Both the position numbers and the translations under genes were made by a program. Shown here in pieces: positions 1-64,000 of a DNA stretch of 64,000 nt (within the stretch, counting starts at the first letter, position 1; the number at the start of each line of letters is the position of its first letter). Source of the stretch: an uncultured Actinomycetota bacterium (GTDB lineage: Bacteria; Actinomycetota; Actinomycetes; CAVWCF01); the NCBI GenBank assembly GCA_963753435.1, contig CAVWCF010000001.1, positions 704,554 through 768,553 of the forward strand, given 5' to 3'. Below the pieces are notes generated by a model. It was not told the origin of the DNA, searched no databases, and saw nothing but the letters and a program-made list of their open reading frames with translations.

Positions 1-1483
<1,483 letters not shown>

Positions 1484-1540
1484 CCCTTGAGAATGGCACA
1501 GTCGAGCACGGCGCGAGCCGCGCACGCGCGGGGAGGTGTG

Positions 1541-3187
1541 ATGACCACGACGGTGACGTTGTTCCGCGGCACGATCCGGACCGGCGACCCAGCCGCGCCG
1601 ACGGCGAAGGCGGTGGCGGTCACCGGTGGCGTGATCAGCGGAACCGACGAAACAGCGTTCGCCCAAGCCCGCGCGGCCGACGACTGCGAAGAGATAGAAG
1701 CCACCGGCGCGCTGTTGCCGTCGTTCGGCGACGGGCACTGTCACCCCTTGTTCGGCGGCCTCGAGGACGAGGGTCCGTCGATCAGCGACGCCAGCTCAGT
1801 CCAGGAGATCCTGGAGTCCGTCGCCCGGTGGGCGGCCGAGCACCCCAACGAACCGTGGGTGCGCGGCGGCTCCTACGAGGCGGCGCTGGCGCCGCATGGC
1901 GAGTTCGACGCAAAGTGGCTCGACAGCGTGGTTCCCGATCGGCCCGTGGCGCTGCGCGCTTCGGACTATCACACGCTGTGGTGCAACTCGGCCGCGCTGC
2001 GGCTGGCCGGCATCAACCGCGACACGCCCGATCCCGACTTGGGATTCATCGTCAGGCGGCCGGACGGCGAACCGCTCGGGACGTTGCGGGAGTGGCACGC
2101 GTGCGACCTGGTCCTCAATGCCCAGCCGCCCTACCGCCCCGAAACGCTGCAAGCGGCCCTGCTGCGCGCCGGACGACGGATGGCGGCAGCGGGGGTGACG
2201 TGGTGGCAGGACGCCTGGGTCGACCCCGGTTCCGGGGTCATCGACGCATACCTCGCCGTAGCCGACACGCTGCCGGTGCGCGCCGACCTCGCGTTGCGGG
2301 CCGATCCAGATCGCTGGCGCGAGCAGGTGCCGGAGTTCGTCGAGATCCGGGACCGGCTGGCCGGGTCTCCGACCGCAGCGGGTGTCACTGCGCGCACAGT
2401 CAAGTTCTTCGCCGACGGCGTGATCGAGGGCGGAACCGCGGCGCTGCTGGACGGCTACGCCGACGGGTCCGGTGTGCCCACCGATCGCGGCATGCCGGTC
2501 TGGGAACCTTCGGAACTGGCCGAGGCTGCGGTCGTGTTCAGCCGGGCCGGATTCGGCCTGCACTTGCATGCGATCGGTGACGCGGCGATCCGGTCCGCGC
2601 TGAACGCAATTGGCCGCGCGATCGCCCTTACCGGGCCACTACCGAAACCACCGGTCATCGCCCACTGCCAACTCATCGACGCGGCCGACCTGCCGCGGTT
2701 CGCGGCCCTCGGGGTCATCGCCAACCTCGAGCCGTTATGGCTGTGTCTGGAGCCGGGCATGACCGAGTTGACGTTGCCCAGGCTAGGTGACCGTGGAGAC
2801 GCCCAGTACCCACTGGCGGACCTCATCCGCTCCGGGGCCACGGTGTCGTTCGGGTCGGACTGGCCCATCTCCAGCGAAGTCCCGATGGCCGGTATCGCCA
2901 CGGCGGTGAGCCGGCAGACCGAGACGGGTGAGCCCCCCGGCGGCTGGACGCCGTGGCAACGGATCTCACTGGCCCAAGCGCTGAACGCCTATTCCGCCGC
3001 GGTAGCGACCCAAGCCGGGGAGGCTGGGACGTGGGGGCGAATCGCCGTGGGCAAGCGCGCCGATTTGGTGCTCCTCGACGCTGACCCATACGAGGTGGCG
3101 ACCTCTGACCTGGCCGGGATCGCGGCCCTGGGCACATGGGCGTCGGGACGGCGCACGCACGAGGACACCGGTCAGTCGAGCAGTTGA
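1541..3187 (+). CDS. Amidohydrolase-family metal-dependent hydrolase (amidohydrolase 3-like).
   Basis: The ATG at 1541 follows a GGAGG RBS and is in frame with track ORF 1265..3187. Contains a GDGHCHP metal-binding HxH motif. About 548 aa. Confidence 0.65.
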   Translation: MTTTVTLFRGTIRTGDPAAPTAKAVAVTGGVISGTDETAFAQARAADDCEEIEATGALLPSFGDGHCHPLFGGLEDEGPSISDASSVQEILESVARWAAEHPNEPWVRGGSYEAALAPHGEFDAKWLDSVVPDRPVALRASDYHTLWCNSAALRLAGINRDTPDPDLGFIVRRPDGEPLGTLREWHACDLVLNAQPPYRPETLQAALLRAGRRMAAAGVTWWQDAWVDPGSGVIDAYLAVADTLPVRADLALRADPDRWREQVPEFVEIRDRLAGSPTAAGVTARTVKFFADGVIEGGTAALLDGYADGSGVPTDRGMPVWEPSELAEAAVVFSRAGFGLHLHAIGDAAIRSALNAIGRAIALTGPLPKPPVIAHCQLIDAADLPRFAALGVIANLEPLWLCLEPGMTELTLPRLGDRGDAQYPLADLIRSGATVSFGSDWPISSEVPMAGIATAVSRQTETGEPPGGWTPWQRISLAQALNAYSAAVATQAGEAGTWGRIAVGKRADLVLLDADPYEVATSDLAGIAALGTWASGRRTHEDTGQSSS

Positions 3188-4107
3188 TCCACAGCTGCAA
3201 AGGCGTCGAGGTCACCGCTGGCCACGCGAGCGGCCAACGACTGCAACCGCTCCGGGTCGAGGCGGCGGCGTAGCGCGCCGAGCACCAGCCCCTCGACTTC
3301 GGCAACAGCTCGCTGCACCCGTCGTCGCCGTCCTTCCCCGCTGTCGCGCAGGTACTCCTGATGCCGGTCGAGTTCGGTGACCAGTTCCGCCATGCCCTCG
3401 CCGGTCGAAGCCACCGTCCGGACCACCGGCGGACGCCACTGCCCCGCCTCCAAGCCACCCAAGGTGAGCATGGATCGCAACTCCCGCATGGTGGCGTCGG
3501 CGCCGTCGCGATCCGCCTTGTTCACTGCGAACACATCGCCCACCTCGAGGATGCCGGCCTTGGCGGCTTGGATGCCGTCACCCATACCCGGAGCCAGCAG
3601 GACGACAGTCGTGTCGGCGCTGGCGGCTACCTCGACTTCGGACTGCCCGACCCCGACGGTCTCGAGGATCACGACGTCGAAACCGACACCGGCGAGCACA
3701 CGGGCCGCCTGCGGCGTGGCCGCGGCCAGTCCCCCCAGATGTCCCCGAGAGGCCATGGACCTGATGAAGACGCCCTCGTCGCCGGCGTGCTCGGACATGC
3801 GCACTCGGTCCCCCAACAGCGCACCGCCGGTGAAGGGACTTGAGGGGTCCACCGCAAGCACCCCGACACGCTCGCCGCGCTCACGGAATGCCCGGATCAA
3901 CGCGTTTGTGGTGGTCGACTTGCCGACCCCGGGGGAACCGGTGATCCCGATGATCCGCACGTCGGAACCGGCGCCCGCCAGCGCGGCCATGGCCTCGGGC
4001 AACTGCTCGGAGCCGTCCTCAACCACGGACAGCAGGCGCGCCACCGCGCGTGCTTGCCCGGAACGGGCTGCGGTTACCAGCGCCGCCACGTCAATGGCGT
4101 TGGCCAT
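3172..4107 (-). CDS. meaB: Methylmalonyl-CoA-mutase-associated GTPase MeaB/ArgK (G3E family).
   Basis: Walker A GSPGVGKST, the MeaB-type motifs VAVDPSSPFTGGALLGDR and VNKADRDGA. 311 aa. Confidence 0.85.
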   Translation of the reverse strand: MANAIDVAALVTAARSGQARAVARLLSVVEDGSEQLPEAMAALAGAGSDVRIIGITGSPGVGKSTTTNALIRAFRERGERVGVLAVDPSSPFTGGALLGDRVRMSEHAGDEGVFIRSMASRGHLGGLAAATPQAARVLAGVGFDVVILETVGVGQSEVEVAASADTTVVLLAPGMGDGIQAAKAGILEVGDVFAVNKADRDGADATMRELRSMLTLGGLEAGQWRPPVVRTVASTGEGMAELVTELDRHQEYLRDSGEGRRRRVQRAVAEVEGLVLGALRRRLDPERLQSLAARVASGDLDAFAAVDQLLD

Positions 4108-5298
4108 TCAGGAAGCAGGAACCGTAAGGATCAGCGCGTCACCCTGGCCGCCGCCGCCACACAGTGCGGCCGCACCTCGGCCGCCGCCGCGGCGGCGAAG
4201 CTCCAGAGCCAAAGTCAGCGCCAGGCGGGCGCCGGACATGCCGACCGGGTGCCCCAATGCAATGGCACCACCGTTGACGTTCACTTTTTCGTCCGGCAGG
4301 TCCAGCGCGCGCTGGCTGACCAGGCCCACAGCAGCGAAGGCTTCGTTGATCTCGACCAGGTCCAGGTCCGAGACGTCCAACTGCTGCTTGGCCAGAGCCA
4401 CCCTGATGGCATTGGCCGGCTGTTCGTGCAGGCTCGGATCCGGTCCGGCCACGACGCCGTGCGCGCCGATCTCGGCCAGCCAGGTCAGCCCTCGGGCTTC
4501 TGCGGCCGCCTTGCTCATGACGACGACGGCGGCGGCGCCATCGGAGATCTGCGACGCGTTGCCGGCAGTAATCGTGCCGTCCTTTGTGAAGGCCGCACGA
4601 AGCCCCGAAAGGCTGTCGGCGGTGGTGTCCGGGCGGATGCCCTCGTCGGCGCTGACCACGACCGGGTCGCCCTTGCGCTGGGGGATGGTGACCGGGGCGA
4701 TCTCCTCGTCGAACAAACCGTTCTTCGCAGCCGCCGCGGCCCGCTGGTGACTGCGGGCGGCGAACTCATCCTGGTCCGCCCGCGTCAGGCCGTAGCGGCT
4801 GTTGTAGTTCTCGGTGGACTCGCCCATTGCGCATTCGTCGAAGGCGCAGGTGAGCCCGTCGAACAGCATCGAGTCGATCATCTTCCAATCGCCGAACTTG
4901 ACGCCCTCCCGCGAACCCACGAGCAGGTGCGGTGCGTTGGTCATGGATTCCATGCCGCCGGCGACCACCACCTCGAACTCCCCGGCGCGGATCAGTTGAT
5001 CGGCCAGTGCGATCGCATCGAGGCCGGACAGGCAGACCTTGTTGATCGTCAGGGCCGGCACGGACATCGGGATCCCGGCCGCAACGGCCGCCTGGCGGGC
5101 GGTGATCTGTCCAGTGCCGCCCTGAAGGACCTGGCCCATGACCACGTAGTCGATGTCGTCGCCGGAAACGCCGGACCGCTGCATCGCGGCCTCGATGGCA
5201 ACCGCCCCGAGTTGGGCACCACTGAGCGACTTCAACCCGCCGGACAGTCGCCCCATCGGGGTGCGGGCTCCGGCAACGATGACGCTGGGTCCGGGCAT
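4108..5298 (-). CDS. Acetyl-CoA C-acetyltransferase (thiolase II).
   Basis: Thiolase motifs [14 protein letters not shown] and [10 protein letters not shown]. Start moved to the internal ATG at 5298 ([10 protein letters not shown]), which has a GGGAGG RBS. Its stop abuts the meaB start. Confidence 0.85.
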
Positions 5299-5392
5299 GT
5301 TTCCTCCCGAGTACGGGGCTGATTGGGCGGGTGCCACGATAGTCAGCACGGCAGGTCGAATCGCGCCCGCCCCGTACTCGACAGGAGGTCGC

Positions 5393-5833
5393 ATGTCCGC
5401 GGTGTTGCCCGACGGCATGGTGGTTCGGATCGATCACGTGGGGATTGCGGTCGAAGACCTGGACGACGCCATCCGCTTCTACGAGCGTGCCTTCGGCTTT
5501 GAGTGCGTGCACCGGGAGCGCAACGAGGAGCAGGGCGTCAACGAAGCAATGCTGGCCATCGGCGAATCCGGCTCGATGCTGCAGTTGCTCAGCCCGCTGG
5601 GTCCGGACACCCCCATCGGCAAGTTCCTGCAGCGCAGCGGACCGGGAATCCAGCAGATGGCCTACACCGTGACCGACGTGCGCGCGGCCGCCGCACATCT
5701 GCGTGCCCGAGGCCTGCGCCTGCTCTACGACGAGCCCAAGGTCGGGACCGCGGGGTCGCTGATCAACTTCGTGCACCCCAAGGACGCCGGCGGCGTGCTG
5801 ATCGAACTGGTGCAGCCGGGCGAGGACATCTGA
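5393..5833 (+). CDS. mce: Methylmalonyl-CoA / ethylmalonyl-CoA epimerase (VOC/glyoxalase family).
   Basis: AGGAGG RBS then the ATG at 5393. [36 protein letters not shown]...[14 protein letters not shown]...GGVLIELVQ is the typical epimerase pattern. 146 aa. Divergent from the thiolase gene. Confidence 0.75.
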
Positions 5834-5931
5834 AGCCCAGACCCGAGTCCACAGCGGCCCACATGGGCTGATTCGCCTCATTGTTACTGGCCGGTAATAT
5901 CAGCGCCTAGTATTCGGTCGAGGAGGCCCAA

Positions 5932-7269
5932 GTGGAGCAGATTCTCCAGACCATCCTGGCCGGTGCGAATGATCCGGCCGCGTACGCGGCGCTGCCCGTG
6001 CCGGAGTCCTACGCAGCCATCACGGTGCACGCCGATGAAGTCGACATGTTCGCCGGCACACCGACCCGCGAGCGGGACCCGCGCCAGTCCCTGCACCTCG
6101 ACGAGGTGCCCGTCCCGGAACTGGGCCCGGGTGAGGCGCTGGTCGCGGTGATGGCCAGTTCCATCAACTACAACACGGTTTGGACTTCCATCTTCGAACC
6201 GGTCCCCACCTTCGACTTCCTCAAGCGGTACGGGCGCATCCACCCACTGGCCGCCCGCCACGATCTGCCGTACCACGTGATCGGATCGGACCTGTCCGGC
6301 GTGGTGCTGCGCGTCGGCGTCGGGGTGAGCGCCTGGAAACCGGGAGACGAGGTAGTCGCGCACTGCCTGTCAGTGGAGTTGGAGCACCCGCAGGGTCACG
6401 ACGACACGATGCTGGACCCCGAACAACGGATCTGGGGCTTCGAGACGAACTTCGGCGGGCTGGCGCAACTGGCCCTGGTCAAGTCCAATCAGCTCCTGCC
6501 CAAGCCGGCGCATCTGACCTGGGAAGAGGCCGCCGCGCCCGGACTGGTCAACTCCACTGCCTACCGCCAGTTGGTATCGACCCACGGCGCCGGGATGAAG
6601 CAAGGCGACGTCGTGCTGATCTGGGGCGCCTCCGGCGGCCTGGGGTCGTACGCGACGCAAATGGCCCTCAACGGGGGCGCGACGCCGATCTGTGTCGTCT
6701 CAAGTCCGGAGAAGGCCGAGATCTGCCGCAGCCTGGGCGCCGAACTCATCATCGACCGGGCCGCTGAGGACTACCGCTTCTGGAAAGACGAGAACACCCA
6801 GGACCCCAAGGAGTGGAAGCGGTTCGGTGCCCGTATCCGGGAACTAACCGGTGGCGACGACGTGGACATCGTCTTCGAGCACCCGGGACGGGAAACCTTC
6901 GGCGCGTCGGTTTACGTCGCACGCAAGGGCGGCACCATCGTCACCTGCGCTTCCACCTCCGGGTTCCTGCACCAGTACGACAACCGCTACCTCTGGATGA
7001 ACCTCAAGCGGATCATCGGCAGCCACTTCGCCAACTACCGCGAGGCGTGGGAGGCAAACCGACTGATCGCCCGCGGCCGGATCCACCCGACCCTGAGCAA
7101 GGTGTTCCCGCTTGCCGAGACCGGGCAGGCCGCGCTGGAGGTGCACAGCAATCGCCACCAGGGCAAGGTCGGGGTGCTCTGCCTGGCCCCGGAGGAAGGC
7201 CTTGGGGTCCGCGATGAGGCCCTCCGCGAGCGACACCTGGACTCGATCAACCGCTTCCGCGACGTCTGA
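5932..7269 (+). CDS. ccr: Crotonyl-CoA carboxylase/reductase.
   Basis: GTG start after an AGGAGG RBS. 445 aa. Long stretches match the Ccr family: MEQILQTILAGANDPAAYAALPVPESYAAITVH..., SINYNTVWTSIFEPVPTF, IWGASGGLGSYATQMALNGGA. Confidence 0.9.
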   Translation: MEQILQTILAGANDPAAYAALPVPESYAAITVHADEVDMFAGTPTRERDPRQSLHLDEVPVPELGPGEALVAVMASSINYNTVWTSIFEPVPTFDFLKRYGRIHPLAARHDLPYHVIGSDLSGVVLRVGVGVSAWKPGDEVVAHCLSVELEHPQGHDDTMLDPEQRIWGFETNFGGLAQLALVKSNQLLPKPAHLTWEEAAAPGLVNSTAYRQLVSTHGAGMKQGDVVLIWGASGGLGSYATQMALNGGATPICVVSSPEKAEICRSLGAELIIDRAAEDYRFWKDENTQDPKEWKRFGARIRELTGGDDVDIVFEHPGRETFGASVYVARKGGTIVTCASTSGFLHQYDNRYLWMNLKRIIGSHFANYREAWEANRLIARGRIHPTLSKVFPLAETGQAALEVHSNRHQGKVGVLCLAPEEGLGVRDEALRERHLDSINRFRDV

Positions 7270-7274
7270 CCTAC

Positions 7275-8018
7275 TCAGGCCTTTTCACAGCGCGCAATCA
7301 AGCCCGTCAACGCAGCCGCGACCGCAGCCGGGGTTTCCACCGCGGCCAGATGCCCCGCACCGCGCACGGTGACCCGCTCTACGTCGGCGAGGGCGTCCGA
7401 CATCGCCAGGGCATCGGCCTCGGCCGCGAGGGCGTCCTCGTCGCCCCGGAGCACGAGCGCCGGGCCGTTGAAACCAGCGAGGTCCGCCAGCGAGTCGGGG
7501 CGAGCGGCCATGGCCCGCTGGGCCCAGGCCACGGCCATCGGGTTGGCCGCCGCCACCATGGCGTGAACCTCGGCAACAACGTCGGCGCGATCGCGCTTGG
7601 TGCTCTCCCCCACGAGCGCCGGCTCCACGTCCGCGTGCACGACCGCCAACCCAGCCGACTCCGCCGCAGCGGCGATCCGCTCCCGATTGGCGCGAGCGGC
7701 CGGGGGGTCGGCGGCGGCCTTCGTGTCCAGCAACGCCAGGCCGGCCACGCGCTGCGGGGATAGCCGCAGCAGTTCCATGGCCACGTAGCCGCCCATGCTG
7801 GTGCCGCCCAGGATCACGCGGTGCAGCCCGGCGGCGTCCATTTCGGCCAGGACGGCCTCCGCGTAGGCCGCCAGGCTGGGCGTACCCGACGGCATCGCAG
7901 CCGAGCCGAAGCCCGGGAGGTCCGGGGTGATTACGTCGGCGGCCAACTCCCGGTGCAGGCGGTCGTACATCGCGGCGTGCAGCGGGAACGCGTGCAACAG
8001 AACCAGTGGCGGGGTCAC
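7275..8018 (-). CDS. Alpha/beta-hydrolase fold protein.
   Basis: Has the PLVLLHAFP strand and the GTSMGG nucleophile elbow (GxSxG). Start chosen as the GTG forming a GTGA overlap with the stop of the upstream gene. The track ORF extends to 8171. Confidence 0.6.
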   Translation of the reverse strand: MTPPLVLLHAFPLHAAMYDRLHRELAADVITPDLPGFGSAAMPSGTPSLAAYAEAVLAEMDAAGLHRVILGGTSMGGYVAMELLRLSPQRVAGLALLDTKAAADPPAARANRERIAAAAESAGLAVVHADVEPALVGESTKRDRADVVAEVHAMVAAANPMAVAWAQRAMAARPDSLADLAGFNGPALVLRGDEDALAAEADALAMSDALADVERVTVRGAGHLAAVETPAAVAAALTGLIARCEKA

Positions 8019-8791
8019 GGCTGCACCGTAGGGGTCAACTCCTGTGTCAGGTCGCTGAAGGACCAGGCTGGGCCGTCCCACGTGCTCGGCAGCGGCGCGG
8101 CCGCGTCCGGCCCAAGTACGCGGCTGACGATGTGGTCCAAGGCGATGCGGACGAACGGTTCGCCGACCCACAAGTGCTTGGCACCATCCACGCCGACTAC
8201 TTCCGCTTGCCGTACCGCCGCGAAGCGAGCGGTTGCCTCGGCTGGACGCAGGTAGTCGTCCAACTCCGGGATCAACGCCAACAACGGAGTTCCCGCCGCG
8301 TCCCAGCGCGCCAGGTGCTCATCGGTACTGAACCGCAACGGCGGCGACAGCAGAATCGCTCCGGCTATCGCCGGATCCAGGCCGTGCATCAACGCCAGGT
8401 CGGTACCGAAGGACCAACCGAGCAGCCACGGCTGCGGCAGGTGCTCGAACTCGGCGAACTCGATCGCAGCGGCAACGTCGTACCGCTCACCGACCGCTGC
8501 CTCGAACTGCCCTTGGGAAGTGCCGTGCGCAGACGTAGTCCCGCGGGTGTTGAACCGCAGCACCGCGATCCCGGCCAGGGCGGGAAGTCGCCAGGCCGCC
8601 TTGCGCAGGAGGTGGCTGTCCATCATCCCGCCATGCGTCGGCAACGGGTGCAGGCAGACCAACGTGGCCGCCGGCTCGGAGTCCGGCGGCAACGCCAACT
8701 CCCCCACCAGCTCCAGGCCGTCGGCGGTGTGCAGCGTGACCGGGCGGCGACGAGCCGGCAGGACGGTGTTGGCGCGGATCTGGACGGTCAC
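8015..8791 (-). CDS. Alpha/beta-hydrolase fold protein.
   Basis: LVCLHPLPTHGG and GWSFGTDLAL (GxSxG). Start chosen as the GTG overlapping (GTGA) the stop of the small upstream ORF. The track ORF extends to 8875. Confidence 0.55.
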   Translation of the reverse strand: MTVQIRANTVLPARRRPVTLHTADGLELVGELALPPDSEPAATLVCLHPLPTHGGMMDSHLLRKAAWRLPALAGIAVLRFNTRGTTSAHGTSQGQFEAAVGERYDVAAAIEFAEFEHLPQPWLLGWSFGTDLALMHGLDPAIAGAILLSPPLRFSTDEHLARWDAAGTPLLALIPELDDYLRPAEATARFAAVRQAEVVGVDGAKHLWVGEPFVRIALDHIVSRVLGPDAAAPLPSTWDGPAWSFSDLTQELTPTVQP

Positions 8792-9051
8792 GACAGCGGG
8801 CGCCGCCGCTCGCGCGCCTGCCAGCAGGCCTTGTGCCAGTGGCGTCGGTGACCACTGCCCAGATGCTCGGGCCAAACGACCAGGTGCGGAGTGGCGGTCG
8901 GGATCTCCAGGTCACAGCCGGGGCAGCGGTACGGCTTGGTGGACGAGGAACCGCGGATCGGCCGGACCACGTAGTCCTCGCCGTCGAAGGTCTCGATGCG
9001 CTCGGGCGCCGGTCCTGAGCCGCCGCGCGCAGCAGGACGCCGCTTGCTCAC
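8788..9051 (-). CDS. Small conserved hypothetical protein with a putative zinc-ribbon (CxxC...H...C).
   Basis: 87 aa, basic. Has YRCPGCD and a later HRRHWHKAC. Start codon overlaps (ATGA) the stop of the upstream dehydrogenase gene. Confidence 0.45.
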   Translation of the reverse strand: MSKRRPAARGGSGPAPERIETFDGEDYVVRPIRGSSSTKPYRCPGCDLEIPTATPHLVVWPEHLGSGHRRHWHKACWQARERRRPLS

Positions 9052-10826
9052 GGTGTGTTGTAGACCCGGAACCCGCGCCCGGCCTTGCGACCGAGATATC
9101 CGGCCGTGACCAGGTGCTCCAGAAGCGGTGCGGGTGCGAACCCGGGCTCGCGGAACTCCCGGTACAACTGCATCTGGATGGCCAGCGCCACATCCAGGCC
9201 GACGACGTCGAGCAACTCGAACGGCCCCATCGGGTAGCCGGTGCCCACCTTCATGGCGGTGTCGATGTCGTCAGCGCTGGCGTAGTGCGCCTCCAACATC
9301 TTCACCGCGTCGTTCAGGTACGGGAACAAGAGCGTGTTGACGATGAAGCCGGAGCGGTCACCGCACTGCACCGGGGTCTTGCCCAGCCGGCGCACCAACG
9401 CCGTTCCAGTTGCCAAGGCCTCCGGTCCGGAATGCACCGTGGCCACCACCTCGACCAGGTCCATCGCCTGGGCCGGGTTGAAGAAGTGCAGTCCGACCAC
9501 GTCGGCCGGCCGTTTGGTCGCCGCCGCCATCTCGATGACCGGCAGGCTGGACGTGGTCGTTGCCAGCACCGCCCCGGGCTTGCAGATCTCATCGAACGTC
9601 TCGAACAGGGTCTGCTTGACCGACAACTCTTCGACGGCCGCCTCAATGACCACATCGACATCCGCGAGGTCGTCGAGGCGATGCGATCCGACGATTCGAT
9701 CCAGCAACGGATCCCGCTCGTCGGCGGCCAACTTGCCCCGTAGTACGGCCTTGTCCACCGAACGCTCGATCTCGGCTCGTACGGCCGCCACCTTCTCCTC
9801 GCCACGAGTGACGTAAAGAACGTCCACGCCGGAGCGTGCCAGCGCCTCGATGATCCCCTTGGCCATGGTCCCCGAACCGGCGACACCGACACGCTGCACC
9901 GGCCGTCCGGTCACCTCGCCGTCCGGCCGCGGGGTTGCCGCGTCGTCAACGACTACCGGCGAGTCAGCGCTCTCGTAGGTGTAGAAACCGCGACCGGTCT
10001 TGCGGCCGAGCAGGCCCGCAGTCACCAGTTGCTTGAGGATCGGCGCCGGTGCGTGCAGCCGGTCCCGGGTCTGGCGGTACATCGTGTCGAGGATCTCGTA
10101 GGCGGTGTCCAGGCCGACCAGGTCGAGCAGGGCCAACGGCCCCATTGGGTAGCCGGCTCCGAGCCGCATGGCGGCGTCGATGTCCTCGCGCGTGGCGTAG
10201 CGAGTCTCGTACAGGCGGACCGCGTGGTTGAGGTATCCGAACAGGAGGGCGTTGGCGATGAAGCCCGCCTTGTCACCGACGACCACCGGCTGCTTGCCCA
10301 GCCGCGCGGCCAGCCCCTTGACGTCCTCGACTACCTCGGGGTCGGTGACGACGGTCCGCACCACCTCGACAAGCTTGAGTACGGGTGCCGGGTTGAAGAA
10401 GTGCATCCCGACCAGCAGCGCCGGCCGCGTCGTCGCCACCGAGATCTCCGTCACCGACAGCGAGGAGGTGTTGGTAGCCAGAATGGCGTCCGGACGCACG
10501 ATCTTGTCCACCCGGCCAAGCAGGTCCTGTTTGAGGTCCAGGTGTTCCGGAACCGCCTCGATGACCAGATCCGCCTCGGCCAGGTCGTCCATGGATGTCG
10601 TGAACCGGATGCGGTCGAAAATGGCCTTCTGCTCGTTGTCGGTGAGCTTGCCGCGCTTGACCGCGCGCCCGGTGGAAGCGGCCAGGTGTCCCCGGCCCCG
10701 CTCGATCCCGGACTCCTCGCCCTCCACGCCGATGACGTCGAAGCCGTTACGGGCAAACACCTCGGCGATGCCCGCACCCATGGTGCCGAGACCGATAACG
10801 CCGATAGTGCGGAAGTCGCGGGCCAT
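9048..10826 (-). CDS. Tandem-domain 3-hydroxyacyl-CoA dehydrogenase (two complete 3-hydroxybutyryl-CoA dehydrogenase-like modules in one polypeptide).
   Basis: Two NAD-binding Rossmann motifs (IGVIGLGTMGAGIAEV and VGVAGSGTMAKGIIEA). Two paralogous C-terminal segments (HFFNPAPVLKLVEVV...GYPMGPLALLDLVGLD and HFFNPAQAMDLVEVV...GYPMGPFELLDVVGLD). Start set at MARDF. The track ORF extends to 10853. Confidence 0.8.
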   Translation of the reverse strand: MARDFRTIGVIGLGTMGAGIAEVFARNGFDVIGVEGEESGIERGRGHLAASTGRAVKRGKLTDNEQKAIFDRIRFTTSMDDLAEADLVIEAVPEHLDLKQDLLGRVDKIVRPDAILATNTSSLSVTEISVATTRPALLVGMHFFNPAPVLKLVEVVRTVVTDPEVVEDVKGLAARLGKQPVVVGDKAGFIANALLFGYLNHAVRLYETRYATREDIDAAMRLGAGYPMGPLALLDLVGLDTAYEILDTMYRQTRDRLHAPAPILKQLVTAGLLGRKTGRGFYTYESADSPVVVDDAATPRPDGEVTGRPVQRVGVAGSGTMAKGIIEALARSGVDVLYVTRGEEKVAAVRAEIERSVDKAVLRGKLAADERDPLLDRIVGSHRLDDLADVDVVIEAAVEELSVKQTLFETFDEICKPGAVLATTTSSLPVIEMAAATKRPADVVGLHFFNPAQAMDLVEVVATVHSGPEALATGTALVRRLGKTPVQCGDRSGFIVNTLLFPYLNDAVKMLEAHYASADDIDTAMKVGTGYPMGPFELLDVVGLDVALAIQMQLYREFREPGFAPAPLLEHLVTAGYLGRKAGRGFRVYNTP

Positions 10827-10862
10827 GTTGCTCCTCAGGTGTCGAACCGGCATTCTCCCAGA

Positions 10863-12323
10863 TCAATCGGTCAGCAGATCGGCGGCCCGTTCGGCCACGG
10901 CGAGCACCGCCGCGTTGGTGTTGGCGCTTACCGGAGCCGGGAAGACCGACGCGTCGACCACATGCAGGCCGGCCGTGCCCGGGAGGGCCAGCCGACCGTC
11001 AAGGACGCTGCCGGCCGCCACCGTTCCGGTCGGATGAAACAGGGTCGATGCCCGGGCCCGCACATGCGCGCGCCAGTCCGGTTCGGGGTCGGCCGGGGGC
11101 CGGACGCGGCGCGCCAGCAGCCGCCGCAACGGCTCGGCTGCACCGATCTGGGCCGCCAGTTGCGCCCCGCCGACAAGTGCATCCGTGTCGGCGTCCGCAC
11201 CGAGGTAGTTCGGGTCGATCAGCGGCGGGTCGCCCGGCCGTGGACCACTCGCCCGGACCCACCCGCGGCTGGTCGGTCGCAACAACACCGCGGCGATCGT
11301 GAACCGCGCGGCACCGGGGTAGCCACCCACGTCACCGACGAAGGCGGCCGGGCCGGCGTGCAGTTGCAGATCGGGTTCGACATTCAATCCGGTCGCCGCG
11401 AAGGCGAACGCCTCGGCGTTGCCGCTGACCAGCGGACCGTCGCCGCGCTCGGACCACCGGCGCAGCGCTAGTTCGGAACTGCCCTCGTGCAGGCCCGGGG
11501 TCGCCTGACCGATCCAGAGCAAGGGAACGGCCAGGTGATCGGCGAGGCCCGCGCCGACAGCAGCGTCCACCAGCACTCGGACGCCGATGCGCTCGAGGTG
11601 CTCGACCGGGCCGATTCCCGAACGCTGCAGCAGTACTGGCGAGCCGACCGCGCCCGCGCACACGATCACGCGCCCTGCCGGCACCGCGGTGCCGTCGGCC
11701 AGTTCCACTCCGACCGCCCGCTGGCCGCGGAACAGCACTCGACTGACCACAGCCGAGCGCACCTGGAGGTTGTCCCGCGACATGGCCGGTCGCAGGTAGG
11801 CGCTGGCCGCCGAATGCCGCACACCCAGGCGTTGCGTCACCTCGAAGACACCGGAGTCGGCCAGTCCAGCTATCCGGGACGCCTGGACGAAGGCGGTGGA
11901 CAACTCGTGGGCGTACCGCAACGGCTCCGGGGCCATCACCTCTTCGGCGCGGCGCAGCGCGGGCAGGAGATCGGCCGCACCCCAGCCCAGGAGACCGTGC
12001 TCATCACGCCACTGGTCGAAGTCGGCTGGACGTGGGCGCACCCACAACGTGGCGTTGATGGCCGACGACCCACCCAGGGCGCGGCCGCGCGGCCACCGCA
12101 CCGTGCGCCCACCCAGGCCCGCTTGGGGCTGAGTCACATCGCCCCAGTCGTGCGCCGACCCGATCAGGCGCACCAGACGGGCCGGGATCTCGAAGTCCGC
12201 GCCGAGGTCCGGCTCCCCCGCTTCCAGTAAGAGAACGCGGTGATCACGGGCCTGGGACAGGCGGGCCGCCAGCACGCATCCGGCACTGCCGCCGCCGACG
12301 ATGACAGTGTCCACGACCGGCAC
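10863..12323 (-). CDS. GMC-family FAD-dependent oxidoreductase (choline dehydrogenase-like).
   Basis: N-terminal [22 protein letters not shown]-binding motif. 486 aa. GMC C-terminal pattern. Confidence 0.8.
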
Positions 12324-12361
12324 GGGCCGCGACGCTACCGCTGCGGCTACCGTCGGCGCCC

Positions 12362-13033
12362 ATGCGCCTGGTCATCGCCCGCTGCCGGGTCGACTACGTG
12401 GGTCGCCTGACCGCCCACCTGCCGCTGGCCACACGCCTGCTGCTGATCAAGGCGGACGGCTCGGTGTCCATCCACGCCGATGACCGCGCCTACAAGCCGT
12501 TGAACTGGATGAGCCCGCCATGTGAACTCGAGGAGGGCGCCGGGGCCGACGGCCTGCTTTGGACGGTCACCAATCGCGGCGGCGAGCGCCTACTGATCGG
12601 CATCGAGGAGATCCTGCTCGACTCCAGCCACGAACTCGGCGTCGAACCCGGACTCAGCAAGGACGGCGTCGAGGCGCAGTTGCAGTCGCTGCTGGCCGAG
12701 CAACTGAACACGCTGGGCGACGACTGGTCGCTGATCCGTCGGGAGTACCCGACCGCGATCGGCCCAGTCGATCTGCTGTGCCGAGACGCGGATGGGGTGA
12801 CAGTCGCGGTCGAGGTGAAGCGCCGCGGCGACATGGACGGCGTCGAGCAGCTGACCCGGTATCTCGACCTGCTCAACCGCGACGAGTTGCTGGCCCCGGT
12901 GCGCGGGGTGTTCGCCGCTCAGGAGATCCGCCCGCAGGCCCGGACCCTGGCGCTGGACCGGGGCATCGAGTGCGTCGTGGTCGACTACGAGGCGCTGAAA
13001 GGGACGGACGACCCGGAGTCGCGGCTCTTCTGA
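12362..13033 (+). CDS. nucS: Endonuclease NucS (EndoMS), a mismatch-specific nuclease.
   Basis: [21 protein letters not shown]...KADGSVSIH...EVKRRG. 223 aa, the typical actinobacterial NucS size and N-terminus. Confidence 0.85.
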
Positions 13034-13040
13034 CGCTAAC

Positions 13041-13904
13041 GTGCTTTGTGTGGAGCCGGCGATCACAGCGACGGATGTCCGGAAGCGGTACGGCGATACC
13101 CAGGCCCTCGACGGCGTCGACCTGCGCGTGGAACATCAGGAGTGCGTCGCTGTCCTCGGTCCCAACGGAGCCGGCAAGACCACGGCGGTGGAGATATTCG
13201 AGGGGTACCGCAACCGCGACTCCGGTGCTGTGACGGTCCTAGGCGCGGACCCGGCGTCCGCCGACCAGTCCTGGCGCCGACGCATCGGCATCGTGCTGCA
13301 GTCGGCCACCGACCTGGGAGATCTGACGGTGGCGGAGACGGTTCACCACTTCGCCACGTACTACCCCAATCCCCGCAACCCGGACGAGGTGATTGACCTG
13401 GTGGGGTTGTCGGCAAAGCGAGACGCTCGCGGCCGGTTGCTCTCCGGGGGCCAGCGGCGGCGCCTGGACGTGGCGCTGGGCATCATCGGCCGACCGGAAT
13501 TGCTCTTCCTCGACGAACCGACGACCGGCTTCGACCCGGAGGCACGACGGGATTTCTGGGCGCTGATCGCCCAGCTTCGCGCCGCCGGCACAACGATCCT
13601 GCTCACGACGCACTACCTGGAGGAGGCCGAAGCGCTCGCCGACCGGGTCGTGGTGATCGCGAACGGTCAGGTTCGCGCGGAGGGGCCGCCGGCGACCCTT
13701 GGCGGTCGCAGCAACGGCAAGGCCGAAGTTTCATGGGCCGAAGCGGGCCAGCTGCGCACGGAGGCAACCGACGATCCGACCAAGGTCGTCCTGGACCTGG
13801 CGGCCCGGTTCGGTGGACCGATCCCGGAGTTGACGGTGCGTCGGCCGACGCTTGAGGACACCTACCTGGCACTTGTGGGCCAGGAGAACGAGCCGGCGTC
13901 ATGA
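13041..13904 (+). CDS. ABC transporter ATP-binding protein.
   Basis: Walker A GPNGAGKTT, ABC signature LSGGQRRRL, Walker B LLFLDEPTTGFD. The true start may be the TTG/GTG a few codons into the ORF. Confidence 0.8.
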   Translation: MLCVEPAITATDVRKRYGDTQALDGVDLRVEHQECVAVLGPNGAGKTTAVEIFEGYRNRDSGAVTVLGADPASADQSWRRRIGIVLQSATDLGDLTVAETVHHFATYYPNPRNPDEVIDLVGLSAKRDARGRLLSGGQRRRLDVALGIIGRPELLFLDEPTTGFDPEARRDFWALIAQLRAAGTTILLTTHYLEEAEALADRVVVIANGQVRAEGPPATLGGRSNGKAEVSWAEAGQLRTEATDDPTKVVLDLAARFGGPIPELTVRRPTLEDTYLALVGQENEPAS

Positions 13905-14716
13905 GCGTTACGGAAGCGAGCCCACCATCAGCCTGGAGTCTCGGGCGGCGCCGTGCCGGCATCGAGTTGAAGCAGTTCTTCCGCGACCGCGAGTCGGCAC
14001 TGTTCAACTTCGCACTGCCCATGCTGCTGCTGGTCGTCTTCGGTTCCGCGTTCGATGCGGAGATCGAGCCTGGTGTGACCTTCAGCCAGTACTTCCTGGC
14101 CGGCATGATCGCCAGCGGCCTCGTCTACAGCGGCTTTCAGAACCTCGCCATCTCGATTCCCCTGGAGCGCGACGACGGAACCCTCAAGCGGCTGCGCGGC
14201 ACCCCGATGCCGTCCGCCTCGTACTTCATCGGCAAGACCATCGTGGTGCTCATTTCGGTCACGGCGCAGATAACACTGCTGCTCGCCATCGGCGTCCTGC
14301 TCTTCGACGTGACGATGCCGGACACCGCGCAGAAATGGTTCACGTTGCTCTGGGTGAGCCTGCTGGGCGTGGTCGTCTGCTCACTGCTCGGAATCGCCTA
14401 CTCAGCCATACCTCGCAACGGGCGCAGTGCGTCCGCGCTGGTGACGCCGGTCGTGCTGGTGTTGCAGTTCACGTCCGGCGTCTTCTTCGTGTTCAGCCAG
14501 TTGCCTTCGTGGATGCAGCAATTCGCGTCCCTGTTCCCGCTGAAGTGGCTGTGCCAGGGCATGCGGTCGGTGTTCCTGCCGGAGTCGTTCGCCGCCGTCG
14601 AACCGGCTGGCTCGTGGGAACTGCCCATGGTGGCGCTGGTGCTTGTCGCGTGGTCGATCGGGGCAGCCGTGCTGGCCCGCCTGGCGTTTCGGTGGACCCG
14701 CAGCGATGCTGACTGA
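13901..14716 (+). CDS. ABC-2 type transporter permease.
   Basis: 271-aa polytopic membrane protein. Overlaps the stop of the ATPase gene by 4 bp. ABC-2 exporter topology. Confidence 0.7.
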   Translation: MSVTEASPPSAWSLGRRRAGIELKQFFRDRESALFNFALPMLLLVVFGSAFDAEIEPGVTFSQYFLAGMIASGLVYSGFQNLAISIPLERDDGTLKRLRGTPMPSASYFIGKTIVVLISVTAQITLLLAIGVLLFDVTMPDTAQKWFTLLWVSLLGVVVCSLLGIAYSAIPRNGRSASALVTPVVLVLQFTSGVFFVFSQLPSWMQQFASLFPLKWLCQGMRSVFLPESFAAVEPAGSWELPMVALVLVAWSIGAAVLARLAFRWTRSDAD

Positions 14717-14739
14717 CTACGGATCGGAGGAGGAGAAAG

Positions 14740-15051
14740 ATGAACGACCAGCGCCAGCAGTGGGACGAGTACGTGGACCGGGCCAGTGACGTACTGAGCG
14801 GCTTGATCGCCGACGCCCAGCGCACCTTGGAGGACGGCCGCAAGAGTCTCGGCGAGTACCAGGCCCGCCGCCAAACGGAGCGTTTGCTCGCTCGACTCGG
14901 CGCCGCCGTTTACGCCGCCGAACGATCTGGCGGGCCCGCCGCGGCCGTGGCTGAAGCGATGTCCGCCGTCGACGAGCACGTGGCAGCGCACGGGTCCGCG
15001 GACCTGCCGCCTGCCGATGTCGACCGGGCCGGCAGCGAGGCGAACGATTAG
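14740..15051 (+). CDS. Hypothetical protein.
   Basis: 103-aa acidic helical ORF with an RBS-like GGAGGAG upstream. Convergent with ecm and overlaps its stop by 4 bp. No recognisable motif. Confidence 0.35.
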   Translation: MNDQRQQWDEYVDRASDVLSGLIADAQRTLEDGRKSLGEYQARRQTERLLARLGAAVYAAERSGGPAAAVAEAMSAVDEHVAAHGSADLPPADVDRAGSEAND

Positions 15052-17018
15052 CCGTCTGCCAACCCCCGGGCCCGGCGGATGGCGCCGACCACCTGCGTCA
15101 GGTCCTCGGTCAGGTCGAAGTCCTTCGGGGTGAACACCGCAGCCACCCCGCCAGCGACCAGGACAGCAGCGTCGGCAGCCGGGATGATCCCGCCGACGAC
15201 CACGGGCACGTCGGTCAGCCCTGCCTCCCGCAGCCCGGCCACCACCGCGGGCACCAGGTCCAGGTGCGAACCGGACAGCACCGACAGGCCCACGCAGTGG
15301 ACGTCGTCGGCGACCGCCGAGGCGACGATCTGCTCCGGGGTGAGTCGGATGCCCGCGTAGACGACCTCGAAACCCGCGTCGCGGGCGCGCACCGCAACCT
15401 GTTCGGCGCCGTTGCTGTGGCCGTCCAAGCCGGGCTTGGCCACCAGGATCCGCAATCGAGTCCCTAGCTGGGCTCCGGTGCTCTGCACCAGTTCGCGCAG
15501 CTGGGCCAACCCGGCCGAAGGCGTAGTCGGAGCATCGGCTACCCCCGTGGGCGCGCGGTACTCGCCGAAGACCTCGCGCAGCGCACCCGCCCACTCCCCG
15601 GTTGTCACACCGGCACGGGCGCACTGCATGGTGGCCGGCATCAACGACTCGGTACCAGCGGCGGCAGCGGTCAAGGCCGCCAAAGCCTCCTTGACCGCCA
15701 CCGGATCCCGTTGCTCACGCCAACGCTGCAGCGCTGCCACGGCTTCAGCTTCCGCGGCGGGGTCGACGCTGAGGATCGCCGCGCCACTGGCGGTCAACGG
15801 GCTGGGCTCGGTCTCCACGAACGAGTTGACGCCGATGACCTTCTGCTCACCGGACTCGATGCGGCCGCGACGCTGGGCGTGCGAGCTCACCAACTGCGCC
15901 TTCAGATAGCCGTCGGCGACGGCGGCCACTACGCCGCCACGAGCGTCGATCTGCTCCAGCTCCGCTCTGGCGGCATCGAGGAGTTCGGTGACTTTGCTTT
16001 CGACGACCGGAGAGCCGGTGAACAGGTCGGGGTATTCCAGCAAGTCGGACTCGTATGCGAGTACCTGCTGCATTCGCAGCGACCACTGCTGGTCCCATGG
16101 TCGTGGCAGGCCGAGGGCCTCGTTCCAAGCGGGCAACTGGATGGCTCGGGCCCGGGCGTCCCGACTCAAGGTCACGCCCAGCATCTCCAGCATGATGCGA
16201 GCGACGTTGTTTTCCGGCTGCTCCTCCGTGAGGCCCAGCGAATTGACCTGCACTCCATACCGGAAGCGACGCTGGTCTGGGTTCTCGATGCCGTAGCGGT
16301 CGCGGGTGATCTCCTCCCAGAGGAGACCGAACGCGCGCATCTTGCACATCTCCTCCACGAAGCGAACTCCGGCGTTCACGAAGAAAGACATGCGACCGAC
16401 AACGTCACCGAATCGCTCCGGTGGCACCTGCCCGCTGTCCCGCACCGCGTCCAGCACGGCGATCGCAGTCGCCATCGAGAACGCCAACTCCTGCACGGGA
16501 GTGGCCCCGGCCTCCTGCAGGTGATACGAGCAGATGTTGATCGGGTTCCACTTCGGCATCGTCGCCACCGAATGCGCGATGAGGTCTGCAGACAACCGCA
16601 GGCTGACCTCCGGCCCGAAGACGTAGGTGCCGCGACTCAAGTACTCCTTGATGATGTCGTTCTGCGTAGTACCGGACAGGGCTGCGATCTCGACGCCGGT
16701 CTCGGCGGCCACCGCCTCGTACAGCGCCAGTAGCCACATCGCGGTGGCGTTGATCGTCATCGAGGTGTTCATCCGGTCCAGGGGCAACCCGTCGAACAGC
16801 GCGCGCATGTCCCCCAAGTGCGCGATCGGCACACCCACGCGGCCAACTTCCCCACGCGCCCGGGGGTCGTCAGGGTCGTAGCCGGTCTGGGTGGGCAGGT
16901 CGAACGCGACCGAAAGCCCGGTCTGGCCCTTGGCCATGTTGGTGTGGAAAAGGGCGTTGGAGGCCTGCGCCGACGTGTGTCCGGCGTAGGTCCGCATGAC
17001 CCAGGGCCGATCCGGCAT
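15048..17018 (-). CDS. ecm: Ethylmalonyl-CoA mutase (MeaA/Ecm), a B12-dependent fused mutase with a C-terminal cobalamin-binding domain.
   Basis: MPDRPWVMRTYAGHTSAQASNALFHTNMAKGQTGLSVAFDLPTQTGYDPDDP...NPINICSYHLQEAGATPVQELAFSMA is a MeaA-type N-terminus. C-terminal B12-binding motifs GLDGHSNGAEQVAVRARDAGFEVVY and VVVGGIIP. 656 aa. Confidence 0.8.
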   Translation of the reverse strand: MPDRPWVMRTYAGHTSAQASNALFHTNMAKGQTGLSVAFDLPTQTGYDPDDPRARGEVGRVGVPIAHLGDMRALFDGLPLDRMNTSMTINATAMWLLALYEAVAAETGVEIAALSGTTQNDIIKEYLSRGTYVFGPEVSLRLSADLIAHSVATMPKWNPINICSYHLQEAGATPVQELAFSMATAIAVLDAVRDSGQVPPERFGDVVGRMSFFVNAGVRFVEEMCKMRAFGLLWEEITRDRYGIENPDQRRFRYGVQVNSLGLTEEQPENNVARIMLEMLGVTLSRDARARAIQLPAWNEALGLPRPWDQQWSLRMQQVLAYESDLLEYPDLFTGSPVVESKVTELLDAARAELEQIDARGGVVAAVADGYLKAQLVSSHAQRRGRIESGEQKVIGVNSFVETEPSPLTASGAAILSVDPAAEAEAVAALQRWREQRDPVAVKEALAALTAAAAGTESLMPATMQCARAGVTTGEWAGALREVFGEYRAPTGVADAPTTPSAGLAQLRELVQSTGAQLGTRLRILVAKPGLDGHSNGAEQVAVRARDAGFEVVYAGIRLTPEQIVASAVADDVHCVGLSVLSGSHLDLVPAVVAGLREAGLTDVPVVVGGIIPAADAAVLVAGGVAAVFTPKDFDLTEDLTQVVGAIRRARGLADG

Positions 17019-17082
17019 CCGCTCCTCCTTAAGGAACGGCCCAACCCTACTCGCCAGTAACCTCGACCGAGCAGGCGGAATG

Positions 17083-17403
17083 TCAGCCGACGCTGCGCGT
17101 AGCCCGATCCAGGTGCAGCACTCGGTGCAGCCGAGTTACGGCGAGCAGCCGCAGGACGTTGGGCTGGGGGTCGGACAGCACCAACCGGCGGCCAGCCTGT
17201 CGACAACGCCGGTGTGTGCCCACCAGCAACGCCAAACCCGCCGAGTCCAGCACCTGGACACCGGAGCAATCAAGGATCAGATCGCCGGATCCAGCGGCCA
17301 CGGCGATCTCCAACTCGTAGCGCACGGCGCCGATGGTGGCGGCGTCTACACGATGCGGCAGGGTCAAGCGAACCTCGACGCCCGAGGAATGGGATTCCAC
17401 AGC
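17083..17403 (-). CDS. STAS-domain protein (anti-sigma factor antagonist, SpoIIAA-like).
   Basis: GDLILDCSGVQVLDSAGLALLVGTHRRCRQAGRRLVLSDPQPNVLRLLAVTRL is the STAS pattern. Start set at the internal GTG (VESHSSGVEV). The track ORF runs 17083..17538. Confidence 0.5.
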   Translation of the reverse strand, partial: AVESHSSGVEVRLTLPHRVDAATIGAVRYELEIAVAAGSGDLILDCSGVQVLDSAGLALLVGTHRRCRQAGRRLVLSDPQPNVLRLLAVTRLHRVLHLDRATRSVG

Positions 17404-17568
17404 CGACCTCCTCCCGGCGGCGGCCACATGGCCGTGGCGGGGAAGGCCGCCGGTCTTGGTGAGTCGGGTGCCGCAGCACCCGACTCGGAACAAAGGTAGG
17501 GAGTAGGTCCGGCGCCGCCGCTGTGCGACACGCACCAAGCCGATCTCAGTCGGGTTCGGGCACCGCGC

Positions 17569-18426
17569 TCATTCGGCGTAGTCGAAGAAACCGCGACCGC
17601 TCTTGCGCCCCAAATCACCCGCGGCCACCATCCGCTGCAGCAACTCCGGCGGGAAGAACTTCGGATCCCGGGTCTCGTCATAGACCGCCCGAGCGGCGTT
17701 GACCATGACGTCCACACCGGTGAGGTCGATCGTGGCCAGCGGACCCATCGCATGACCGAAGCCGAGCCGACAGGCAGTGTCCACGTCAGCGGCGCTGGCC
17801 ACACCGCTGTCGACAAGGCGCACCGCCTCGTTTGCCAGGGCGCTGATCAAGCGCGTTGTGATGAACCCGGCGACATCGCGGTTCACCACCACGCACTCCT
17901 TTCCGATCTGCTCCGCGAACTGGCGGGCACGTGCCAACGTCTCATCGGAGGTGTGTCGGCCCCGGACTAGTTCGACCAGTGGCATCAACGGAACCGGGGA
18001 GAAGAAGTGGGTACCGACGACGCGCTCGGGTCGCGTGGTGGCCGCGGCGATCCGGGTGATCGGGATGGCCGACGTATTGGTGGCGAGGATGCTGGTGGCC
18101 GGTGCCGCCGCCTCGACCGCAGCGAAGATCTCCTGCTTCAGCGCCACGTCCTCGATAACGGCTTCGACAACGACGTCGGCCGTGGCGACGGCGTCGGACA
18201 GAGTGGAAGCCACCTCGATCCGATCGCGGGACGCCGCTGCGGCGTCGGCGGCCAGGACCGCCTTATCCACGAGTTTGGCCAGCGACTTATCGATGCCGGC
18301 GAGCCCGCGTGCGGCGGCCCGCTCGTCGACGTCGTGCAGACGGACTGAGAACCCGCCTACCGCGGCCACTTGCGCAATACCCGCGCCCATCAAGCCGGCC
18401 CCGATAACCGCCACCGTGTCGCCCAT
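17569..18426 (-). CDS. hbd: 3-hydroxybutyryl-CoA dehydrogenase.
   Basis: MGDTVAVIGAGLMGAGIAQV Rossmann motif, HFFSPVPLMPLVELV, GHAMGPLATIDLTGVD. Start set at MGDTV. Confidence 0.8.
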   Translation of the reverse strand: MGDTVAVIGAGLMGAGIAQVAAVGGFSVRLHDVDERAAARGLAGIDKSLAKLVDKAVLAADAAAASRDRIEVASTLSDAVATADVVVEAVIEDVALKQEIFAAVEAAAPATSILATNTSAIPITRIAAATTRPERVVGTHFFSPVPLMPLVELVRGRHTSDETLARARQFAEQIGKECVVVNRDVAGFITTRLISALANEAVRLVDSGVASAADVDTACRLGFGHAMGPLATIDLTGVDVMVNAARAVYDETRDPKFFPPELLQRMVAAGDLGRKSGRGFFDYAE

Positions 18427-18492
18427 GCGTCCTCCTTGATCGCGGGCAACGCTAGCCGTCCGGTGTCGAAACCCGTCCGCGCGGAGCACACT

Positions 18493-18813
18493 GTGGGTGT
18501 GCTTGACGGCTACTCGTTCCTATGGGCACCGGCGCTGGCCTTCCTCGCAGTGCTCCTGCTCATCGGCGTGCTGCGCTGGGGTTTCTCCAGCGGCGGCTCC
18601 CTCATCGCCCGTCCGGCGCAGCGGGGTCCGAGTGAGTCCTACGGGCTGCTGGTCGCGGTGGCCGAACCGGCGACCGTTGCCGCCGGTGAGCGGTCGCGCG
18701 ACCAACTGCTGGCGGCGGGCATCCGCGCAACGCTGGCCCAGACCGACGAGGGCTTGCGCCTGATGGTCTTCGACGGTGATCTGGACCGAGCTCGCCGCGC
18801 GCTGCAGGGCTAG
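18493..18813 (+). CDS. Small hypothetical membrane protein.
   Basis: One predicted TM helix (FLWAPALAFLAVLLLIGVLRWGF) and a short soluble tail. GTG start chosen to avoid overlap with hbd. Weak call. Confidence 0.3.
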   Translation: MGVLDGYSFLWAPALAFLAVLLLIGVLRWGFSSGGSLIARPAQRGPSESYGLLVAVAEPATVAAGERSRDQLLAAGIRATLAQTDEGLRLMVFDGDLDRARRALQG

Positions 18814-18826
18814 CCGTTCACGCCGG

Positions 18827-20101
18827 TCAGGGGGCCGGGTCCGGCTCCCGGATGACGTCAGCGCCGAGCCCGCGCAACTGCGCATCGAAACCCGGATAGC
18901 CGCGGTCGATGTGGTACGCGTCGGAGACCGTGGTCACACCCTCGGCCACCAAACCGGCGACGACGAGCCCGGCGCCGGCCCGGATGTCGGTCGCGCGCAC
19001 CGGAGCACCGGACAGCATCTCCTGGCCGCGGATCACCGCGTGGTGCCCGTCGACGCGAATGTCCGCACCCAGCCGGGCGATCTCGTTGGCGAACATGAAG
19101 CGGGCTTCGAACACGTTCTCGGTCACCAAGGCAGTGCCTTTGGCCACCGCGGACATCGCGATCACCATCGGTTGCAGATCGGTCGGGAATCCGGGATACG
19201 GAAGCGTGACGACGTCCACGGCGCGGGGCCGCTGAGACATCTCCACCGTGAACCCAGCCGGATCCGTAGTCACCGAAGCGCCGGCCGTCACGAGTTTGTC
19301 CAGAGCAACGTCCAAGTGCTCCGCTCGGCCCCGCTCCACCCGCACCCGCCCACCCGTGGTCGCCGCGGCGAACGCCCAGGTTCCGGCAACAATCCGGTCC
19401 GGGACGGCGGTGTATTCCACGGCACTTAACGCGTCCACACCGACGATCTCCAGCGTCGGGGTGCCGATCCCGGAGATCTCGGCCCCCATCGCAACCAGCA
19501 TCTGGCAGAGGTCGACGATCTCGGGTTCGCGCGCGGCGTTATCGATGACGGTGGTGCCCTGCGCCGAAACAGCCGCCATCAACAGGTTCTCGGTTGCGCC
19601 CACCGACGGAAAGTCCAACCAGATCGTCGCGCCGCTCAGGCCGCGCGGGGCACGCGCCCGCAGGTAGCCGTGTTCGCTGGTTACTTCGGCGCCGAGGCGC
19701 ACCAGACCGGCCACGTGCAGGTCCAGGCCCCGCGAGCCGATGGCGTCGCCACCGGGAAGGGCCACGTCGACCTCACCACATCGCGCCAGCAGCGGGCCCA
19801 ACACGCTGATCGACGCCCGCAGGCGCCGGACCAGGTCGTAGTCGGCCTGGTGGCCGGGTCGATCCGGCACTGCCACAGCGAGCGAGGCGGCGTCCACGTC
19901 CAAGTCCACCGCGCAGCCGAGTCGTCGCAACAACTCGGCCATGATCTCGACGTCGAGGATCTGTGGCACCTCATGTAGAACCGACCGACCCTCGGCCAGG
20001 AGCGTTGCAGCCATCAGTTTCAAGACGCTGTTCTTGGCTCCAGTCACCCGAACCGAGCCGTTCAGCTGCGTGCCGCCACGAACCCTGAGTCGCTCCACGC
20101 G
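18827..20101 (-). CDS. murA: UDP-N-acetylglucosamine 1-carboxyvinyltransferase.
   Basis: [42 protein letters not shown] start (VERLRVRGG) gives about 425 aa. The track ORF extends to 20530 with a non-homologous N-terminus. Confidence 0.85.
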
Positions 20102-20149
20102 CTGAGGGTACGGACTCCCCAACGCGGTTGCGGCCGTACGCTGCTGGTC

Positions 20150-20731
20150 ATGGTGAACCTCACGCGCATCTACACCCGCACCGGCGACGACGGCACCACT
20201 GCGCTGGGGGATTTCACGCGCACAGACAAGAACGATGCCCGGCTGGTCGCCTACGCGGACGTGGACGAAGCCAATGCCTGCGTTGGGTTGGTTCTCGTTG
20301 CCGCCGGCCTGGACGCGGACGTGTCCCAGACACTGCTGAGGATCCAGAACGACCTGTTCGACGTGGGTGCTGACCTCTGCACTCCCCCGGCCGAGACCGG
20401 CACACAACTGCGTATCACCCAGGAGTACGTGACCTGGCTGGAATCGCAGATCGACATGTACAACGCCGGGCTCGAGCCGTTGCGTTCGTTCGTGCTGCCC
20501 GGCGGCACCGAAGTCGCAGCCCGGCTGCACCAGGCACGAACCGTCGTACGTCGCGCCGAACGGGCGACCTGGGCCGCCAGCCAGGGATTCCCCGGCCAGG
20601 TGAGCCCGCTAGCCGCGCAGTACCTGAACCGGCTCTCGGACCTGCTGTTCGTGCTGTCCCGGTACGCCAACCGCGAAGCCGGCGATCTGCTTTGGCAGCC
20701 GGGACGGCGGCAGCAGGACGAACCTGCCTAG
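20150..20731 (+). CDS. ATP:cob(I)alamin adenosyltransferase, PduO type.
   Basis: [21 protein letters not shown]...[13 protein letters not shown] is the PduO-type signature. 193 aa. Its stop overlaps the atpC stop by a shared CTAG. Confidence 0.8.
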
Positions 20732-21137
20732 ATCGTCACGTCCGGACGAATCGCCCCGACAGCCCGCAACCGCGCCGACGCGCGGCGTTCGGCTGCCTCC
20801 ATGCCGTCGTCGCCCGCAGCCACTGCCTGCTGGGCGCGCGCTAGCGCCTCCTGGGCCCGCTTGGTGTCGATCTCGCCGGCCAACTCCGCCACGGACGCCA
20901 GGACGCGCACGAAGTCCGCGTCCACCGAGACGAAGCCGCCGTGAACCGCGGCCACAACCGGCTCACCGTCAGCCGGTTTGACCTCCACCACGCCCCCCTC
21001 GGCGAGCGAGGCCAGCAGCGGCTCGTGGCCGGGCAGCACGCCGAGTTGACCATCGGTGGTGCGCACCCCGACGAAGGCCGCCGAGCCTTCCCAAAGCTCC
21101 CGGCTCGGCGTGACGATCCGGACCGTCAACTCGCCCA

Positions 21138-21138
<1 letters not shown>
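20728..21138 (-). CDS. atpC: F1 ATP synthase epsilon subunit.
   Basis: MGELTVRIVTPSRELWEGSAAFVGVRTTDGQLGVLPGHEPLL. Start at the internal ATG overlapping the atpD stop (ATGA). Confidence 0.85.
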
Positions 21139-23509
<2,371 letters not shown>

Positions 23510-23532
23510 GTTCTCGCCTTCCTACGTCCGGC

Positions 23533-25173
23533 TCAGGCGCCCGAGCGCGACTTGGCCGTGATGGTGATGTGCTCGACGTCTTCTTCCTCCAACGCCTCCA
23601 CCGGCACGTCCTTGACCAGCAACTCGCCGCTGCTTGTCGTGAACTGGCGCTTGAACGTGTTGATCGCCGCTTCCAGCGAGGCCGCCGTGTCGTCGGCGAG
23701 GTCGCCGGTCTCGGCGATGGTGGACAGGATTCCGGCCTGCTCGCGGCCCAGGTAGTCGAGGAACTCGCCCTCGAACCGCCGCACGTCCTCAACCGGCACT
23801 TCGTCGATCTGCCCGGTGGTTCCCGACCAGATGCTCACGACCTCGCGCTCCATGGAGTACGGCGTGTACTGCGGCTGCTTGAGGATCTCCACCAGTCGCG
23901 CGCCGCGCTCCAGCGCGGCCTTGGAGGTCTTGTCCAGGTCCGAACCGAAGGCCGCGAACGCCTCCAGCTCGCGGAACTGCGCCAGGTCGAGCCGAAGTCG
24001 ACCGGCGACCTTCCGCATCGCCTTCGGCTGGGCCGACCCACCGACTCGAGACACCGAAATACCGACGTTGATGGCCGGGCGAACACCGGAGTTGAACAGG
24101 TCGGTCTCCAAGAAGCACTGACCGTCGGTGATGGAGATGACGTTCGTCGGGATGTATGCGGAGACGTCGTTGCCCTTGGTCTCGATGATCGGCAGACCAG
24201 TGAGCGAACCGCCGCCGAGCTCGTTCGACAGCTTCGCGCAGCGCTCCAGCAGGCGCGAGTGCAGGTAGAACACGTCGCCGGGGTAGGCCTCACGGCCCGG
24301 CGGGCGCCGCAGCAGCAGTGAGACCGCGCGGTAGGCCTCGGCCTGCTTGGACAGGTCATCGAACACGATCAAGCTGTGCTCGCCCTTGTACATCCAGTGC
24401 TGGCCGATGGCTGACCCGGTGTAGGGGGCCAGGTACTTGAAGCCGGCCGGGTCCGAGGCCGGGGCGGCCACGATGGTCGTGTACTCCAGCGCGCCGGCCT
24501 CTTCCAGGGCGCGCCGCACGCTGGCGATGGTCGAGCCCTTCTGGCCAATCGCGACGTAGACGCACTTGACGCGCTTGGACTTGTCGCCGGACTTCCAGTT
24601 GTCCCGCTGGTTGATGATCGCGTCGATGGCGATGGCCGTCTTGCCGGTCTGCCGGTCACCGATGATCAACTGGCGCTGGCCGCGGCCGATGGCCGTCATC
24701 GCGTCGATGGCCTTGATGCCCGTCTGCAGGGCCTCCTTGACCGGCTGGCGCTCGACGACGGTCGGCGCCTGCAACTCCAGGGCGCGAATGGCCTCCGCCT
24801 GGATGGGACCCAGGCCGTCGATCGGGTTGCCCAGCGGGTCCACGACCCGGCCGAGGAATCCGTCGCCAACCGGAACCGAGAGGATCTCCCCGGTCCGCTT
24901 GACCGGCTGGCCCTCCTCGACGTGGCTGCCCTCGCCCAGGAACACGGTCCCGATCTCGCGCAGGTCCAGGTTCAGAGCCAGTCCGCGCAGACCACCCTCG
25001 AACTCCAACAGTTCGTTGGTCATGGCCGAGTGCAGGCCCTCCACGCGGGCAATGCCGTCGCCGGTCTCGACTACGCGACCGATCTCCTCACGCGTCGTCT
25101 CCGGGCTGTAGTCCTCGACGTGACGCGCGATCGCATCCCGGATCTCGTCGGGTCGGATCGTCAACTCCGCCAT
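23533..25173 (-). CDS. atpA: F1 ATP synthase alpha subunit.
   Basis: [14 protein letters not shown]-loop. 546 aa. Confidence 0.95.
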
Positions 25174-25239
25174 CTTGCGCTTCCTCCGGTTCCACCCGCC
25201 TGTCGGCGGTCGGTTGGTTGTCCTAGTGCGAGACCGGCC

Positions 25240-26051
25240 TCAGCCGGCAACCCGCCGTGCTGCTTGCTCCAGTCGCGTGTCGACCGTTCCGTCGATGATC
25301 TCCTCGCCCACGCGGACCCGTACGCCGCCGCGGACCTCGCGGTCCACCGCAACCTGCAGGTCGATGCCCCGACGGTAGATCCGCTCCAGCACCGCGGCCA
25401 GTCGCTGCTCCTGATCGCCGGTGAGCGGCACCGCCACGGTCACGTCGGCCAGCAGACGTCCTCGGCGCGCGGCCGCCAACTGGGCCAGTTCGACGACGAA
25501 GTCCTCCACCGAGCGTCCCAGCGGCGCGAGGATGGCCTGCTGCAGCAGGGTCTGCGTCTGCTCGGCGACCCGGCCGTCCAGCAGGTCCGCGACCAACCGC
25601 TGCTTGCTGTCCGCTGGGACAGCGGTGCTGTCCAGCACCAACCCCAGCTCGCCGTTTGCGCTGAGCAGTCGGCCGAAGCGGAACAACTCCTCCTCGACGC
25701 GGTCCAACTGACCGGCCGTCTCGGCCAACGCCAGCGTGGCCACCAGGCCACTGTGCTGAACCGCCTCGACCAGGTCCCGCGGCGACGTCCACCGCAGTGC
25801 CACCGCCGCTTTCAGGACGTCCAGTGCCGCAGCCTCGATCCGCGCCCCGAACAGCGAGTCGACCAACGCCAGCCTTGCCTCAACCGGCTGGCCGGCGTCC
25901 GTCAGCGTCGTCCGCAGACTGCGCTCGCGACCGATGACCTCAGCGACGGCCAGCAGGTCGTCTGCGGTCGTCTGCGTGACCGCGTCCTGGCTGAGCCGTG
26001 CGTCCAGATCGGCGTCAAGAGCGGCCTGGGACTCCCGGCTGACTCCAAGCA

Positions 26052-26052
<1 letters not shown>
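25240..26052 (-). CDS. atpH: F1 ATP synthase delta subunit (separate, not a b-delta fusion).
   Basis: 270-aa OSCP-like protein placed between atpF and atpA. Confidence 0.75.
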
Positions 26053-26609
<557 letters not shown>

Positions 26610-26625
26610 TCAGACTGAAACTGGG

Positions 26626-26844
<219 letters not shown>

Positions 26845-26876
26845 CTAAGGGACGGATCGCTTGCGCGGTCAGTCGG

Positions 26877-27674
26877 TCAGTGCTCCTCGGCAAGTGCGCC
26901 TTGGATGTACAGAGCGGTGAGCAGGGTGAAGATGTAAGCCTGAAGCAGTTGCACCAAAGCCTCGAAGAAGGTCATGACGATCGCCATGCCGAAGGCGAAC
27001 GGGCTGAGGAGTTTGGGTAGCAGTTCCTGGCTTTCGAGGAGCATGTACTCCCCGCCCAGGATGAAGACGAGCAGCAGCAGGTGGCCGGCGAACATGTTGG
27101 CGAACAGACGCAAGGACAGCGTCAGCGGCCGGACCAGGATGTTGCTCACGAACTCGATCGGGATCAGCAGCGGGTAGATCCACGCCGGCAGCCCGGGGAT
27201 GTACACCACGTCCTTGGCGTACCGCGCGAAACCCTTGCGACGGATACCAGCGGCGTTGTAGACGACCCACACGACCGTGGCCAGCGCCACCGGGAACGCG
27301 ATGCGCGCCATGGTCGGGAACTGGATCAGCGGGACGATGCCGAACAGGTTGTTCAGGTAGATGAACGTGAACAACGTCACCAGCAAGGGCACGTACTTGG
27401 CGTAGTCCTTGCTGCCGAGGACATCGCGACCGATGCTGTTGCGGATGCCGAAGTACACCGACTCGGCCGCGAACTGGAACTTGCCCGGGACCAACTGCAT
27501 GCGCCGCGCGGCGAGGATGAAGAACAGGGAGATCAGCAGCACGGAGAAGAACAACTGCACGACCGGCTTGGTGATCTCGTACCCGGCGAAGGTGAAGATC
27601 GCGGGATACTCGAAGGCACTCGGCCCGGGGCCGACGAAGCCCTCGCCCTCACTCATCAGCAGGCTGATGCGCAC
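26877..27674 (-). CDS. atpB: F0 ATP synthase subunit a.
   Basis: Polytopic membrane protein with the LSLRLFANMFAGH motif. Start may be the internal ATG at 27656. Confidence 0.85.
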   Translation of the reverse strand: MRISLLMSEGEGFVGPGPSAFEYPAIFTFAGYEITKPVVQLFFSVLLISLFFILAARRMQLVPGKFQFAAESVYFGIRNSIGRDVLGSKDYAKYVPLLVTLFTFIYLNNLFGIVPLIQFPTMARIAFPVALATVVWVVYNAAGIRRKGFARYAKDVVYIPGLPAWIYPLLIPIEFVSNILVRPLTLSLRLFANMFAGHLLLLVFILGGEYMLLESQELLPKLLSPFAFGMAIVMTFFEALVQLLQAYIFTLLTALYIQGALAEEH

Positions 27675-27734
27675 ACGCGTCCTCTCGGGTACTCATCTTC
27701 GCAACCATCGGTGGGGCCTGGCGTTGCTGCCGGT

Positions 27735-28007
27735 TCACCCGCGCGTGCGCAGGTAGACCACGTAGAACGCCGCACCTGTTCCGACCAGCAGTCCGATCAA
27801 GGTCAGGAACGAGGTCCCCAGCCATCGATCAGCCAGCCAGCCGACCCCGCCCCAAACGATCATGCCGCTGAGGAGGGTCGCTGTGATGCCCCAGGGATCC
27901 CCACCAGCGGGGGGTGTGCCACCGTCGGACGGATCGCCCTGGCTCATCGGCGCGCGAATGTACCAGCGCTTGGGAACGGTTTCACAATCGGGTCTGGCCG
28001 CCCTCAT
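27735..28007 (-). CDS. Small AtpZ/AtpI-family membrane protein associated with the atp operon.
   Basis: 90 aa (or about 70 aa from the internal MSQGDP start). Two hydrophobic helices. Directly upstream of atpB, overlapping the next ORF by 26 bp. Confidence 0.45.
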   Translation of the reverse strand: MRAARPDCETVPKRWYIRAPMSQGDPSDGGTPPAGGDPWGITATLLSGMIVWGGVGWLADRWLGTSFLTLIGLLVGTGAAFYVVYLRTRG

Positions 28008-28431
28008 CCGAGCCCCCGCCGGGCGCCTGCTCCGGGCTGGACACCAGCGTGAACTGCGCGGACAGGAAGGCCCGCATCTCGGCGATCAGCCAGACCACCG
28101 CGCAGGCCAGAGTGGTCAGGCCGAACGCCTGGACGTCGAAAAGGCTGGTGTCCCGGAACACCACCAACATCAGCGCCAGGGCAAGAATCTTGACGACGTA
28201 GCTGAGCAGTGCCCCGCCCAGAGCGTTCATGGGATCGGAGTGCGCAGTCCACTTCATGACCAGCAGGGACAGCCCGAAGAACCCGATTACGAGGCCGACG
28301 CCCAGCACGGCCCCGATCACCCCGTCCAGGCCGCGAACCCAACCCGCCACCGCGACCGCGACGGCCCCGGCGATGACGGTGGGAATGGCCGAGCCCCACC
28401 AAAGCCGTCGCCAGGCGTCCGTCTCGTTCAT
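27982..28431 (-). CDS. atpI: ATP synthase protein I-like membrane protein.
   Basis: 149-aa protein with four predicted TM helices at the head of the atp operon. Start overlaps the wecA stop. Confidence 0.55.
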   Translation of the reverse strand: MNETDAWRRLWWGSAIPTVIAGAVAVAVAGWVRGLDGVIGAVLGVGLVIGFFGLSLLVMKWTAHSDPMNALGGALLSYVVKILALALMLVVFRDTSLFDVQAFGLTTLACAVVWLIAEMRAFLSAQFTLVSSPEQAPGGGSDEGGQTRL

Positions 28432-29519
28432 GCCGGGACCGTCTCACGGGGAGCGCGGATCAGCGCAATCAACGCGACGACGGCCAGACCGACCCCGGCC
28501 AACGCCGGGCCCATGGGCAGGAACGACAACGCCAGCGCCCCGTAGGCGATGAGCGCCGTCCAGGCGTACATGAGCAGGACAGCCCGCCGCTGGGAGTGAC
28601 CGAGCTCGAGCAGGCGGTGATGCAGGTGCTCCTTGTCCGCGGTGAACGGGGAGCGCCCCGCCCGGGTCCGGCGCAGCACCGCCAGGCCCAGATCCAGGAA
28701 CGGCACGGCCAGCACGGCCAACGGCAGAAGCAGCGGTAGGAGCGCCGGGAACAACTGCACGCCGTCGAACAACTGGTAGTCGACCCGACCGGTGAGAGAA
28801 ATCGTGGACGCAGCCAGCAGCAGACCGATCAGCATCGACCCGGTGTCCCCCATGAATATGCGGGCCGGAAAGAAGTTGTGCATCAGGAAACCGGCACACA
28901 GCCCGACCAAGGCGGCCGAGATCAGCGTCGGCGTCAAGGCCCGCTCGATGCCGTTCTGGACGCTGAGCAGATAACTGAAGCCGAACGTGGCACTGGCGGC
29001 GATCGCAACGATGCCGGCCGCGAGCCCGTCCAGGCCGTCCACGAAGTTCACCGCGTTCACGACCACCAGCACGATGACGATCGCTACGACGCTGCCGGTC
29101 AGTGGGTCCAAAGCGATGGTCTGCCCCGGCAACGGCAGCCAGACCAACTGGATGCCCTGGACCACCATCACCCCGGCGGCGAAGGCCTGGCCGCAGAGTT
29201 TGGTCAGGGCGTCCAAACCCCAACGGTCATCGGCAGCTCCCAGCGCGGCGATCAGGGCGGCACCGGACAGCAGGGCCCGGATGTCGTCACCCTCGGCAAA
29301 GACCGACGACAGCAGGGGCAACTGGCTGGCCACCACCACGCAGGCGAAGAGACCCGCCAGCATCGCGGCGCCGCCGAGTCGCGGCACCGGAACATCATGG
29401 ACGTCGCGGTCGCGAACCTCCGCAAGCACGCCACGCCGTTCGGCGATCTGCCGAACCAGCCCGGCGCTCAGCATCACCGTGACCACGGCGATGAGGGCGA
29501 CGAGCAGGTACTCGCGCAC
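28428..29519 (-). CDS. wecA: UDP-GlcNAc:undecaprenyl-phosphate GlcNAc-1-phosphate transferase (WecA/Rfe, MraY-like GT4 family).
   Basis: Polytopic membrane protein with the VVVNAVNFVDGLDGLAAG motif characteristic of MraY/WecA. 363 aa. Confidence 0.8.
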   Translation of the reverse strand: MREYLLVALIAVVTVMLSAGLVRQIAERRGVLAEVRDRDVHDVPVPRLGGAAMLAGLFACVVVASQLPLLSSVFAEGDDIRALLSGAALIAALGAADDRWGLDALTKLCGQAFAAGVMVVQGIQLVWLPLPGQTIALDPLTGSVVAIVIVLVVVNAVNFVDGLDGLAAGIVAIAASATFGFSYLLSVQNGIERALTPTLISAALVGLCAGFLMHNFFPARIFMGDTGSMLIGLLLAASTISLTGRVDYQLFDGVQLFPALLPLLLPLAVLAVPFLDLGLAVLRRTRAGRSPFTADKEHLHHRLLELGHSQRRAVLLMYAWTALIAYGALALSFLPMGPALAGVGLAVVALIALIRAPRETVPA

Positions 29520-29522
29520 CGA

Positions 29523-30809
29523 TCAGGGGCGCGCGTACGCGGGGTGGGCGGTAACCAGCGATCGGACCGACTCGCGGATCTCCGCAGCCGCCGAACCGTC
29601 GGCATCGCGGACGGCCGCGCCGATCAGTTGGGCCACATCCTTCATTTCGGTCTCAGTCATGCCCTGCGTCGTAACGGCTGGCGTCCCCACCCGGATTCCG
29701 CTGGCCACCATCGGTGGTTGCGGGTCGTTGGGGATCGCGTTCTTGTTGAGCGTGATGCCAGCCGCATCGCAGCGGGCTTCCGCGTCGGTGCCGGTCACGC
29801 CCAGCGGTTGCAGGTCGATGAGGGCCAGGTGCGTGTCGGTGCCGCCGGAAACCGGGCGCATTCCCTCCGCCGCCAGGCCGTCGGCCAGCGCCTGGGCGTT
29901 GCGAATCACCTGCTGCGCGTAGGCGGCGTATTCGGGCTGTGCCGCCTCTTTCAGGGCCACCGCCTTGGCTGCCACCGCGTGCATCAAGGGCCCACCCTGG
30001 GTGAACGGGAAGACGGCCTTGTCGATGGCCTTGGCGTGTTCAGCCCGGCTGACGATCATCCCGCCGCGCGGACCGCGCAGCACCTTGTGGGTGGTGAAGC
30101 AAACGACGTCGGCGTGCGGGACCGGTGAGGGGATCGCCTTACCCGCCACCAGGCCGATGAAGTGCGCTGCGTCCACCATGAGGATGGCGCCCACCTCGTC
30201 GGCGATCGCCCGAAACGCCGCGAAGTCGATCAACCGCGGGTACGCCGTGGCCCCACAGATGATCATTCGCGGCTGGTGCGCCCGGGCCAGATCGCGGACC
30301 TGGTCATAGTCGATGATCTCGGAATCGGCGTCCACGCCGTAGGAGACGGTGTTGAACCACTTGCCGGAGAAGTTCACCTTGGAGCCGTGCGTCAGGTGGC
30401 CTCCGTGCGGCAAGGACATCGCCAACACGGTGTCCCCGGGCGAACAGAACGCCGCATAGGCGGCCAGGTTCGCGCTGGCGCCGGAGTGCGGCTGCAGGTT
30501 GGCGTGTTCGGCGCCGAACAACTCCTTGGCTCGGGCGATGCCGATTTCCTCCGCCCGGTCCACGTCCGCGCAACCGCCGTAATACCGGCGTCCCGGGTAG
30601 CCCTCGGCGTACTTGTTGGAAAGCGTCGACCCGAGGGCGGCCAATACCGCCGGCGAGGTGAAGTTCTCGCTCGCGATGAGTTGCAGTCCGCCACGAAGGC
30701 GCTCCAACTCGTCCAGGAGGATCGCGGCGATGTCCGGGTCCTCGGCCTGCAATGCGCCGAAGTCCGGGCCCCAGAAGGGCACCACGTTGGTCTCGGACTC
30801 TGCGCTCAT
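29523..30809 (-). CDS. glyA: Serine hydroxymethyltransferase.
   Basis: [32 protein letters not shown] (PLP lysine motif). Start set at MSAESETN. The track ORF extends to 30845. Confidence 0.9.
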
Positions 30810-30886
30810 GTCGGCTCCTTTGTTCACTTCGACTGCCACATCCATCCAGTCCAGGCATCTGGCCAGTCGCGCGTGTCGGCGCGATC

Positions 30887-31561
30887 CTACGGGCCGGTGT
30901 CCGCCCCGCTGCCGATCGTGGGCACCACCTCAGCCAGCACCGCGGTCTCGATCGCACCGGTCCGGACCACGACCGGCCGCGGTCCGGTCACGTCGACGAT
31001 GGTGGACGGGACGTTGTCCATCACGGTGCCGGCATCCAGGTAGAGCTCAACAGCATCACCCAGTGACTGGTGCGCTGCGGCAGCGGACGTTGCCGGGGGT
31101 TCACCGGTTCGATTCGCGCTGCTGACGGCCATCGGGCCGGTCAGCCGCAGCAACTCCAGTGCCACGGGATGCAGGGGCATGCGCACGGCGACCGTTCCCC
31201 CGGCGTCGCCGAGGTCCCAGGCCAGGGAGGGCTGCTGCCGCACGATCAGGGTCAGCGCCCCCGGCCAGAACGCTTCGATCAGCGCGCGGGCATCGTCGCC
31301 GATCCCGGTGGCCAGACCATCGAGCGTTCGGCCCGCGGCGATCAGGACCGGTACGGGCATCTGCCGGCTGCGGCCCTTGGCCGCCAGCAGCCGGCCGACG
31401 GCATCGCCGGCGAAGGCATCGACCCCGAGCCCGTAGACCGTGTCCGTCGGCAATACGACGAGGGCTCCACGCCGCACCGCAGCCGCCGCCCGGCGGATGA
31501 GCGGTTCGCGGGAGCCCGGATCCGTGCAGTCCAGGATCGTCACCGTCGCCCCCCACTCCAC
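30887..31561 (-). CDS. tsaC: L-threonylcarbamoyladenylate synthase (Sua5/YrdC/TsaC family).
   Basis: [41 protein letters not shown] are YrdC-fold motifs. 224 aa. Confidence 0.8.
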
Positions 31562-32412
31562 CGCGGGCGCCCGGCCAGGTCCGGTCCGGACTCCAAATCG
31601 GTCAGACCCACCTCGGCCAGAACGGCTCGCACCTGGTCGGCCTGCTGCTCGCCGTGCTCGATGACGACCCGCCCACCGGGCCGCAGCAGGCAGGCGGCCT
31701 GCTGTGCGACTTGCCGGATGACATCCATGCCGTCGATTCCTCCGAACAACGCCACCGCTGGATCGTGCTCGGCAGCCTCCGGATCGCGCGGGACCGCGCC
31801 GTCGGGGATGTAGGGCGGGTTGCTGATGACCAGATCGACGGCCGCCACTAACTGCGCCAGTGGACCTTCGGCAATGTCCGCCACCCGGGCGTGGTGGACC
31901 TGAACCGTTGATCCGGTGGCCAACAGTTCACGGTGCGCGGCGACGTTGCGGTGCAGCCAGTCGACCGCGACGGGATCGGCCTCGACAGCGTGCACGCTCA
32001 TGTCGGCGCGCTCACAGGCGATTGCTAAGGCGATTGCCCCGGACCCGGAGCACAGATCCACGACCGTCGCCGGGCTCGTCAGTCGCCCCAGGGCGGCATC
32101 CAGCACGGATTCGGTCTCCGGCCGCGGGATGAACACCCCCGGCCCCACCGCCAGCTCGATGGTGCGAAACGGCGCAGCGCCGGTCAGATGCTGCAGCGGA
32201 ACCCGCGCAGCCCGCTGCTGAACCAAGTGGTCGAACTCGCGGGCCTGATCGCCGGACCAGCTGGCCAGGTGAATCGCACCGCGGCGTACGCCCAGGACGT
32301 GGGCGGCCAACAGTTCTGCGTCCACCTGCGGGGAGGGCACCCCCGCCGACTTCAGGTCGACGGCAGCAGCTCGTACCGAGGCGGCAACGCTGCTGACCTG
32401 GGTGGCGGTCAT
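31540..32412 (-). CDS. prmC: Release-factor glutamine N5-methyltransferase (PrmC/HemK).
   Basis: [15 protein letters not shown] motif and the NPPY catalytic motif ([10 protein letters not shown]). 290 aa. Confidence 0.8.
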
Positions 32413-33491
32413 GACAGGCCGCTTCGGGCAGCGGCATCGGCTTCAATGCACGCCTGGATCAGGCTGTCCAGGTCGCCGTCCAAGACGGCGTCGAGGTTGT
32501 AGGCCTTGTAGCCGACCCGGTGATCCGAAATCCGGTTCTCGGGGAAGTTGTAAGTACGCACGCGTTCGGAGCGATCCACGGTTCGGACCTGACTGCGCCG
32601 GGCCTCCCCGGCCGCCTCATCGGCAGCCGTCCGGGCCTCCGCCAGTAGCCGCGCCCGAAGGATGCGCATCGCTTGTTCCCGGTTCTGCAGCTGCGACTTC
32701 TCGTTCTGGCAACTGACGACGACGCCGCTGGGAACGTGCGTGATGCGTACCGCCGAGTCGGTGGTGTTGACGCTTTGCCCACCTGGGCCAGAGGAACGGA
32801 AGACGTCGATGCGTAGATCGTTCGGGTCGATCTCGACCTCGACGTCTTCGGCCTCCGGCAAGACCACCACACCGGCTGCCGACGTGTGGATCCGTCCGGA
32901 CGATTCGGTAACCGGGACCCGCTGCACCCGGTGCACGCCGCCTTCGTACTTAAGCCGCGCGTACACACCCTCATCCGGGCCAACGATGCCGCGGGACTTC
33001 ACCGCAACTTGTACGTCCTTTACGCCGCCCAGGTCGCTGTCAGCGCTGCTCAGCACTTCGGTCGTCCAACCGCTGCGCTCGGCGTAGCGCAGGTACATCC
33101 GCAGCAGGTCCCCGGCGAACAGCGCCGACTCCTGGCCGCCTTCGCCGGCCTTTATCTGCAGGATGACGTCCTTGCCGTCGTCCGGGTCGCGCGGCGCCAA
33201 GAGCTCGCGCAAGCGCTGCTCGAGAACCTCCCGCTGCTGGGCGAGTTCCTGAACCTCAGCCCGGAAGGCCGGGTCCTCACTTGCCAACTCCGCGGCTGCG
33301 GTCGCGTCGTCGTTCGCCCGAAGCCAGGACTCGTGGGCTGCGGCGATCGGTTCCAACTCGGCCGAACGTCGACCCAGGCGCCGCACCTTGGCGGGGTCCG
33401 AATGCACCGAGGGGTCGGACAGTTGCCGCTGCAGATCTGCGTACTCGTCGAGCAGCGCTGGGATGGCCGGGGAGAAGTAGCGATCGCTCAC
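32409..33491 (-). CDS. prfA: Peptide chain release factor 1.
   Basis: [19 protein letters not shown] motif. 360 aa. Confidence 0.9.
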
Positions 33492-33572
33492 CGGCGACTC
33501 CCCCGCTCTGCTCCCGAACGATCAATGCCAACGGCACCGCCGGGATGCCCCCAGGCGGCGCAGGTGCAGGAG

Positions 33573-33782
33573 CTAAGCCTTCTTGCCGAACCGCTTCTCG
33601 AACGCGGCCACGCGGCCACCGGTGTCCAGCAACTTCTGCTTGCCGGTGTAGAAGGGGTGGCACTGGCTGCAGACCTCGACATGGATGATGCCGTTGGCAG
33701 CCGTGCTACGCGTCGTGAAGGTGCTGCCACAGGTGCAGGTCACCTCGGTCACCGCGTAATCGGGGTGGATATCGGACTTCAC
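33573..33782 (-). CDS. rpmE: 50S ribosomal protein L31.
   Basis: [27 protein letters not shown]...[14 protein letters not shown]. 69 aa. Confidence 0.9.
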
Positions 33783-33885
33783 TGAAAGCTCCTAGTCGGG
33801 CACCGGGTCGTCTTCCGGGGTGGAGGACGTGAACCGGAGCACCGGCATTCTGCCACCAGGCCTTGGTCCTGGCGAAATCGCGTTC

Positions 33886-35124
33886 TCAGGCCGAGATGAG
33901 CTCGGATCGCACCGCCGGGGCGGTGCGGGTGCCCCACCGGTTGTCCGTGAGCGATCCCAGCGCCCGTAGCCGGACGGGGATGAGCAGGGCCGCGTGCAGG
34001 AAGCCGTACAGGACGAAGAAGAAGAACTTCGGGTTGCGGGTTCGGTACAGGGCGTAAAGGCAGTGCAGCACCGCCATGATCGCGATGACCGTGAAGTAGA
34101 GGACGAGCACCTCGGGCCCGTAGAGGAAGGCCCGCACAATCGTGGCTGTGACGGCGATGGTGAGCAGCAGCGGCAGGAGGGCCTGAATGAAGACCTCGGT
34201 CGCCATCACTCGGGAAAGCCGAGGCAGGAACGACAGGGTCCACAGCAGCTCGCGGTAGTAGGACTTGTTCCAGCGCAACTGCTGGGTCAAGTAGCTGCGA
34301 ATGTTCGTTGGCGCGCTGGTGATGCAGTGCGCCTGCGGCACGAAGACCGTGCGGAAGCCTTCACCAAGCACCAGGTTCGTCAGATGTCGATCATCGCCGA
34401 ACGTGCACGGAACTCCGCGGAAGGTCTGGCTGACATACCGGGGCCAGACCCGACCCAGCACGTCGCGCCGGTACACGGAGAACGGACCGGAACAGCAGAG
34501 CACCGCGCCGAACAAGGAGTGGGCGGCCCGCTCCTGGTTGAACGCGACCCAGTAGCGCATGTCGATGAGCAGGGTGAGCAGGTTCGTCCGTGCGTTGGAA
34601 ACGCGGACATCGCCGGTGACCGCGCCAACGCGGGCATCGGCGAACGGCTCAATGATCGTCCGGACCCCGTCCGGAGCGATCTGGGTGTCCGAGTCGATGG
34701 TCATGATCAGGTCGCCGCAGACGTGCGGCAGCGCAGCGCTTTGGGCGTGGCGCTTGCCCCGATTCACGTCCGGCAGGTGGATCGTCCAGCCCGGCCGAGC
34801 CGAGTACTCGCTAAGCAGCGGTATCAGGTCCTCGCGGTTCGGTGACAGGTCATCGACCACGTGCACCTCGATCACGCCCGGGTAGTCCTGTGCCAGCAAG
34901 GACTCAAAGCACAGCCGCAAGTCATCCGGGTGCTCGTTGTAGACGGGGATGATGACCGATACGACGGGCCAGGATCCGTGCCACTTCGGCCGTTGCAGCG
35001 TTCGCCGCCAGGATCGGTGCGCCATGCCGACCTGCAGGACGAAGTGCGACACCACCAACACGGTGTAGACGATCAACAGGCCGTCGAGGAAGTTCTTGAC
35101 CACGGTGGCCAGTAGGCCGCTCAC
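33886..35124 (-). CDS. Processive family-2 glycosyltransferase (hyaluronan synthase / NodC / chitin synthase-like) with N- and C-terminal TM segments.
   Basis: VSVIIPVYNE, DxD-type motifs (VVDDLS, IDSDT), QxxRW processivity motif (QQLRWNKS). Flanking TM helices. 412 aa. Stop overlaps the start region of the upstream membrane protein. Confidence 0.75.
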   Translation of the reverse strand: MSGLLATVVKNFLDGLLIVYTVLVVSHFVLQVGMAHRSWRRTLQRPKWHGSWPVVSVIIPVYNEHPDDLRLCFESLLAQDYPGVIEVHVVDDLSPNREDLIPLLSEYSARPGWTIHLPDVNRGKRHAQSAALPHVCGDLIMTIDSDTQIAPDGVRTIIEPFADARVGAVTGDVRVSNARTNLLTLLIDMRYWVAFNQERAAHSLFGAVLCCSGPFSVYRRDVLGRVWPRYVSQTFRGVPCTFGDDRHLTNLVLGEGFRTVFVPQAHCITSAPTNIRSYLTQQLRWNKSYYRELLWTLSFLPRLSRVMATEVFIQALLPLLLTIAVTATIVRAFLYGPEVLVLYFTVIAIMAVLHCLYALYRTRNPKFFFFVLYGFLHAALLIPVRLRALGSLTDNRWGTRTAPAVRSELISA

Positions 35125-36794
35125 GACGCGATCCCTGAGGCGCTAATCAGATCCCGCGCTCGCTGCAGCAGCGCTTCCTGCGGATCGGTATCACCGACGA
35201 CAACGCTGGTGCCAATAACCCGACCACCAACGCTCAGTGGGCCCGATTGCGAACTCGCCATCAGCACCACGCGCTCGTGTCGGATCACGTCGCCGTTTCG
35301 GAACGGCCACTCCCAGGAGAGGACGTGCCACGTGCTGCCGCTAGGAGTACGGAACTCGTAACGCTGGCCGGCGACCCCGCCCAGATCCAACTCCTCGTCG
35401 GCGAGCACCTCGTTGTCATGGAACTGGTAGCAGGACGCCAGCGAGTGTGTCTGCAGTGCCCGTAGGGAATCGGTTGTGATCGAGTCCATCCAGATCGTCG
35501 GTGTCGAGGCGGCTGTCGCGCCTACGCCCACCTGCGGCCGGAACTCATACCGCATCCAGCGCGAGTCCCCGCCGAAGTAGGCGCGTGCCCATTCCTCTTC
35601 ACCAAGAGGTGTCACGGACTCCGCGGTGGCCGACATCCGCTGCACTTGTTCGGCGGCGCTGACGGTGACCGGACCACCCGCGGCGGCACTGCCGCGCATC
35701 TGGCCGACGGTGGCGATGTTCACGGCCATGATCAAGGCAGCACCGGTTCCCAGCGCTAGGAGCCGCAGGACGAGTTGGCGCCGGTCCGGTGCCCCATCTC
35801 GCGGTAGCTGCGTGAAGAGGGGGTTGTCGCCGAACCCGGCCTCTCGGATGGGCCGCCGAACCAGCCCCATCGGGCCGGCCAAAGCGAGCATGAGCAGGAA
35901 GGCCGCGTTCAGGGCCAGCAACCCGGCGACCGGGTGCACCAACCCGATCGCGGCATCCTCACCGACAGCTCGACCGATCACCAGGATCGCGACGATTCGG
36001 ACAACGTTGGCCATGAAGACGACCAACAGGCCCAGTGCGAACCAGGTGAGCCGGGCCCGGCCGGTGCCACGCAGAACGCTGAAGGATGCGGTGGCCACGA
36101 CCGCGAAGGCCGCCATGCCCCCCATCCCCGAGCAGGCGCTGGAAACGACGACATCGAAGGCGCCATCCGGGGCAGGCACCGTGAGCCGCAGGTCACCCTC
36201 CGCGGGCACCGGTGTGGCGATCGGGAAGACGTCCAGAACGCCGCGCACGGCCACGCCGGTTGCATTGGTCAACCCGGTGCTGACCAGTTCCAGCAGCGCC
36301 GCGTAGGGGACGGGCCAGGCCAAGGCGAGCACGGCGATGGACGGGGCGAAAGCGAGCAGTGACCGCACCCCGAACAGGAGCGTGAAGGCCGCAACTGCGG
36401 TGAACGGCAGCAACAGCAGGTCGAAGCGCAGCACGGCGAAGAAGTTGCCGGTGCCATGCCAGGACAGCAGCAAGCCGCCGGAAACCAGCAGGGCGCACAC
36501 GGCGGCCACGTACCAGTCCGCCTTGCCGTGGCGGGCGGTGGAGACGAAGGGGTGGCGGCGAATGGCCACAACGCTCAGCCCCACCGCGATCAACGGAACG
36601 ATGGCCAGTTCCGCCAGGGGCGACTGGTACTGCCACGAAGCCAGCATCGTCGCGAATGAAGCCGCGCCGGCCGCGGCCACGGCCACCCAGGCGAGCAGCA
36701 GGCGCAAGTGCGCCGGGATCAGGTGGGTCGCGGGCGGGTGCAGACTCAGCCCCGATCGCGGAGGCGTGATCGTGACGTCACGCATCACTGACAC
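35121..36794 (-). CDS. Exosortase/archaeosortase-like polytopic membrane protein fused to a C-terminal TM segment and an extracytoplasmic domain of about 200 aa (EpsI-like arrangement).
   Basis: About 8 N-terminal TM helices. Conserved-looking Cys in VVSSACSGMGGM, and an Asn/Arg pair in FMANVVRIVAI; both recall the exosortase signature. An extra TM (LVLRLLALGTGAALIMAVNIATV) precedes a soluble C-terminal domain. 557 aa. Assignment is from motif recognition only. Confidence 0.55.
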   Translation of the reverse strand: MSVMRDVTITPPRSGLSLHPPATHLIPAHLRLLLAWVAVAAAGAASFATMLASWQYQSPLAELAIVPLIAVGLSVVAIRRHPFVSTARHGKADWYVAAVCALLVSGGLLLSWHGTGNFFAVLRFDLLLLPFTAVAAFTLLFGVRSLLAFAPSIAVLALAWPVPYAALLELVSTGLTNATGVAVRGVLDVFPIATPVPAEGDLRLTVPAPDGAFDVVVSSACSGMGGMAAFAVVATASFSVLRGTGRARLTWFALGLLVVFMANVVRIVAILVIGRAVGEDAAIGLVHPVAGLLALNAAFLLMLALAGPMGLVRRPIREAGFGDNPLFTQLPRDGAPDRRQLVLRLLALGTGAALIMAVNIATVGQMRGSAAAGGPVTVSAAEQVQRMSATAESVTPLGEEEWARAYFGGDSRWMRYEFRPQVGVGATAASTPTIWMDSITTDSLRALQTHSLASCYQFHDNEVLADEELDLGGVAGQRYEFRTPSGSTWHVLSWEWPFRNGDVIRHERVVLMASSQSGPLSVGGRVIGTSVVVGDTDPQEALLQRARDLISASGIAS

Positions 36795-36855
36795 CTCCGC
36801 AGGCCGCTACTCCGATCGGATGAATCTTCGGCTCCTGAGGCACCTGACTTGACTG

Positions 36856-37356
36856 TCAGATGGCTGATTGCGAACCGACTGCCCCGCGGCGCCGCAGCCC
36901 GAACCAGGCCGCGGCGGTGAGCAGCATCGAGGCGGGCAGCAGGATCGCGATCGGGGCTTCCGGAAGCTGCGCTGGCGGAGCACACGACGAGACGGTCACC
37001 CGGCCCGAGGTGTTGCTTGTGGCTGAGGTCACATCGTCTGCCCGGACCCGCCACGCCTTGGCGTCCTTGTGTGCGGACACGTTCAATGCGTAGGCGTAGT
37101 CGGTAACCCCGGGCACGGTGGTGACCAGCTGCTGGACCGAGGTGTCCGACCAGCCGGAGTCCTGCCGCTGCAACGTAAGCACGATCTGCGACCCGGACGG
37201 GAAGTTACGCAGCGAGATGGTCCCGCTCAGGGAGTCACCCGCACAGCTTGCGCCCACGGAACGGACCTCTTTGGGTGCCGCCCAGGCGCTTGCCGGCGCG
37301 AACAGGGCGAGCGCAGCGACGATGCCAGCCAGGGCCAACGTGAACGCACGTCGCAT
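36856..37356 (-). CDS. Small secreted protein with a PEP-CTERM-like C-terminal sorting signal (putative exosortase substrate).
   Basis: Sec signal MRRAFTLALAGIVAALALFAPASAWA|APKEV. Mature part has 2 Cys and a Ser/Thr-rich stretch. C-terminus is LPEAP-IAILLPASMLLTAAAWFGL-RRRG: motif, hydrophobic helix, basic cluster. The track ORF starts 9 codons earlier, at 37383. Confidence 0.5.
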   Translation of the reverse strand: MRRAFTLALAGIVAALALFAPASAWAAPKEVRSVGASCAGDSLSGTISLRNFPSGSQIVLTLQRQDSGWSDTSVQQLVTTVPGVTDYAYALNVSAHKDAKAWRVRADDVTSATSNTSGRVTVSSCAPPAQLPEAPIAILLPASMLLTAAAWFGLRRRGAVGSQSAI

Positions 37357-37438
37357 CCGCGGCACCTCCAAAACCTGTCGCAACTCTCTGCAGTTGTCGG
37401 CGCGACGGCTGCGGGGCTTGAGCGCTTAGGGCGGCGAA

Positions 37439-37480
37439 CGCGAGGAGGGCCCCGACCAGCAGGTCGGGGCCCTCCTCGCG
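37439..37480 (-). terminator. Perfect 19-bp GC-rich inverted repeat (4-nt loop) about 14 nt downstream of the rho stop. Putative rho-operon terminator or attenuator hairpin.
   Basis: cgcgaggagggccccgacc-agca-ggtcggggccctcctcgcg. No U-tract follows on the minus-strand transcript, so an intrinsic terminator is not assured. Confidence 0.4.
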
Positions 37481-37493
37481 GACAGGTGTGGTC

Positions 37494-39266
37494 TTACTCC
37501 TCGTCACCGTTCATTCCCGGCGTGGTCTGGGCCACGCTCATCAGGAACTGACGGTTGGTGGGTGCCTCGCGCAGCTTGTTCAGCAGCAACTCAATGGCCT
37601 GCTGTGTCTCCAGTGCATGCAGCACGCGCCGCAGTTTCCAGGTGACCTTCAACTCGTCGGAGCCCATGAGGAGCTCTTCCTTGCGGGTGCCGGAGGAGTC
37701 CACATCCACGGCCGGGAAGATGCGCTTGTCGGCCAGCCGCCGGTCCAGCTTGAGCTCCATGTTTCCGGTGCCCTTGAACTCCTCGAAGATGACCTCGTCC
37801 ATCTTTGACCCGGTCTCCACCAGCGCGGTGGCCAGCACCGTTAGGGAGCCACCGTTCTCGATGTTGCGGGCCGCACCGAAGAAGCGCTTGGGCGGGTACA
37901 GGGCGCTGGAGTCGACGCCACCGGACAGGATTCGCCCGGACGCGGGTGCCGACAGGTTGTAGGCCCGCCCCAGGCGGGTCATGGAGTCCAAAAGAACTAC
38001 GACGTCGTGGCCCATCTCGACCAGCCGCTTGGCGCGTTCGATCGCCAACTCGGCAACCGTGGTGTGGTCATCGGCAGGACGGTCGAAGGTCGAGGAGATG
38101 ACCTCACCCTTGACGGTGCGCTGCATGTCGGTGACTTCTTCGGGACGCTCGTCCACGAGGACCACCATCAGGTGGACCTCCGGGTTGTTCTCGGTGATCG
38201 CGTTGGCGATGGACTGCAGCACCATCGTCTTGCCGGCCTTCGGGGGCGAGACGATCAGGCCGCGCTGACCCTTGCCGATCGGCGCCACGAGGTCGATGAC
38301 TCGAGTGGTCAAGTCGCTGCTGGCCGTCTCCAACCGCAGCCGTTCGTTCGGGTACAGCGGCGTCAACTTGCTGAAGTCAACTCGGTCCCGGACCCCGTCC
38401 GGGGCCAGGCCGTTGACCGTGTCCACCCGGACGAGCGGGTTGAACTTCTCGCGGCGCTCACCCTCGCGCGGCTGTCGCACGGCCCCGGTGAGCGCATCGC
38501 CCTTGCGCAGCCCCATGCGGCGCACGAGGCCCATCGGGACATAGCAGTCGTCCGGGCCCGGCAGGTAGCCGCTGGTACGCAGGAATCCGTAGTTCTCCCG
38601 GATGTCGAGGATGCCGGCGACGGGCACCAGCACGTCGTCCTCGCCCAGAACTGGCTCATCGTCGCGACCTCGGCGGGCGCCCCGATCGCGGTCGCGGTCT
38701 CGGTCCCGACCCCGGTCGCGGTCACGGCCACGACGGCGCCGGCGGTTACCGCGGTCGTCATCACGGGGGCCGCGGGAGTCGTCGTCGCGGGGGCCACGGG
38801 AGTCGTCGTCGCGGTCACGACCACGGTCCCGGTCGCCACGGTCGGACTGGTTGCGGTCTGACTGGTTGCGGTCGGACTGGTTGCGGTCGGACTGGTTGCG
38901 GTCGCGGCCGGACTGCTGGCGGCCGGATTGCCCGTCGTTTCCAGCCTCGCGCTCACGTCCGCGCGGCCGGCTGGCCGCAGTCGACGGCTCATCGCCGGCA
39001 GGGGCGGACTCGCTGCTGCGGGAGTCGGTGCGGGCGGAGTCACGGCGTCCGGACTCGCTGCGCCCTGATTCGCTGCGCGCGGACTCGCTGCGACCAGAGT
39101 CCCGGCTGCCGCCGGCCTCGATGGCCGCAATCAGGTCGCCCTTGCGGAGCCGCTTGGCGCCAGCGATCCCCAGACCGCTGGCCATCTCCTGCAACTCGGG
39201 CAACTTCTTGCTGGACAGAGAGCCGCCGGACTTCGATCCGCGGGTCTCAGTATTGGTGTCGCTCAC
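37494..39266 (-). CDS. rho: Transcription termination factor Rho with an actinobacterial Arg/Asp/Ser-rich N-terminal insertion.
   Basis: N-terminal [11 protein letters not shown]...[30 protein letters not shown]. Long RD/RG/SE low-complexity region. C-terminal RecA-like core with P-loop [13 protein letters not shown]. 590 aa. Confidence 0.9.
38831..38890 (-). repeat. Four tandem copies of a 15-bp unit (gtcggactggttgcg) inside rho, encoding RNQSD repeats. A second 15-bp-period repeat lies at about 39048..39092.
   Basis: Direct reading of the sequence. Copies are perfect except for one mismatch. Confidence 0.6.
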
Positions 39267-39427
39267 TCGGTGTCCTTCATGGAGCGTGGATGGGAAGCAC
39301 CCGTGACTTGGGTCACTCGCGTTCGGTCACTGTCGACTCCGAACATTGCCAAGAGTCGAGGGAAGGTGACTGCGGAGAGCACCGGCCAGAACCGGCCCGG
39401 GTGCTGCCACAGCATACCACCCCGGCG

Positions 39428-40325
39428 TCAGGCGTCCTCGACAACCGCCCCGCGTGCCGGGGAAAGCACCCGCGCCGCGACCCCTTCCGGTGCCGTTGCG
39501 GCAATCGCGTCCAACTCGCCGGCGGCAGTGCTCAGCACCAGCACAGTGGGGCCGGCCCCGGAGATGAACGCAGCATGCCCGGCCGATCGCAATCTCTGCA
39601 CCAGCACCATCGATTCGGGGTACGCGCCGGTACGAGCGTCCTGGTGCAACCGGTCGGCAGTGGCCGCGAAGAGCAGACCAGGTTTGGCGGTCATGGCGAT
39701 CGGCAGGAGAGCGGCCCGGGCCGCGTTGGCAGTGGCGGTCTCGAACGGGACCGCCGCGGGAAGCAGCGCACGCGCGACTTCGGTGGAAACCTCCACCGCT
39801 GGGATCAGCGCAAGCGCGCGGATCTGCTCGTGCACCGGCAAGGAAATCGCCTCGCTTGCGCCGGCCTCGGACCACGCCAGGGTGAATCCGCCGAGAAGGC
39901 AGGCGGCCACGTTGTCCGGATGACCCTCCAACTCCGCCGCCAGCGGGAGAGCCGATTCCGGGGAGGTGTCCGCACCGGCCAAGTGCCGGGCCAGCAGGAC
40001 GCCGCAGGTGATGGCCGCGGCGGAAGACCCGAGACCACGTCCGTGCGGGATCCGGTTGGTGGCCCGAAGCCGTAGGCCGGGGACGGCAAAGCCCAAATCC
40101 GCCGCTGTCCGTTGCAGGGTGGCCACAACCAGATGCCGATCGTCCAACGGCACGGTGTCGGCGCCCTCGCCGACGACTCTCCACGTCAATCTGGTCCGCG
40201 ATGACTTCGACCGCCACCTCGTCGACGAGGTCCAGCGCCAGTCCGGCTACGTCGAAACCCGGGCCCAGGTTCGCGCTGGTCGCCGGGGCGCGGACGACAG
40301 CGCGGGCGCCGATCGGCAGGTCCAC
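39428..40325 (-). CDS. thrB: Homoserine kinase, apparently frameshifted (N-terminal motif in one frame, remainder in another).
   Basis: The GTG at 40325 abuts the thrC stop and encodes VDLPIGARAVVRAPATSANLGPGFDVAGLALDLVDEVAVEVIADQIDVE. That frame then degenerates. The -1 frame continues LTWRVVGEGADTVPLDDRHLVV...IPHGRGLGSSAAA (GHMP motif 2) to 39428. Junction near 40195-40205. Confidence 0.65.
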
Positions 40326-40326
40326 C

Positions 40327-41397
40327 TCAGGCGAGGTCAAGCAGGCTGGCTGCCGCGGCAGCGTCGATGGGCACCGTTTCCGGCTGCGGCGCACCCGCGA
40401 TCGCCCACTCCGGGTCCTTCAACCCGTTGCCGGTGACCGTGCAGACGATGCGCTGCCCCGGCTCCACCAGGCCCTCGGCATGTGCCTGCAGCAACCCGGC
40501 AACGCTGGCCGCGCTGGCTGGCTCAACGAACACGCCTTCGGTGCGAGCCAAGAGCCGATAGGCGGACAAGATCGCCCGGTCGGTGACAGCGTCAATTCGC
40601 CCGCCCGACTCGTCGCGCGCAGCTTCGGCCTGCTGCCACGAGGCCGGGTTGCCGATGCGGATGGCCGTGGCGATGGTCGACGGCTTGGCGACCGGCTCCC
40701 CGCGCACGATCGGCGCCGCACCAGCCGCCTGGAAACCCCACATCCGCGGGCGCGCGGAGATGCCGTCGTTGGCGTATTCGCAGTACCCCTTCCAGTACGC
40801 GGTGATGTTGCCGGCGTTACCGACCGGCAGGACGTGGATGTCCGGCGCCTGGCCCAACCCGTCGACGATCTCGAACGCGGCGGTCTTCTGGCCCTCGATG
40901 CGATCCGGGTTCACCGAGTTGACCAGCGCGACCGGATAGTTCTCCGACAGGTCGCGCGCCAAGGTGAGGCAGTCGTCGAAGTTGCCGTCCACCTGCAGCA
41001 GGCGTGCGCCGTGCGCCAACGCCTGCGACATCTTGCCGAGTGCGATCTTGCCTTGCGGGACCAGAACGGCGCAGACCATTCCCGCCCGCACGGCGTAAGC
41101 GGCCGCGGACGCCGAAGTGTTGCCCGTCGAAGCGCAGATGACGGCCTGGGCCCCCGCTTGTGCAGCCTTGGAGATGGCCATAGTCATGCCGCGGTCCTTG
41201 AACGAACCGGTGGGGTTGGCCCCCTCTACCTTCAGGTGGACCTCGCACCCGGTGCGCTCAGACAGGACCTGGGCCGGCACCAGCGGGGTGCCGCCTTCAC
41301 GCAACGTGATGACGGGCGTGTCCGCGGTCACCGGCAACCGATCCCGGTACTCCTCGATGACACCTCGCCACAGGTGCCTGGTCATTGTCGTGGTCAT
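40327..41397 (-). CDS. thrC: Threonine synthase.
   Basis: [22 protein letters not shown]-lysine motif. 356 aa. Confidence 0.9.
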
Positions 41398-41401
41398 CGG
41401 G

Positions 41402-42691
41402 TCACTCCCCCACTACTCGCATGACGGATGCGATCGCCCGCACCACATCCAGGTCGGCCAACGCCGCCACCGTGGCCGCCAGTTCACCCTCGGTGGCCTC
41501 GTGGGTGACGACCAGCAGGCTGGCGTCGTCACCGTGCCCGTCCTGCCGCAGCGTCTCGATCGACACTGCGTGCTCGGCAAAGACCTCCGCAACCCGGGCC
41601 AGGACACCGGTCTTGTCGGCCACGTCCAGGTGCATGTAGTACCTGGTGCGGGCCCCGGCCACGTCGAGAACAGGCAGGTCCGCGTAGGCGGTGACGGCCG
41701 GCTCGCGGCCGCCCGAAAGCCGGTTCCGAGCCACCGCCACCACGTCCCCCAGGACGGCTGACGCGGTCGGTGCGCCACCTGCGCCACGGCCGTAGAACAT
41801 CAACTGCCCGGCGGCGTCGGACTCCACGAAGACCGCGTTGTAGGCCTCTCGCACGCTTGCCAACGGGTGCGTCCGCGGAACCATCGCCGGGTGTACGCGG
41901 ACATAGACCCCGCCGCCGTCGGGGCTGCGCTCACAGATCGCCAGCAGTTTGACCACGTAACCCATGCTGCGGGCGGTAGCAACCACGTCGGCGGACACGT
42001 CGACGATCCCCGTGACGGAAACGTCCCCCAGCGCCACTCCGGTGTGGAAGGCGAGCCCGGCGATGATCGCGGCCTTGGCAGCGGCATCCGCGCCACCCAC
42101 GTCGGCGGTCGGGTCGGCTTCGGCGTAGCCGAGCGCCTGGGCCTCGGCGAGCGCGTCGGCGAACGAGGCGCCGGTCTCATCCATTCGGGTCAGGATGTAG
42201 TTGGTGGTGCCGTTGACGATGCCGAGGACGCGCTGCACCCGGTCGCCAACAAGGGATTCACGCAAGGGCCGTAGCAGCGGGATCGCACCGGCAACGGCGG
42301 CCTCGTAGTAGATGTCGACCCCGTGCTCGTCGGCCGCTTCGTAGAGAGTCGCACCGTCCTCAGCCAGCAGCGCCTTGTTGGCACTGACGACGGCGGCGCC
42401 GTGGCTCATGGCCGATAGCAGCAGTGACCGCGCGGGCTCAATACCGCCCATGACCTCGATCACAATGTCGATGTCCGGCCTGGACACCAACCCGGCCAGA
42501 TCAGTTGTGTAGAGGGAAGGGTCCACCTCGAAGCCGCGCTCGGCGTCGAGGCGCCGCACCCCGATCCCGGCAAGGCGAAGCGGGGCTCCGGCGCGCGCAC
42601 CGAGGTCGTCGGCGGCGCTGAGCAGGCCGCGAGCGACCTCGGCCCCGACCGTCCCGGCGCCGAGCAAAGCGACGTTCAGCGGCTGAGTCAT
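41402..42691 (-). CDS. hom: Homoserine dehydrogenase.
   Basis: [19 protein letters not shown] Rossmann motif, a C-terminal ACT-like region. 429 aa. Confidence 0.9.
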
Positions 42692-42724
42692 GCCACAACC
42701 TTCATGAACGGCATCCTCCCAGGC

Positions 42725-44107
42725 TCAACCGACGTCGGTGGCCAGCAGGTCCGCAACGGTCTCCCGGCGGATCAGGGTGCGCACCTCGCCACTGGTCAAC
42801 GCAAGTACCGGCGGGCGCGGCACGACGTTGTAGTTGCTCGCCATCGACCGGCAATACGCCCCGGTCGCCGCCACCGCCAGCAGGTCGCCGGCCGCCAGAT
42901 CCGCCGGCAGCCAGGCGTCGCGGACCACAACGTCGCCGCTCTCACAGTGCTTGCCGACGACCCGGGCCAGCATTGGCGGCGCATCGGAGGCACGACTGGC
43001 CAAGGCCACCGTGTAGTCCGCGTCGTACAGGGCGGTCCGGATGTTGTCGCTCATGCCGCCATCGACGCTGACGTAGGTACGCAACCCGTCCACGTTCTTG
43101 ACCGTGCCGACCTCATACAACGTCACCCCGGCCCGACCCACGATGGCTCGACCTGGTTCGACGGCCAGCCGCGGAATCGGCAGGCCGGCATCGGCACAGA
43201 CCCGTTCCACGATGCCGCGCAGTCGCGTCGCCAGTTCCGCCGGGCCCTGGGGGTCGTCCTCGCCCAGGTAGGCGATGCCGAACCCACCGCCCAGATTCAA
43301 CTCGGGCAAGGTCGCTTGATGCTCGTCCCGGATTGAGCTGAGCAGTCCGGCCACTCGCGCCGCGGCCACCTCGAAGCCTTCAGTGTCGAAGATTTGCGAA
43401 CCGATATGGCTGTGCAGGCCGACAAGTCGCAACGACGGCGACTTCAGCACTCGCCGCACGGCTTCGGCGGCGTCGCCCCCGGCGAGGGAGAAGCCGAACT
43501 TCTGGTCCTCGTGGGCGGTGGCAATGAACTCATGCGTGTGCGCCTCCACTCCGGTCGTGACCCGGACGAAGACCTCCTGCTGCGCGCCTCGTTCCTCGGC
43601 CAGGAACGCAAGACGTGCGATCTCGGCGAAGGAGTCGACGACGATCCGGCCCACGCCGGCATCGAGCGCCTGAGCCAGTTCAGCCGGGGACTTGTTGTTT
43701 CCGTGGACCAGGATCCGCTCCGGTGCGAACCCCGCCGACAGTGCGATCTCCAACTCCCCGCCGGTGCACACGTCCAGCGACAGGCCCTCTTCGGCCACCC
43801 ACCGGGCAAACCCACGGGAGAGGAACGCCTTTGCTGCGTAGTACACGTCGCCATCGGCGAAGGCCTCGCGCCAGCGACGCATCTCGTTGCGGGCCCCCTG
43901 CTCGTCCAGGACGATCGCGGGGGTTCCGAACTCCTCGGCGACACGACGGGCGTCGTGTCCGGCGATGCCGATGGCACCGTCGGCCTGCCGGTGCGCAGAC
44001 TCCGGCCACACGTGCGCATCCAGCGGGTTGAGGTCGTCGGGGGCGCCTTGGAGGGAATGGTCGACGACAAGGTCGCCATGACGAGGTCCAGCCGGGTGCG
44101 CACGCAT
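42725..44107 (-). CDS. lysA: Diaminopimelate decarboxylase.
   Basis: YAAKAFLSRGF (PLP Lys), GGGFGIAY, CESGDVVV. The track ORF is 460 aa. The true start may be slightly internal. Confidence 0.88.
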   Translation of the reverse strand: MRAHPAGPRHGDLVVDHSLQGAPDDLNPLDAHVWPESAHRQADGAIGIAGHDARRVAEEFGTPAIVLDEQGARNEMRRWREAFADGDVYYAAKAFLSRGFARWVAEEGLSLDVCTGGELEIALSAGFAPERILVHGNNKSPAELAQALDAGVGRIVVDSFAEIARLAFLAEERGAQQEVFVRVTTGVEAHTHEFIATAHEDQKFGFSLAGGDAAEAVRRVLKSPSLRLVGLHSHIGSQIFDTEGFEVAAARVAGLLSSIRDEHQATLPELNLGGGFGIAYLGEDDPQGPAELATRLRGIVERVCADAGLPIPRLAVEPGRAIVGRAGVTLYEVGTVKNVDGLRTYVSVDGGMSDNIRTALYDADYTVALASRASDAPPMLARVVGKHCESGDVVVRDAWLPADLAAGDLLAVAATGAYCRSMASNYNVVPRPPVLALTSGEVRTLIRRETVADLLATDVG

Positions 44108-44137
44108 GCGGCGGAGGGTACCTAGCCTGGAACGGGA

Positions 44138-45799
44138 CTACATGCGCTCGGGCGCGGTGACCCCGAGTAGGTCCAGTCCGTTGGCCAACACCTGGCGCGT
44201 GGCCGCGCACAGCAGGAGTCGCGACCGGTGCAGGTGGGTCACCTGCTCGTCGCCGCGTGGCAGCACGCGGCAGGAGTCGTAGAACTTGTGGTAGGCCGTG
44301 GCCAACTCCTCCAGGTAGCGCGCGACCCGATGCGGCTCGCGCAACTCCGCGGAACTGGCTACCACCGCCGGGAACCGGGCCAAGGTCGCCAGCAGTTCCT
44401 CCTCGGCGGGGTGCTCCAACAGGGCCGGCTCATAGGCGTCGGGGTCGACGGCCACGCCCACCTCAGCAGCGTTGCGAAGCAAAGAGGCGATACGCGCGTG
44501 GGCGTACTGGACGTAGAAGACCGGGTTGTCGTTGCTCTGCCGCACCAGGACGTCGAGGTCGAGCGTCAGCGGTGAATCGGTCGGATACCGATTCAGTTCA
44601 TACCGAGCCGCATCAACGCCGACCTCGTCGACAAGGTCCTCCAGCGTGACGATGTCTCCGGCGCGCTTGGACAGTCGGACCTCGACCCCGCCGCGAACGA
44701 TCTTCACCAACTGGCCGATGAGGACGTCGATGTGGGTTTCCGGATCGTCACCGGCGCAAGCGGCAATGGCCCGCAACCGGCCCACGTAACCGTGGTGGTC
44801 GGCGCCCAGTAGGTACAGGCAGCGGTCGAAGCCGCGTTCACGTTTGTCGACGTAGTAGGCGGCGTCGGAGGCGAAGTACGTGGTGTCGCCGTCGCTCTTG
44901 CGCAGGACTCTGTCCTTGTCATCGCCGAAGTCGGTGGTCCGCAACCACACCGCGCCGTCGGCTTCGAAGACGTGACCTTGCTCCTGCAGCTTGGCGAAAG
45001 CCCGCGGCACCGCCCCGGAATCGTGCAGGGAGCGTTCGGAGACCCAGACCGTGAAGTGAGTGCGAAAGCGATCCAGCACGGCTTGCTGCTGCTCCAACTG
45101 CAGCGCATAACCGGCCTCACGGAAGGCAACCATGCGCTCCGCTTCGGGCAAGGTCAGTATGTCCGGGTCCGCGGCAACAACCCGGTCGGCCAGATCGCGC
45201 ATGTATTCGCCGTGGTAGCCGTCCTCCGGCGGCCGGTTTCCCGCCGCCAACGCCGCCAACGACTCCCCGAAGCGGTCCATCTGCCCGCCGCGGTCGTTGA
45301 TGTAGAACTCCTCGTCGACGCTGGCCCCGGCGGCACGCAGCACCCGCGCCAATGCGTCCCCAACAGCCGCCCACCGGGTGTGGCCGAGGTGGAGGGGACC
45401 CGTGGGGTTGGCCGACACGAACTCCAGATTGATGCGTTGCCCGGCCAGGGAGTCCCCTGTCCCGTAGTCGGCTCCGGCGCGCAGGATCTCCGCAGCGACC
45501 GCGCCGGCAGCGGCCGCGTCCAGGGTCACGTTCAAGAAGCCCGGCCCGGCCACGTCGACCGCGGCGATCCCGGGCACGTCCCGCAACCGTGCCGCAATGA
45601 CGTCTGCCACCGCCCGCGGCGCCTTGCCGGCGGGCTTGGCCAGCCGCATGGCGACGTTCGTGGCCCAGTCGCCATGCTCCCGACTGCGCGGACGCTCCAC
45701 AGTCACCTCGGCCGGAATGGATTCCGGCGCCAAACCGAGTTCGCCGGCACTGTCCTGAACGGCCGCGACGATGGCGATGGACAGTTCGGCTGGGGTCAC
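44138..45799 (-). CDS. argS: Arginine--tRNA ligase.
   Basis: Class I HIGH motif (SANPTGPLHLGHTRWAAVGD) and a C-terminal anticodon-binding domain. 553 aa. Confidence 0.9.
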   Translation of the reverse strand: MTPAELSIAIVAAVQDSAGELGLAPESIPAEVTVERPRSREHGDWATNVAMRLAKPAGKAPRAVADVIAARLRDVPGIAAVDVAGPGFLNVTLDAAAAGAVAAEILRAGADYGTGDSLAGQRINLEFVSANPTGPLHLGHTRWAAVGDALARVLRAAGASVDEEFYINDRGGQMDRFGESLAALAAGNRPPEDGYHGEYMRDLADRVVAADPDILTLPEAERMVAFREAGYALQLEQQQAVLDRFRTHFTVWVSERSLHDSGAVPRAFAKLQEQGHVFEADGAVWLRTTDFGDDKDRVLRKSDGDTTYFASDAAYYVDKRERGFDRCLYLLGADHHGYVGRLRAIAACAGDDPETHIDVLIGQLVKIVRGGVEVRLSKRAGDIVTLEDLVDEVGVDAARYELNRYPTDSPLTLDLDVLVRQSNDNPVFYVQYAHARIASLLRNAAEVGVAVDPDAYEPALLEHPAEEELLATLARFPAVVASSAELREPHRVARYLEELATAYHKFYDSCRVLPRGDEQVTHLHRSRLLLCAATRQVLANGLDLLGVTAPERM

Positions 45800-45808
45800 G
45801 CGGGGAGG

Positions 45809-46348
45809 CTACCCGCGGGCATCCACTTGCACGTTGGCGTCCGCCTGCCAGACCCAATTGCCAGGATCGGCCAACAACTCCCCATCGACCCGGACCTCGA
45901 CCCCGCCGCAGATCGACCCAAGGCATTCAGCGTCGAAGCGAACCCCCCAGAGCGCGAACAGATCGGCGAGGCGGTAGTCGTCGATGCGGTCAGCGTCCAC
46001 CTCCTCAACCCAGACCGTGCCGTCGTCGGAGTGGGTGTGCAGAGCGGACTCGAGCGCGCGGACCCGGTCGCGGCCGATCTGCGCCGGGATCGTCACCCGA
46101 TCGCCGTTGACGAACACGACCAGTTGCGCCGTGCGGGATGCCTGCGGGCGGTAGCCGCTGTCCAGCACCGGCAGCCCGGCCGCCTCGATGTAGGAGATTG
46201 CGTCTCGTGGCGCATCCCACGGCGGCGGAGTCTGGCGGACTACGGCCGGTTGCGGTTCGGGCGCGGCCGGCGCGCAGGCGACCAGGGCCGAGAGCACGGC
46301 GAACAAGGCGATGCGGCGCACTCCGATGAGGCTACGTCTCGACTTCAC
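45809..46348 (-). CDS. Putative lipoprotein.
   Basis: After trimming the N-terminal part that reads through the tRNA gene: VKSRRSLIGVRRIALFAVLSALVAC|APAAPEP with a lipobox-like LVAC. About 180 aa. Function unknown. Confidence 0.4.
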   Translation of the reverse strand: MKSRRSLIGVRRIALFAVLSALVACAPAAPEPQPAVVRQTPPPWDAPRDAISYIEAAGLPVLDSGYRPQASRTAQLVVFVNGDRVTIPAQIGRDRVRALESALHTHSDDGTVWVEEVDADRIDDYRLADLFALWGVRFDAECLGSICGGVEVRVDGELLADPGNWVWQADANVQVDARG

Positions 46349-46393
46349 AGCGACGGAGCCACCCCGCTGCGCTGGTAGCGTTCGCCCTCCCGG

Positions 46394-46466
46394 GCCCCCG
46401 TAGCTCAGGGGATAGAGCATCGGCCTCCGGAGCCGTGTGCGCAGGTTCGAATCCTGCCGGGGGCGC
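46394..46466 (+). tRNA. tRNA-Arg (anticodon CCG).
   Basis: Cloverleaf read by eye: acceptor GCCCCCG/CGGGGGC, D-arm GCTC-AGGGGATA-GAGC, anticodon arm tcggc-CTCCGGA-gccgt (anticodon CCG), T-arm GCAGG-TTCGAAT-CCTGC, discriminator G. Coordinates +/-1. Confidence 0.75.
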
Positions 46467-46475
46467 CCATCGGGG

Positions 46476-46859
46476 TCACCCCACCAGCACGAGACCCCGT
46501 CGTTGCAGCGCCGCGCGCAGGGCCACGTCGAATCGAGCGACGGCACCGTCCAGGCCATCCAGTTCGGCGGCGGTAAGCACCACCTGCAACTCCCCGCCGA
46601 TTCGCGCAGCGACGAACGGTGCTGGCTGCTGCAACGCTCGCACTTCCTCGCCGCACTCGTTCAGGTGCAGCAACTCGAACCGGACTCCCAACCGTCCAAC
46701 CAGTTCGTCCCACTCGCGTTTGCGGCGGACAGGTGAGTGCGTCACGTCGCAGAGGGCGCAATGGCGCGTACCCCGAAGCTTGCCGAACACGTACGCCAAC
46801 TCGCCGCGGATGCCCCCGTCGGCGTCATAGACCCCGACGAACTCCTGGACCTGGTTCAT
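46476..46859 (-). CDS. Hypothetical protein.
   Basis: About 127 aa from MNQVQEFVGVYDADGG. Contains HCALCDVTH. No confident family assignment. Confidence 0.35.
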   Translation of the reverse strand: MNQVQEFVGVYDADGGIRGELAYVFGKLRGTRHCALCDVTHSPVRRKREWDELVGRLGVRFELLHLNECGEEVRALQQPAPFVAARIGGELQVVLTAAELDGLDGAVARFDVALRAALQRRGLVLVG

Positions 46860-46921
46860 GACGCGGCCAACGCTGCCACCGAGCGACGCATTCCGCATGC
46901 CGACGTGCCTACGCTGCGGCT

Positions 46922-47398
46922 ATGGCAGAACCAGCCGGATGGAGTCCCGCCGGCGGACGCAACGGCATCTACTACGTGCTCGGTCAGTTCGCACTGTTGG
47001 CGGTGATCGCCGTTATCGGCGTTCTGGGGTCGCCTTCGCCGGTACCCGTTTGGGTCGGCGGCGCCATCATCGCGCTGGGGCTGGCACTGGGTGCGCTCGG
47101 CGCGACCTCCCTGGGGCCGGCGCTGACGGCGCTGCCAAGGCCGGCATCCAGCAGTCCGGGCGTTATGAACTCGGGCATCTACTCGAAAGTGCGCCACCCC
47201 ATCTATGGCGGGGTTCTGCTGGGCGCGCTGGGTTGGACCTTGCTCAGCAGCCTCGCGGCGCTGGTTCCGCTGGTGCTGTTGGCCGCCTTGTTCGTCTTCA
47301 AGGCCCGACGTGAGGAAACCTGGCTCATCGCGCGCTTCCCGGACTACGCCGACTACCGCAATCAGGTTCGCCGGCGCTTCATTCCGCTGGTTTGGTGA
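46922..47398 (+). CDS. Isoprenylcysteine carboxyl methyltransferase (ICMT)/phospholipid methyltransferase-family membrane protein.
   Basis: Multi-TM protein with SGIYSKVRHPIYGG, typical of the ICMT/PEMT SAM-binding region. 158 aa. Confidence 0.6.
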   Translation: MAEPAGWSPAGGRNGIYYVLGQFALLAVIAVIGVLGSPSPVPVWVGGAIIALGLALGALGATSLGPALTALPRPASSSPGVMNSGIYSKVRHPIYGGVLLGALGWTLLSSLAALVPLVLLAALFVFKARREETWLIARFPDYADYRNQVRRRFIPLVW

Positions 47399-47401
47399 CC
47401 C

Positions 47402-48322
47402 TCAGAAGCCCAGGCGCCGCAACTGCTTGGGGTCGCGCTGCCACTCCTTGGCCACCTTCACGTGCAAGTGCAGGTGAACGGCGGTCCCCAGTAGGGCGCT
47501 GATGTGTTTGCGGGCCGTCGTACCGACCTCGCGGAGCCGGGCGCCCCGGTGACCGATGACGATCCCCTTCTGGCTGTCCCGCTCCACGTAGATGGTCACG
47601 TACACATCCAGCAGTGGCTTGTCCTCAGGTCGATCCGGCCGCGGCACGATCTCCTCGACCACGCACGCAATTGAGTGCGGCAGTTCGTCCCTAACCCCGG
47701 TCAACGCCGCCTCGCGGACCAGTTCGGCGATCATCACCGCCTCTGGCTCATCAGTGAGTTCACCGTCGGGGTACAGCGGTGGGCCTTCCGGCAGGAGTCC
47801 GGTAAGCACCTGCCGCAGGACGTCGAGGTTGTCGCCGCTGACCGCCGAGACCGGGACGATCTCGGCGAAGTCCACCCCTACGGAGGCTGCGAGATCGGCT
47901 ACGGCCAGCAGGTGTTCGGCTAGCTGTTCCTTGGTGACCGCATCACTCTTGGTGACCACTGCGACGAGACTCGCCCGTGCCGCTTGGGCCAGCTCGTCGA
48001 GGATGAACCTGTCCCCCGGCCCGGGCTTCTCATCGGCCGGCGTACAGAACCCGACGACGTCGACTTCGGCCCAAGTGGACCGGACCAGATCGTTGAGCCG
48101 CTGGCCCAGCAGGGTGCGCGGCCGGTGCACGCCCGGGGTGTCGAGGAGCACGAGTTGGCTGTCAGCCCCGTGCACGATGCCGCGGATCACATGCCGCGTG
48201 GTCTGCGGCTGGTCGGCGGTGATCGCCACCTTCGATCCGACCAACGCGTTGGTCAGCGTGGACTTGCCGGCGTTGGGCCGACCCACGAAACAGGCGAAGC
48301 CGGACCGGAAGACGGCGGTCAC
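47402..48322 (-). CDS. era: GTPase Era.
   Basis: G1 GRPNAGKSTL, G4 TKSD, C-terminal KH domain. 306 aa. Confidence 0.9.
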   Translation of the reverse strand: MTAVFRSGFACFVGRPNAGKSTLTNALVGSKVAITADQPQTTRHVIRGIVHGADSQLVLLDTPGVHRPRTLLGQRLNDLVRSTWAEVDVVGFCTPADEKPGPGDRFILDELAQAARASLVAVVTKSDAVTKEQLAEHLLAVADLAASVGVDFAEIVPVSAVSGDNLDVLRQVLTGLLPEGPPLYPDGELTDEPEAVMIAELVREAALTGVRDELPHSIACVVEEIVPRPDRPEDKPLLDVYVTIYVERDSQKGIVIGHRGARLREVGTTARKHISALLGTAVHLHLHVKVAKEWQRDPKQLRRLGF

Positions 48323-48669
48323 GACGCTCGGCTGCGCAACGCCCCGGCGCGGTCGCCGAGGAGCAGCTCACCGCCGGAGACGAGCAGGTCCCGCGCGGCC
48401 GCCGAGCCGGCCGCGTCGAGTTCGTCGGGACCCAGCAGCACAGCCGCCTCCAGTTTCGTGGCCCCGCTGGCGACGGCCACGGCTACTACCGACTGCAGGG
48501 CGCTCAGCGTCAGCGATGGCAACGACACCGGCCCCGCCACGTAGGTGCGGCCGGTTTCGTCCCGCACGGCCGCGGCCTCCGCAACGCCCAGCCGCGCCAA
48601 GGCCGCCCGAGCCAGCGTGAACAACTTGGCGTCCTCCGCGGACAACTCCGCTGGTTCAGCCACCGACAC
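48319..48669 (-). CDS. Conserved hypothetical protein (possibly a cytidine-deaminase-like fold) upstream of era.
   Basis: 116 aa, Ala-rich. Overlaps the era start by 4 bp. Assignment weak. Confidence 0.35.
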   Translation of the reverse strand: MSVAEPAELSAEDAKLFTLARAALARLGVAEAAAVRDETGRTYVAGPVSLPSLTLSALQSVVAVAVASGATKLEAAVLLGPDELDAAGSAAARDLLVSGGELLLGDRAGALRSRAS

Positions 48670-49948
48670 CCTCCCGGATCGGATCGTCCGGTTCGACCCG
48701 GACGCGGTCGATCTGATTGCGCCGACCGGAGACCGACTCGGCAGTCAGGATCAGCCCCGACACGTTCACGCGGGAGCCCGCGATCGGGACGACGCCTAGT
48801 TCCTTGGCCATGAGGCCGCCAACGGTGTCGACCCCGTCGATGTCGTCGGGTTCGAACTCCACGCCCGCTAGGTCGGCCAGATCGTCGACGCTGAGCCGTG
48901 CGCTCACCCGCCAGCCACCGCTGGGCAGATCGGTGATCTCCGGCGGTGCGGTGTCGTACTCGTCGGAGATCTCTCCGACGATCTCCTCGAGCACGTCCTC
49001 GATGGTCACGAGCCCAGCCGTGCCGCCGTACTCGTCGACGACGATCGCGATGTGCTGCCGTTGCGTCTGCATGTCCCGAAGGAGTTCGTCGATCGGCTTG
49101 GAGTCGGGCACGAACAGCACCGGCCGCATCACGGAGTCGACGCGCTCGATGCTTTCCGCGTCGCGGTGTTCGAAGACGCGACGGACCAAGTCCTTGCCAT
49201 AGACGATGCCGACAACGTCGTCCATCCCCTCCCCAACGACCGGGATCCGGCTGAACCCGCTGCGCAGACCCAGCGATATCCCCTGCCGCAGCGTTCGGTC
49301 CCGCTCGATGAACACGACGTCGGTCCGGGGGACCATGACTTCACGGGCGATGGTGTCGCCGAGCTCGAAGACGGAGTGGATCATCTGTCGTTCGTCGTCT
49401 TCGATCAGCCGGCGCTCTTCGGCCAGGTCGACCAGGTCGCGAAGTTCCGCTTCAGTGCTGAACGGTCCCTCCCGGTATCCAGGTCCCGGCGTTACCGCGT
49501 TGCCCAAGGCGATCAGCACCCAGGTGAGCGGGAACAACACCCGCTGCAGGAACCGCACCGGACCGGCAAGTAGTCGGCCCAGTCTCGGCGCGTGCTGGCG
49601 ACCCAGCGTTCTGGCCGCGACCCCGACCACGACGTAGATCAGGACGACCATCACGAGCACCGCAATCGCCGGACCGACCCAATCGTCCGGGGTCCAGTTC
49701 GCGGCGACCAACACCGCTAATGCGGTCGCGGCAACCTCGGCGGCAATGCGCGTGAACAGGACGGCGTTGACCGCACGTGCCGGGTCCGCCGAGATCTCCG
49801 CGAGCGACTGGGAGCCCCGCGTTCCGGCCTTGAGCAACTGCTCGACCTGAACCCGCGACAACCGCTGCAACGCGGCTTCGAACGCGCTGGCCAAGGCGGC
49901 GATCAGCACCAGCAGTCCGGCAATCACCAGGGTCGCCGTGGGGCTCAT
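48656..49948 (-). CDS. Hemolysin-family / CorC-HlyC membrane protein (DUF21 + CBS pair + CorC C-terminal domain).
   Basis: N-terminal TM domain, tandem CBS region, C-terminal transporter-associated domain. 430 aa. Classical partner of ybeY-phoH. Confidence 0.8.
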   Translation of the reverse strand: MSPTATLVIAGLLVLIAALASAFEAALQRLSRVQVEQLLKAGTRGSQSLAEISADPARAVNAVLFTRIAAEVAATALAVLVAANWTPDDWVGPAIAVLVMVVLIYVVVGVAARTLGRQHAPRLGRLLAGPVRFLQRVLFPLTWVLIALGNAVTPGPGYREGPFSTEAELRDLVDLAEERRLIEDDERQMIHSVFELGDTIAREVMVPRTDVVFIERDRTLRQGISLGLRSGFSRIPVVGEGMDDVVGIVYGKDLVRRVFEHRDAESIERVDSVMRPVLFVPDSKPIDELLRDMQTQRQHIAIVVDEYGGTAGLVTIEDVLEEIVGEISDEYDTAPPEITDLPSGGWRVSARLSVDDLADLAGVEFEPDDIDGVDTVGGLMAKELGVVPIAGSRVNVSGLILTAESVSGRRNQIDRVRVEPDDPIREGVGG

Positions 49949-50406
49949 CGGCGCCGCCGCTGCTTGCGGTGCCCGGCTACGAGCTTGTCCTGGAGACCGA
50001 ACATCTCCTTGGCCTCATCGGGCTCGGCGTGGTCGTAGCCGAGCAGGTGCAGGATGCCGTGGGTCAACAGGATGTCGACCTCATCGTCGGTCGCGTGGCC
50101 GGCCACCTCGGCTTGGCGAACGGCAACCTGCGGGCAAATGACCACGTCACCGAGCAGCCCCGGCTCCGGTTCGGCGTCATCTCGGCCGGGGCGCAGTTCG
50201 TCCATGGGGAAGGCGAGTACATCGGTTGGTCCCGCCTCGTCCATCCAGTGTTCGTGCAGGGTGGTCATCGCTGCTTCGTCGACGAGCAGCACGGACAGTT
50301 CCGCCTGCGGGTGGATCCGTAGCTGCTCGAGGCAATGCCGGGCCAGATGCGCCATTCGGGCCTCGTCGCAGTCGAGGCCGCTCTCGTTTACGACGTCCAG
50401 GCTCAC
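49945..50406 (-). CDS. ybeY: Endoribonuclease YbeY (rRNA maturation factor).
   Basis: HGILHLLGYDH zinc-binding motif. 153 aa. Confidence 0.85.
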   Translation of the reverse strand: MSLDVVNESGLDCDEARMAHLARHCLEQLRIHPQAELSVLLVDEAAMTTLHEHWMDEAGPTDVLAFPMDELRPGRDDAEPEPGLLGDVVICPQVAVRQAEVAGHATDDEVDILLTHGILHLLGYDHAEPDEAKEMFGLQDKLVAGHRKQRRRR

Positions 50407-51491
50407 CGCTTGGACGACCGTTTCGGCTTCGCCTGCGGCTGCGCGCCCTCATGGCGGTGGTACGCGTCGACAATCTCGCTCACGAGGTGGTGCCGGACCA
50501 CGTCGCCGCTGGTCAGCCAGCAGAAGGACACGTCCTCCAACCCCGACAGGATGCCCTCCACCTGCCGCAGGCCGCTGGTGGAACCCGACGGCAGGTCCGT
50601 CTGCGTCACGTCCCCGGTCACGACCATCCGCGAGTTGAAGCCGAGGCGGGTGAGGAACATCTTCATCTGCTCCGGCGAGGTGTTCTGAGCCTCGTCCAGG
50701 ATGACGAATGCGTCGTTGAGCGTTCGCCCACGCATGTAGGCCAGCGGCGCGACCTCGATCGTGCCCTGGGTCATCAACCTGGGGATCGCCTGCGGGTCCA
50801 TCATGTCGTGCAGCGCGTCGTACAGCGGTCGCAGATAGGGGTCGATCTTCTCGTACAACGTGCCCGGCAAGTAGCCCAGCCGTTCCCCGGCCTCCACGGC
50901 CGGCCGGGTCAGGATGATGCGGCTGACCTGCTTGTCCTGAAGCGCCTGCACCGCCTTGGCCACAGCCAGGTAGGTCTTGCCGGTGCCGGCCGGGCCGATC
51001 CCGAAGACCACCGTGTGCTGATCGATGGCGTCGACGTAGCGCTTCTGGTTGAGGGTTTTCGGCCGGATCGTCCGGCCGCGGCCGGACAGCACGTTCATGG
51101 TGAGGACGTCGGCCGGTCGCTCATCGGTGTCTTCTCGCAGCATCTGCGCCGACCGGATCACCGCGTCCGCCGTCAGACCCTGACCAGTCCGGACGACGGT
51201 CACCATCTCGTCGATCAGCGACTCGACCAGGCCGACCTCGGCGGGACTGCCGGTGACCGTGATCTCGTTGCCGCGAACGTGCAGGTCGGCCCCGCCGAAC
51301 TGCGCCTCGATCACATCCAGGAACTCGTCATTGGCTCCTAGGAGCGCGACCATGGCCACACTGGCCGGCACGACGATCCGGTGCTCCACGTTTCGACCAT
51401 CGGGGGCATTCCTGCTTGGTCCAACGGCAGGCTGTCTCGCGCCGGGCTGATCGGCGCTGGCCGCACTTGCACTGGGCTGGGCGTCACTCAT
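50403..51491 (-). CDS. phoH: PhoH-like ATPase.
   Basis: Walker [14 protein letters not shown]. Start set at the internal MSDAQP (about 363 aa). The track ORF extends to 51734. Confidence 0.8.
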
Positions 51492-51561
51492 GGGTGCGAC
51501 CTCGCGATCGCGGACCTCCCTGTCAGCGTGGGCCCCACCATCGTAGAGCGCGCAGACGCGA

Positions 51562-51897
51562 TCAGCCGGGTGGCCAGGCCAGTTGCCGGCCGCCCAGCAC
51601 GTGCGCGTGTACGTGAAAAACCGCCTGGCCGCCGTCGGCCCCGGTGTTGAACACGACGCGGTAGCCGCCCTCAAGAGCGCCACCCACCTGCGCCGCGACT
51701 GCGAGCACCTCCGCCGCCAATGCCGCGTCCGCATCGACCAGGCTCGCCATGTCGCGATGGTGCTCGACCGGGATGACCAGGATGTGGGTCGGCGCGACCG
51801 GATCGATGTCCCGGAACGCCAGGACGCGATCGGAACGGGTCACCACGTCGGCAGGAATCTTGCCGCCGACGATGTCGCAGAAGAGGCAGCTGTCCGT
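51562..51897 (-). CDS. HIT-family (histidine triad) protein.
   Basis: CLFCDIVGG...HILVIPVEH...HVHAHVLGG (HxHxHxx). About 112 aa from a GTG start. The upstream part of track ORF 51562..52536 is non-coding in this frame. Confidence 0.75.
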   Translation of the reverse strand, partial: TDSCLFCDIVGGKIPADVVTRSDRVLAFRDIDPVAPTHILVIPVEHHRDMASLVDADAALAAEVLAVAAQVGGALEGGYRVVFNTGADGGQAVFHVHAHVLGGRQLAWPPG

Positions 51898-52652
51898 CAC
51901 GACACCCAAGAGTAGGTGTCCGCCCAGCGCCGCGTTCGGGATTGCAGCAGCGCCACGGCGATCGGTCCGGCTGTGGAGGTACGCAACACCTGCGGGCCGA
52001 GCCGGGCCTCCACGGCCCCGGCCCCGACCAGTTCCGTGCGTTCGCCGGTCGTCAAACCGCCCTCGGGGCCGACCACCACGAGCACCGTGCCGCTGTCGGG
52101 CACGTCCACGTCCACCACCGAGGTCGGCACCCCGGCTTCCAGCACCACGGCAAGGTCCGCCGCAGCGCACATTTCGACGACCGCAGCGGTACCGGCCAGG
52201 GCCGTCACGTCGGGCACGAACGGTCGCCGTGACTGCTTGGCCGACTCCCGGGCCGTGGTGGCCCAGCGATCCCGGCCGCGCTCGACCTTGTCCCCGGCCC
52301 AGCGGGCCACGCACCGCTGCGCGGCCCAGGGCACGATCCGGTCGACACCGGCTTCGGTGAGCATGGCGACGGTCAAGTCGGCGCGCTCGCCCTTGGGCAG
52401 CGCTTGCACGACGCAGATCTGTGGGGTCGGCGTCGGCAGCGTTTGCTCTGTCTCCACACGAACGTCGACCCCGGCGGCGTTGACCGCATCGACGCGGCCG
52501 GAGCCGATCCACCCCGCCCCGTCGGACAACAAGCACGTTTCACCAACTCGGAGCCGATGCACCCGACCGGCGTGCCGACCCTCCGCACCTGTCAGCGAAA
52601 CCAACTGGCCGATCGCCGCTGCGGCGTCGACCAGGAACAGGGGCGGACTCAC
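51897..52652 (-). CDS. rsmE: 16S rRNA (uracil1498-N3)-methyltransferase RsmE.
   Basis: N-terminal PUA-like region and C-terminal SPOUT domain pattern (MSPPLFLVD...GRHAGRVHRLRVGE...). 251 aa. Confidence 0.75.
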   Translation of the reverse strand: MSPPLFLVDAAAAIGQLVSLTGAEGRHAGRVHRLRVGETCLLSDGAGWIGSGRVDAVNAAGVDVRVETEQTLPTPTPQICVVQALPKGERADLTVAMLTEAGVDRIVPWAAQRCVARWAGDKVERGRDRWATTARESAKQSRRPFVPDVTALAGTAAVVEMCAAADLAVVLEAGVPTSVVDVDVPDSGTVLVVVGPEGGLTTGERTELVGAGAVEARLGPQVLRTSTAGPIAVALLQSRTRRWADTYSWVS

Positions 52653-53749
52653 CGACCCGAGAAGGCTCCGCGGACGCGGTCCATGAAGGTGCGCCCGGCC
52701 GAGCCCAGCTTCGGCGCCGGCCGCTCCTCCCCCCGCAGCCGGGCCAGCTCCTGCAGCAGCGACTCCTGGCGGGAGTCCAGCCGGGTGGGGACTACGACTT
52801 CAACGTGCAAGCGCAGGTCGCCGCGACCGCCCGTGCGCAGTCGGGGCATGCCGCGCTCGGGAACGACGACCACTTCGCCCGGCTGGGTGCCGGCCGGCAG
52901 GTTCAACTCCACGGGACCGTCCAGCCCCTCCAGCACCATCGACGCCCCCAGCGCGGCGGCGGTCATCGGCAACTCGACGCTGCAGTGCAAGTCGTCGTTG
53001 CGTCGGGTGAACACCGGGTCCGGCCGCACCGCCACCTCGACGTAGAGGTCGCCGTTGGGTCCACCGCCGGGCCCGGCCTCGCCCTCGCCAGCCAGGTGAA
53101 TGCGCATGCCGTCGGCAATGCCGGCCGGGATCTTCACATCCAGGTTTCGGCGGGTCAGGACCCGGCCCTCACCGGCGCACTCCGGGCAGGGGTTGGGCAG
53201 CACGGTCCCGTAGCCGCGGCACTGCGGGCACGGCCGGTTGGTGACCACCTGGCCGAGGAAGGAGCGCTGCACCGACTGAACCTCGCCGCGCCCCTTGCAG
53301 AGATCACAAGTAGCAACATCGGTTCCCGGTGCCGCGCACCGACCGTCGCAGGTGGGACACACCACGGCGGTGTCCAGTTGCATGGTGCGCACCCCGGTCT
53401 CCAGCGTCTCGGCGAGATCCAGTTCGACCCGGACCAGGGCATCCTGCCCGGGCCGGCGACGCTCGCGCGGTCCACGTTGGCCACCGCCGAAAAACGCGTC
53501 GACGATGTCGCTGAAACCGAACCCGGCCCCGAAACCGGCCATCCCCTCGGCGCCGGCGTCGTAGCGACGACGCCGCTCCGGGTCGCTCAGGGTCTCGAAG
53601 GCCACCGTGACCTCTTTGAACCGCTCAGAAGCAGCCGGGTCCGGGTTCACGTCCGGGTGCAGTTGCCGCGCCAACCGGCGGTAGGCCTTCTTGATCTCCT
53701 CCGGCTGGGCGTCGCGGGCGACGCCGAGAACCTCGTAGTGATCGGCCAC
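52649..53749 (-). CDS. dnaJ: Chaperone DnaJ (type I: J domain, G/F region, CxxCxGxG zinc fingers).
   Basis: J domain DYYEVLGV...HPD. Four CxxCxG repeats (CPTCDG, CDLCKG, CPQCRG, CPECAG). 366 aa. Confidence 0.9.
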   Translation of the reverse strand: MADHYEVLGVARDAQPEEIKKAYRRLARQLHPDVNPDPAASERFKEVTVAFETLSDPERRRRYDAGAEGMAGFGAGFGFSDIVDAFFGGGQRGPRERRRPGQDALVRVELDLAETLETGVRTMQLDTAVVCPTCDGRCAAPGTDVATCDLCKGRGEVQSVQRSFLGQVVTNRPCPQCRGYGTVLPNPCPECAGEGRVLTRRNLDVKIPAGIADGMRIHLAGEGEAGPGGGPNGDLYVEVAVRPDPVFTRRNDDLHCSVELPMTAAALGASMVLEGLDGPVELNLPAGTQPGEVVVVPERGMPRLRTGGRGDLRLHVEVVVPTRLDSRQESLLQELARLRGEERPAPKLGSAGRTFMDRVRGAFSGR

Positions 53750-54759
53750 TACCGCTCCGACAGGAATCGGCTCAGGTAGCGCGCCACCGCGGCCACCGTC
53801 GACATGGTCGCCGGGTAGTCCATCCGGGTCGGGCCGACTACGCCCAACTGGGCGGAGGTCTGTCCCACCCCGTAGACACTGGAGACGGTCGAGGTGGTTT
53901 GTAGTTTGCGCTCCTCGTTCTCGGCGCCGATTCGCACCGTCACCGTGCTCGGGTCCTCCACCTGGTCGAACAGGTGCAGCAGGACGACCTGCTCCTCCAA
54001 TGCCTCCAGCACCGACGCGACGTAGACATCCGAACCCTTGGCGGCGAGGTTTGCGGCCCCGCCGATCACGAGCCGGTCCTCCCGTTGGGCCAGCAGGACG
54101 TCACTCAACCCCGCCACGATCGCAGCCACCGACTCCCGGGTGGCCTCATCTCCGGCCTCGGTGAGGTCGGCCAACAATCCAGGCACGTCGGCCATCAACC
54201 GACCCGAAGCCACATTGTTCAGCCGAGTACGCAGGTCCGCGACGTCATCGTCGGTCAACGGTTGCACGACCTCGATGATCGACTGGTCGACGCGACCGGA
54301 GCTGGACACGACCAGGAGCACCAGTCGCGTCTGTGACAACGGCACCAGTTCGATCTGCCGAACCGTGGAAGTGGACAGCAACGGGTACCGGACAACCGCC
54401 ACCTGTCTGGTCACCTGCGCCAGCAGACGAACGGTTCGCTGAATGACCTCGTCCAGGTCGACGACGCCGGTCAGGAAACCCTCGATGGCCCGCCGTTCGG
54501 CCGCGCTGAGCGGCTTGACGCGGTCCAGACTGTCGACGAACAGCCGGTAGCCGCGGTCCGTGGGAATGCGTCCGGCGGAGGTGTGCGGCTGCATGATGTA
54601 GCCCTCGTCCTCAAGCGCCGCCATGTCGTTGCGAACCGTGGCCGGGGAAACGCCGAGCCGATGTCGCTCGACTAGGGCCTTGGAACCGACCGGTTCTTGG
54701 GTTGCGACGTAGTCCTCAACGATCGCGCGCAGGACGTCCAGGCGACGGTCGTTCGTCAC
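53749..54759 (-). CDS. hrcA: Heat-inducible transcription repressor HrcA.
   Basis: [26 protein letters not shown] winged-helix N-terminus. Start set at the internal GTG (VTNDRR). The track ORF extends to 54813. Confidence 0.85.
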
Positions 54760-54820
54760 ATGCACCTCCCGCGATCCCCGCTGTTCTGGATTGCCGCTGG
54801 TCCCGATCGCCACGGGTCCA

Positions 54821-54847
54821 TTGGCACTCGTCTCAATTGAGTGCCAA
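54821..54847 (-). promoter_or_regulatory. CIRCE operator (HrcA binding site) upstream of hrcA-dnaJ.
   Basis: ttggcactc-gtctcaatt-gagtgccaa is a perfect 9-N9-9 inverted repeat matching the CIRCE consensus TTAGCACTC-N9-GAGTGCTAA at 14 of 18 positions. Confidence 0.75.
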
Positions 54848-54849
54848 GT

Positions 54850-56055
54850 CTAGCCTTCCGAATCGATCAGCGCCCGCGCCACCGAGTCAGCCAGCAAGCG
54901 GCCCCTTCGCGTTAGCCGCACCGAACCGGACTCGCCCACGGCAGCCACCAGCCCCTCGGCGTGCAGGTGGTCCAGCACCTCCGGTGGCGAAGCCGTCCAA
55001 GGCTGCGCCAGGCGGGTTCGCAGCATTGCCGCTTCCATGCGCTGCTGCTCGGGGGCCAACTCCTCCCGCGCGGCCGCCGGTGCGCGCCCAGCGGCGAGGC
55101 GGCCGGCGTACTCGGCGGGGTGCTTGACGTTCCACCACCGCAAGCCGCCGATGTGGCTGTGCGCACCCGGACCGAGTCCCCACCAGTTCTGCCCGGTCCA
55201 GTAGCCGAGGTTGTGCCGACACTGCGACTGCGGGTCTCGCGCCCAGTTGGATATCTCGTACCAGGAGTACCCGGCCGCGGTCAGCAGGTCATCGGCGATC
55301 TCGTACCGGTCGGCGAGTGCGTCGTCGCTGGGCGTCGCCACGACCCCACGCCGCACCTGGGCAGCCAAGCGAGTACCCGGCTCCACGACCAATGCGTAGG
55401 CGGAGATGTGATCCGGCCGCATCTCGACGACGGCTCGCAGGGATCGCTCCCAATCCGCATCCGTCTCGCCGGGGGCGCCGTAGATCAGGTCGACGCTGAC
55501 CTGAAGGCCGACCCGGCGCGCGGCCGCCACCAGCGGGGCGACGCGCTCGGGGTCGTGGGTTCGATCCAGCGCCGCCAGGACCTGCGACACCGTGGACTGC
55601 ACCCCGAAGGAGATCCTGGTGACGCCGGCCTGCACCAACGCGTCGAGTTCGGTTGCGTCGATGCTGTCGGGGTTGGACTCGACGGTGACCTCGGCGTCCG
55701 CGGCTACGGCGAAGTGCGAACGCACCGTCGCCAGCAGGCGAGACAGTCCGTCGACGCCGAGCAGGGTTGGCGTTCCGCCTCCGACGAACACCGTTTCGGC
55801 GGCCGGCCGCTGGGCACCGAGGACGTCACCGGCCAGGGCCGCCTCAGCGGCAAGCGCATCCAGGTAGGCGTCCTGCGACAGCCGACCGCCCAGTTCAGCC
55901 GGCGTGTACGTGTTGAAGTCGCAGTAACCGCACCGGACCCGACAGAACGGCACGTGGACATAGACGCCCAGATCCCTACCGGCAAGGTCCGCCAGCGCCC
56001 ATGCCGGTAACTCCCCGCTGTCCGGAGCCGGGATACCGCTGGGCAGTTCAGGCAC
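54850..56055 (-). CDS. hemW: Radical-SAM heme chaperone HemW (oxygen-independent coproporphyrinogen-III oxidase-like).
   Basis: YVHVPFCRVRCGYCDF radical-SAM CxxxCxxC cluster motif. 401 aa. Confidence 0.8.
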   Translation of the reverse strand: MPELPSGIPAPDSGELPAWALADLAGRDLGVYVHVPFCRVRCGYCDFNTYTPAELGGRLSQDAYLDALAAEAALAGDVLGAQRPAAETVFVGGGTPTLLGVDGLSRLLATVRSHFAVAADAEVTVESNPDSIDATELDALVQAGVTRISFGVQSTVSQVLAALDRTHDPERVAPLVAAARRVGLQVSVDLIYGAPGETDADWERSLRAVVEMRPDHISAYALVVEPGTRLAAQVRRGVVATPSDDALADRYEIADDLLTAAGYSWYEISNWARDPQSQCRHNLGYWTGQNWWGLGPGAHSHIGGLRWWNVKHPAEYAGRLAAGRAPAAAREELAPEQQRMEAAMLRTRLAQPWTASPPEVLDHLHAEGLVAAVGESGSVRLTRRGRLLADSVARALIDSEG

Positions 56056-56070
56056 GGGCTGAGCGTGCCA

Positions 56071-57912
56071 TCACCCGGCGGCAGCTCCGGTGAACATGTC
56101 CTCGATCAGGTCGGCGTAGTGGTCCTGAACCGCCTTGCGCTTGACCTTCAGGCTGGGCGTCAACTCCCCGGACTCCACGGTCAGGTCGTGTGGCAGCACT
56201 CGGAACTGCTTGATCCGCTCCCACTTGTTCAGGGACTCGTTCAACTCGGCCACGCGGGCCTCGAGGTAAGCATGCATCTCCGGCGACGCGGTGACCGCTG
56301 CGGCATCACCAGCCACGCCGTTGGCCTCCGCCCAGTCCTTCAGGCCATCGGGATCCAGGCTGATCAGCGCCCCGGCGTAGTTGCGCACCACGACGACCAT
56401 CTGGCTGGCCACCGGGCAAACGGCCTTGAAGTTGGCTTCGATGGCCTGCGGCGAGATGTACTTGCCTCCGGACGTCTTGACCAGGTCCTTCTTGCGGTCG
56501 GTGATCCGCAGCCGGCCTATGTCGTCGAGTTCACCGATATCGCCAGTCGCGAACCAGTTGCCGACCCCTTCGGGGAATGCTTCAGCCGTCTGCTCGGGCA
56601 GGTTGTGGTAGCCGCGCATGACCCCGGGACCCCGCACCATGATTTCGCCGTCGCCGGCGATGCGGAACTCCATACCAGGGAATGGTTCGCCGACGGAGCC
56701 GAAGGACAGCAGGTCAGGTCGCAGGATGCAGGAGCCGGCCGAGGTCTCGGTGAGTCCGTAGCCCTCCAGGATCGGCATGCCCGCCGCCGCGAACCATTCG
56801 GCAACATCGCCGGACAGGGCCGCGCTGCCGGACACGAAGAATCTGATGTGGCCACCCATGCGTTGCCGCACCTTGGAGAAGACCAACGCGTCGGCGATCT
56901 TGAACTGTGCGGAGTCCAGTGCCGATGGGTTGCGACCTTCGGACTTGGCCCGGGCCACCCGACGACCGACCCCGACCGCCCAGGAGTAGATGGAGTGCTT
57001 GACGCCACCCTCGGCCTCGGACATGGAGTTGACCCGGCCGTAGATCTTCTCGAAGATGCGCGGCGCTCCGGCCATGAATGTCGGCTTGATCTCGCCGATG
57101 TTCTCCACGATCTTGTCAATGCGGCCGTCGACGTACGTCTGGAAACCGCACGCGATCTGGACCGCCTGCAGCACCTTGCCGAACGAGTGCGACAGCGGCA
57201 GCCACAGGTACTGCACATCCTCAGGTTTGAGAATGTTCGTGGCATCGACCGCGGCGCCTTCGAAGGCCCAGCAGGAATGCAGGAGTTCAACGCCCTTCGG
57301 TCGACCGGTGGTCCCGGACGTGTAGATCAGCGTGGCCAGGCTGTCCGGACCCAGTTTGGCGACGCGCTCGTCAACGGCACCCGGGTTCTCCTGCAGCAGC
57401 TCGGCACCCAACGCCTCCAGGTCATCCAGCGACAAGACCCAGTCCCCGTCCGGGGTGCCGTCGAAGGTGACGACCTTGGACAGGGCCGGGAGTTCGCCGC
57501 GCTTGTCCTTGAGTTTGGCGATCTGCTCGTCGTCCTCGGCGAAGACGACCTTGGTCTTGGAGTCGCTGAGGATGTAGGCGACGTCATCTGCGCCGGTGGA
57601 CGGGTACACGGTCGTGGTGGCACCGCCGGACAGCATCACGCCCAGGTCGGCCAGCAGCCACTCGATCCGTGTCGTGCTGGTGATGGCAACGCGTTCCTCC
57701 ATGTCCACGCCCAGTGCGATCAGCCCGCCGGCGATGCGGCGCGCCCGGTCGGCAGTCTGCGCCCAGGTGAGCTTGCCGATGCCGCTTCGCTCCGGGAAGG
57801 TGAACGCCACCCGGTCCGGTGACTGTTCCACCCGGCTCAAGAACAGATGGGTGAAGGACTGCGCCACCTCGCCGAGTGGCTCACGCGCTGTGGCGATTGT
57901 TGGTGCGGACAC
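56071..57912 (-). CDS. fadD: Long-chain fatty-acid--CoA ligase (AMP-dependent synthetase).
   Basis: AMP-binding motif YTSGTTGRPKGV, the motif GYGLTETS. 613 aa. Confidence 0.85.
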   Translation of the reverse strand: MSAPTIATAREPLGEVAQSFTHLFLSRVEQSPDRVAFTFPERSGIGKLTWAQTADRARRIAGGLIALGVDMEERVAITSTTRIEWLLADLGVMLSGGATTTVYPSTGADDVAYILSDSKTKVVFAEDDEQIAKLKDKRGELPALSKVVTFDGTPDGDWVLSLDDLEALGAELLQENPGAVDERVAKLGPDSLATLIYTSGTTGRPKGVELLHSCWAFEGAAVDATNILKPEDVQYLWLPLSHSFGKVLQAVQIACGFQTYVDGRIDKIVENIGEIKPTFMAGAPRIFEKIYGRVNSMSEAEGGVKHSIYSWAVGVGRRVARAKSEGRNPSALDSAQFKIADALVFSKVRQRMGGHIRFFVSGSAALSGDVAEWFAAAGMPILEGYGLTETSAGSCILRPDLLSFGSVGEPFPGMEFRIAGDGEIMVRGPGVMRGYHNLPEQTAEAFPEGVGNWFATGDIGELDDIGRLRITDRKKDLVKTSGGKYISPQAIEANFKAVCPVASQMVVVVRNYAGALISLDPDGLKDWAEANGVAGDAAAVTASPEMHAYLEARVAELNESLNKWERIKQFRVLPHDLTVESGELTPSLKVKRKAVQDHYADLIEDMFTGAAAG

Positions 57913-57985
57913 TGCTCCTCCAAGGGCCGCGGACTTCTGCCAACCGTAATCCGCAGCGGCCGATTGCGCGCGCGGATTCGCCGAC

Positions 57986-59842
57986 TCACCGGTCGGTCTT
58001 GGCCGCCTCGGAGTCGGTAGACAGCGCGGCGATGAAGGCCTCCTGAGGCACCTCGACGCGCCCCACCATCTTCATCCGCTTCTTGCCCTCCTTCTGCTTT
58101 TCCAGCAGTTTGCGCTTACGGGTGATGTCACCGCCGTAGCACTTGGCCAAAACGTCCTTGCGGATGGCGCGCACGTTCTCGCGGGCGATCACCCGGCTGC
58201 CGATCGCGGCCTGGATCGGCACCTCGAACTGCTGCCTGGGAATCAGTTCCTTCAGGCGCGCCGTCATGGCGGTGCCGTACGCGTACGCCTTGTCCTTGTG
58301 GACGATCGCGCTGAAGGCGTCCACCGGCTCACCGTGCAGGAGGATGTCCACTTTGACCAGATCGGCGGCCTGCTCGCTGGAAGGTTCGTAGTCCAGGGAC
58401 GCGTAGCCGCGGGTGCGCGACTTCAGGGCATCGAAGAAGTCGAACACGATCTCCGCCAGCGGCAGCGTGTATCGCAATTCCACCCGCTCGGGGGACAGGT
58501 AGTCCATGGCCAGCAGTTGGCCGCGCCGGGCCTGACACAACTCCATGACAGTCCCCGTGAACTCCGCCGGCGCCAGCACGGTGGCCTTGACCACCGGCTC
58601 GAAGACCTGGCTCAACTTGCCGGTGGGGAACTCGCTCGGGTTGGTGACGATGTGCTCGGTGCCGTCCTCCATCTGCGCCCGGTAGACCACGTTGGGCGCC
58701 GTGGAAATCAGGTCCAGGCCGAACTCCCGCTCCAGGCGCTCCCGGACGATCTCCAGGTGCAGCAGGCCGAGGAAGCCGCACCGGAAGCCGAAGCCCAATG
58801 CCGCCGACGTCTCCGGCTCGTAGACAAGCGCCGCATCGTTGAGTTGCAGTTTGTCCAGAGCGTCCCGCAGCGCCGGGTAGTCCGATCCGTCGATCGGATA
58901 CAGCCCGCTGAACACCATCGGCTTGGGGTCGGAGTAGCCCGGCAACGCCGTTGCCGCGCGGGCACCGGCCAACGTGATCGTGTCGCCGACTCGGGACTGG
59001 CGCACATCCTTGACCCCGGTCATCAGGTAGCCCACCTCCCCGACAGACAAGCCGCGGGAGGCGACCGGTTCCGGCGAGATGACCCCGATCTCGAGCGTCT
59101 CGTGCTCGGCGTGGGTGGACATCATGCGGATGCGGTCCCGTGCCGACAGAACCCCGTCGATCACGCGCACGTAGGTCACGACGCCGCGGTACGTGTCGTA
59201 AACCGAGTCGAAAATGAGGGCTCGAGCAGGTTGATCGGCTTGACCAACCGGCGCCGGGATCTGGCGCACGATTTCGTCCAGGAGGTGGCCCACCCCTTCG
59301 CCCGTCTTTCCCGAGACCCGCAGGCAGTCGTGCGGCTCGCAACCGATAAGAGCGGCCAACTCCGCCGCGAACCGGTCGGGTTGGGCGGCCGGCAAGTCGA
59401 TCTTGTTCAGCACCGGGATGACATGCAGATCGTTGTCCAGCGCCATGTAGAGGTTGGCGAGGGTCTGCGCCTCGATTCCCTGGGCTGCGTCGACGAGGAG
59501 CACCGCCCCCTCACATGCGGCCAGACTGCGACTCACCTCGTAGGAGAAATCCACGTGGCCGGGGGTGTCGATCATGTTCAGGACGAACGGTTCCCCGTTG
59601 AGATCCCCCGACGCGACGGTCCAGGGCATGCGCACAGCCTGGCTTTTGATGGTGATGCCGCGCTCGCGTTCGATGTCCATGCGGTCCAGGTATTGGGCCC
59701 GCATCTGGCGCGCCCCGAGCACCCCGGTCTGCTCAAGCATGCGGTCGGCCAGCGTCGACTTGCCGTGGTCGATGTGCGCAATGATGCAGAAGTTGCGCAG
59801 CCGATCCGGCGGCGTGGTGCTGGGGGCGAACGTCTCGGACAC
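57986..59842 (-). CDS. lepA: Elongation factor 4 (LepA).
   Basis: G1 [10 protein letters not shown]. The LepA-specific C-terminal domain is present. Start uncertain: a GTG at about 59842 (VSETF...) versus the track ATG at 59947. Confidence 0.88.
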
Positions 59843-59980
59843 GCGCTTCCTGAGGTCTGGTGCGGTTGACGGCGGGCGAGCCCGTCGGGGAGTTGATGCT
59901 GAGCCTGGACGGCCATGCTCCCATGCCGAGGTAGCGCGCCCGCACATCGTGGAGCAGGCCGACGAACCTAGGCTGCGCGG

Positions 59981-60487
59981 ATGCTCGACCGGCTAAGGCG
60001 GCTCTTCGGCCGCAAGTCCACCAAGACGCGACCCGCGCCGGCGGCTTCGCCAACGCGTGGCCGCGCAGTCGTTGGCGAGGCTCCGCCCTATGGCGGGGCA
60101 CGCGACCACGTCGGCGGAGCGCGGATCTCCTACCGACCCGACCGCGACGGCGAGCCCGACCCTGGTGAGGTCGTTTGGTGCTGGGTGCCGTTCGAGGACG
60201 ACCCGAGCCGGGGCAAGGACCGGCCGGTGATCGTGATGGGCCACGTGGAGTACTTCCCAGAGTTGCTGGTGGTCCAGTTATCCAGCCAGGAACGGCACCG
60301 GGGCGAAGCCGGCTGGGTCGGCATCGGCACCGGCCGCTGGGACTCCAAACGCCGGGACAGTTACGCCGACGTCAATCGGCCGCTGGCCGTGGCCATGACG
60401 GCGGTCCGCCGCGAGGGCGGCACCCTGCCTAGGGACCGGTTCGATGAGGTAGCCGCGGCACTGCGCGATCGCTACGGCTACCACTAG
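59981..60487 (+). CDS. PemK/MazF-fold family protein (toxin-like) with a long basic N-terminal extension.
   Basis: [26 protein letters not shown]...LLVVQLSSQ resembles the MazF/PemK N-terminal beta-barrel motif (GDIxxxDFDP..G.E..K.RPxVVVS). 168 aa. No adjacent antitoxin-like ORF. Confidence 0.35.
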
Positions 60488-60599
60488 GCCCAAGCGCGGT
60501 TTGGCCGGGGCGGCGCCGCCTTGATACCCTCGCCTGTCGCTCCAAGTGTTCATTTCCCGGTGGCGACGCACCGCAATCCCCGAACGACGAAGGCGACCC

Positions 60600-60866
60600 G
60601 TGGCGAACATCAAGTCCCAGATCAAGCGAATCCGCACCAATGAGCTGGCTCGCCAGCGCAACAAGGCTGTTCGCACGTCCCTGAAGTCCGCTGTGCGCCG
60701 TTTCCGCGAGGCCGCAGACTCCGGCGACACGGCCACCGCTGAGGTCGCCCTGCGCGACGCGTCCCGCGCTCTGGACCGTGCCGCTTCCTCCGGCGTCATC
60801 CACAGCAACCAGGCAGCCAACCGCAAGTCAGCTATGGCTCGCCGCCTGGCCACCCTCAGTTCCTGA
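60600..60866 (+). CDS. rpsT: 30S ribosomal protein S20.
   Basis: GTG start after a [34 protein letters not shown]. 88 aa. Confidence 0.85.
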
Positions 60867-60888
60867 CGCTTGGCAGCCACGAGCAGTC

Positions 60889-61875
60889 CTAGGGCTGCTC
60901 GCTGTCCCCAGTTGCTCCCCGGCACACCGCAACCACCGCGCGCTCCAGCGCGTACCCCTTGGCCCGGCCGTCCTGATCGGACTTGACGGCTTCATCAGCC
61001 AGCGCCACCGCCGCCAGCGCGTCGGCCAATCGGGCCTGATTCCACGGACCAGCCTGGCGGCGCACCCGCTCCAGTTTCCACGGCTGAATACCCAGCTCCC
61101 GGGCCGCATCGGCGGCACGCACTCCCCGCGGCAGGTTCCGTAGCCGCACGATGGTCCGCAGCGACGCGGCCAGCGAGCCGACGATCAGCACCGGTGGGGT
61201 GCCCGTGTCCACCGCCGACCGAAGCGATGCGACCGCTTCAGCGGTACGGCCTTCGATGGCGGCGTCGGCGACCTCCCAGCCCTTCACTTCCGCGCGCCCG
61301 GCGTAGTACCGGCGGACCGTTTCGACGTCGACTCGGCCGGTGGTGTCGGCCAGCAGCTGCCGGCAGGCCGCGACCACGTCGACCAAGTCATCGCCGACCG
61401 CATCCACCAACGCCTGGGCGGCATCGTTGGTGATCTGCCGGCCGGCCGTATCGAATTCCTTGCGCACGAACCCGGCCCGGTCGGACTTCTTGACCTCGCT
61501 GACCGTGATCGTGTGATCGGCGACCTCGCGCGCCCGCTTCAACACTGCGGCGCCCTTGTTGCCCTTGGCCGCGTGGGTGATGACCAACTGCAGGTGCTCG
61601 GGACGATCTGCCAGCAGGCCCAGGACCGCATCGGATGTGTCCGCGACCAGCGCATCCGCCCCGGTTATCACCACCAACACCGGTTCGGCGAACAGGCTCG
61701 GCGCGACCAGATCGGCAACCGCGGCATCGTCGACATCCTCAGCCAGCACCTTCACGACCCGAAGGTCGGCGGCGGCAGCCTTGGCCTGCTCGACGACCTC
61801 GTCGACGGCGCGCGCGGCGAGCACCGGCTCGGGCCCTTCGATCAGGGTTACTCCCGCCACCTCCGCCGACGCCAC
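60889..61875 (-). CDS. holA: DNA polymerase III delta subunit.
   Basis: 328 aa. N-terminal RFC-like fold and helical C-terminus. Conserved position between rpsT and comEC. Confidence 0.75.
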   Translation of the reverse strand: MASAEVAGVTLIEGPEPVLAARAVDEVVEQAKAAAADLRVVKVLAEDVDDAAVADLVAPSLFAEPVLVVITGADALVADTSDAVLGLLADRPEHLQLVITHAAKGNKGAAVLKRAREVADHTITVSEVKKSDRAGFVRKEFDTAGRQITNDAAQALVDAVGDDLVDVVAACRQLLADTTGRVDVETVRRYYAGRAEVKGWEVADAAIEGRTAEAVASLRSAVDTGTPPVLIVGSLAASLRTIVRLRNLPRGVRAADAARELGIQPWKLERVRRQAGPWNQARLADALAAVALADEAVKSDQDGRAKGYALERAVVAVCRGATGDSEQP

Positions 61876-61916
61876 GGCGGCAGCATGCCAGCCAGGGGTG
61901 ACGAGACTCGCCGCCC

Positions 61917-63968
61917 CTAGCCGGCACGGGCAGCGGTCAGGTTGAGGTCGCCGTTCGCCGCTGTGATCACCAGCGCGCCGTGGCGGTCAGTTCGCCCCAC
62001 GGTCACACCTGCCGCCGCAAGCGACCGGACGACTTCGGGGTCAGGGTGGGCGTATCGGTTCTCGACGCCCACACCGATCAGCGCTACCTCGGGGGTCGCG
62101 GCCGCGAGCAGCCCGGGGTCCTGGTCGGCGGAGCCGTGATGCGGCACCTTGAGAATGTCCACGTCCAGCGCGGCCCCGCCCGCCAGTAGCGCCCGCTGTG
62201 CCTCCGCTTCGATGTCTCCGGTCAGCAGCGCGGTGTAGGTCGGTGCCTGCACTCGCAGCACCACGCTGGCCTGGTTCGGCATCGACCCCTCCCGGATGAT
62301 CCGCCCCGGCCACAGCACCTCGGCCGACACCTCGCCCAACTGCCAACGCTGACCGACCACGGCGGTGTGGACCGGCACGGCGTGGCGCGCCAGCTGCGCC
62401 TGAACGTCATCGGCGGCGTCCTCCGGGTCGGCCAACGGCGAGACGACCGCCGCCGCAACCGGGCGATTGCCCAGCAGCCCGGCTAGGCCCCCGACGTGGT
62501 CCTCATGGAAGTGCGTCAGCACCAACAGCGACACCTCGTTGACCCGAAGGTCGTCCAGGCACCGATCCAGGGCCACCGGGTCCGGTCCGGTGTCGACGAC
62601 CAATGCCGAACCGGCACCGGCGGAAACCACGACCGCATCGCCCTGACCAACGTCACACATGACCATCACCCAGCCGGTGGGCGGTGCGCCGTGGCCCACC
62701 GTTGCGAAAGCCACTGCCAGCGCGACGCCCAGCGCCCACCACCGCAGCGGTCGCACGATCCGGCGGGTCAGCCAGAACCCGACCACCACCAGAGCGAGCG
62801 AGAGGAGGAGGGTGAGTTCACCGCCCGGGACAGTGACCACTGCGGCGTCGAAGCCGGCCGCAGTGCGGGCCACCCAACCGATCCAATTCCCAGCCAGTCC
62901 GGCGACGTTGGCGACCAGGGCCGCTAGCGGTGGGGAAACCGGCGCTACCACCGTCGCCAGCACCCCCAGCAGAGTGGCCGGCGCCACCGCGGGTGCAGCC
63001 GCCAGGTTCGCGGCAACCGCGACCAGAGAAATCTGCGGCTGGATCAGCAACAGCAGTGGGAGCACGGCCGCCTGCGCCGCACCAGCGGCGGCGAAGGCAA
63101 CAACTAGCCATCGCCGCGATCCAGCGGCAATCCACCGAGCCGGCACCATTAGGGCGGCGGTGGCCACGACGGACAGGGCGAAACCGAGACTGCGACTGAG
63201 CCACGGGTCGGCCAGGAGCAGCAGGCATACCGCTGCCCCCAGCACGTTGACCCCACCGGTACGCCCCGACCGGGTGATGGCCGCCAAGCCGAGCAACCCC
63301 ATCACCGAGGCCCGCAGGACGCTGGGCTCCGGGCGCGCCAACAGCCCGAAGCCGATCACCCCCAGCACACCAACGGCGGTCGACAAGCCGGGTCTGACGC
63401 GCAGCAGGCGCGCCACCAGCAGCAGACCCAGGAGGACGATCGACACGTTCGCACCGGATACCGCGGTCAAGTGGGCCAGCCCGGAGTCGCGCAGGTCGGC
63501 CACCAGCAATGGCGACAGCCTGCGCGTATCCCCGACGACGAGGCTGGGTATCAACTCCCGCGCCGGCCCAGTCAGATGCTCGGTTGCGTCCCGTAGGCCG
63601 GAGCGCAGGTGCCCCGCCGCTCGCTGGTAGCCCGGGGGTGGACGAATCTGCACCGGTTCGCCGCGCACCGAGATGACCGCCGCAACGGGACCGGTCCGGT
63701 CCGAGGCCGTCAGGCGACCGCTGGCCCGCACCTGGCTGCCCAGCGCAACGTCGGCCCAGGAGTCGTCCGCCAGCACCAGCGCCGGAAGTCGCGACCCGGT
63801 CTGGGTGCCAGTACCAGCACCCGCAGTCGGACCGACGGCGTCCAGCCGCACTGGGATCACCCAGCCGGTCCCGGAGCGGGTGGGCCGTGGGTCGGCCACG
63901 ACAGTCGCGCTCGCGGTGACGCTGTGACCGATCCAGTCCTGCGCCGGGTCGATCGCCACCGCCCACAT
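61917..63968 (-). CDS. comEC: Competence protein ComEC/Rec2 with a C-terminal metallo-beta-lactamase domain. Possibly truncated at the window end.
   Basis: N-terminal DUF4131-like region, central polytopic competence domain, C-terminal MBL motif HFHEDHVGG. At least 683 aa. Confidence 0.8.
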   Translation of the reverse strand: MWAVAIDPAQDWIGHSVTASATVVADPRPTRSGTGWVIPVRLDAVGPTAGAGTGTQTGSRLPALVLADDSWADVALGSQVRASGRLTASDRTGPVAAVISVRGEPVQIRPPPGYQRAAGHLRSGLRDATEHLTGPARELIPSLVVGDTRRLSPLLVADLRDSGLAHLTAVSGANVSIVLLGLLLVARLLRVRPGLSTAVGVLGVIGFGLLARPEPSVLRASVMGLLGLAAITRSGRTGGVNVLGAAVCLLLLADPWLSRSLGFALSVVATAALMVPARWIAAGSRRWLVVAFAAAGAAQAAVLPLLLLIQPQISLVAVAANLAAAPAVAPATLLGVLATVVAPVSPPLAALVANVAGLAGNWIGWVARTAAGFDAAVVTVPGGELTLLLSLALVVVGFWLTRRIVRPLRWWALGVALAVAFATVGHGAPPTGWVMVMCDVGQGDAVVVSAGAGSALVVDTGPDPVALDRCLDDLRVNEVSLLVLTHFHEDHVGGLAGLLGNRPVAAAVVSPLADPEDAADDVQAQLARHAVPVHTAVVGQRWQLGEVSAEVLWPGRIIREGSMPNQASVVLRVQAPTYTALLTGDIEAEAQRALLAGGAALDVDILKVPHHGSADQDPGLLAAATPEVALIGVGVENRYAHPDPEVVRSLAAAGVTVGRTDRHGALVITAANGDLNLTAARAG

Positions 63969-64000
63969 CCGCAGCGTCAGGATGCCCAGCCCGGCGACCA

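Follow-up and report, generated by a model that had tools for sequence, protein, structure and literature searches.

Surface display in Actinomycetota and Chloroflexota is usually credited to sortases and LPXTG signals, and the chemistry of bacterial exosortases is still an open matter, both as to the acceptor and as to whether they are transpeptidases at all; this is partly because classical XrtA systems combine dozens of targets with large EPS loci. Sorting signals of this kind are tripartite, with a signature motif, a transmembrane (TM) segment and an Arg cluster (Haft, bioRxiv 10.1101/2023.06.07.544157). The PEP-CTERM/XrtA system of Gram-negative EPS producers, in which the enzyme is EpsH, is linked to polysaccharide biosynthesis (Haft 2006, PMC1569441). 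Archaeosortase A replaces the C-terminal helix of its target with an anchoring moiety, a chemistry that experiments support in no other branch of the family (bioRxiv 10.1101/2023.06.07.544157). Among Firmicutes, a Firmicu-CTERM protein is found together with XrtG and two glycosyltransferases, as in Lactiplantibacillus plantarum (PMC12854382).

The window (the whole 64,000-nt stretch of DNA that was analysed, from an uncultured Actinomycetota bacterium) contains three consecutive genes on the minus strand, the first of which encodes a candidate exosortase target. As listed, its ORF spans 36856..37383 (175 aa, from a TTG at 37383). We prefer the ATG at 37354-37356, which is almost certainly the true start and gives 166 aa, because a GGAGG Shine-Dalgarno sequence, recognised by inspection, lies 8 nt upstream of it (37365..37369, minus strand) and all homologues, 163-166 aa long, begin at this same Met. 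The candidate CDS is then 36856..37356 (166 aa plus stop), and the protein reads, abridged, MRRAFTLALAGIVAALALFAPASAWA up to the predicted signal-peptide cleavage site and APKEV...SSCAPPAQLPEAPIAILLPASMLLTAAAWFGLRRRGAVGSQSAI after it. Residues 1-26 (37279..37356) form a predicted Sec-type signal peptide, with MRR as the basic n-region, AFTLALAGIVAALALFAP as the hydrophobic core, and ASAWA, followed by AP, providing the small residues at -3 and -1. This peptide is conserved across the target family and is modelled as a helix (residues 2-22). We also considered a Tat signal, prompted by the opening MRRAF, and set it aside since the twin Arg is not conserved among relatives (MPRV in P0001, MLRP in P0004).

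Between the signal peptide and the tail, the model shows a seven-strand Ig/FN3-like beta-sandwich of about 95 aa (residues 27-121, 36994..37278), a generic type of fold also adopted by biofilm matrix proteins, adhesins and CBMs. Searches of Pfam and NCBIfam with the target gave no match beyond one spurious 13-bit one. The initial annotation, which had rightly recognised a signal peptide with AXA sites, put the mature domain at about 130 aa; with the signal peptide and tail removed, it comes to about 100 aa. Its count of exactly two Cys holds, C38 lying in the sandwich within a conserved SC[AT]GD and C125 in the tail motif, and so does its report of a Ser/Thr-rich patch (DVTSATSNTSGRVTVSS). The patch is kept only among relatives of at least 72% identity and, according to the model (pLDDT >85), is part of the last beta-hairpin rather than a linker; judging by composition alone, it may be O-glycosylated.

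The tail is the best-conserved portion of the protein, and the layout of a PEP-CTERM-like signal that had been claimed for it is indeed there. The signature motif, C125-APPAQ-L-P-E-A-P135 (36952..36984), ends in L131-P-E-A-P135 and runs directly into 19 hydrophobic residues, I136-L154 (IAILLPASMLLTAAAWFGL; 36895..36951), which form the TM segment and fall within a modelled helix (136-158); the basic cluster R155-R156-R157 (36886..36894), followed by Gly, is the predicted cytoplasmic stop-transfer element of the tripartite signal. Across an alignment of 122 members, no columns are invariant other than C125, P132, E133, A134 and P135. All but one of these members (121) have V, I or L just before PEAP, Leu occupies positions +7 and +8 (anchored on PEAP) in 120-121, and the Cys stands 5-9 residues ahead of PEAP in every one (122/122). 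Residues 125-141, which span the motif and the start of the helix (six residues), have a mean entropy of 0.77 bits, versus 2.0 bits in the domain. More distant family members have cores that drift to PEVP, PESP, PETP, DEAP and SEAP, and among the loci that we compared (numbered L001-L026, about 360 kb) degenerate cores occur beside exosortases that look intact (SEAG in L016, DEAP in L018), so recognition cannot hinge on PEAP alone.

The two Cys had been proposed to form a disulfide; the residues are present, but the bond has become less plausible, as the tail-proximal Cys is kept throughout, also in members with no second Cys to pair with. At least 18 full-length members are of this kind, so it cannot be merely a disulfide partner. 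The residue may be modified, may serve in recognition or may form a mixed disulfide with the invariant Cys in the extracytoplasmic part of the exosortase; the cleavage-and-transfer model set out below does not account for it. When the window tail was searched in isolation at E<=10, it matched none of the sorting-signal models (among them PF07589, TIGR02595 and Firmicu-CTERM), and the tail of one relative scored 16.9 bits on PF07589, below the cut-off of 20.7. The window tail contains no LPXTG and does not match TIGR01167, and we rejected it as a sortase substrate.

Direct homologues of the target are rare, with four among 5.8 billion clusters. A profile built from 17 members recovered at least 135 proteins of 155-220 aa, none with Pfam domains and all "hypothetical", and an HMM run exhaustively against 1.84 billion representatives returned 284 target-family clusters; all public copies carry the label "hypothetical protein". 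A tail-only alignment over both phyla was too diverse for a metagenome scan, and a scan with a narrower, Actinomycetota-type tail alignment recovered only members of the target protein family.

The next gene on the same strand, separated from the target's stop codon by seventy nt, encodes an exosortase (35121..36794, minus strand), which likely starts at the ATG at 36785 (554 aa), preceded by a GGAGG. It passes the cut-offs of both PF09721 (E 1.5e-18, 67.6 bits against 25.7) and TIGR04178 (47.4 bits against 23). The Cys, Arg and His of the proposed active site are invariant: SAC221SG, NxxR266I and H287PVAG (557-aa numbering) are retained in 24 of the 24 aligned exosortases. This enzyme nevertheless scores below the cut-off of every named Xrt/Art subfamily that we tried (XrtA, B, D, G, K, T, V, W, X and Y; ArtC, D and F; CrtA), its best subfamily scores being 46.3 bits for XrtA (cut-off 208) and 44.8 for XrtV (cut-off 313). 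In the AF2 model, about eight TM helices are followed by an additional TM helix and then by a C-terminal domain (about 195 aa), which is predicted to lie outside the membrane and carries an invariant C-Y-x-F-H-[GD]. The only Pfam match at E<=1 to the C-terminal 233 aa was DUF1997 (E 0.14, 12.7 bits, cut-off 27), which is not significant. EpsI (TIGR02914/PF11984) was absent from the whole protein in Pfam and NCBIfam searches at E<=1, and with no EpsI-like domain the enzyme does not qualify as an XrtA-EpsI type fusion. Foldseek returned weak PsbP/LpqN/DcrB-like matches for the C-terminal domain (E 9e-3 or worse), and a sequence profile of the exosortase found no relative in the PDB.

The third gene (33886..35124, minus strand), whose start overlaps the exosortase stop by 4 nt, encodes a membrane-integrated processive GT2 of the NodC/hyaluronan-synthase/chitin-synthase type, as judged from family and structure matches. 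Its score on TIGR04242 (NodC), 346 bits, is under the equivalog threshold of 550, so it is not NodC itself; it also matches PF03142 (Chitin_synth_2; E 8e-24, 84.6 bits), and the closest solved structures are hyaluronan synthases (7sp7/8snc, E 4e-48). The catalytic motifs DSD, GDDR and QQLRW can be read in its sequence.

In the window, this cassette sits between rho and rpmE/prfA, inside a conserved housekeeping block that runs hom-thrC-thrB-rho ... rpmE-prfA-prmC ... atp operon. Just past the rho stop codon there is a perfect 19-bp GC-rich hairpin (37439..37480, minus strand) without a U-tract, with a folding energy of -60.3 kcal/mol (z = -5.0; 0 of 200 shuffles equally stable), which probably separates rho from the cassette transcript. 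A scan for consensus promoters and terminators over 33500-37600 found nothing. The position between rho and rpmE is shared by L002-L004. In L001 the cassette follows an amidohydrolase, its target homologue being 36% and its exosortase 34% identical to those of the window, and in L005-L010, L012-L019, L021 and L024-L026 cassettes occur in other contexts. Altogether we found the order target-exosortase-GT2 in about 35 loci of Actinomycetota and Chloroflexota, in unrelated genomic contexts, and it is kept at 30-40% protein identity in many of them; the cassette behaves as one transferable unit in these two phyla.

This recurrence does not depend on the gene from which the loci were sampled. Starting from the target, an exosortase was present in 5 of 5 distinct loci (L001, L002/L003, L024-L026). 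Starting from the exosortase, a tail-bearing gene lay directly upstream in 16 of 20 loci; in L011, L020 and L023 such tails were nearby and not directly adjacent, and around the L022 exosortase no tailed target was found. Starting from the tail (metagenome contigs, pattern CAPGx[QD]VPE), we obtained 15 loci, and in each of the 13 that extend 200 nt or more beyond the gene, an exosortase begins 30-60 nt past the stop codon. Look-ups from exosortase homologues gave the order small protein-exosortase-GT2 in four further contexts, with small proteins that align with the target, and three more look-ups gave the same triad. A scan of one genome per species yielded 16 loci, all from MAGs and mostly from Actinomycetota or Chloroflexota (one was labelled Verrucomicrobiia); in 12 of the 16, the ORF directly upstream terminates with C-x(2-8)-[VIL]PE[AV]P followed by a helix and basic residues, or with a variant of this. 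The most distant exosortase clade, at 28-31% identity, comprises the Acidimicrobiia-type L020 and L023 plus L011 and L022; apart from L022, its targets are larger, non-adjacent and carry PEAPW, PEVTW or PESP tails. L020 and L023 also contain genuine LPXTG-like tails, separate from these.

These counts support what the initial annotation had read from adjacency, namely that an exosortase-like gene adjoins the target on the same strand and that the two are an enzyme-substrate pair (13/13 tail-first and 16/20 exosortase-first loci), although for cleavage and transfer the argument is one from pairing and tail architecture. Its expectation that homologues co-occur with the exosortase agrees with 5/5 distinct substrate-first and 13/13 tail-first loci. 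It had also named two findings that would speak against the pairing. The first, homologues without the tail beside the enzyme, was looked for, and the homologues keep the tail. The second was that the tail might be a generic membrane anchor; the 64-kb window has no second real ORF with such a tail, and throughout L001-L026 nearly all PE[AVS]P tails are beside an exosortase or within one gene of it, the exceptions being two tails of L011. Other helix-plus-Arg tails in these loci are few, and some are ordinary LPXTG-like signals. VPEAP-type tails also occur on unrelated domains, in family members of 300-560 aa and in a 447-aa enzyme-like protein of L011, which we infer from its sequence to be a GH5.

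Based on these observations, we think it likely that the target protein is the cognate, single dedicated target of the adjoining exosortase, in a three-gene cassette with a HAS/NodC-like GT2. As sequence and model suggest, the target would be exported by Sec via its N-terminal signal peptide and then tethered by its C-terminal helix, with RRR in the cytoplasm and the beta-sandwich of about 95 aa and the C...VPEAP segment at the outer face of the membrane. The polytopic exosortase would then recognise VPEAP, which resembles the PEP-CTERM motif with one extra Ala, and its Cys-Arg-His site would cut at or near this motif, removing the helix. The new C-terminus could be released or, more likely, passed to an acceptor. 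Our best guess for the latter is a GlcNAc-type polymer that the translationally coupled GT2 synthesises and extrudes, and our second guess a membrane lipid, as with archaeosortase A; either would give a protein-decorated surface polysaccharide or matrix. We favour the GT2 product as acceptor or partner because the GT2 is invariably present and translationally coupled, and it is purely from this gene linkage that we infer what the acceptor might be. Across the lineages compared, a membrane GT2 always accompanies the target-exosortase pair, and its family varies, being NodC/HAS-like in the Actinomycetota-type cassettes and PF13632/PF13641, with a length of 480-650 aa, in the others (in some cases followed by a PMT_2-like GT-C gene). 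That a membrane GT2 is always there even as its family changes argues for a functional link to a glycan. We know of no bacterial one-target exosortase system for which cleavage, an acyl-enzyme or a product has been observed.

A more specific version of the transfer step gives the Cys a part: the invariant Cys and VPEAP would form a bipartite signal which, together with the Cys-Tyr-x-Phe-His module of the exosortase, serves to join the target covalently to the nascent GlcNAc-type polymer or to use it as a primer or cap. We consider this version unlikely. If true, it would define an acceptor for a bacterial exosortase for the first time, and would do so in a minimal three-gene monoderm system open to reconstitution.

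The behaviour of the GT2 also bears on a different reading, to which we assign a decidedly small probability, namely that the target is an accessory subunit of the GT2, C-terminally anchored and never cleaved, whose Ig-like module guides or binds the polymer and whose VPEAP is a hinge at the membrane surface, while the exosortase acts on something else or on the polymer pathway. In favour of this, a GT2 occurs in every cassette, and its sequence is kept far better than those of its two partners: the GT2 is 99.7% identical to the window's in L002 (versus 89% and 89% for the other two genes), 97% in another relative (versus 76% and 81% for the other two proteins) and 72% in L005 (versus 42% and 35%). 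A generic Ig-like sandwich, as in biofilm matrix proteins, adhesins and CBMs, would also suit such a subunit, and target cleavage is itself deduced. The identity pattern fits a conserved synthase alongside a faster-evolving, surface-exposed target and enzyme domain. Against this reading, a hinge would need no invariant P-E-A-P that mimics a known exosortase motif. In addition, the strictest linkage is that between target and exosortase (a gap of 30-70 nt), which persists while the GT2 family changes, and the window offers the exosortase no other candidate target.

The invariance of the Cys raises the question of whether the tail is instead processed at that residue by other machinery, for example by lipidation and then a CPBP/myxosortase-like protease, as has been proposed for Cys-containing signals such as MYXO-CTERM, with the exosortase adjacent because it belongs to a shared pathway. 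The invariance of the Cys, 5-9 residues before PEAP in 122/122, and its being the sole Cys in at least 18 full-length members would fit this, and a class of tripartite signals with an invariant Cys is described as being handled by Rce1-like proteases (Haft, bioRxiv 10.1101/2023.06.07.544157). In those signals, however, the Cys is directly at the helix, whereas here it lies 9-13 residues before it. The MYXO-CTERM model (TIGR03382) does not match the window tail, and the tail of one relative reaches 10.2 bits against a cut-off of 15.85. We also found no CPBP/Rce1-type gene beside the cassette in any annotated locus, and we regard processing of this kind as highly improbable. Coincidence, in which an ordinary bitopic membrane protein happens to lie beside an exosortase gene, has next to no probability: high-GC genomes commonly encode hydrophobic C-termini with Arg behind them, and the window tail fails all curated models, but the adjacency recurs in about 35 loci of two phyla and the tail is the sole one of its kind in the window, and the invariance of PEAP in 122 members together with the tail-first adjacency effectively refutes this reading.

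With the target taken as the dedicated substrate of its neighbouring exosortase, the cassette brings together a single target, a single enzyme and a single polymer synthase, and it would be far simpler than the XrtA systems for approaching exosortase chemistry. It adds a Cys...VPEAP class of sorting signal and an exosortase clade to those described; current annotation models miss both, which is why the genes currently carry the names "hypothetical protein" and "exosortase/archaeosortase family protein". It provides evidence for surface display by exosortases in two large soil phyla, and it hints at an undescribed protein-polysaccharide surface structure in Actinomycetota and Chloroflexota hosts. 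Our literature search found no paper linking exosortases to Actinomycetota or Chloroflexota cassettes, or to NodC/HAS-type synthases. For the specialist, this is an incremental addition to the Xrt catalogue, yet one that offers an unusually clean model with an unexplained invariant Cys.

The target shares the tripartite architecture of known sorting signals, behind an N-terminal signal peptide, and the closest precedent for the cassette is the XrtG/Firmicu-CTERM/glycosyltransferase system of Firmicutes. In both, a monoderm host has a unit of one tagged protein, a dedicated exosortase and a GT2, with one enzyme for one target. The components differ: the exosortase scores 20.2 bits on TIGR03110 (cut-off 102.75) and the GT2 67.3 bits on TIGR03111 (cut-off 363.95), the target tail has no Firmicu-CTERM match, the enzyme here adds a TM helix and the C-terminal domain of about 195 aa with its CYxFH[GD], and there is a single HAS/NodC-like GT2 instead of two glycosyltransferases, in other phyla. 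Archaeosortase A, which acts on the PGF-CTERM tail of the Haloferax volcanii S-layer glycoprotein, belongs to a homologous Cys-Arg-His enzyme family; it is archaeal, however, with a PGF motif and a lipid acceptor, and the exosortase here matches archaeosortase models only marginally (E 0.004-0.15). MYXO-CTERM-like systems have a Cys-containing signal, as does this family (122/122), and some are likewise one-to-one with the enzyme encoded alongside, but their protease is a glutamic intramembrane CPBP enzyme and their Cys abuts the helix.

A further comparison is with PEP-CTERM/XrtA. The family consensus V-P-E-(A)-P-[AS]-[ST]-x-L-L-L-L parallels the V-P-E-P, [AS][ST]xLL-rich helix and Arg cluster of PEP-CTERM, the enzymes are homologous (PF09721, with the best subfamily-level similarity to TIGR02602, XrtA), signal and exosortase co-occur (adjacent here in about 35 loci), and both systems are linked to polysaccharide biosynthesis. 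The differences lie in the core, which is P-E-A-P rather than Pro-Glu-Pro (PEVP, PESP, PETP or DEAP in distant members), so that the target tail has one core residue inserted, besides its invariant upstream Cys; in the number of targets, one and adjacent here versus dozens scattered through the genome for XrtA; and in the setting, with no EpsI match, no Wzx/Wzy-type EPS locus seen and hosts that lack a classical outer membrane. The target tail stands formally outside PF07589/TIGR02595, Firmicu-CTERM, MYXO-CTERM and LPXTG, although in function the cassette looks like a counterpart of the PEP-CTERM/exosortase system.

The cysteine that precedes the tail motif of the target protein (Cys125, codon 36982-36984) is invariant in the family alignment A5, where all 122 members carry a cysteine 5-9 residues N-terminal of the PEAP core. 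In at least 18 full-length members (e.g., P0020, P0025, P0027, P0029 and P0035), this tail-proximal residue is the sole cysteine of the protein. Because these members lack a second cysteine, the conserved role of this residue cannot be to form an intramolecular disulfide. In two metagenomic loci, L010 (8025-8282) and L032 (4011-4357), an apparent frameshift splits the target gene; despite the split, the tail and the downstream exosortase are intact in both. Either misassembly or pseudogene formation may account for this.

The exosortase itself ends in a domain of approximately 195 residues that follows an extra transmembrane helix and is predicted to lie outside the membrane (35121-35780, minus strand). 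This domain has no Pfam match, and fold comparison returned only weak PsbP/LpqN/DcrB-like matches. Its C-Y-x-F-H-[GD] motif is kept in 22 of the 22 loci that have an intact copy of the region, and the domain may be a second functional site.

The target and the exosortase diverge far more than the GT2 glycosyltransferase encoded beside them (33886-35124). Relative to the window, the GT2 of L002 is 99.7% identical at the amino acid level, whereas its two partner proteins are each 89% identical; the corresponding values are 96.8% vs. 76% and 81% for L004, and 72% vs. 42% and 35% for L005. At several loci, from Chloroflexota and others, a large PMT_2-like membrane protein of the GT-C fold adjoins the GT2 or lies near it (L012, 13017-14741; L025, 12084-14360; similar ORFs in L011, L018 and L022), and the C-terminal ending '...YPTLY..GAG.ATL....Y.LYR' is conserved among these proteins.

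The beta-sandwich domain of the target is also found in proteins of 240-410 residues (P0150, P0157, P0158, P0162, P0171, P0173-P0175, P0192-P0194 and others), which carry a Pro/Thr/Ser-rich linker and a C-terminal anchor unlike the target's. Among the forms of this anchor are '[LVT]PP[ST]xD[TSA]...GWRLxL...helix...R[KR]xR' and '...LPTI[AL]FSLILLASLG...NVK..RNRN', and PEAP is absent from both. These anchors may represent a further sorting signal. In the distant exosortase locus L011, VPEAPW and IPESP tails occur on larger, unrelated proteins (19664-21007 and 6659-7522), one of which, at approximately 447 residues, has the look of a glycoside hydrolase; this suggests that in some clades the exosortase system has several targets.

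Upstream of the cassette, a perfect 19-bp GC-rich hairpin (37439-37480, minus strand; -60 kcal/mol, z = -5) lies directly 3′ of the rho stop codon. It has no U-tract, and it probably sets rho apart from the cassette. The Rho protein (37494-39266, minus strand) is extended by a long insertion in its N-terminal part. Arg, Asp, Ser and Gly are abundant in this insertion, and SDRNQ and DDSRGPRDD recur there as repeat units; insertions of this kind are known in Rho from high-GC Gram-positive bacteria.

Classical sortase-type tails, LPLTG and LAFTG, are present in L020 (18483-19598) and L023 (18433-19461). Since these tails share their loci with an exosortase, both anchoring systems, sortase and exosortase, appear to be in use in those organisms.

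Follow-up and report, generated by a model that had tools for sequence, protein, structure and literature searches.

The question raised by this locus is whether thrB, a homoserine kinase gene that cannot be read in a single frame from the deposited DNA, is broken in the organism or only in its assembly. The window (the whole stretch of 64,000 nucleotides that was analysed, with a G+C content of 68.2%) carries thrB on the minus strand, behind two open reading frames that are intact: hom, encoding a homoserine dehydrogenase of 429 aa (41402..42691, minus strand), and thrC, encoding a threonine synthase of 356 aa (40327..41397, minus strand). The open reading frame of rho (37494-39266, minus strand) lies downstream. 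Five relative contigs from independent assemblies were used for comparison (Logan SRR25893897, JGI 3300032263, ENA ERZ27251119, JGI 3300038945 and ENA ERZ27251469) and are distinguished, where necessary, by the handles L081, L082, L084, L085 and L086; L082 is the Logan contig and encodes an intact ThrB of 298 aa (P0121). The orthologues of hom on L084 and L086 carry PF03447, PF00742 and PF01842, the orthologue of thrC on L081 and L086 carries PF00291, and the hom-thrC-thrB order of the window, that of a threonine operon, is also the order in L081, L084 and L086. The hom-thrC-thrB-rho arrangement here is ordinary.

thrB begins at the GTG at 40325, one base after the TGA stop codon of thrC (40329-40327), and the start proposed from the sequence alone therefore stands. 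The outer boundary then given for the gene, 40394, marks no more than the point inside thrC where the open upstream frame has its first start codon. We rejected the 355-aa ORF that runs from the GTG at 40394 as a gene product, since it is an open frame of high GC whose codon usage beyond 40177 is non-coding; the 'LTWR' formerly quoted as ThrB sequence is off-frame read-through of upstream sequence.

The gene is divided between two frames, and both pieces belong to the same family. The 5′ segment consists of the GTG start and codons 1-49 (VDLPIGARAVVRAPATSANLGPGFDVAGLALDLVDEVAVEVIADQIDVE; 40179..40325, minus strand) and matches positions 2-39 of the NCBIfam homoserine kinase profile TIGR00191 (E 1.5e-10). 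The 3′ segment comprises codons 50-298 and a TGA stop (39428..40177, minus strand), and the ORF containing it matches profile positions 47-269 (E 6.5e-50); its 169.7 bits are barely above the curated equivalog cut-off of 168.25 bits. When one base is removed, thrB becomes an 897-nt ORF of 298 codons whose product matches positions 3-269 of 304 in a single stretch with 217.5 bits. The joining of the two pieces into one match confirms a frameshifted thrB, far beyond chance, and the apparent frameshift described by the sequence-only reading is thus real in the sequence, codon usage also changing frame within the gene. The repaired protein aligns to the solved homoserine kinase 5wat_A (E 6e-63, residues 1-268 to 3-277) and its repaired junction, ...IDVEVVGEG..., is colinear with that structure across the break. 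A protein search returned three intact 298-aa ThrB relatives with 84-89% identity, and the closest named relatives, from Acidothermales, Nocardioidaceae and Streptosporangiales, are 56-63% identical.

All three motifs of the GHMP family are present, but the break separates the first from the other two. Motif I (PATSANLGPGFD, residues 14-25, 40251..40286, minus strand) is upstream of the break; motif II (PHGRGLGSSAAA, residues 93-104, 40013..40048, minus strand) and motif III (SGAGPT, residues 255-260, 39545..39562, minus strand) are downstream, all three being located by reading the sequence. The label "ATP-binding" first given to PATSANLGPGFD was imprecise: motif I belongs to the active site; it is motif II, GLGSSAA, that forms the phosphate-binding loop and here lies in the downstream frame, and a role has been described for motif III, GAGPT, as well (PMC4643977).

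The position of the break can be fixed to within a few bases, and several methods agree on it. In-frame homology extends as far as GAG (E49, 40181-40179) and restarts at GTC (V50, 40177-40175); in a tblastn comparison with a 57%-identical homologue, one HSP ends at 40179 and the next begins at 40177; third-position GC and a seven-state Viterbi segmentation of all six frames, using a codon-usage model trained on the long ORFs of the window, both switch frame at 40176/40177. Instead of an uninterrupted frame of about 300 codons, thrB thus has a change of frame after codon 49. Beyond that codon the 5′ frame is arginine-rich nonsense that stays open to 39327; the homoserine kinase continues in the +1 frame (VVGEGADTVPLDDRHLVV...GLGSSAAA...SGAGPTV...) as far as a stop at 39428. 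The earlier placement of the junction at 40195-40205 was about 20 nt off, and the gcggaccagattgacgtgg quoted for it occupies 40199-40181, ending just before the true break at 40178-40180. The downstream part had also been assigned to the -1 frame; in the reading direction it is +1. The DNA has one base too many, so a ribosome would need to skip one base (+1).

Alignment of both halves to ThrB, which had been recommended as a way to pinpoint the base, places the extra nucleotide within the minus-strand A-G-A at 40178..40180, inside GTGGAGAGTC, and its removal restores the 298-codon ORF. Positions 40674-38893 of the window align to L082 (a 1781-bp contig) with 99.44% identity over 1782 columns, with nine substitutions and one gap. 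That gap is the extra base: the window reads GACGTGGAGAGTCGTC and L082 reads GACGTGGA-AGTCGTC (GTGGA-AGTC). A single gap at this site identifies G40179 as the extra nucleotide against L082 and likewise against L085, both of which have a GAA codon; against L081, L086 and L084, which have GAG, it is A40178. The insertion therefore falls at a synonymous wobble position, where the window has GAGA. It extends no homopolymer, and it is the only gap in the six-sequence thrB alignment.

The repaired 897-nt gene aligns without gaps to all five relatives at 77-99% identity, with every frame continuous. The comparison rules out that the N-terminal motif is dispensable in this lineage, as all relatives keep the motif and the 147-nt 5′ segment is 100% identical in DNA to the intact sister L082. 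The broken allele has a single record among about 15 billion proteins: P0004, of 241 aa, is 100% identical to the downstream part of thrB, has NCBI and ENA as its sources and lies on a 1,700,501-bp contig. Evidently this record arose by automatic gene calling on the source genome itself. Its 90% cluster contains just P0004 and the intact P0121. A pattern covering both alleles, run over JGI metagenome contigs, matched only the intact contig already known, and a scan of genome contigs with the conserved ELEGHPDN pattern gave, among the matches listed, only relatives at 46-58% identity. The single-nucleotide insertion is private to this assembly.

One of the relatives has a lesion of its own in the neighbouring gene. 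In L084 (JGI 3300038945, Ga0399900_056772), a contig 85% identical to the window, thrC (1410-2480) contains an in-frame TAG and is called as two products of 291 and 54 aa, reading VFV*PASAA where the window, L081, L085 and L086 read VFVEPASAA. This is the second threonine-operon lesion among the six sampled clade contigs, and is either an error or a real nonsense allele.

thrB itself has no sign of decay other than the lesion. Seven of the nine substitutions relative to L082 fall in thrB, and the differences in thrC and rho are synonymous. Judged against four outgroups, a single non-synonymous change in thrB, A297D, arose on the side of the window, within a C-terminal tail that differs from relative to relative; on the side of the intact sister, A156T and I274M are clearly derived, and the direction of change at codon 296 (E/G) is ambiguous. 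Apart from the single lesion, then, we found in thrB no extra stops, no indels and no excess of derived non-synonymous changes, although the numbers are small. With no such decay, the lesion is very young if it is biological at all.

The rest of the window is in good order. In the codon-usage segmentation, thrB is the only mid-gene frame switch in 64 kb; at every other same-strand frame change there is a stop codon, with a start codon close by, as at ordinary gene boundaries. Among about 50 ORFs scanned against NCBIfam or Pfam, about 37 of which received a family assignment, no match was split or truncated. Profile coverage is near end-to-end for MeaB (1-299/300), thiolase (4-392/393), Ccr (2-398/398), NucS (1-224/224), MurA (2-416/419), GlyA (1-404/404), LysA (2-416/417), Era (1-291/291), DnaJ (3-378/378) and LepA (2-595/595), and PrfA, ArgS, HrcA, HolA, RsmE, YbeY and Sua5 are also complete. 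The clean frame scan and the complete family matches make thrB the sole visibly broken gene in the 64 kb and, as no further indel error is visible, the assembly appears otherwise accurate. No second thrB was found in the window by tblastn, and no protein-kinase-like (APH-type) homoserine kinase among the approximately 50 ORFs scanned with Pfam and NCBIfam.

Candidate frameshifts suggested by open frames that overlap on one strand, at 8.0-9.05, 45.8-46.9, 48.3-50.4 and 51.6-52.7 kb, were rejected, being normal adjacent genes or ORFs without a family match; the normal genes with complete domains at these places are RsmE, HIT, YbeY, Sua5 and STAS. The first of these regions (8018-9051, minus strand) contains two overlapping ORFs on the same strand with coding-like codon usage, one of 87 aa (8791-9051) and one of 286 aa (8018-8875), neither of which has a Pfam match. 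With an overlap of 87 nt and no homologue to test against, a frameshift joining the two is possible.

Other features of the window deserve brief description. An insert of some 200 aa in the N-terminal part of Rho is rich in Arg, Asp and Ser and contains short tandem repeats (SDRNQ four times, RDDDSRGP twice, and SESGR); within it the codon-usage model briefly loses the frame (38647-38772). Between rho and rpmE are three minus-strand ORFs (33889-37383), an unusual insertion into the conserved rho-rpmE-prfA neighbourhood: an ORF of 175 aa without a family match (36859-37383), an exosortase EpsH-like membrane protein (35124-36794, PF09721) and a NodC-like glycosyltransferase (33889-35124; TIGR04242, E 3e-103, below cut-off). 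In L081 and L086, an ORF of 166 aa and an EpsH gene follow rho in the same order. Rfam and ARAGORN gave only two matches in the window, an L31-Actinobacteria ribosomal-protein leader upstream of rpmE (33799-33845, minus strand; 44.1 bits) and a tRNA-Arg(CCG) (46394-46467, plus strand). An ORF with a PemK/MazF-like toxin domain (59981-60484, plus strand; PF02452, E 9e-12) lies between lepA and rpsT. The first part of the window (1-17135) is occupied by a cluster of ethylmalonyl-CoA/methylmalonyl-CoA-type genes, comprising a mutase that runs off the window (2-1744), MeaB (3175-4107), a thiolase (4111-5418), methylmalonyl-CoA epimerase (5153-5830), crotonyl-CoA carboxylase/reductase (5911-7266), a tandem double 3-hydroxyacyl-CoA dehydrogenase (9051-10853) and a second mutase (15051-17018).

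The sequence-only reading had offered three explanations for the frameshift: an indel in sequencing or assembly, a programmed frameshift and a pseudogene. The first is the one we favour; the second lacks both signals and conservation, and the third, recast as a recent null allele, seems to us doubtful though worth weighing. Recoding would require a ribosome, programmed or leaky, to stall on AGU after GAG and then read GUC to give full-length ThrB. The 0-frame AGU is rare (2.8 per 1000 codons, 5% of Ser codons) and the overlapping +1 GUC is among the commonest (43.7 per 1000), a combination that makes some spontaneous leakiness possible, though rarity of the A-site codon is not by itself enough for a recoding site. 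The yeast Ty3 +1 site is GCG-AGU-U, which GAG-AGU-C superficially resembles, and the bacterial prfB +1 site is CUU-UGA-C. A GGAG also lies directly upstream. However, no slippery site exists at the junction: a tRNA in the P site would find no pairing after a +1 move (GUG-GAG-AGU-C; GAG to AGA, GUG to UGG), and the 0 frame has no stop, running on through a further 283 codons to 39327. The GGAG shares bases with the P-site codon (spacing 0) rather than lying 3 nt upstream as in prfB, and is plain Val-Glu coding sequence that is present in the relatives too. The fold of the 97 nt of RNA downstream is no better than those of shuffled sequences (z = -0.47). Programmed frameshift sites are conserved and, decisively, the shift is absent from the 99.4%-identical relative and from all the other relatives. 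For want of a slippery site, a 0-frame stop, an unusual fold and conservation, we reject programmed frameshifting, and consider +1 decoding of either kind very unlikely. We attach even less weight to the notion that the two pieces form a split enzyme, or that the C-terminal ORF of 241-253 aa is an active kinase by itself. That ORF does just pass the TIGR00191 cut-off and has motifs II and III, but motif I and residues 1-49 would either be lacking or continue into some 300 out-of-frame residues, and the N-terminal segment is contiguous in all relatives, solved structures included, none of which is split.

The choice is consequently between an error and a young mutation, and we conclude that the extra base is probably a consensus error in the assembly and not a property of the organism. 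The lesion is private, the conserved core gene is otherwise undamaged and hom and thrC beside it are intact, a combination that favours error. Randomly placed errors hit conserved core genes, and genuine pseudogenes concentrate in accessory genes; in free-living bacteria it is rare for a core biosynthetic gene to be a real pseudogene. Real slippage mutations and 1-bp insertions mostly lengthen a homopolymer, unlike the insertion in thrB. We infer not only the artefact but also its origin in mixed strains and the sequencing technology. The source is probably an unannotated 1.7-Mb contig of a long-read metagenome assembly, as its length, its missing annotation and the distance of the nearest named ThrB relatives suggest. 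Reads of co-existing strains may have been collapsed into one consensus that kept the GAA and GAG alleles side by side and so gave the GAGA of the window; the organism would then make a normal 298-aa ThrB and would not be a threonine auxotroph. In consensus assemblies that collapse alleles, sequence variants between these are known to misalign reads and to produce indel errors (PMC8445201), and frameshift errors are common in long-read (nanopore) assemblies, where the typical consensus errors are of homopolymer length (PMC9262707). Given the five relatives, however, 20% of all possible one-base insertions in thrB would show the same tandem wobble-allele pattern, which makes the pattern only a modest pointer toward artefact. 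Against an artefact, the non-homopolymer context is atypical for a long-read consensus error, and the surrounding 64 kb is clean. The same two points recommend the alternative that the base, present as it is in the deposited sequence, is a genuine and very recent loss-of-function mutation, fixed in the strain or dominant in the population. Such a cell would make a 49-residue ThrB stub followed by out-of-frame sequence and no active homoserine kinase, and would need external threonine or a non-orthologous homoserine kinase elsewhere in its genome. The thrC nonsense codon of L084 hints that the operon may tolerate lesions in this clade, and homoserine kinases of a protein-kinase-like family, unrelated to the GHMP type, exist and could substitute (PMC1079889). 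Yet neither a second lesion nor an excess of derived non-synonymous changes accompanies the insertion, the adjoining hom and thrC are intact, the 99.4%-identical sister and the four other relatives have whole genes, no other record contains the broken allele, and neither a second thrB in the window nor an APH-type kinase among the scanned ORFs is there to replace it; as noted above, the lack of homopolymer extension is also unusual for a real insertion. We therefore regard a genuine null allele as possible but the weaker reading. It is improbable that the base is real and, together with the TAG in the thrC of L084, marks a repeated strain-level loss of threonine synthesis in an uncultured actinomycete lineage, with threonine supplied by the community and the loss perhaps eased by low-level +1 decoding at the rare AGU.

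One base is no ground for scoring the genome as threonine-auxotrophic or its thrB as recoded, and P0004, the truncated 241-aa "homoserine kinase" in protein collections, stems from the same thrB lesion. An extra base that proved real would amount to a young null allele of an ordinary kind, with a modest bearing on auxotrophy in uncultured actinomycetes. In that case the downstream ORF by itself would be without motif I, and threonine prototrophy would have to come from uptake or from a non-orthologous kinase (PMC1079889).

Comparison with known systems places the locus within familiar categories. The gene shares its model score, its motifs and its position after hom and thrC with the GHMP homoserine kinases ThrB (TIGR00191; 5WAT, 6CYZ, 1FWK). 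The ORF in the window is broken after codon 49 by the extra nucleotide, an interruption seen in no relative. With the programmed +1 sites of prfB and Ty3 it has in common the need for a +1 shift, a rare A-site AGU and a common +1 GUC; unlike them, it has no P-site codon that re-pairs, no 0-frame stop, no Shine-Dalgarno-like element at the right spacing, no unusual fold downstream and no conservation. The indel errors of collapsed and long-read assemblies are likewise single-base and private, and fall in an intact conserved gene at a strain-variable site, but they occur mostly in homopolymers, whereas the extra base of thrB does not, and it has no companion error in 64 kb. In kind, then, there is nothing new here: thrB is an ordinary GHMP-family homoserine kinase gene and its lesion is an ordinary single-base insertion.
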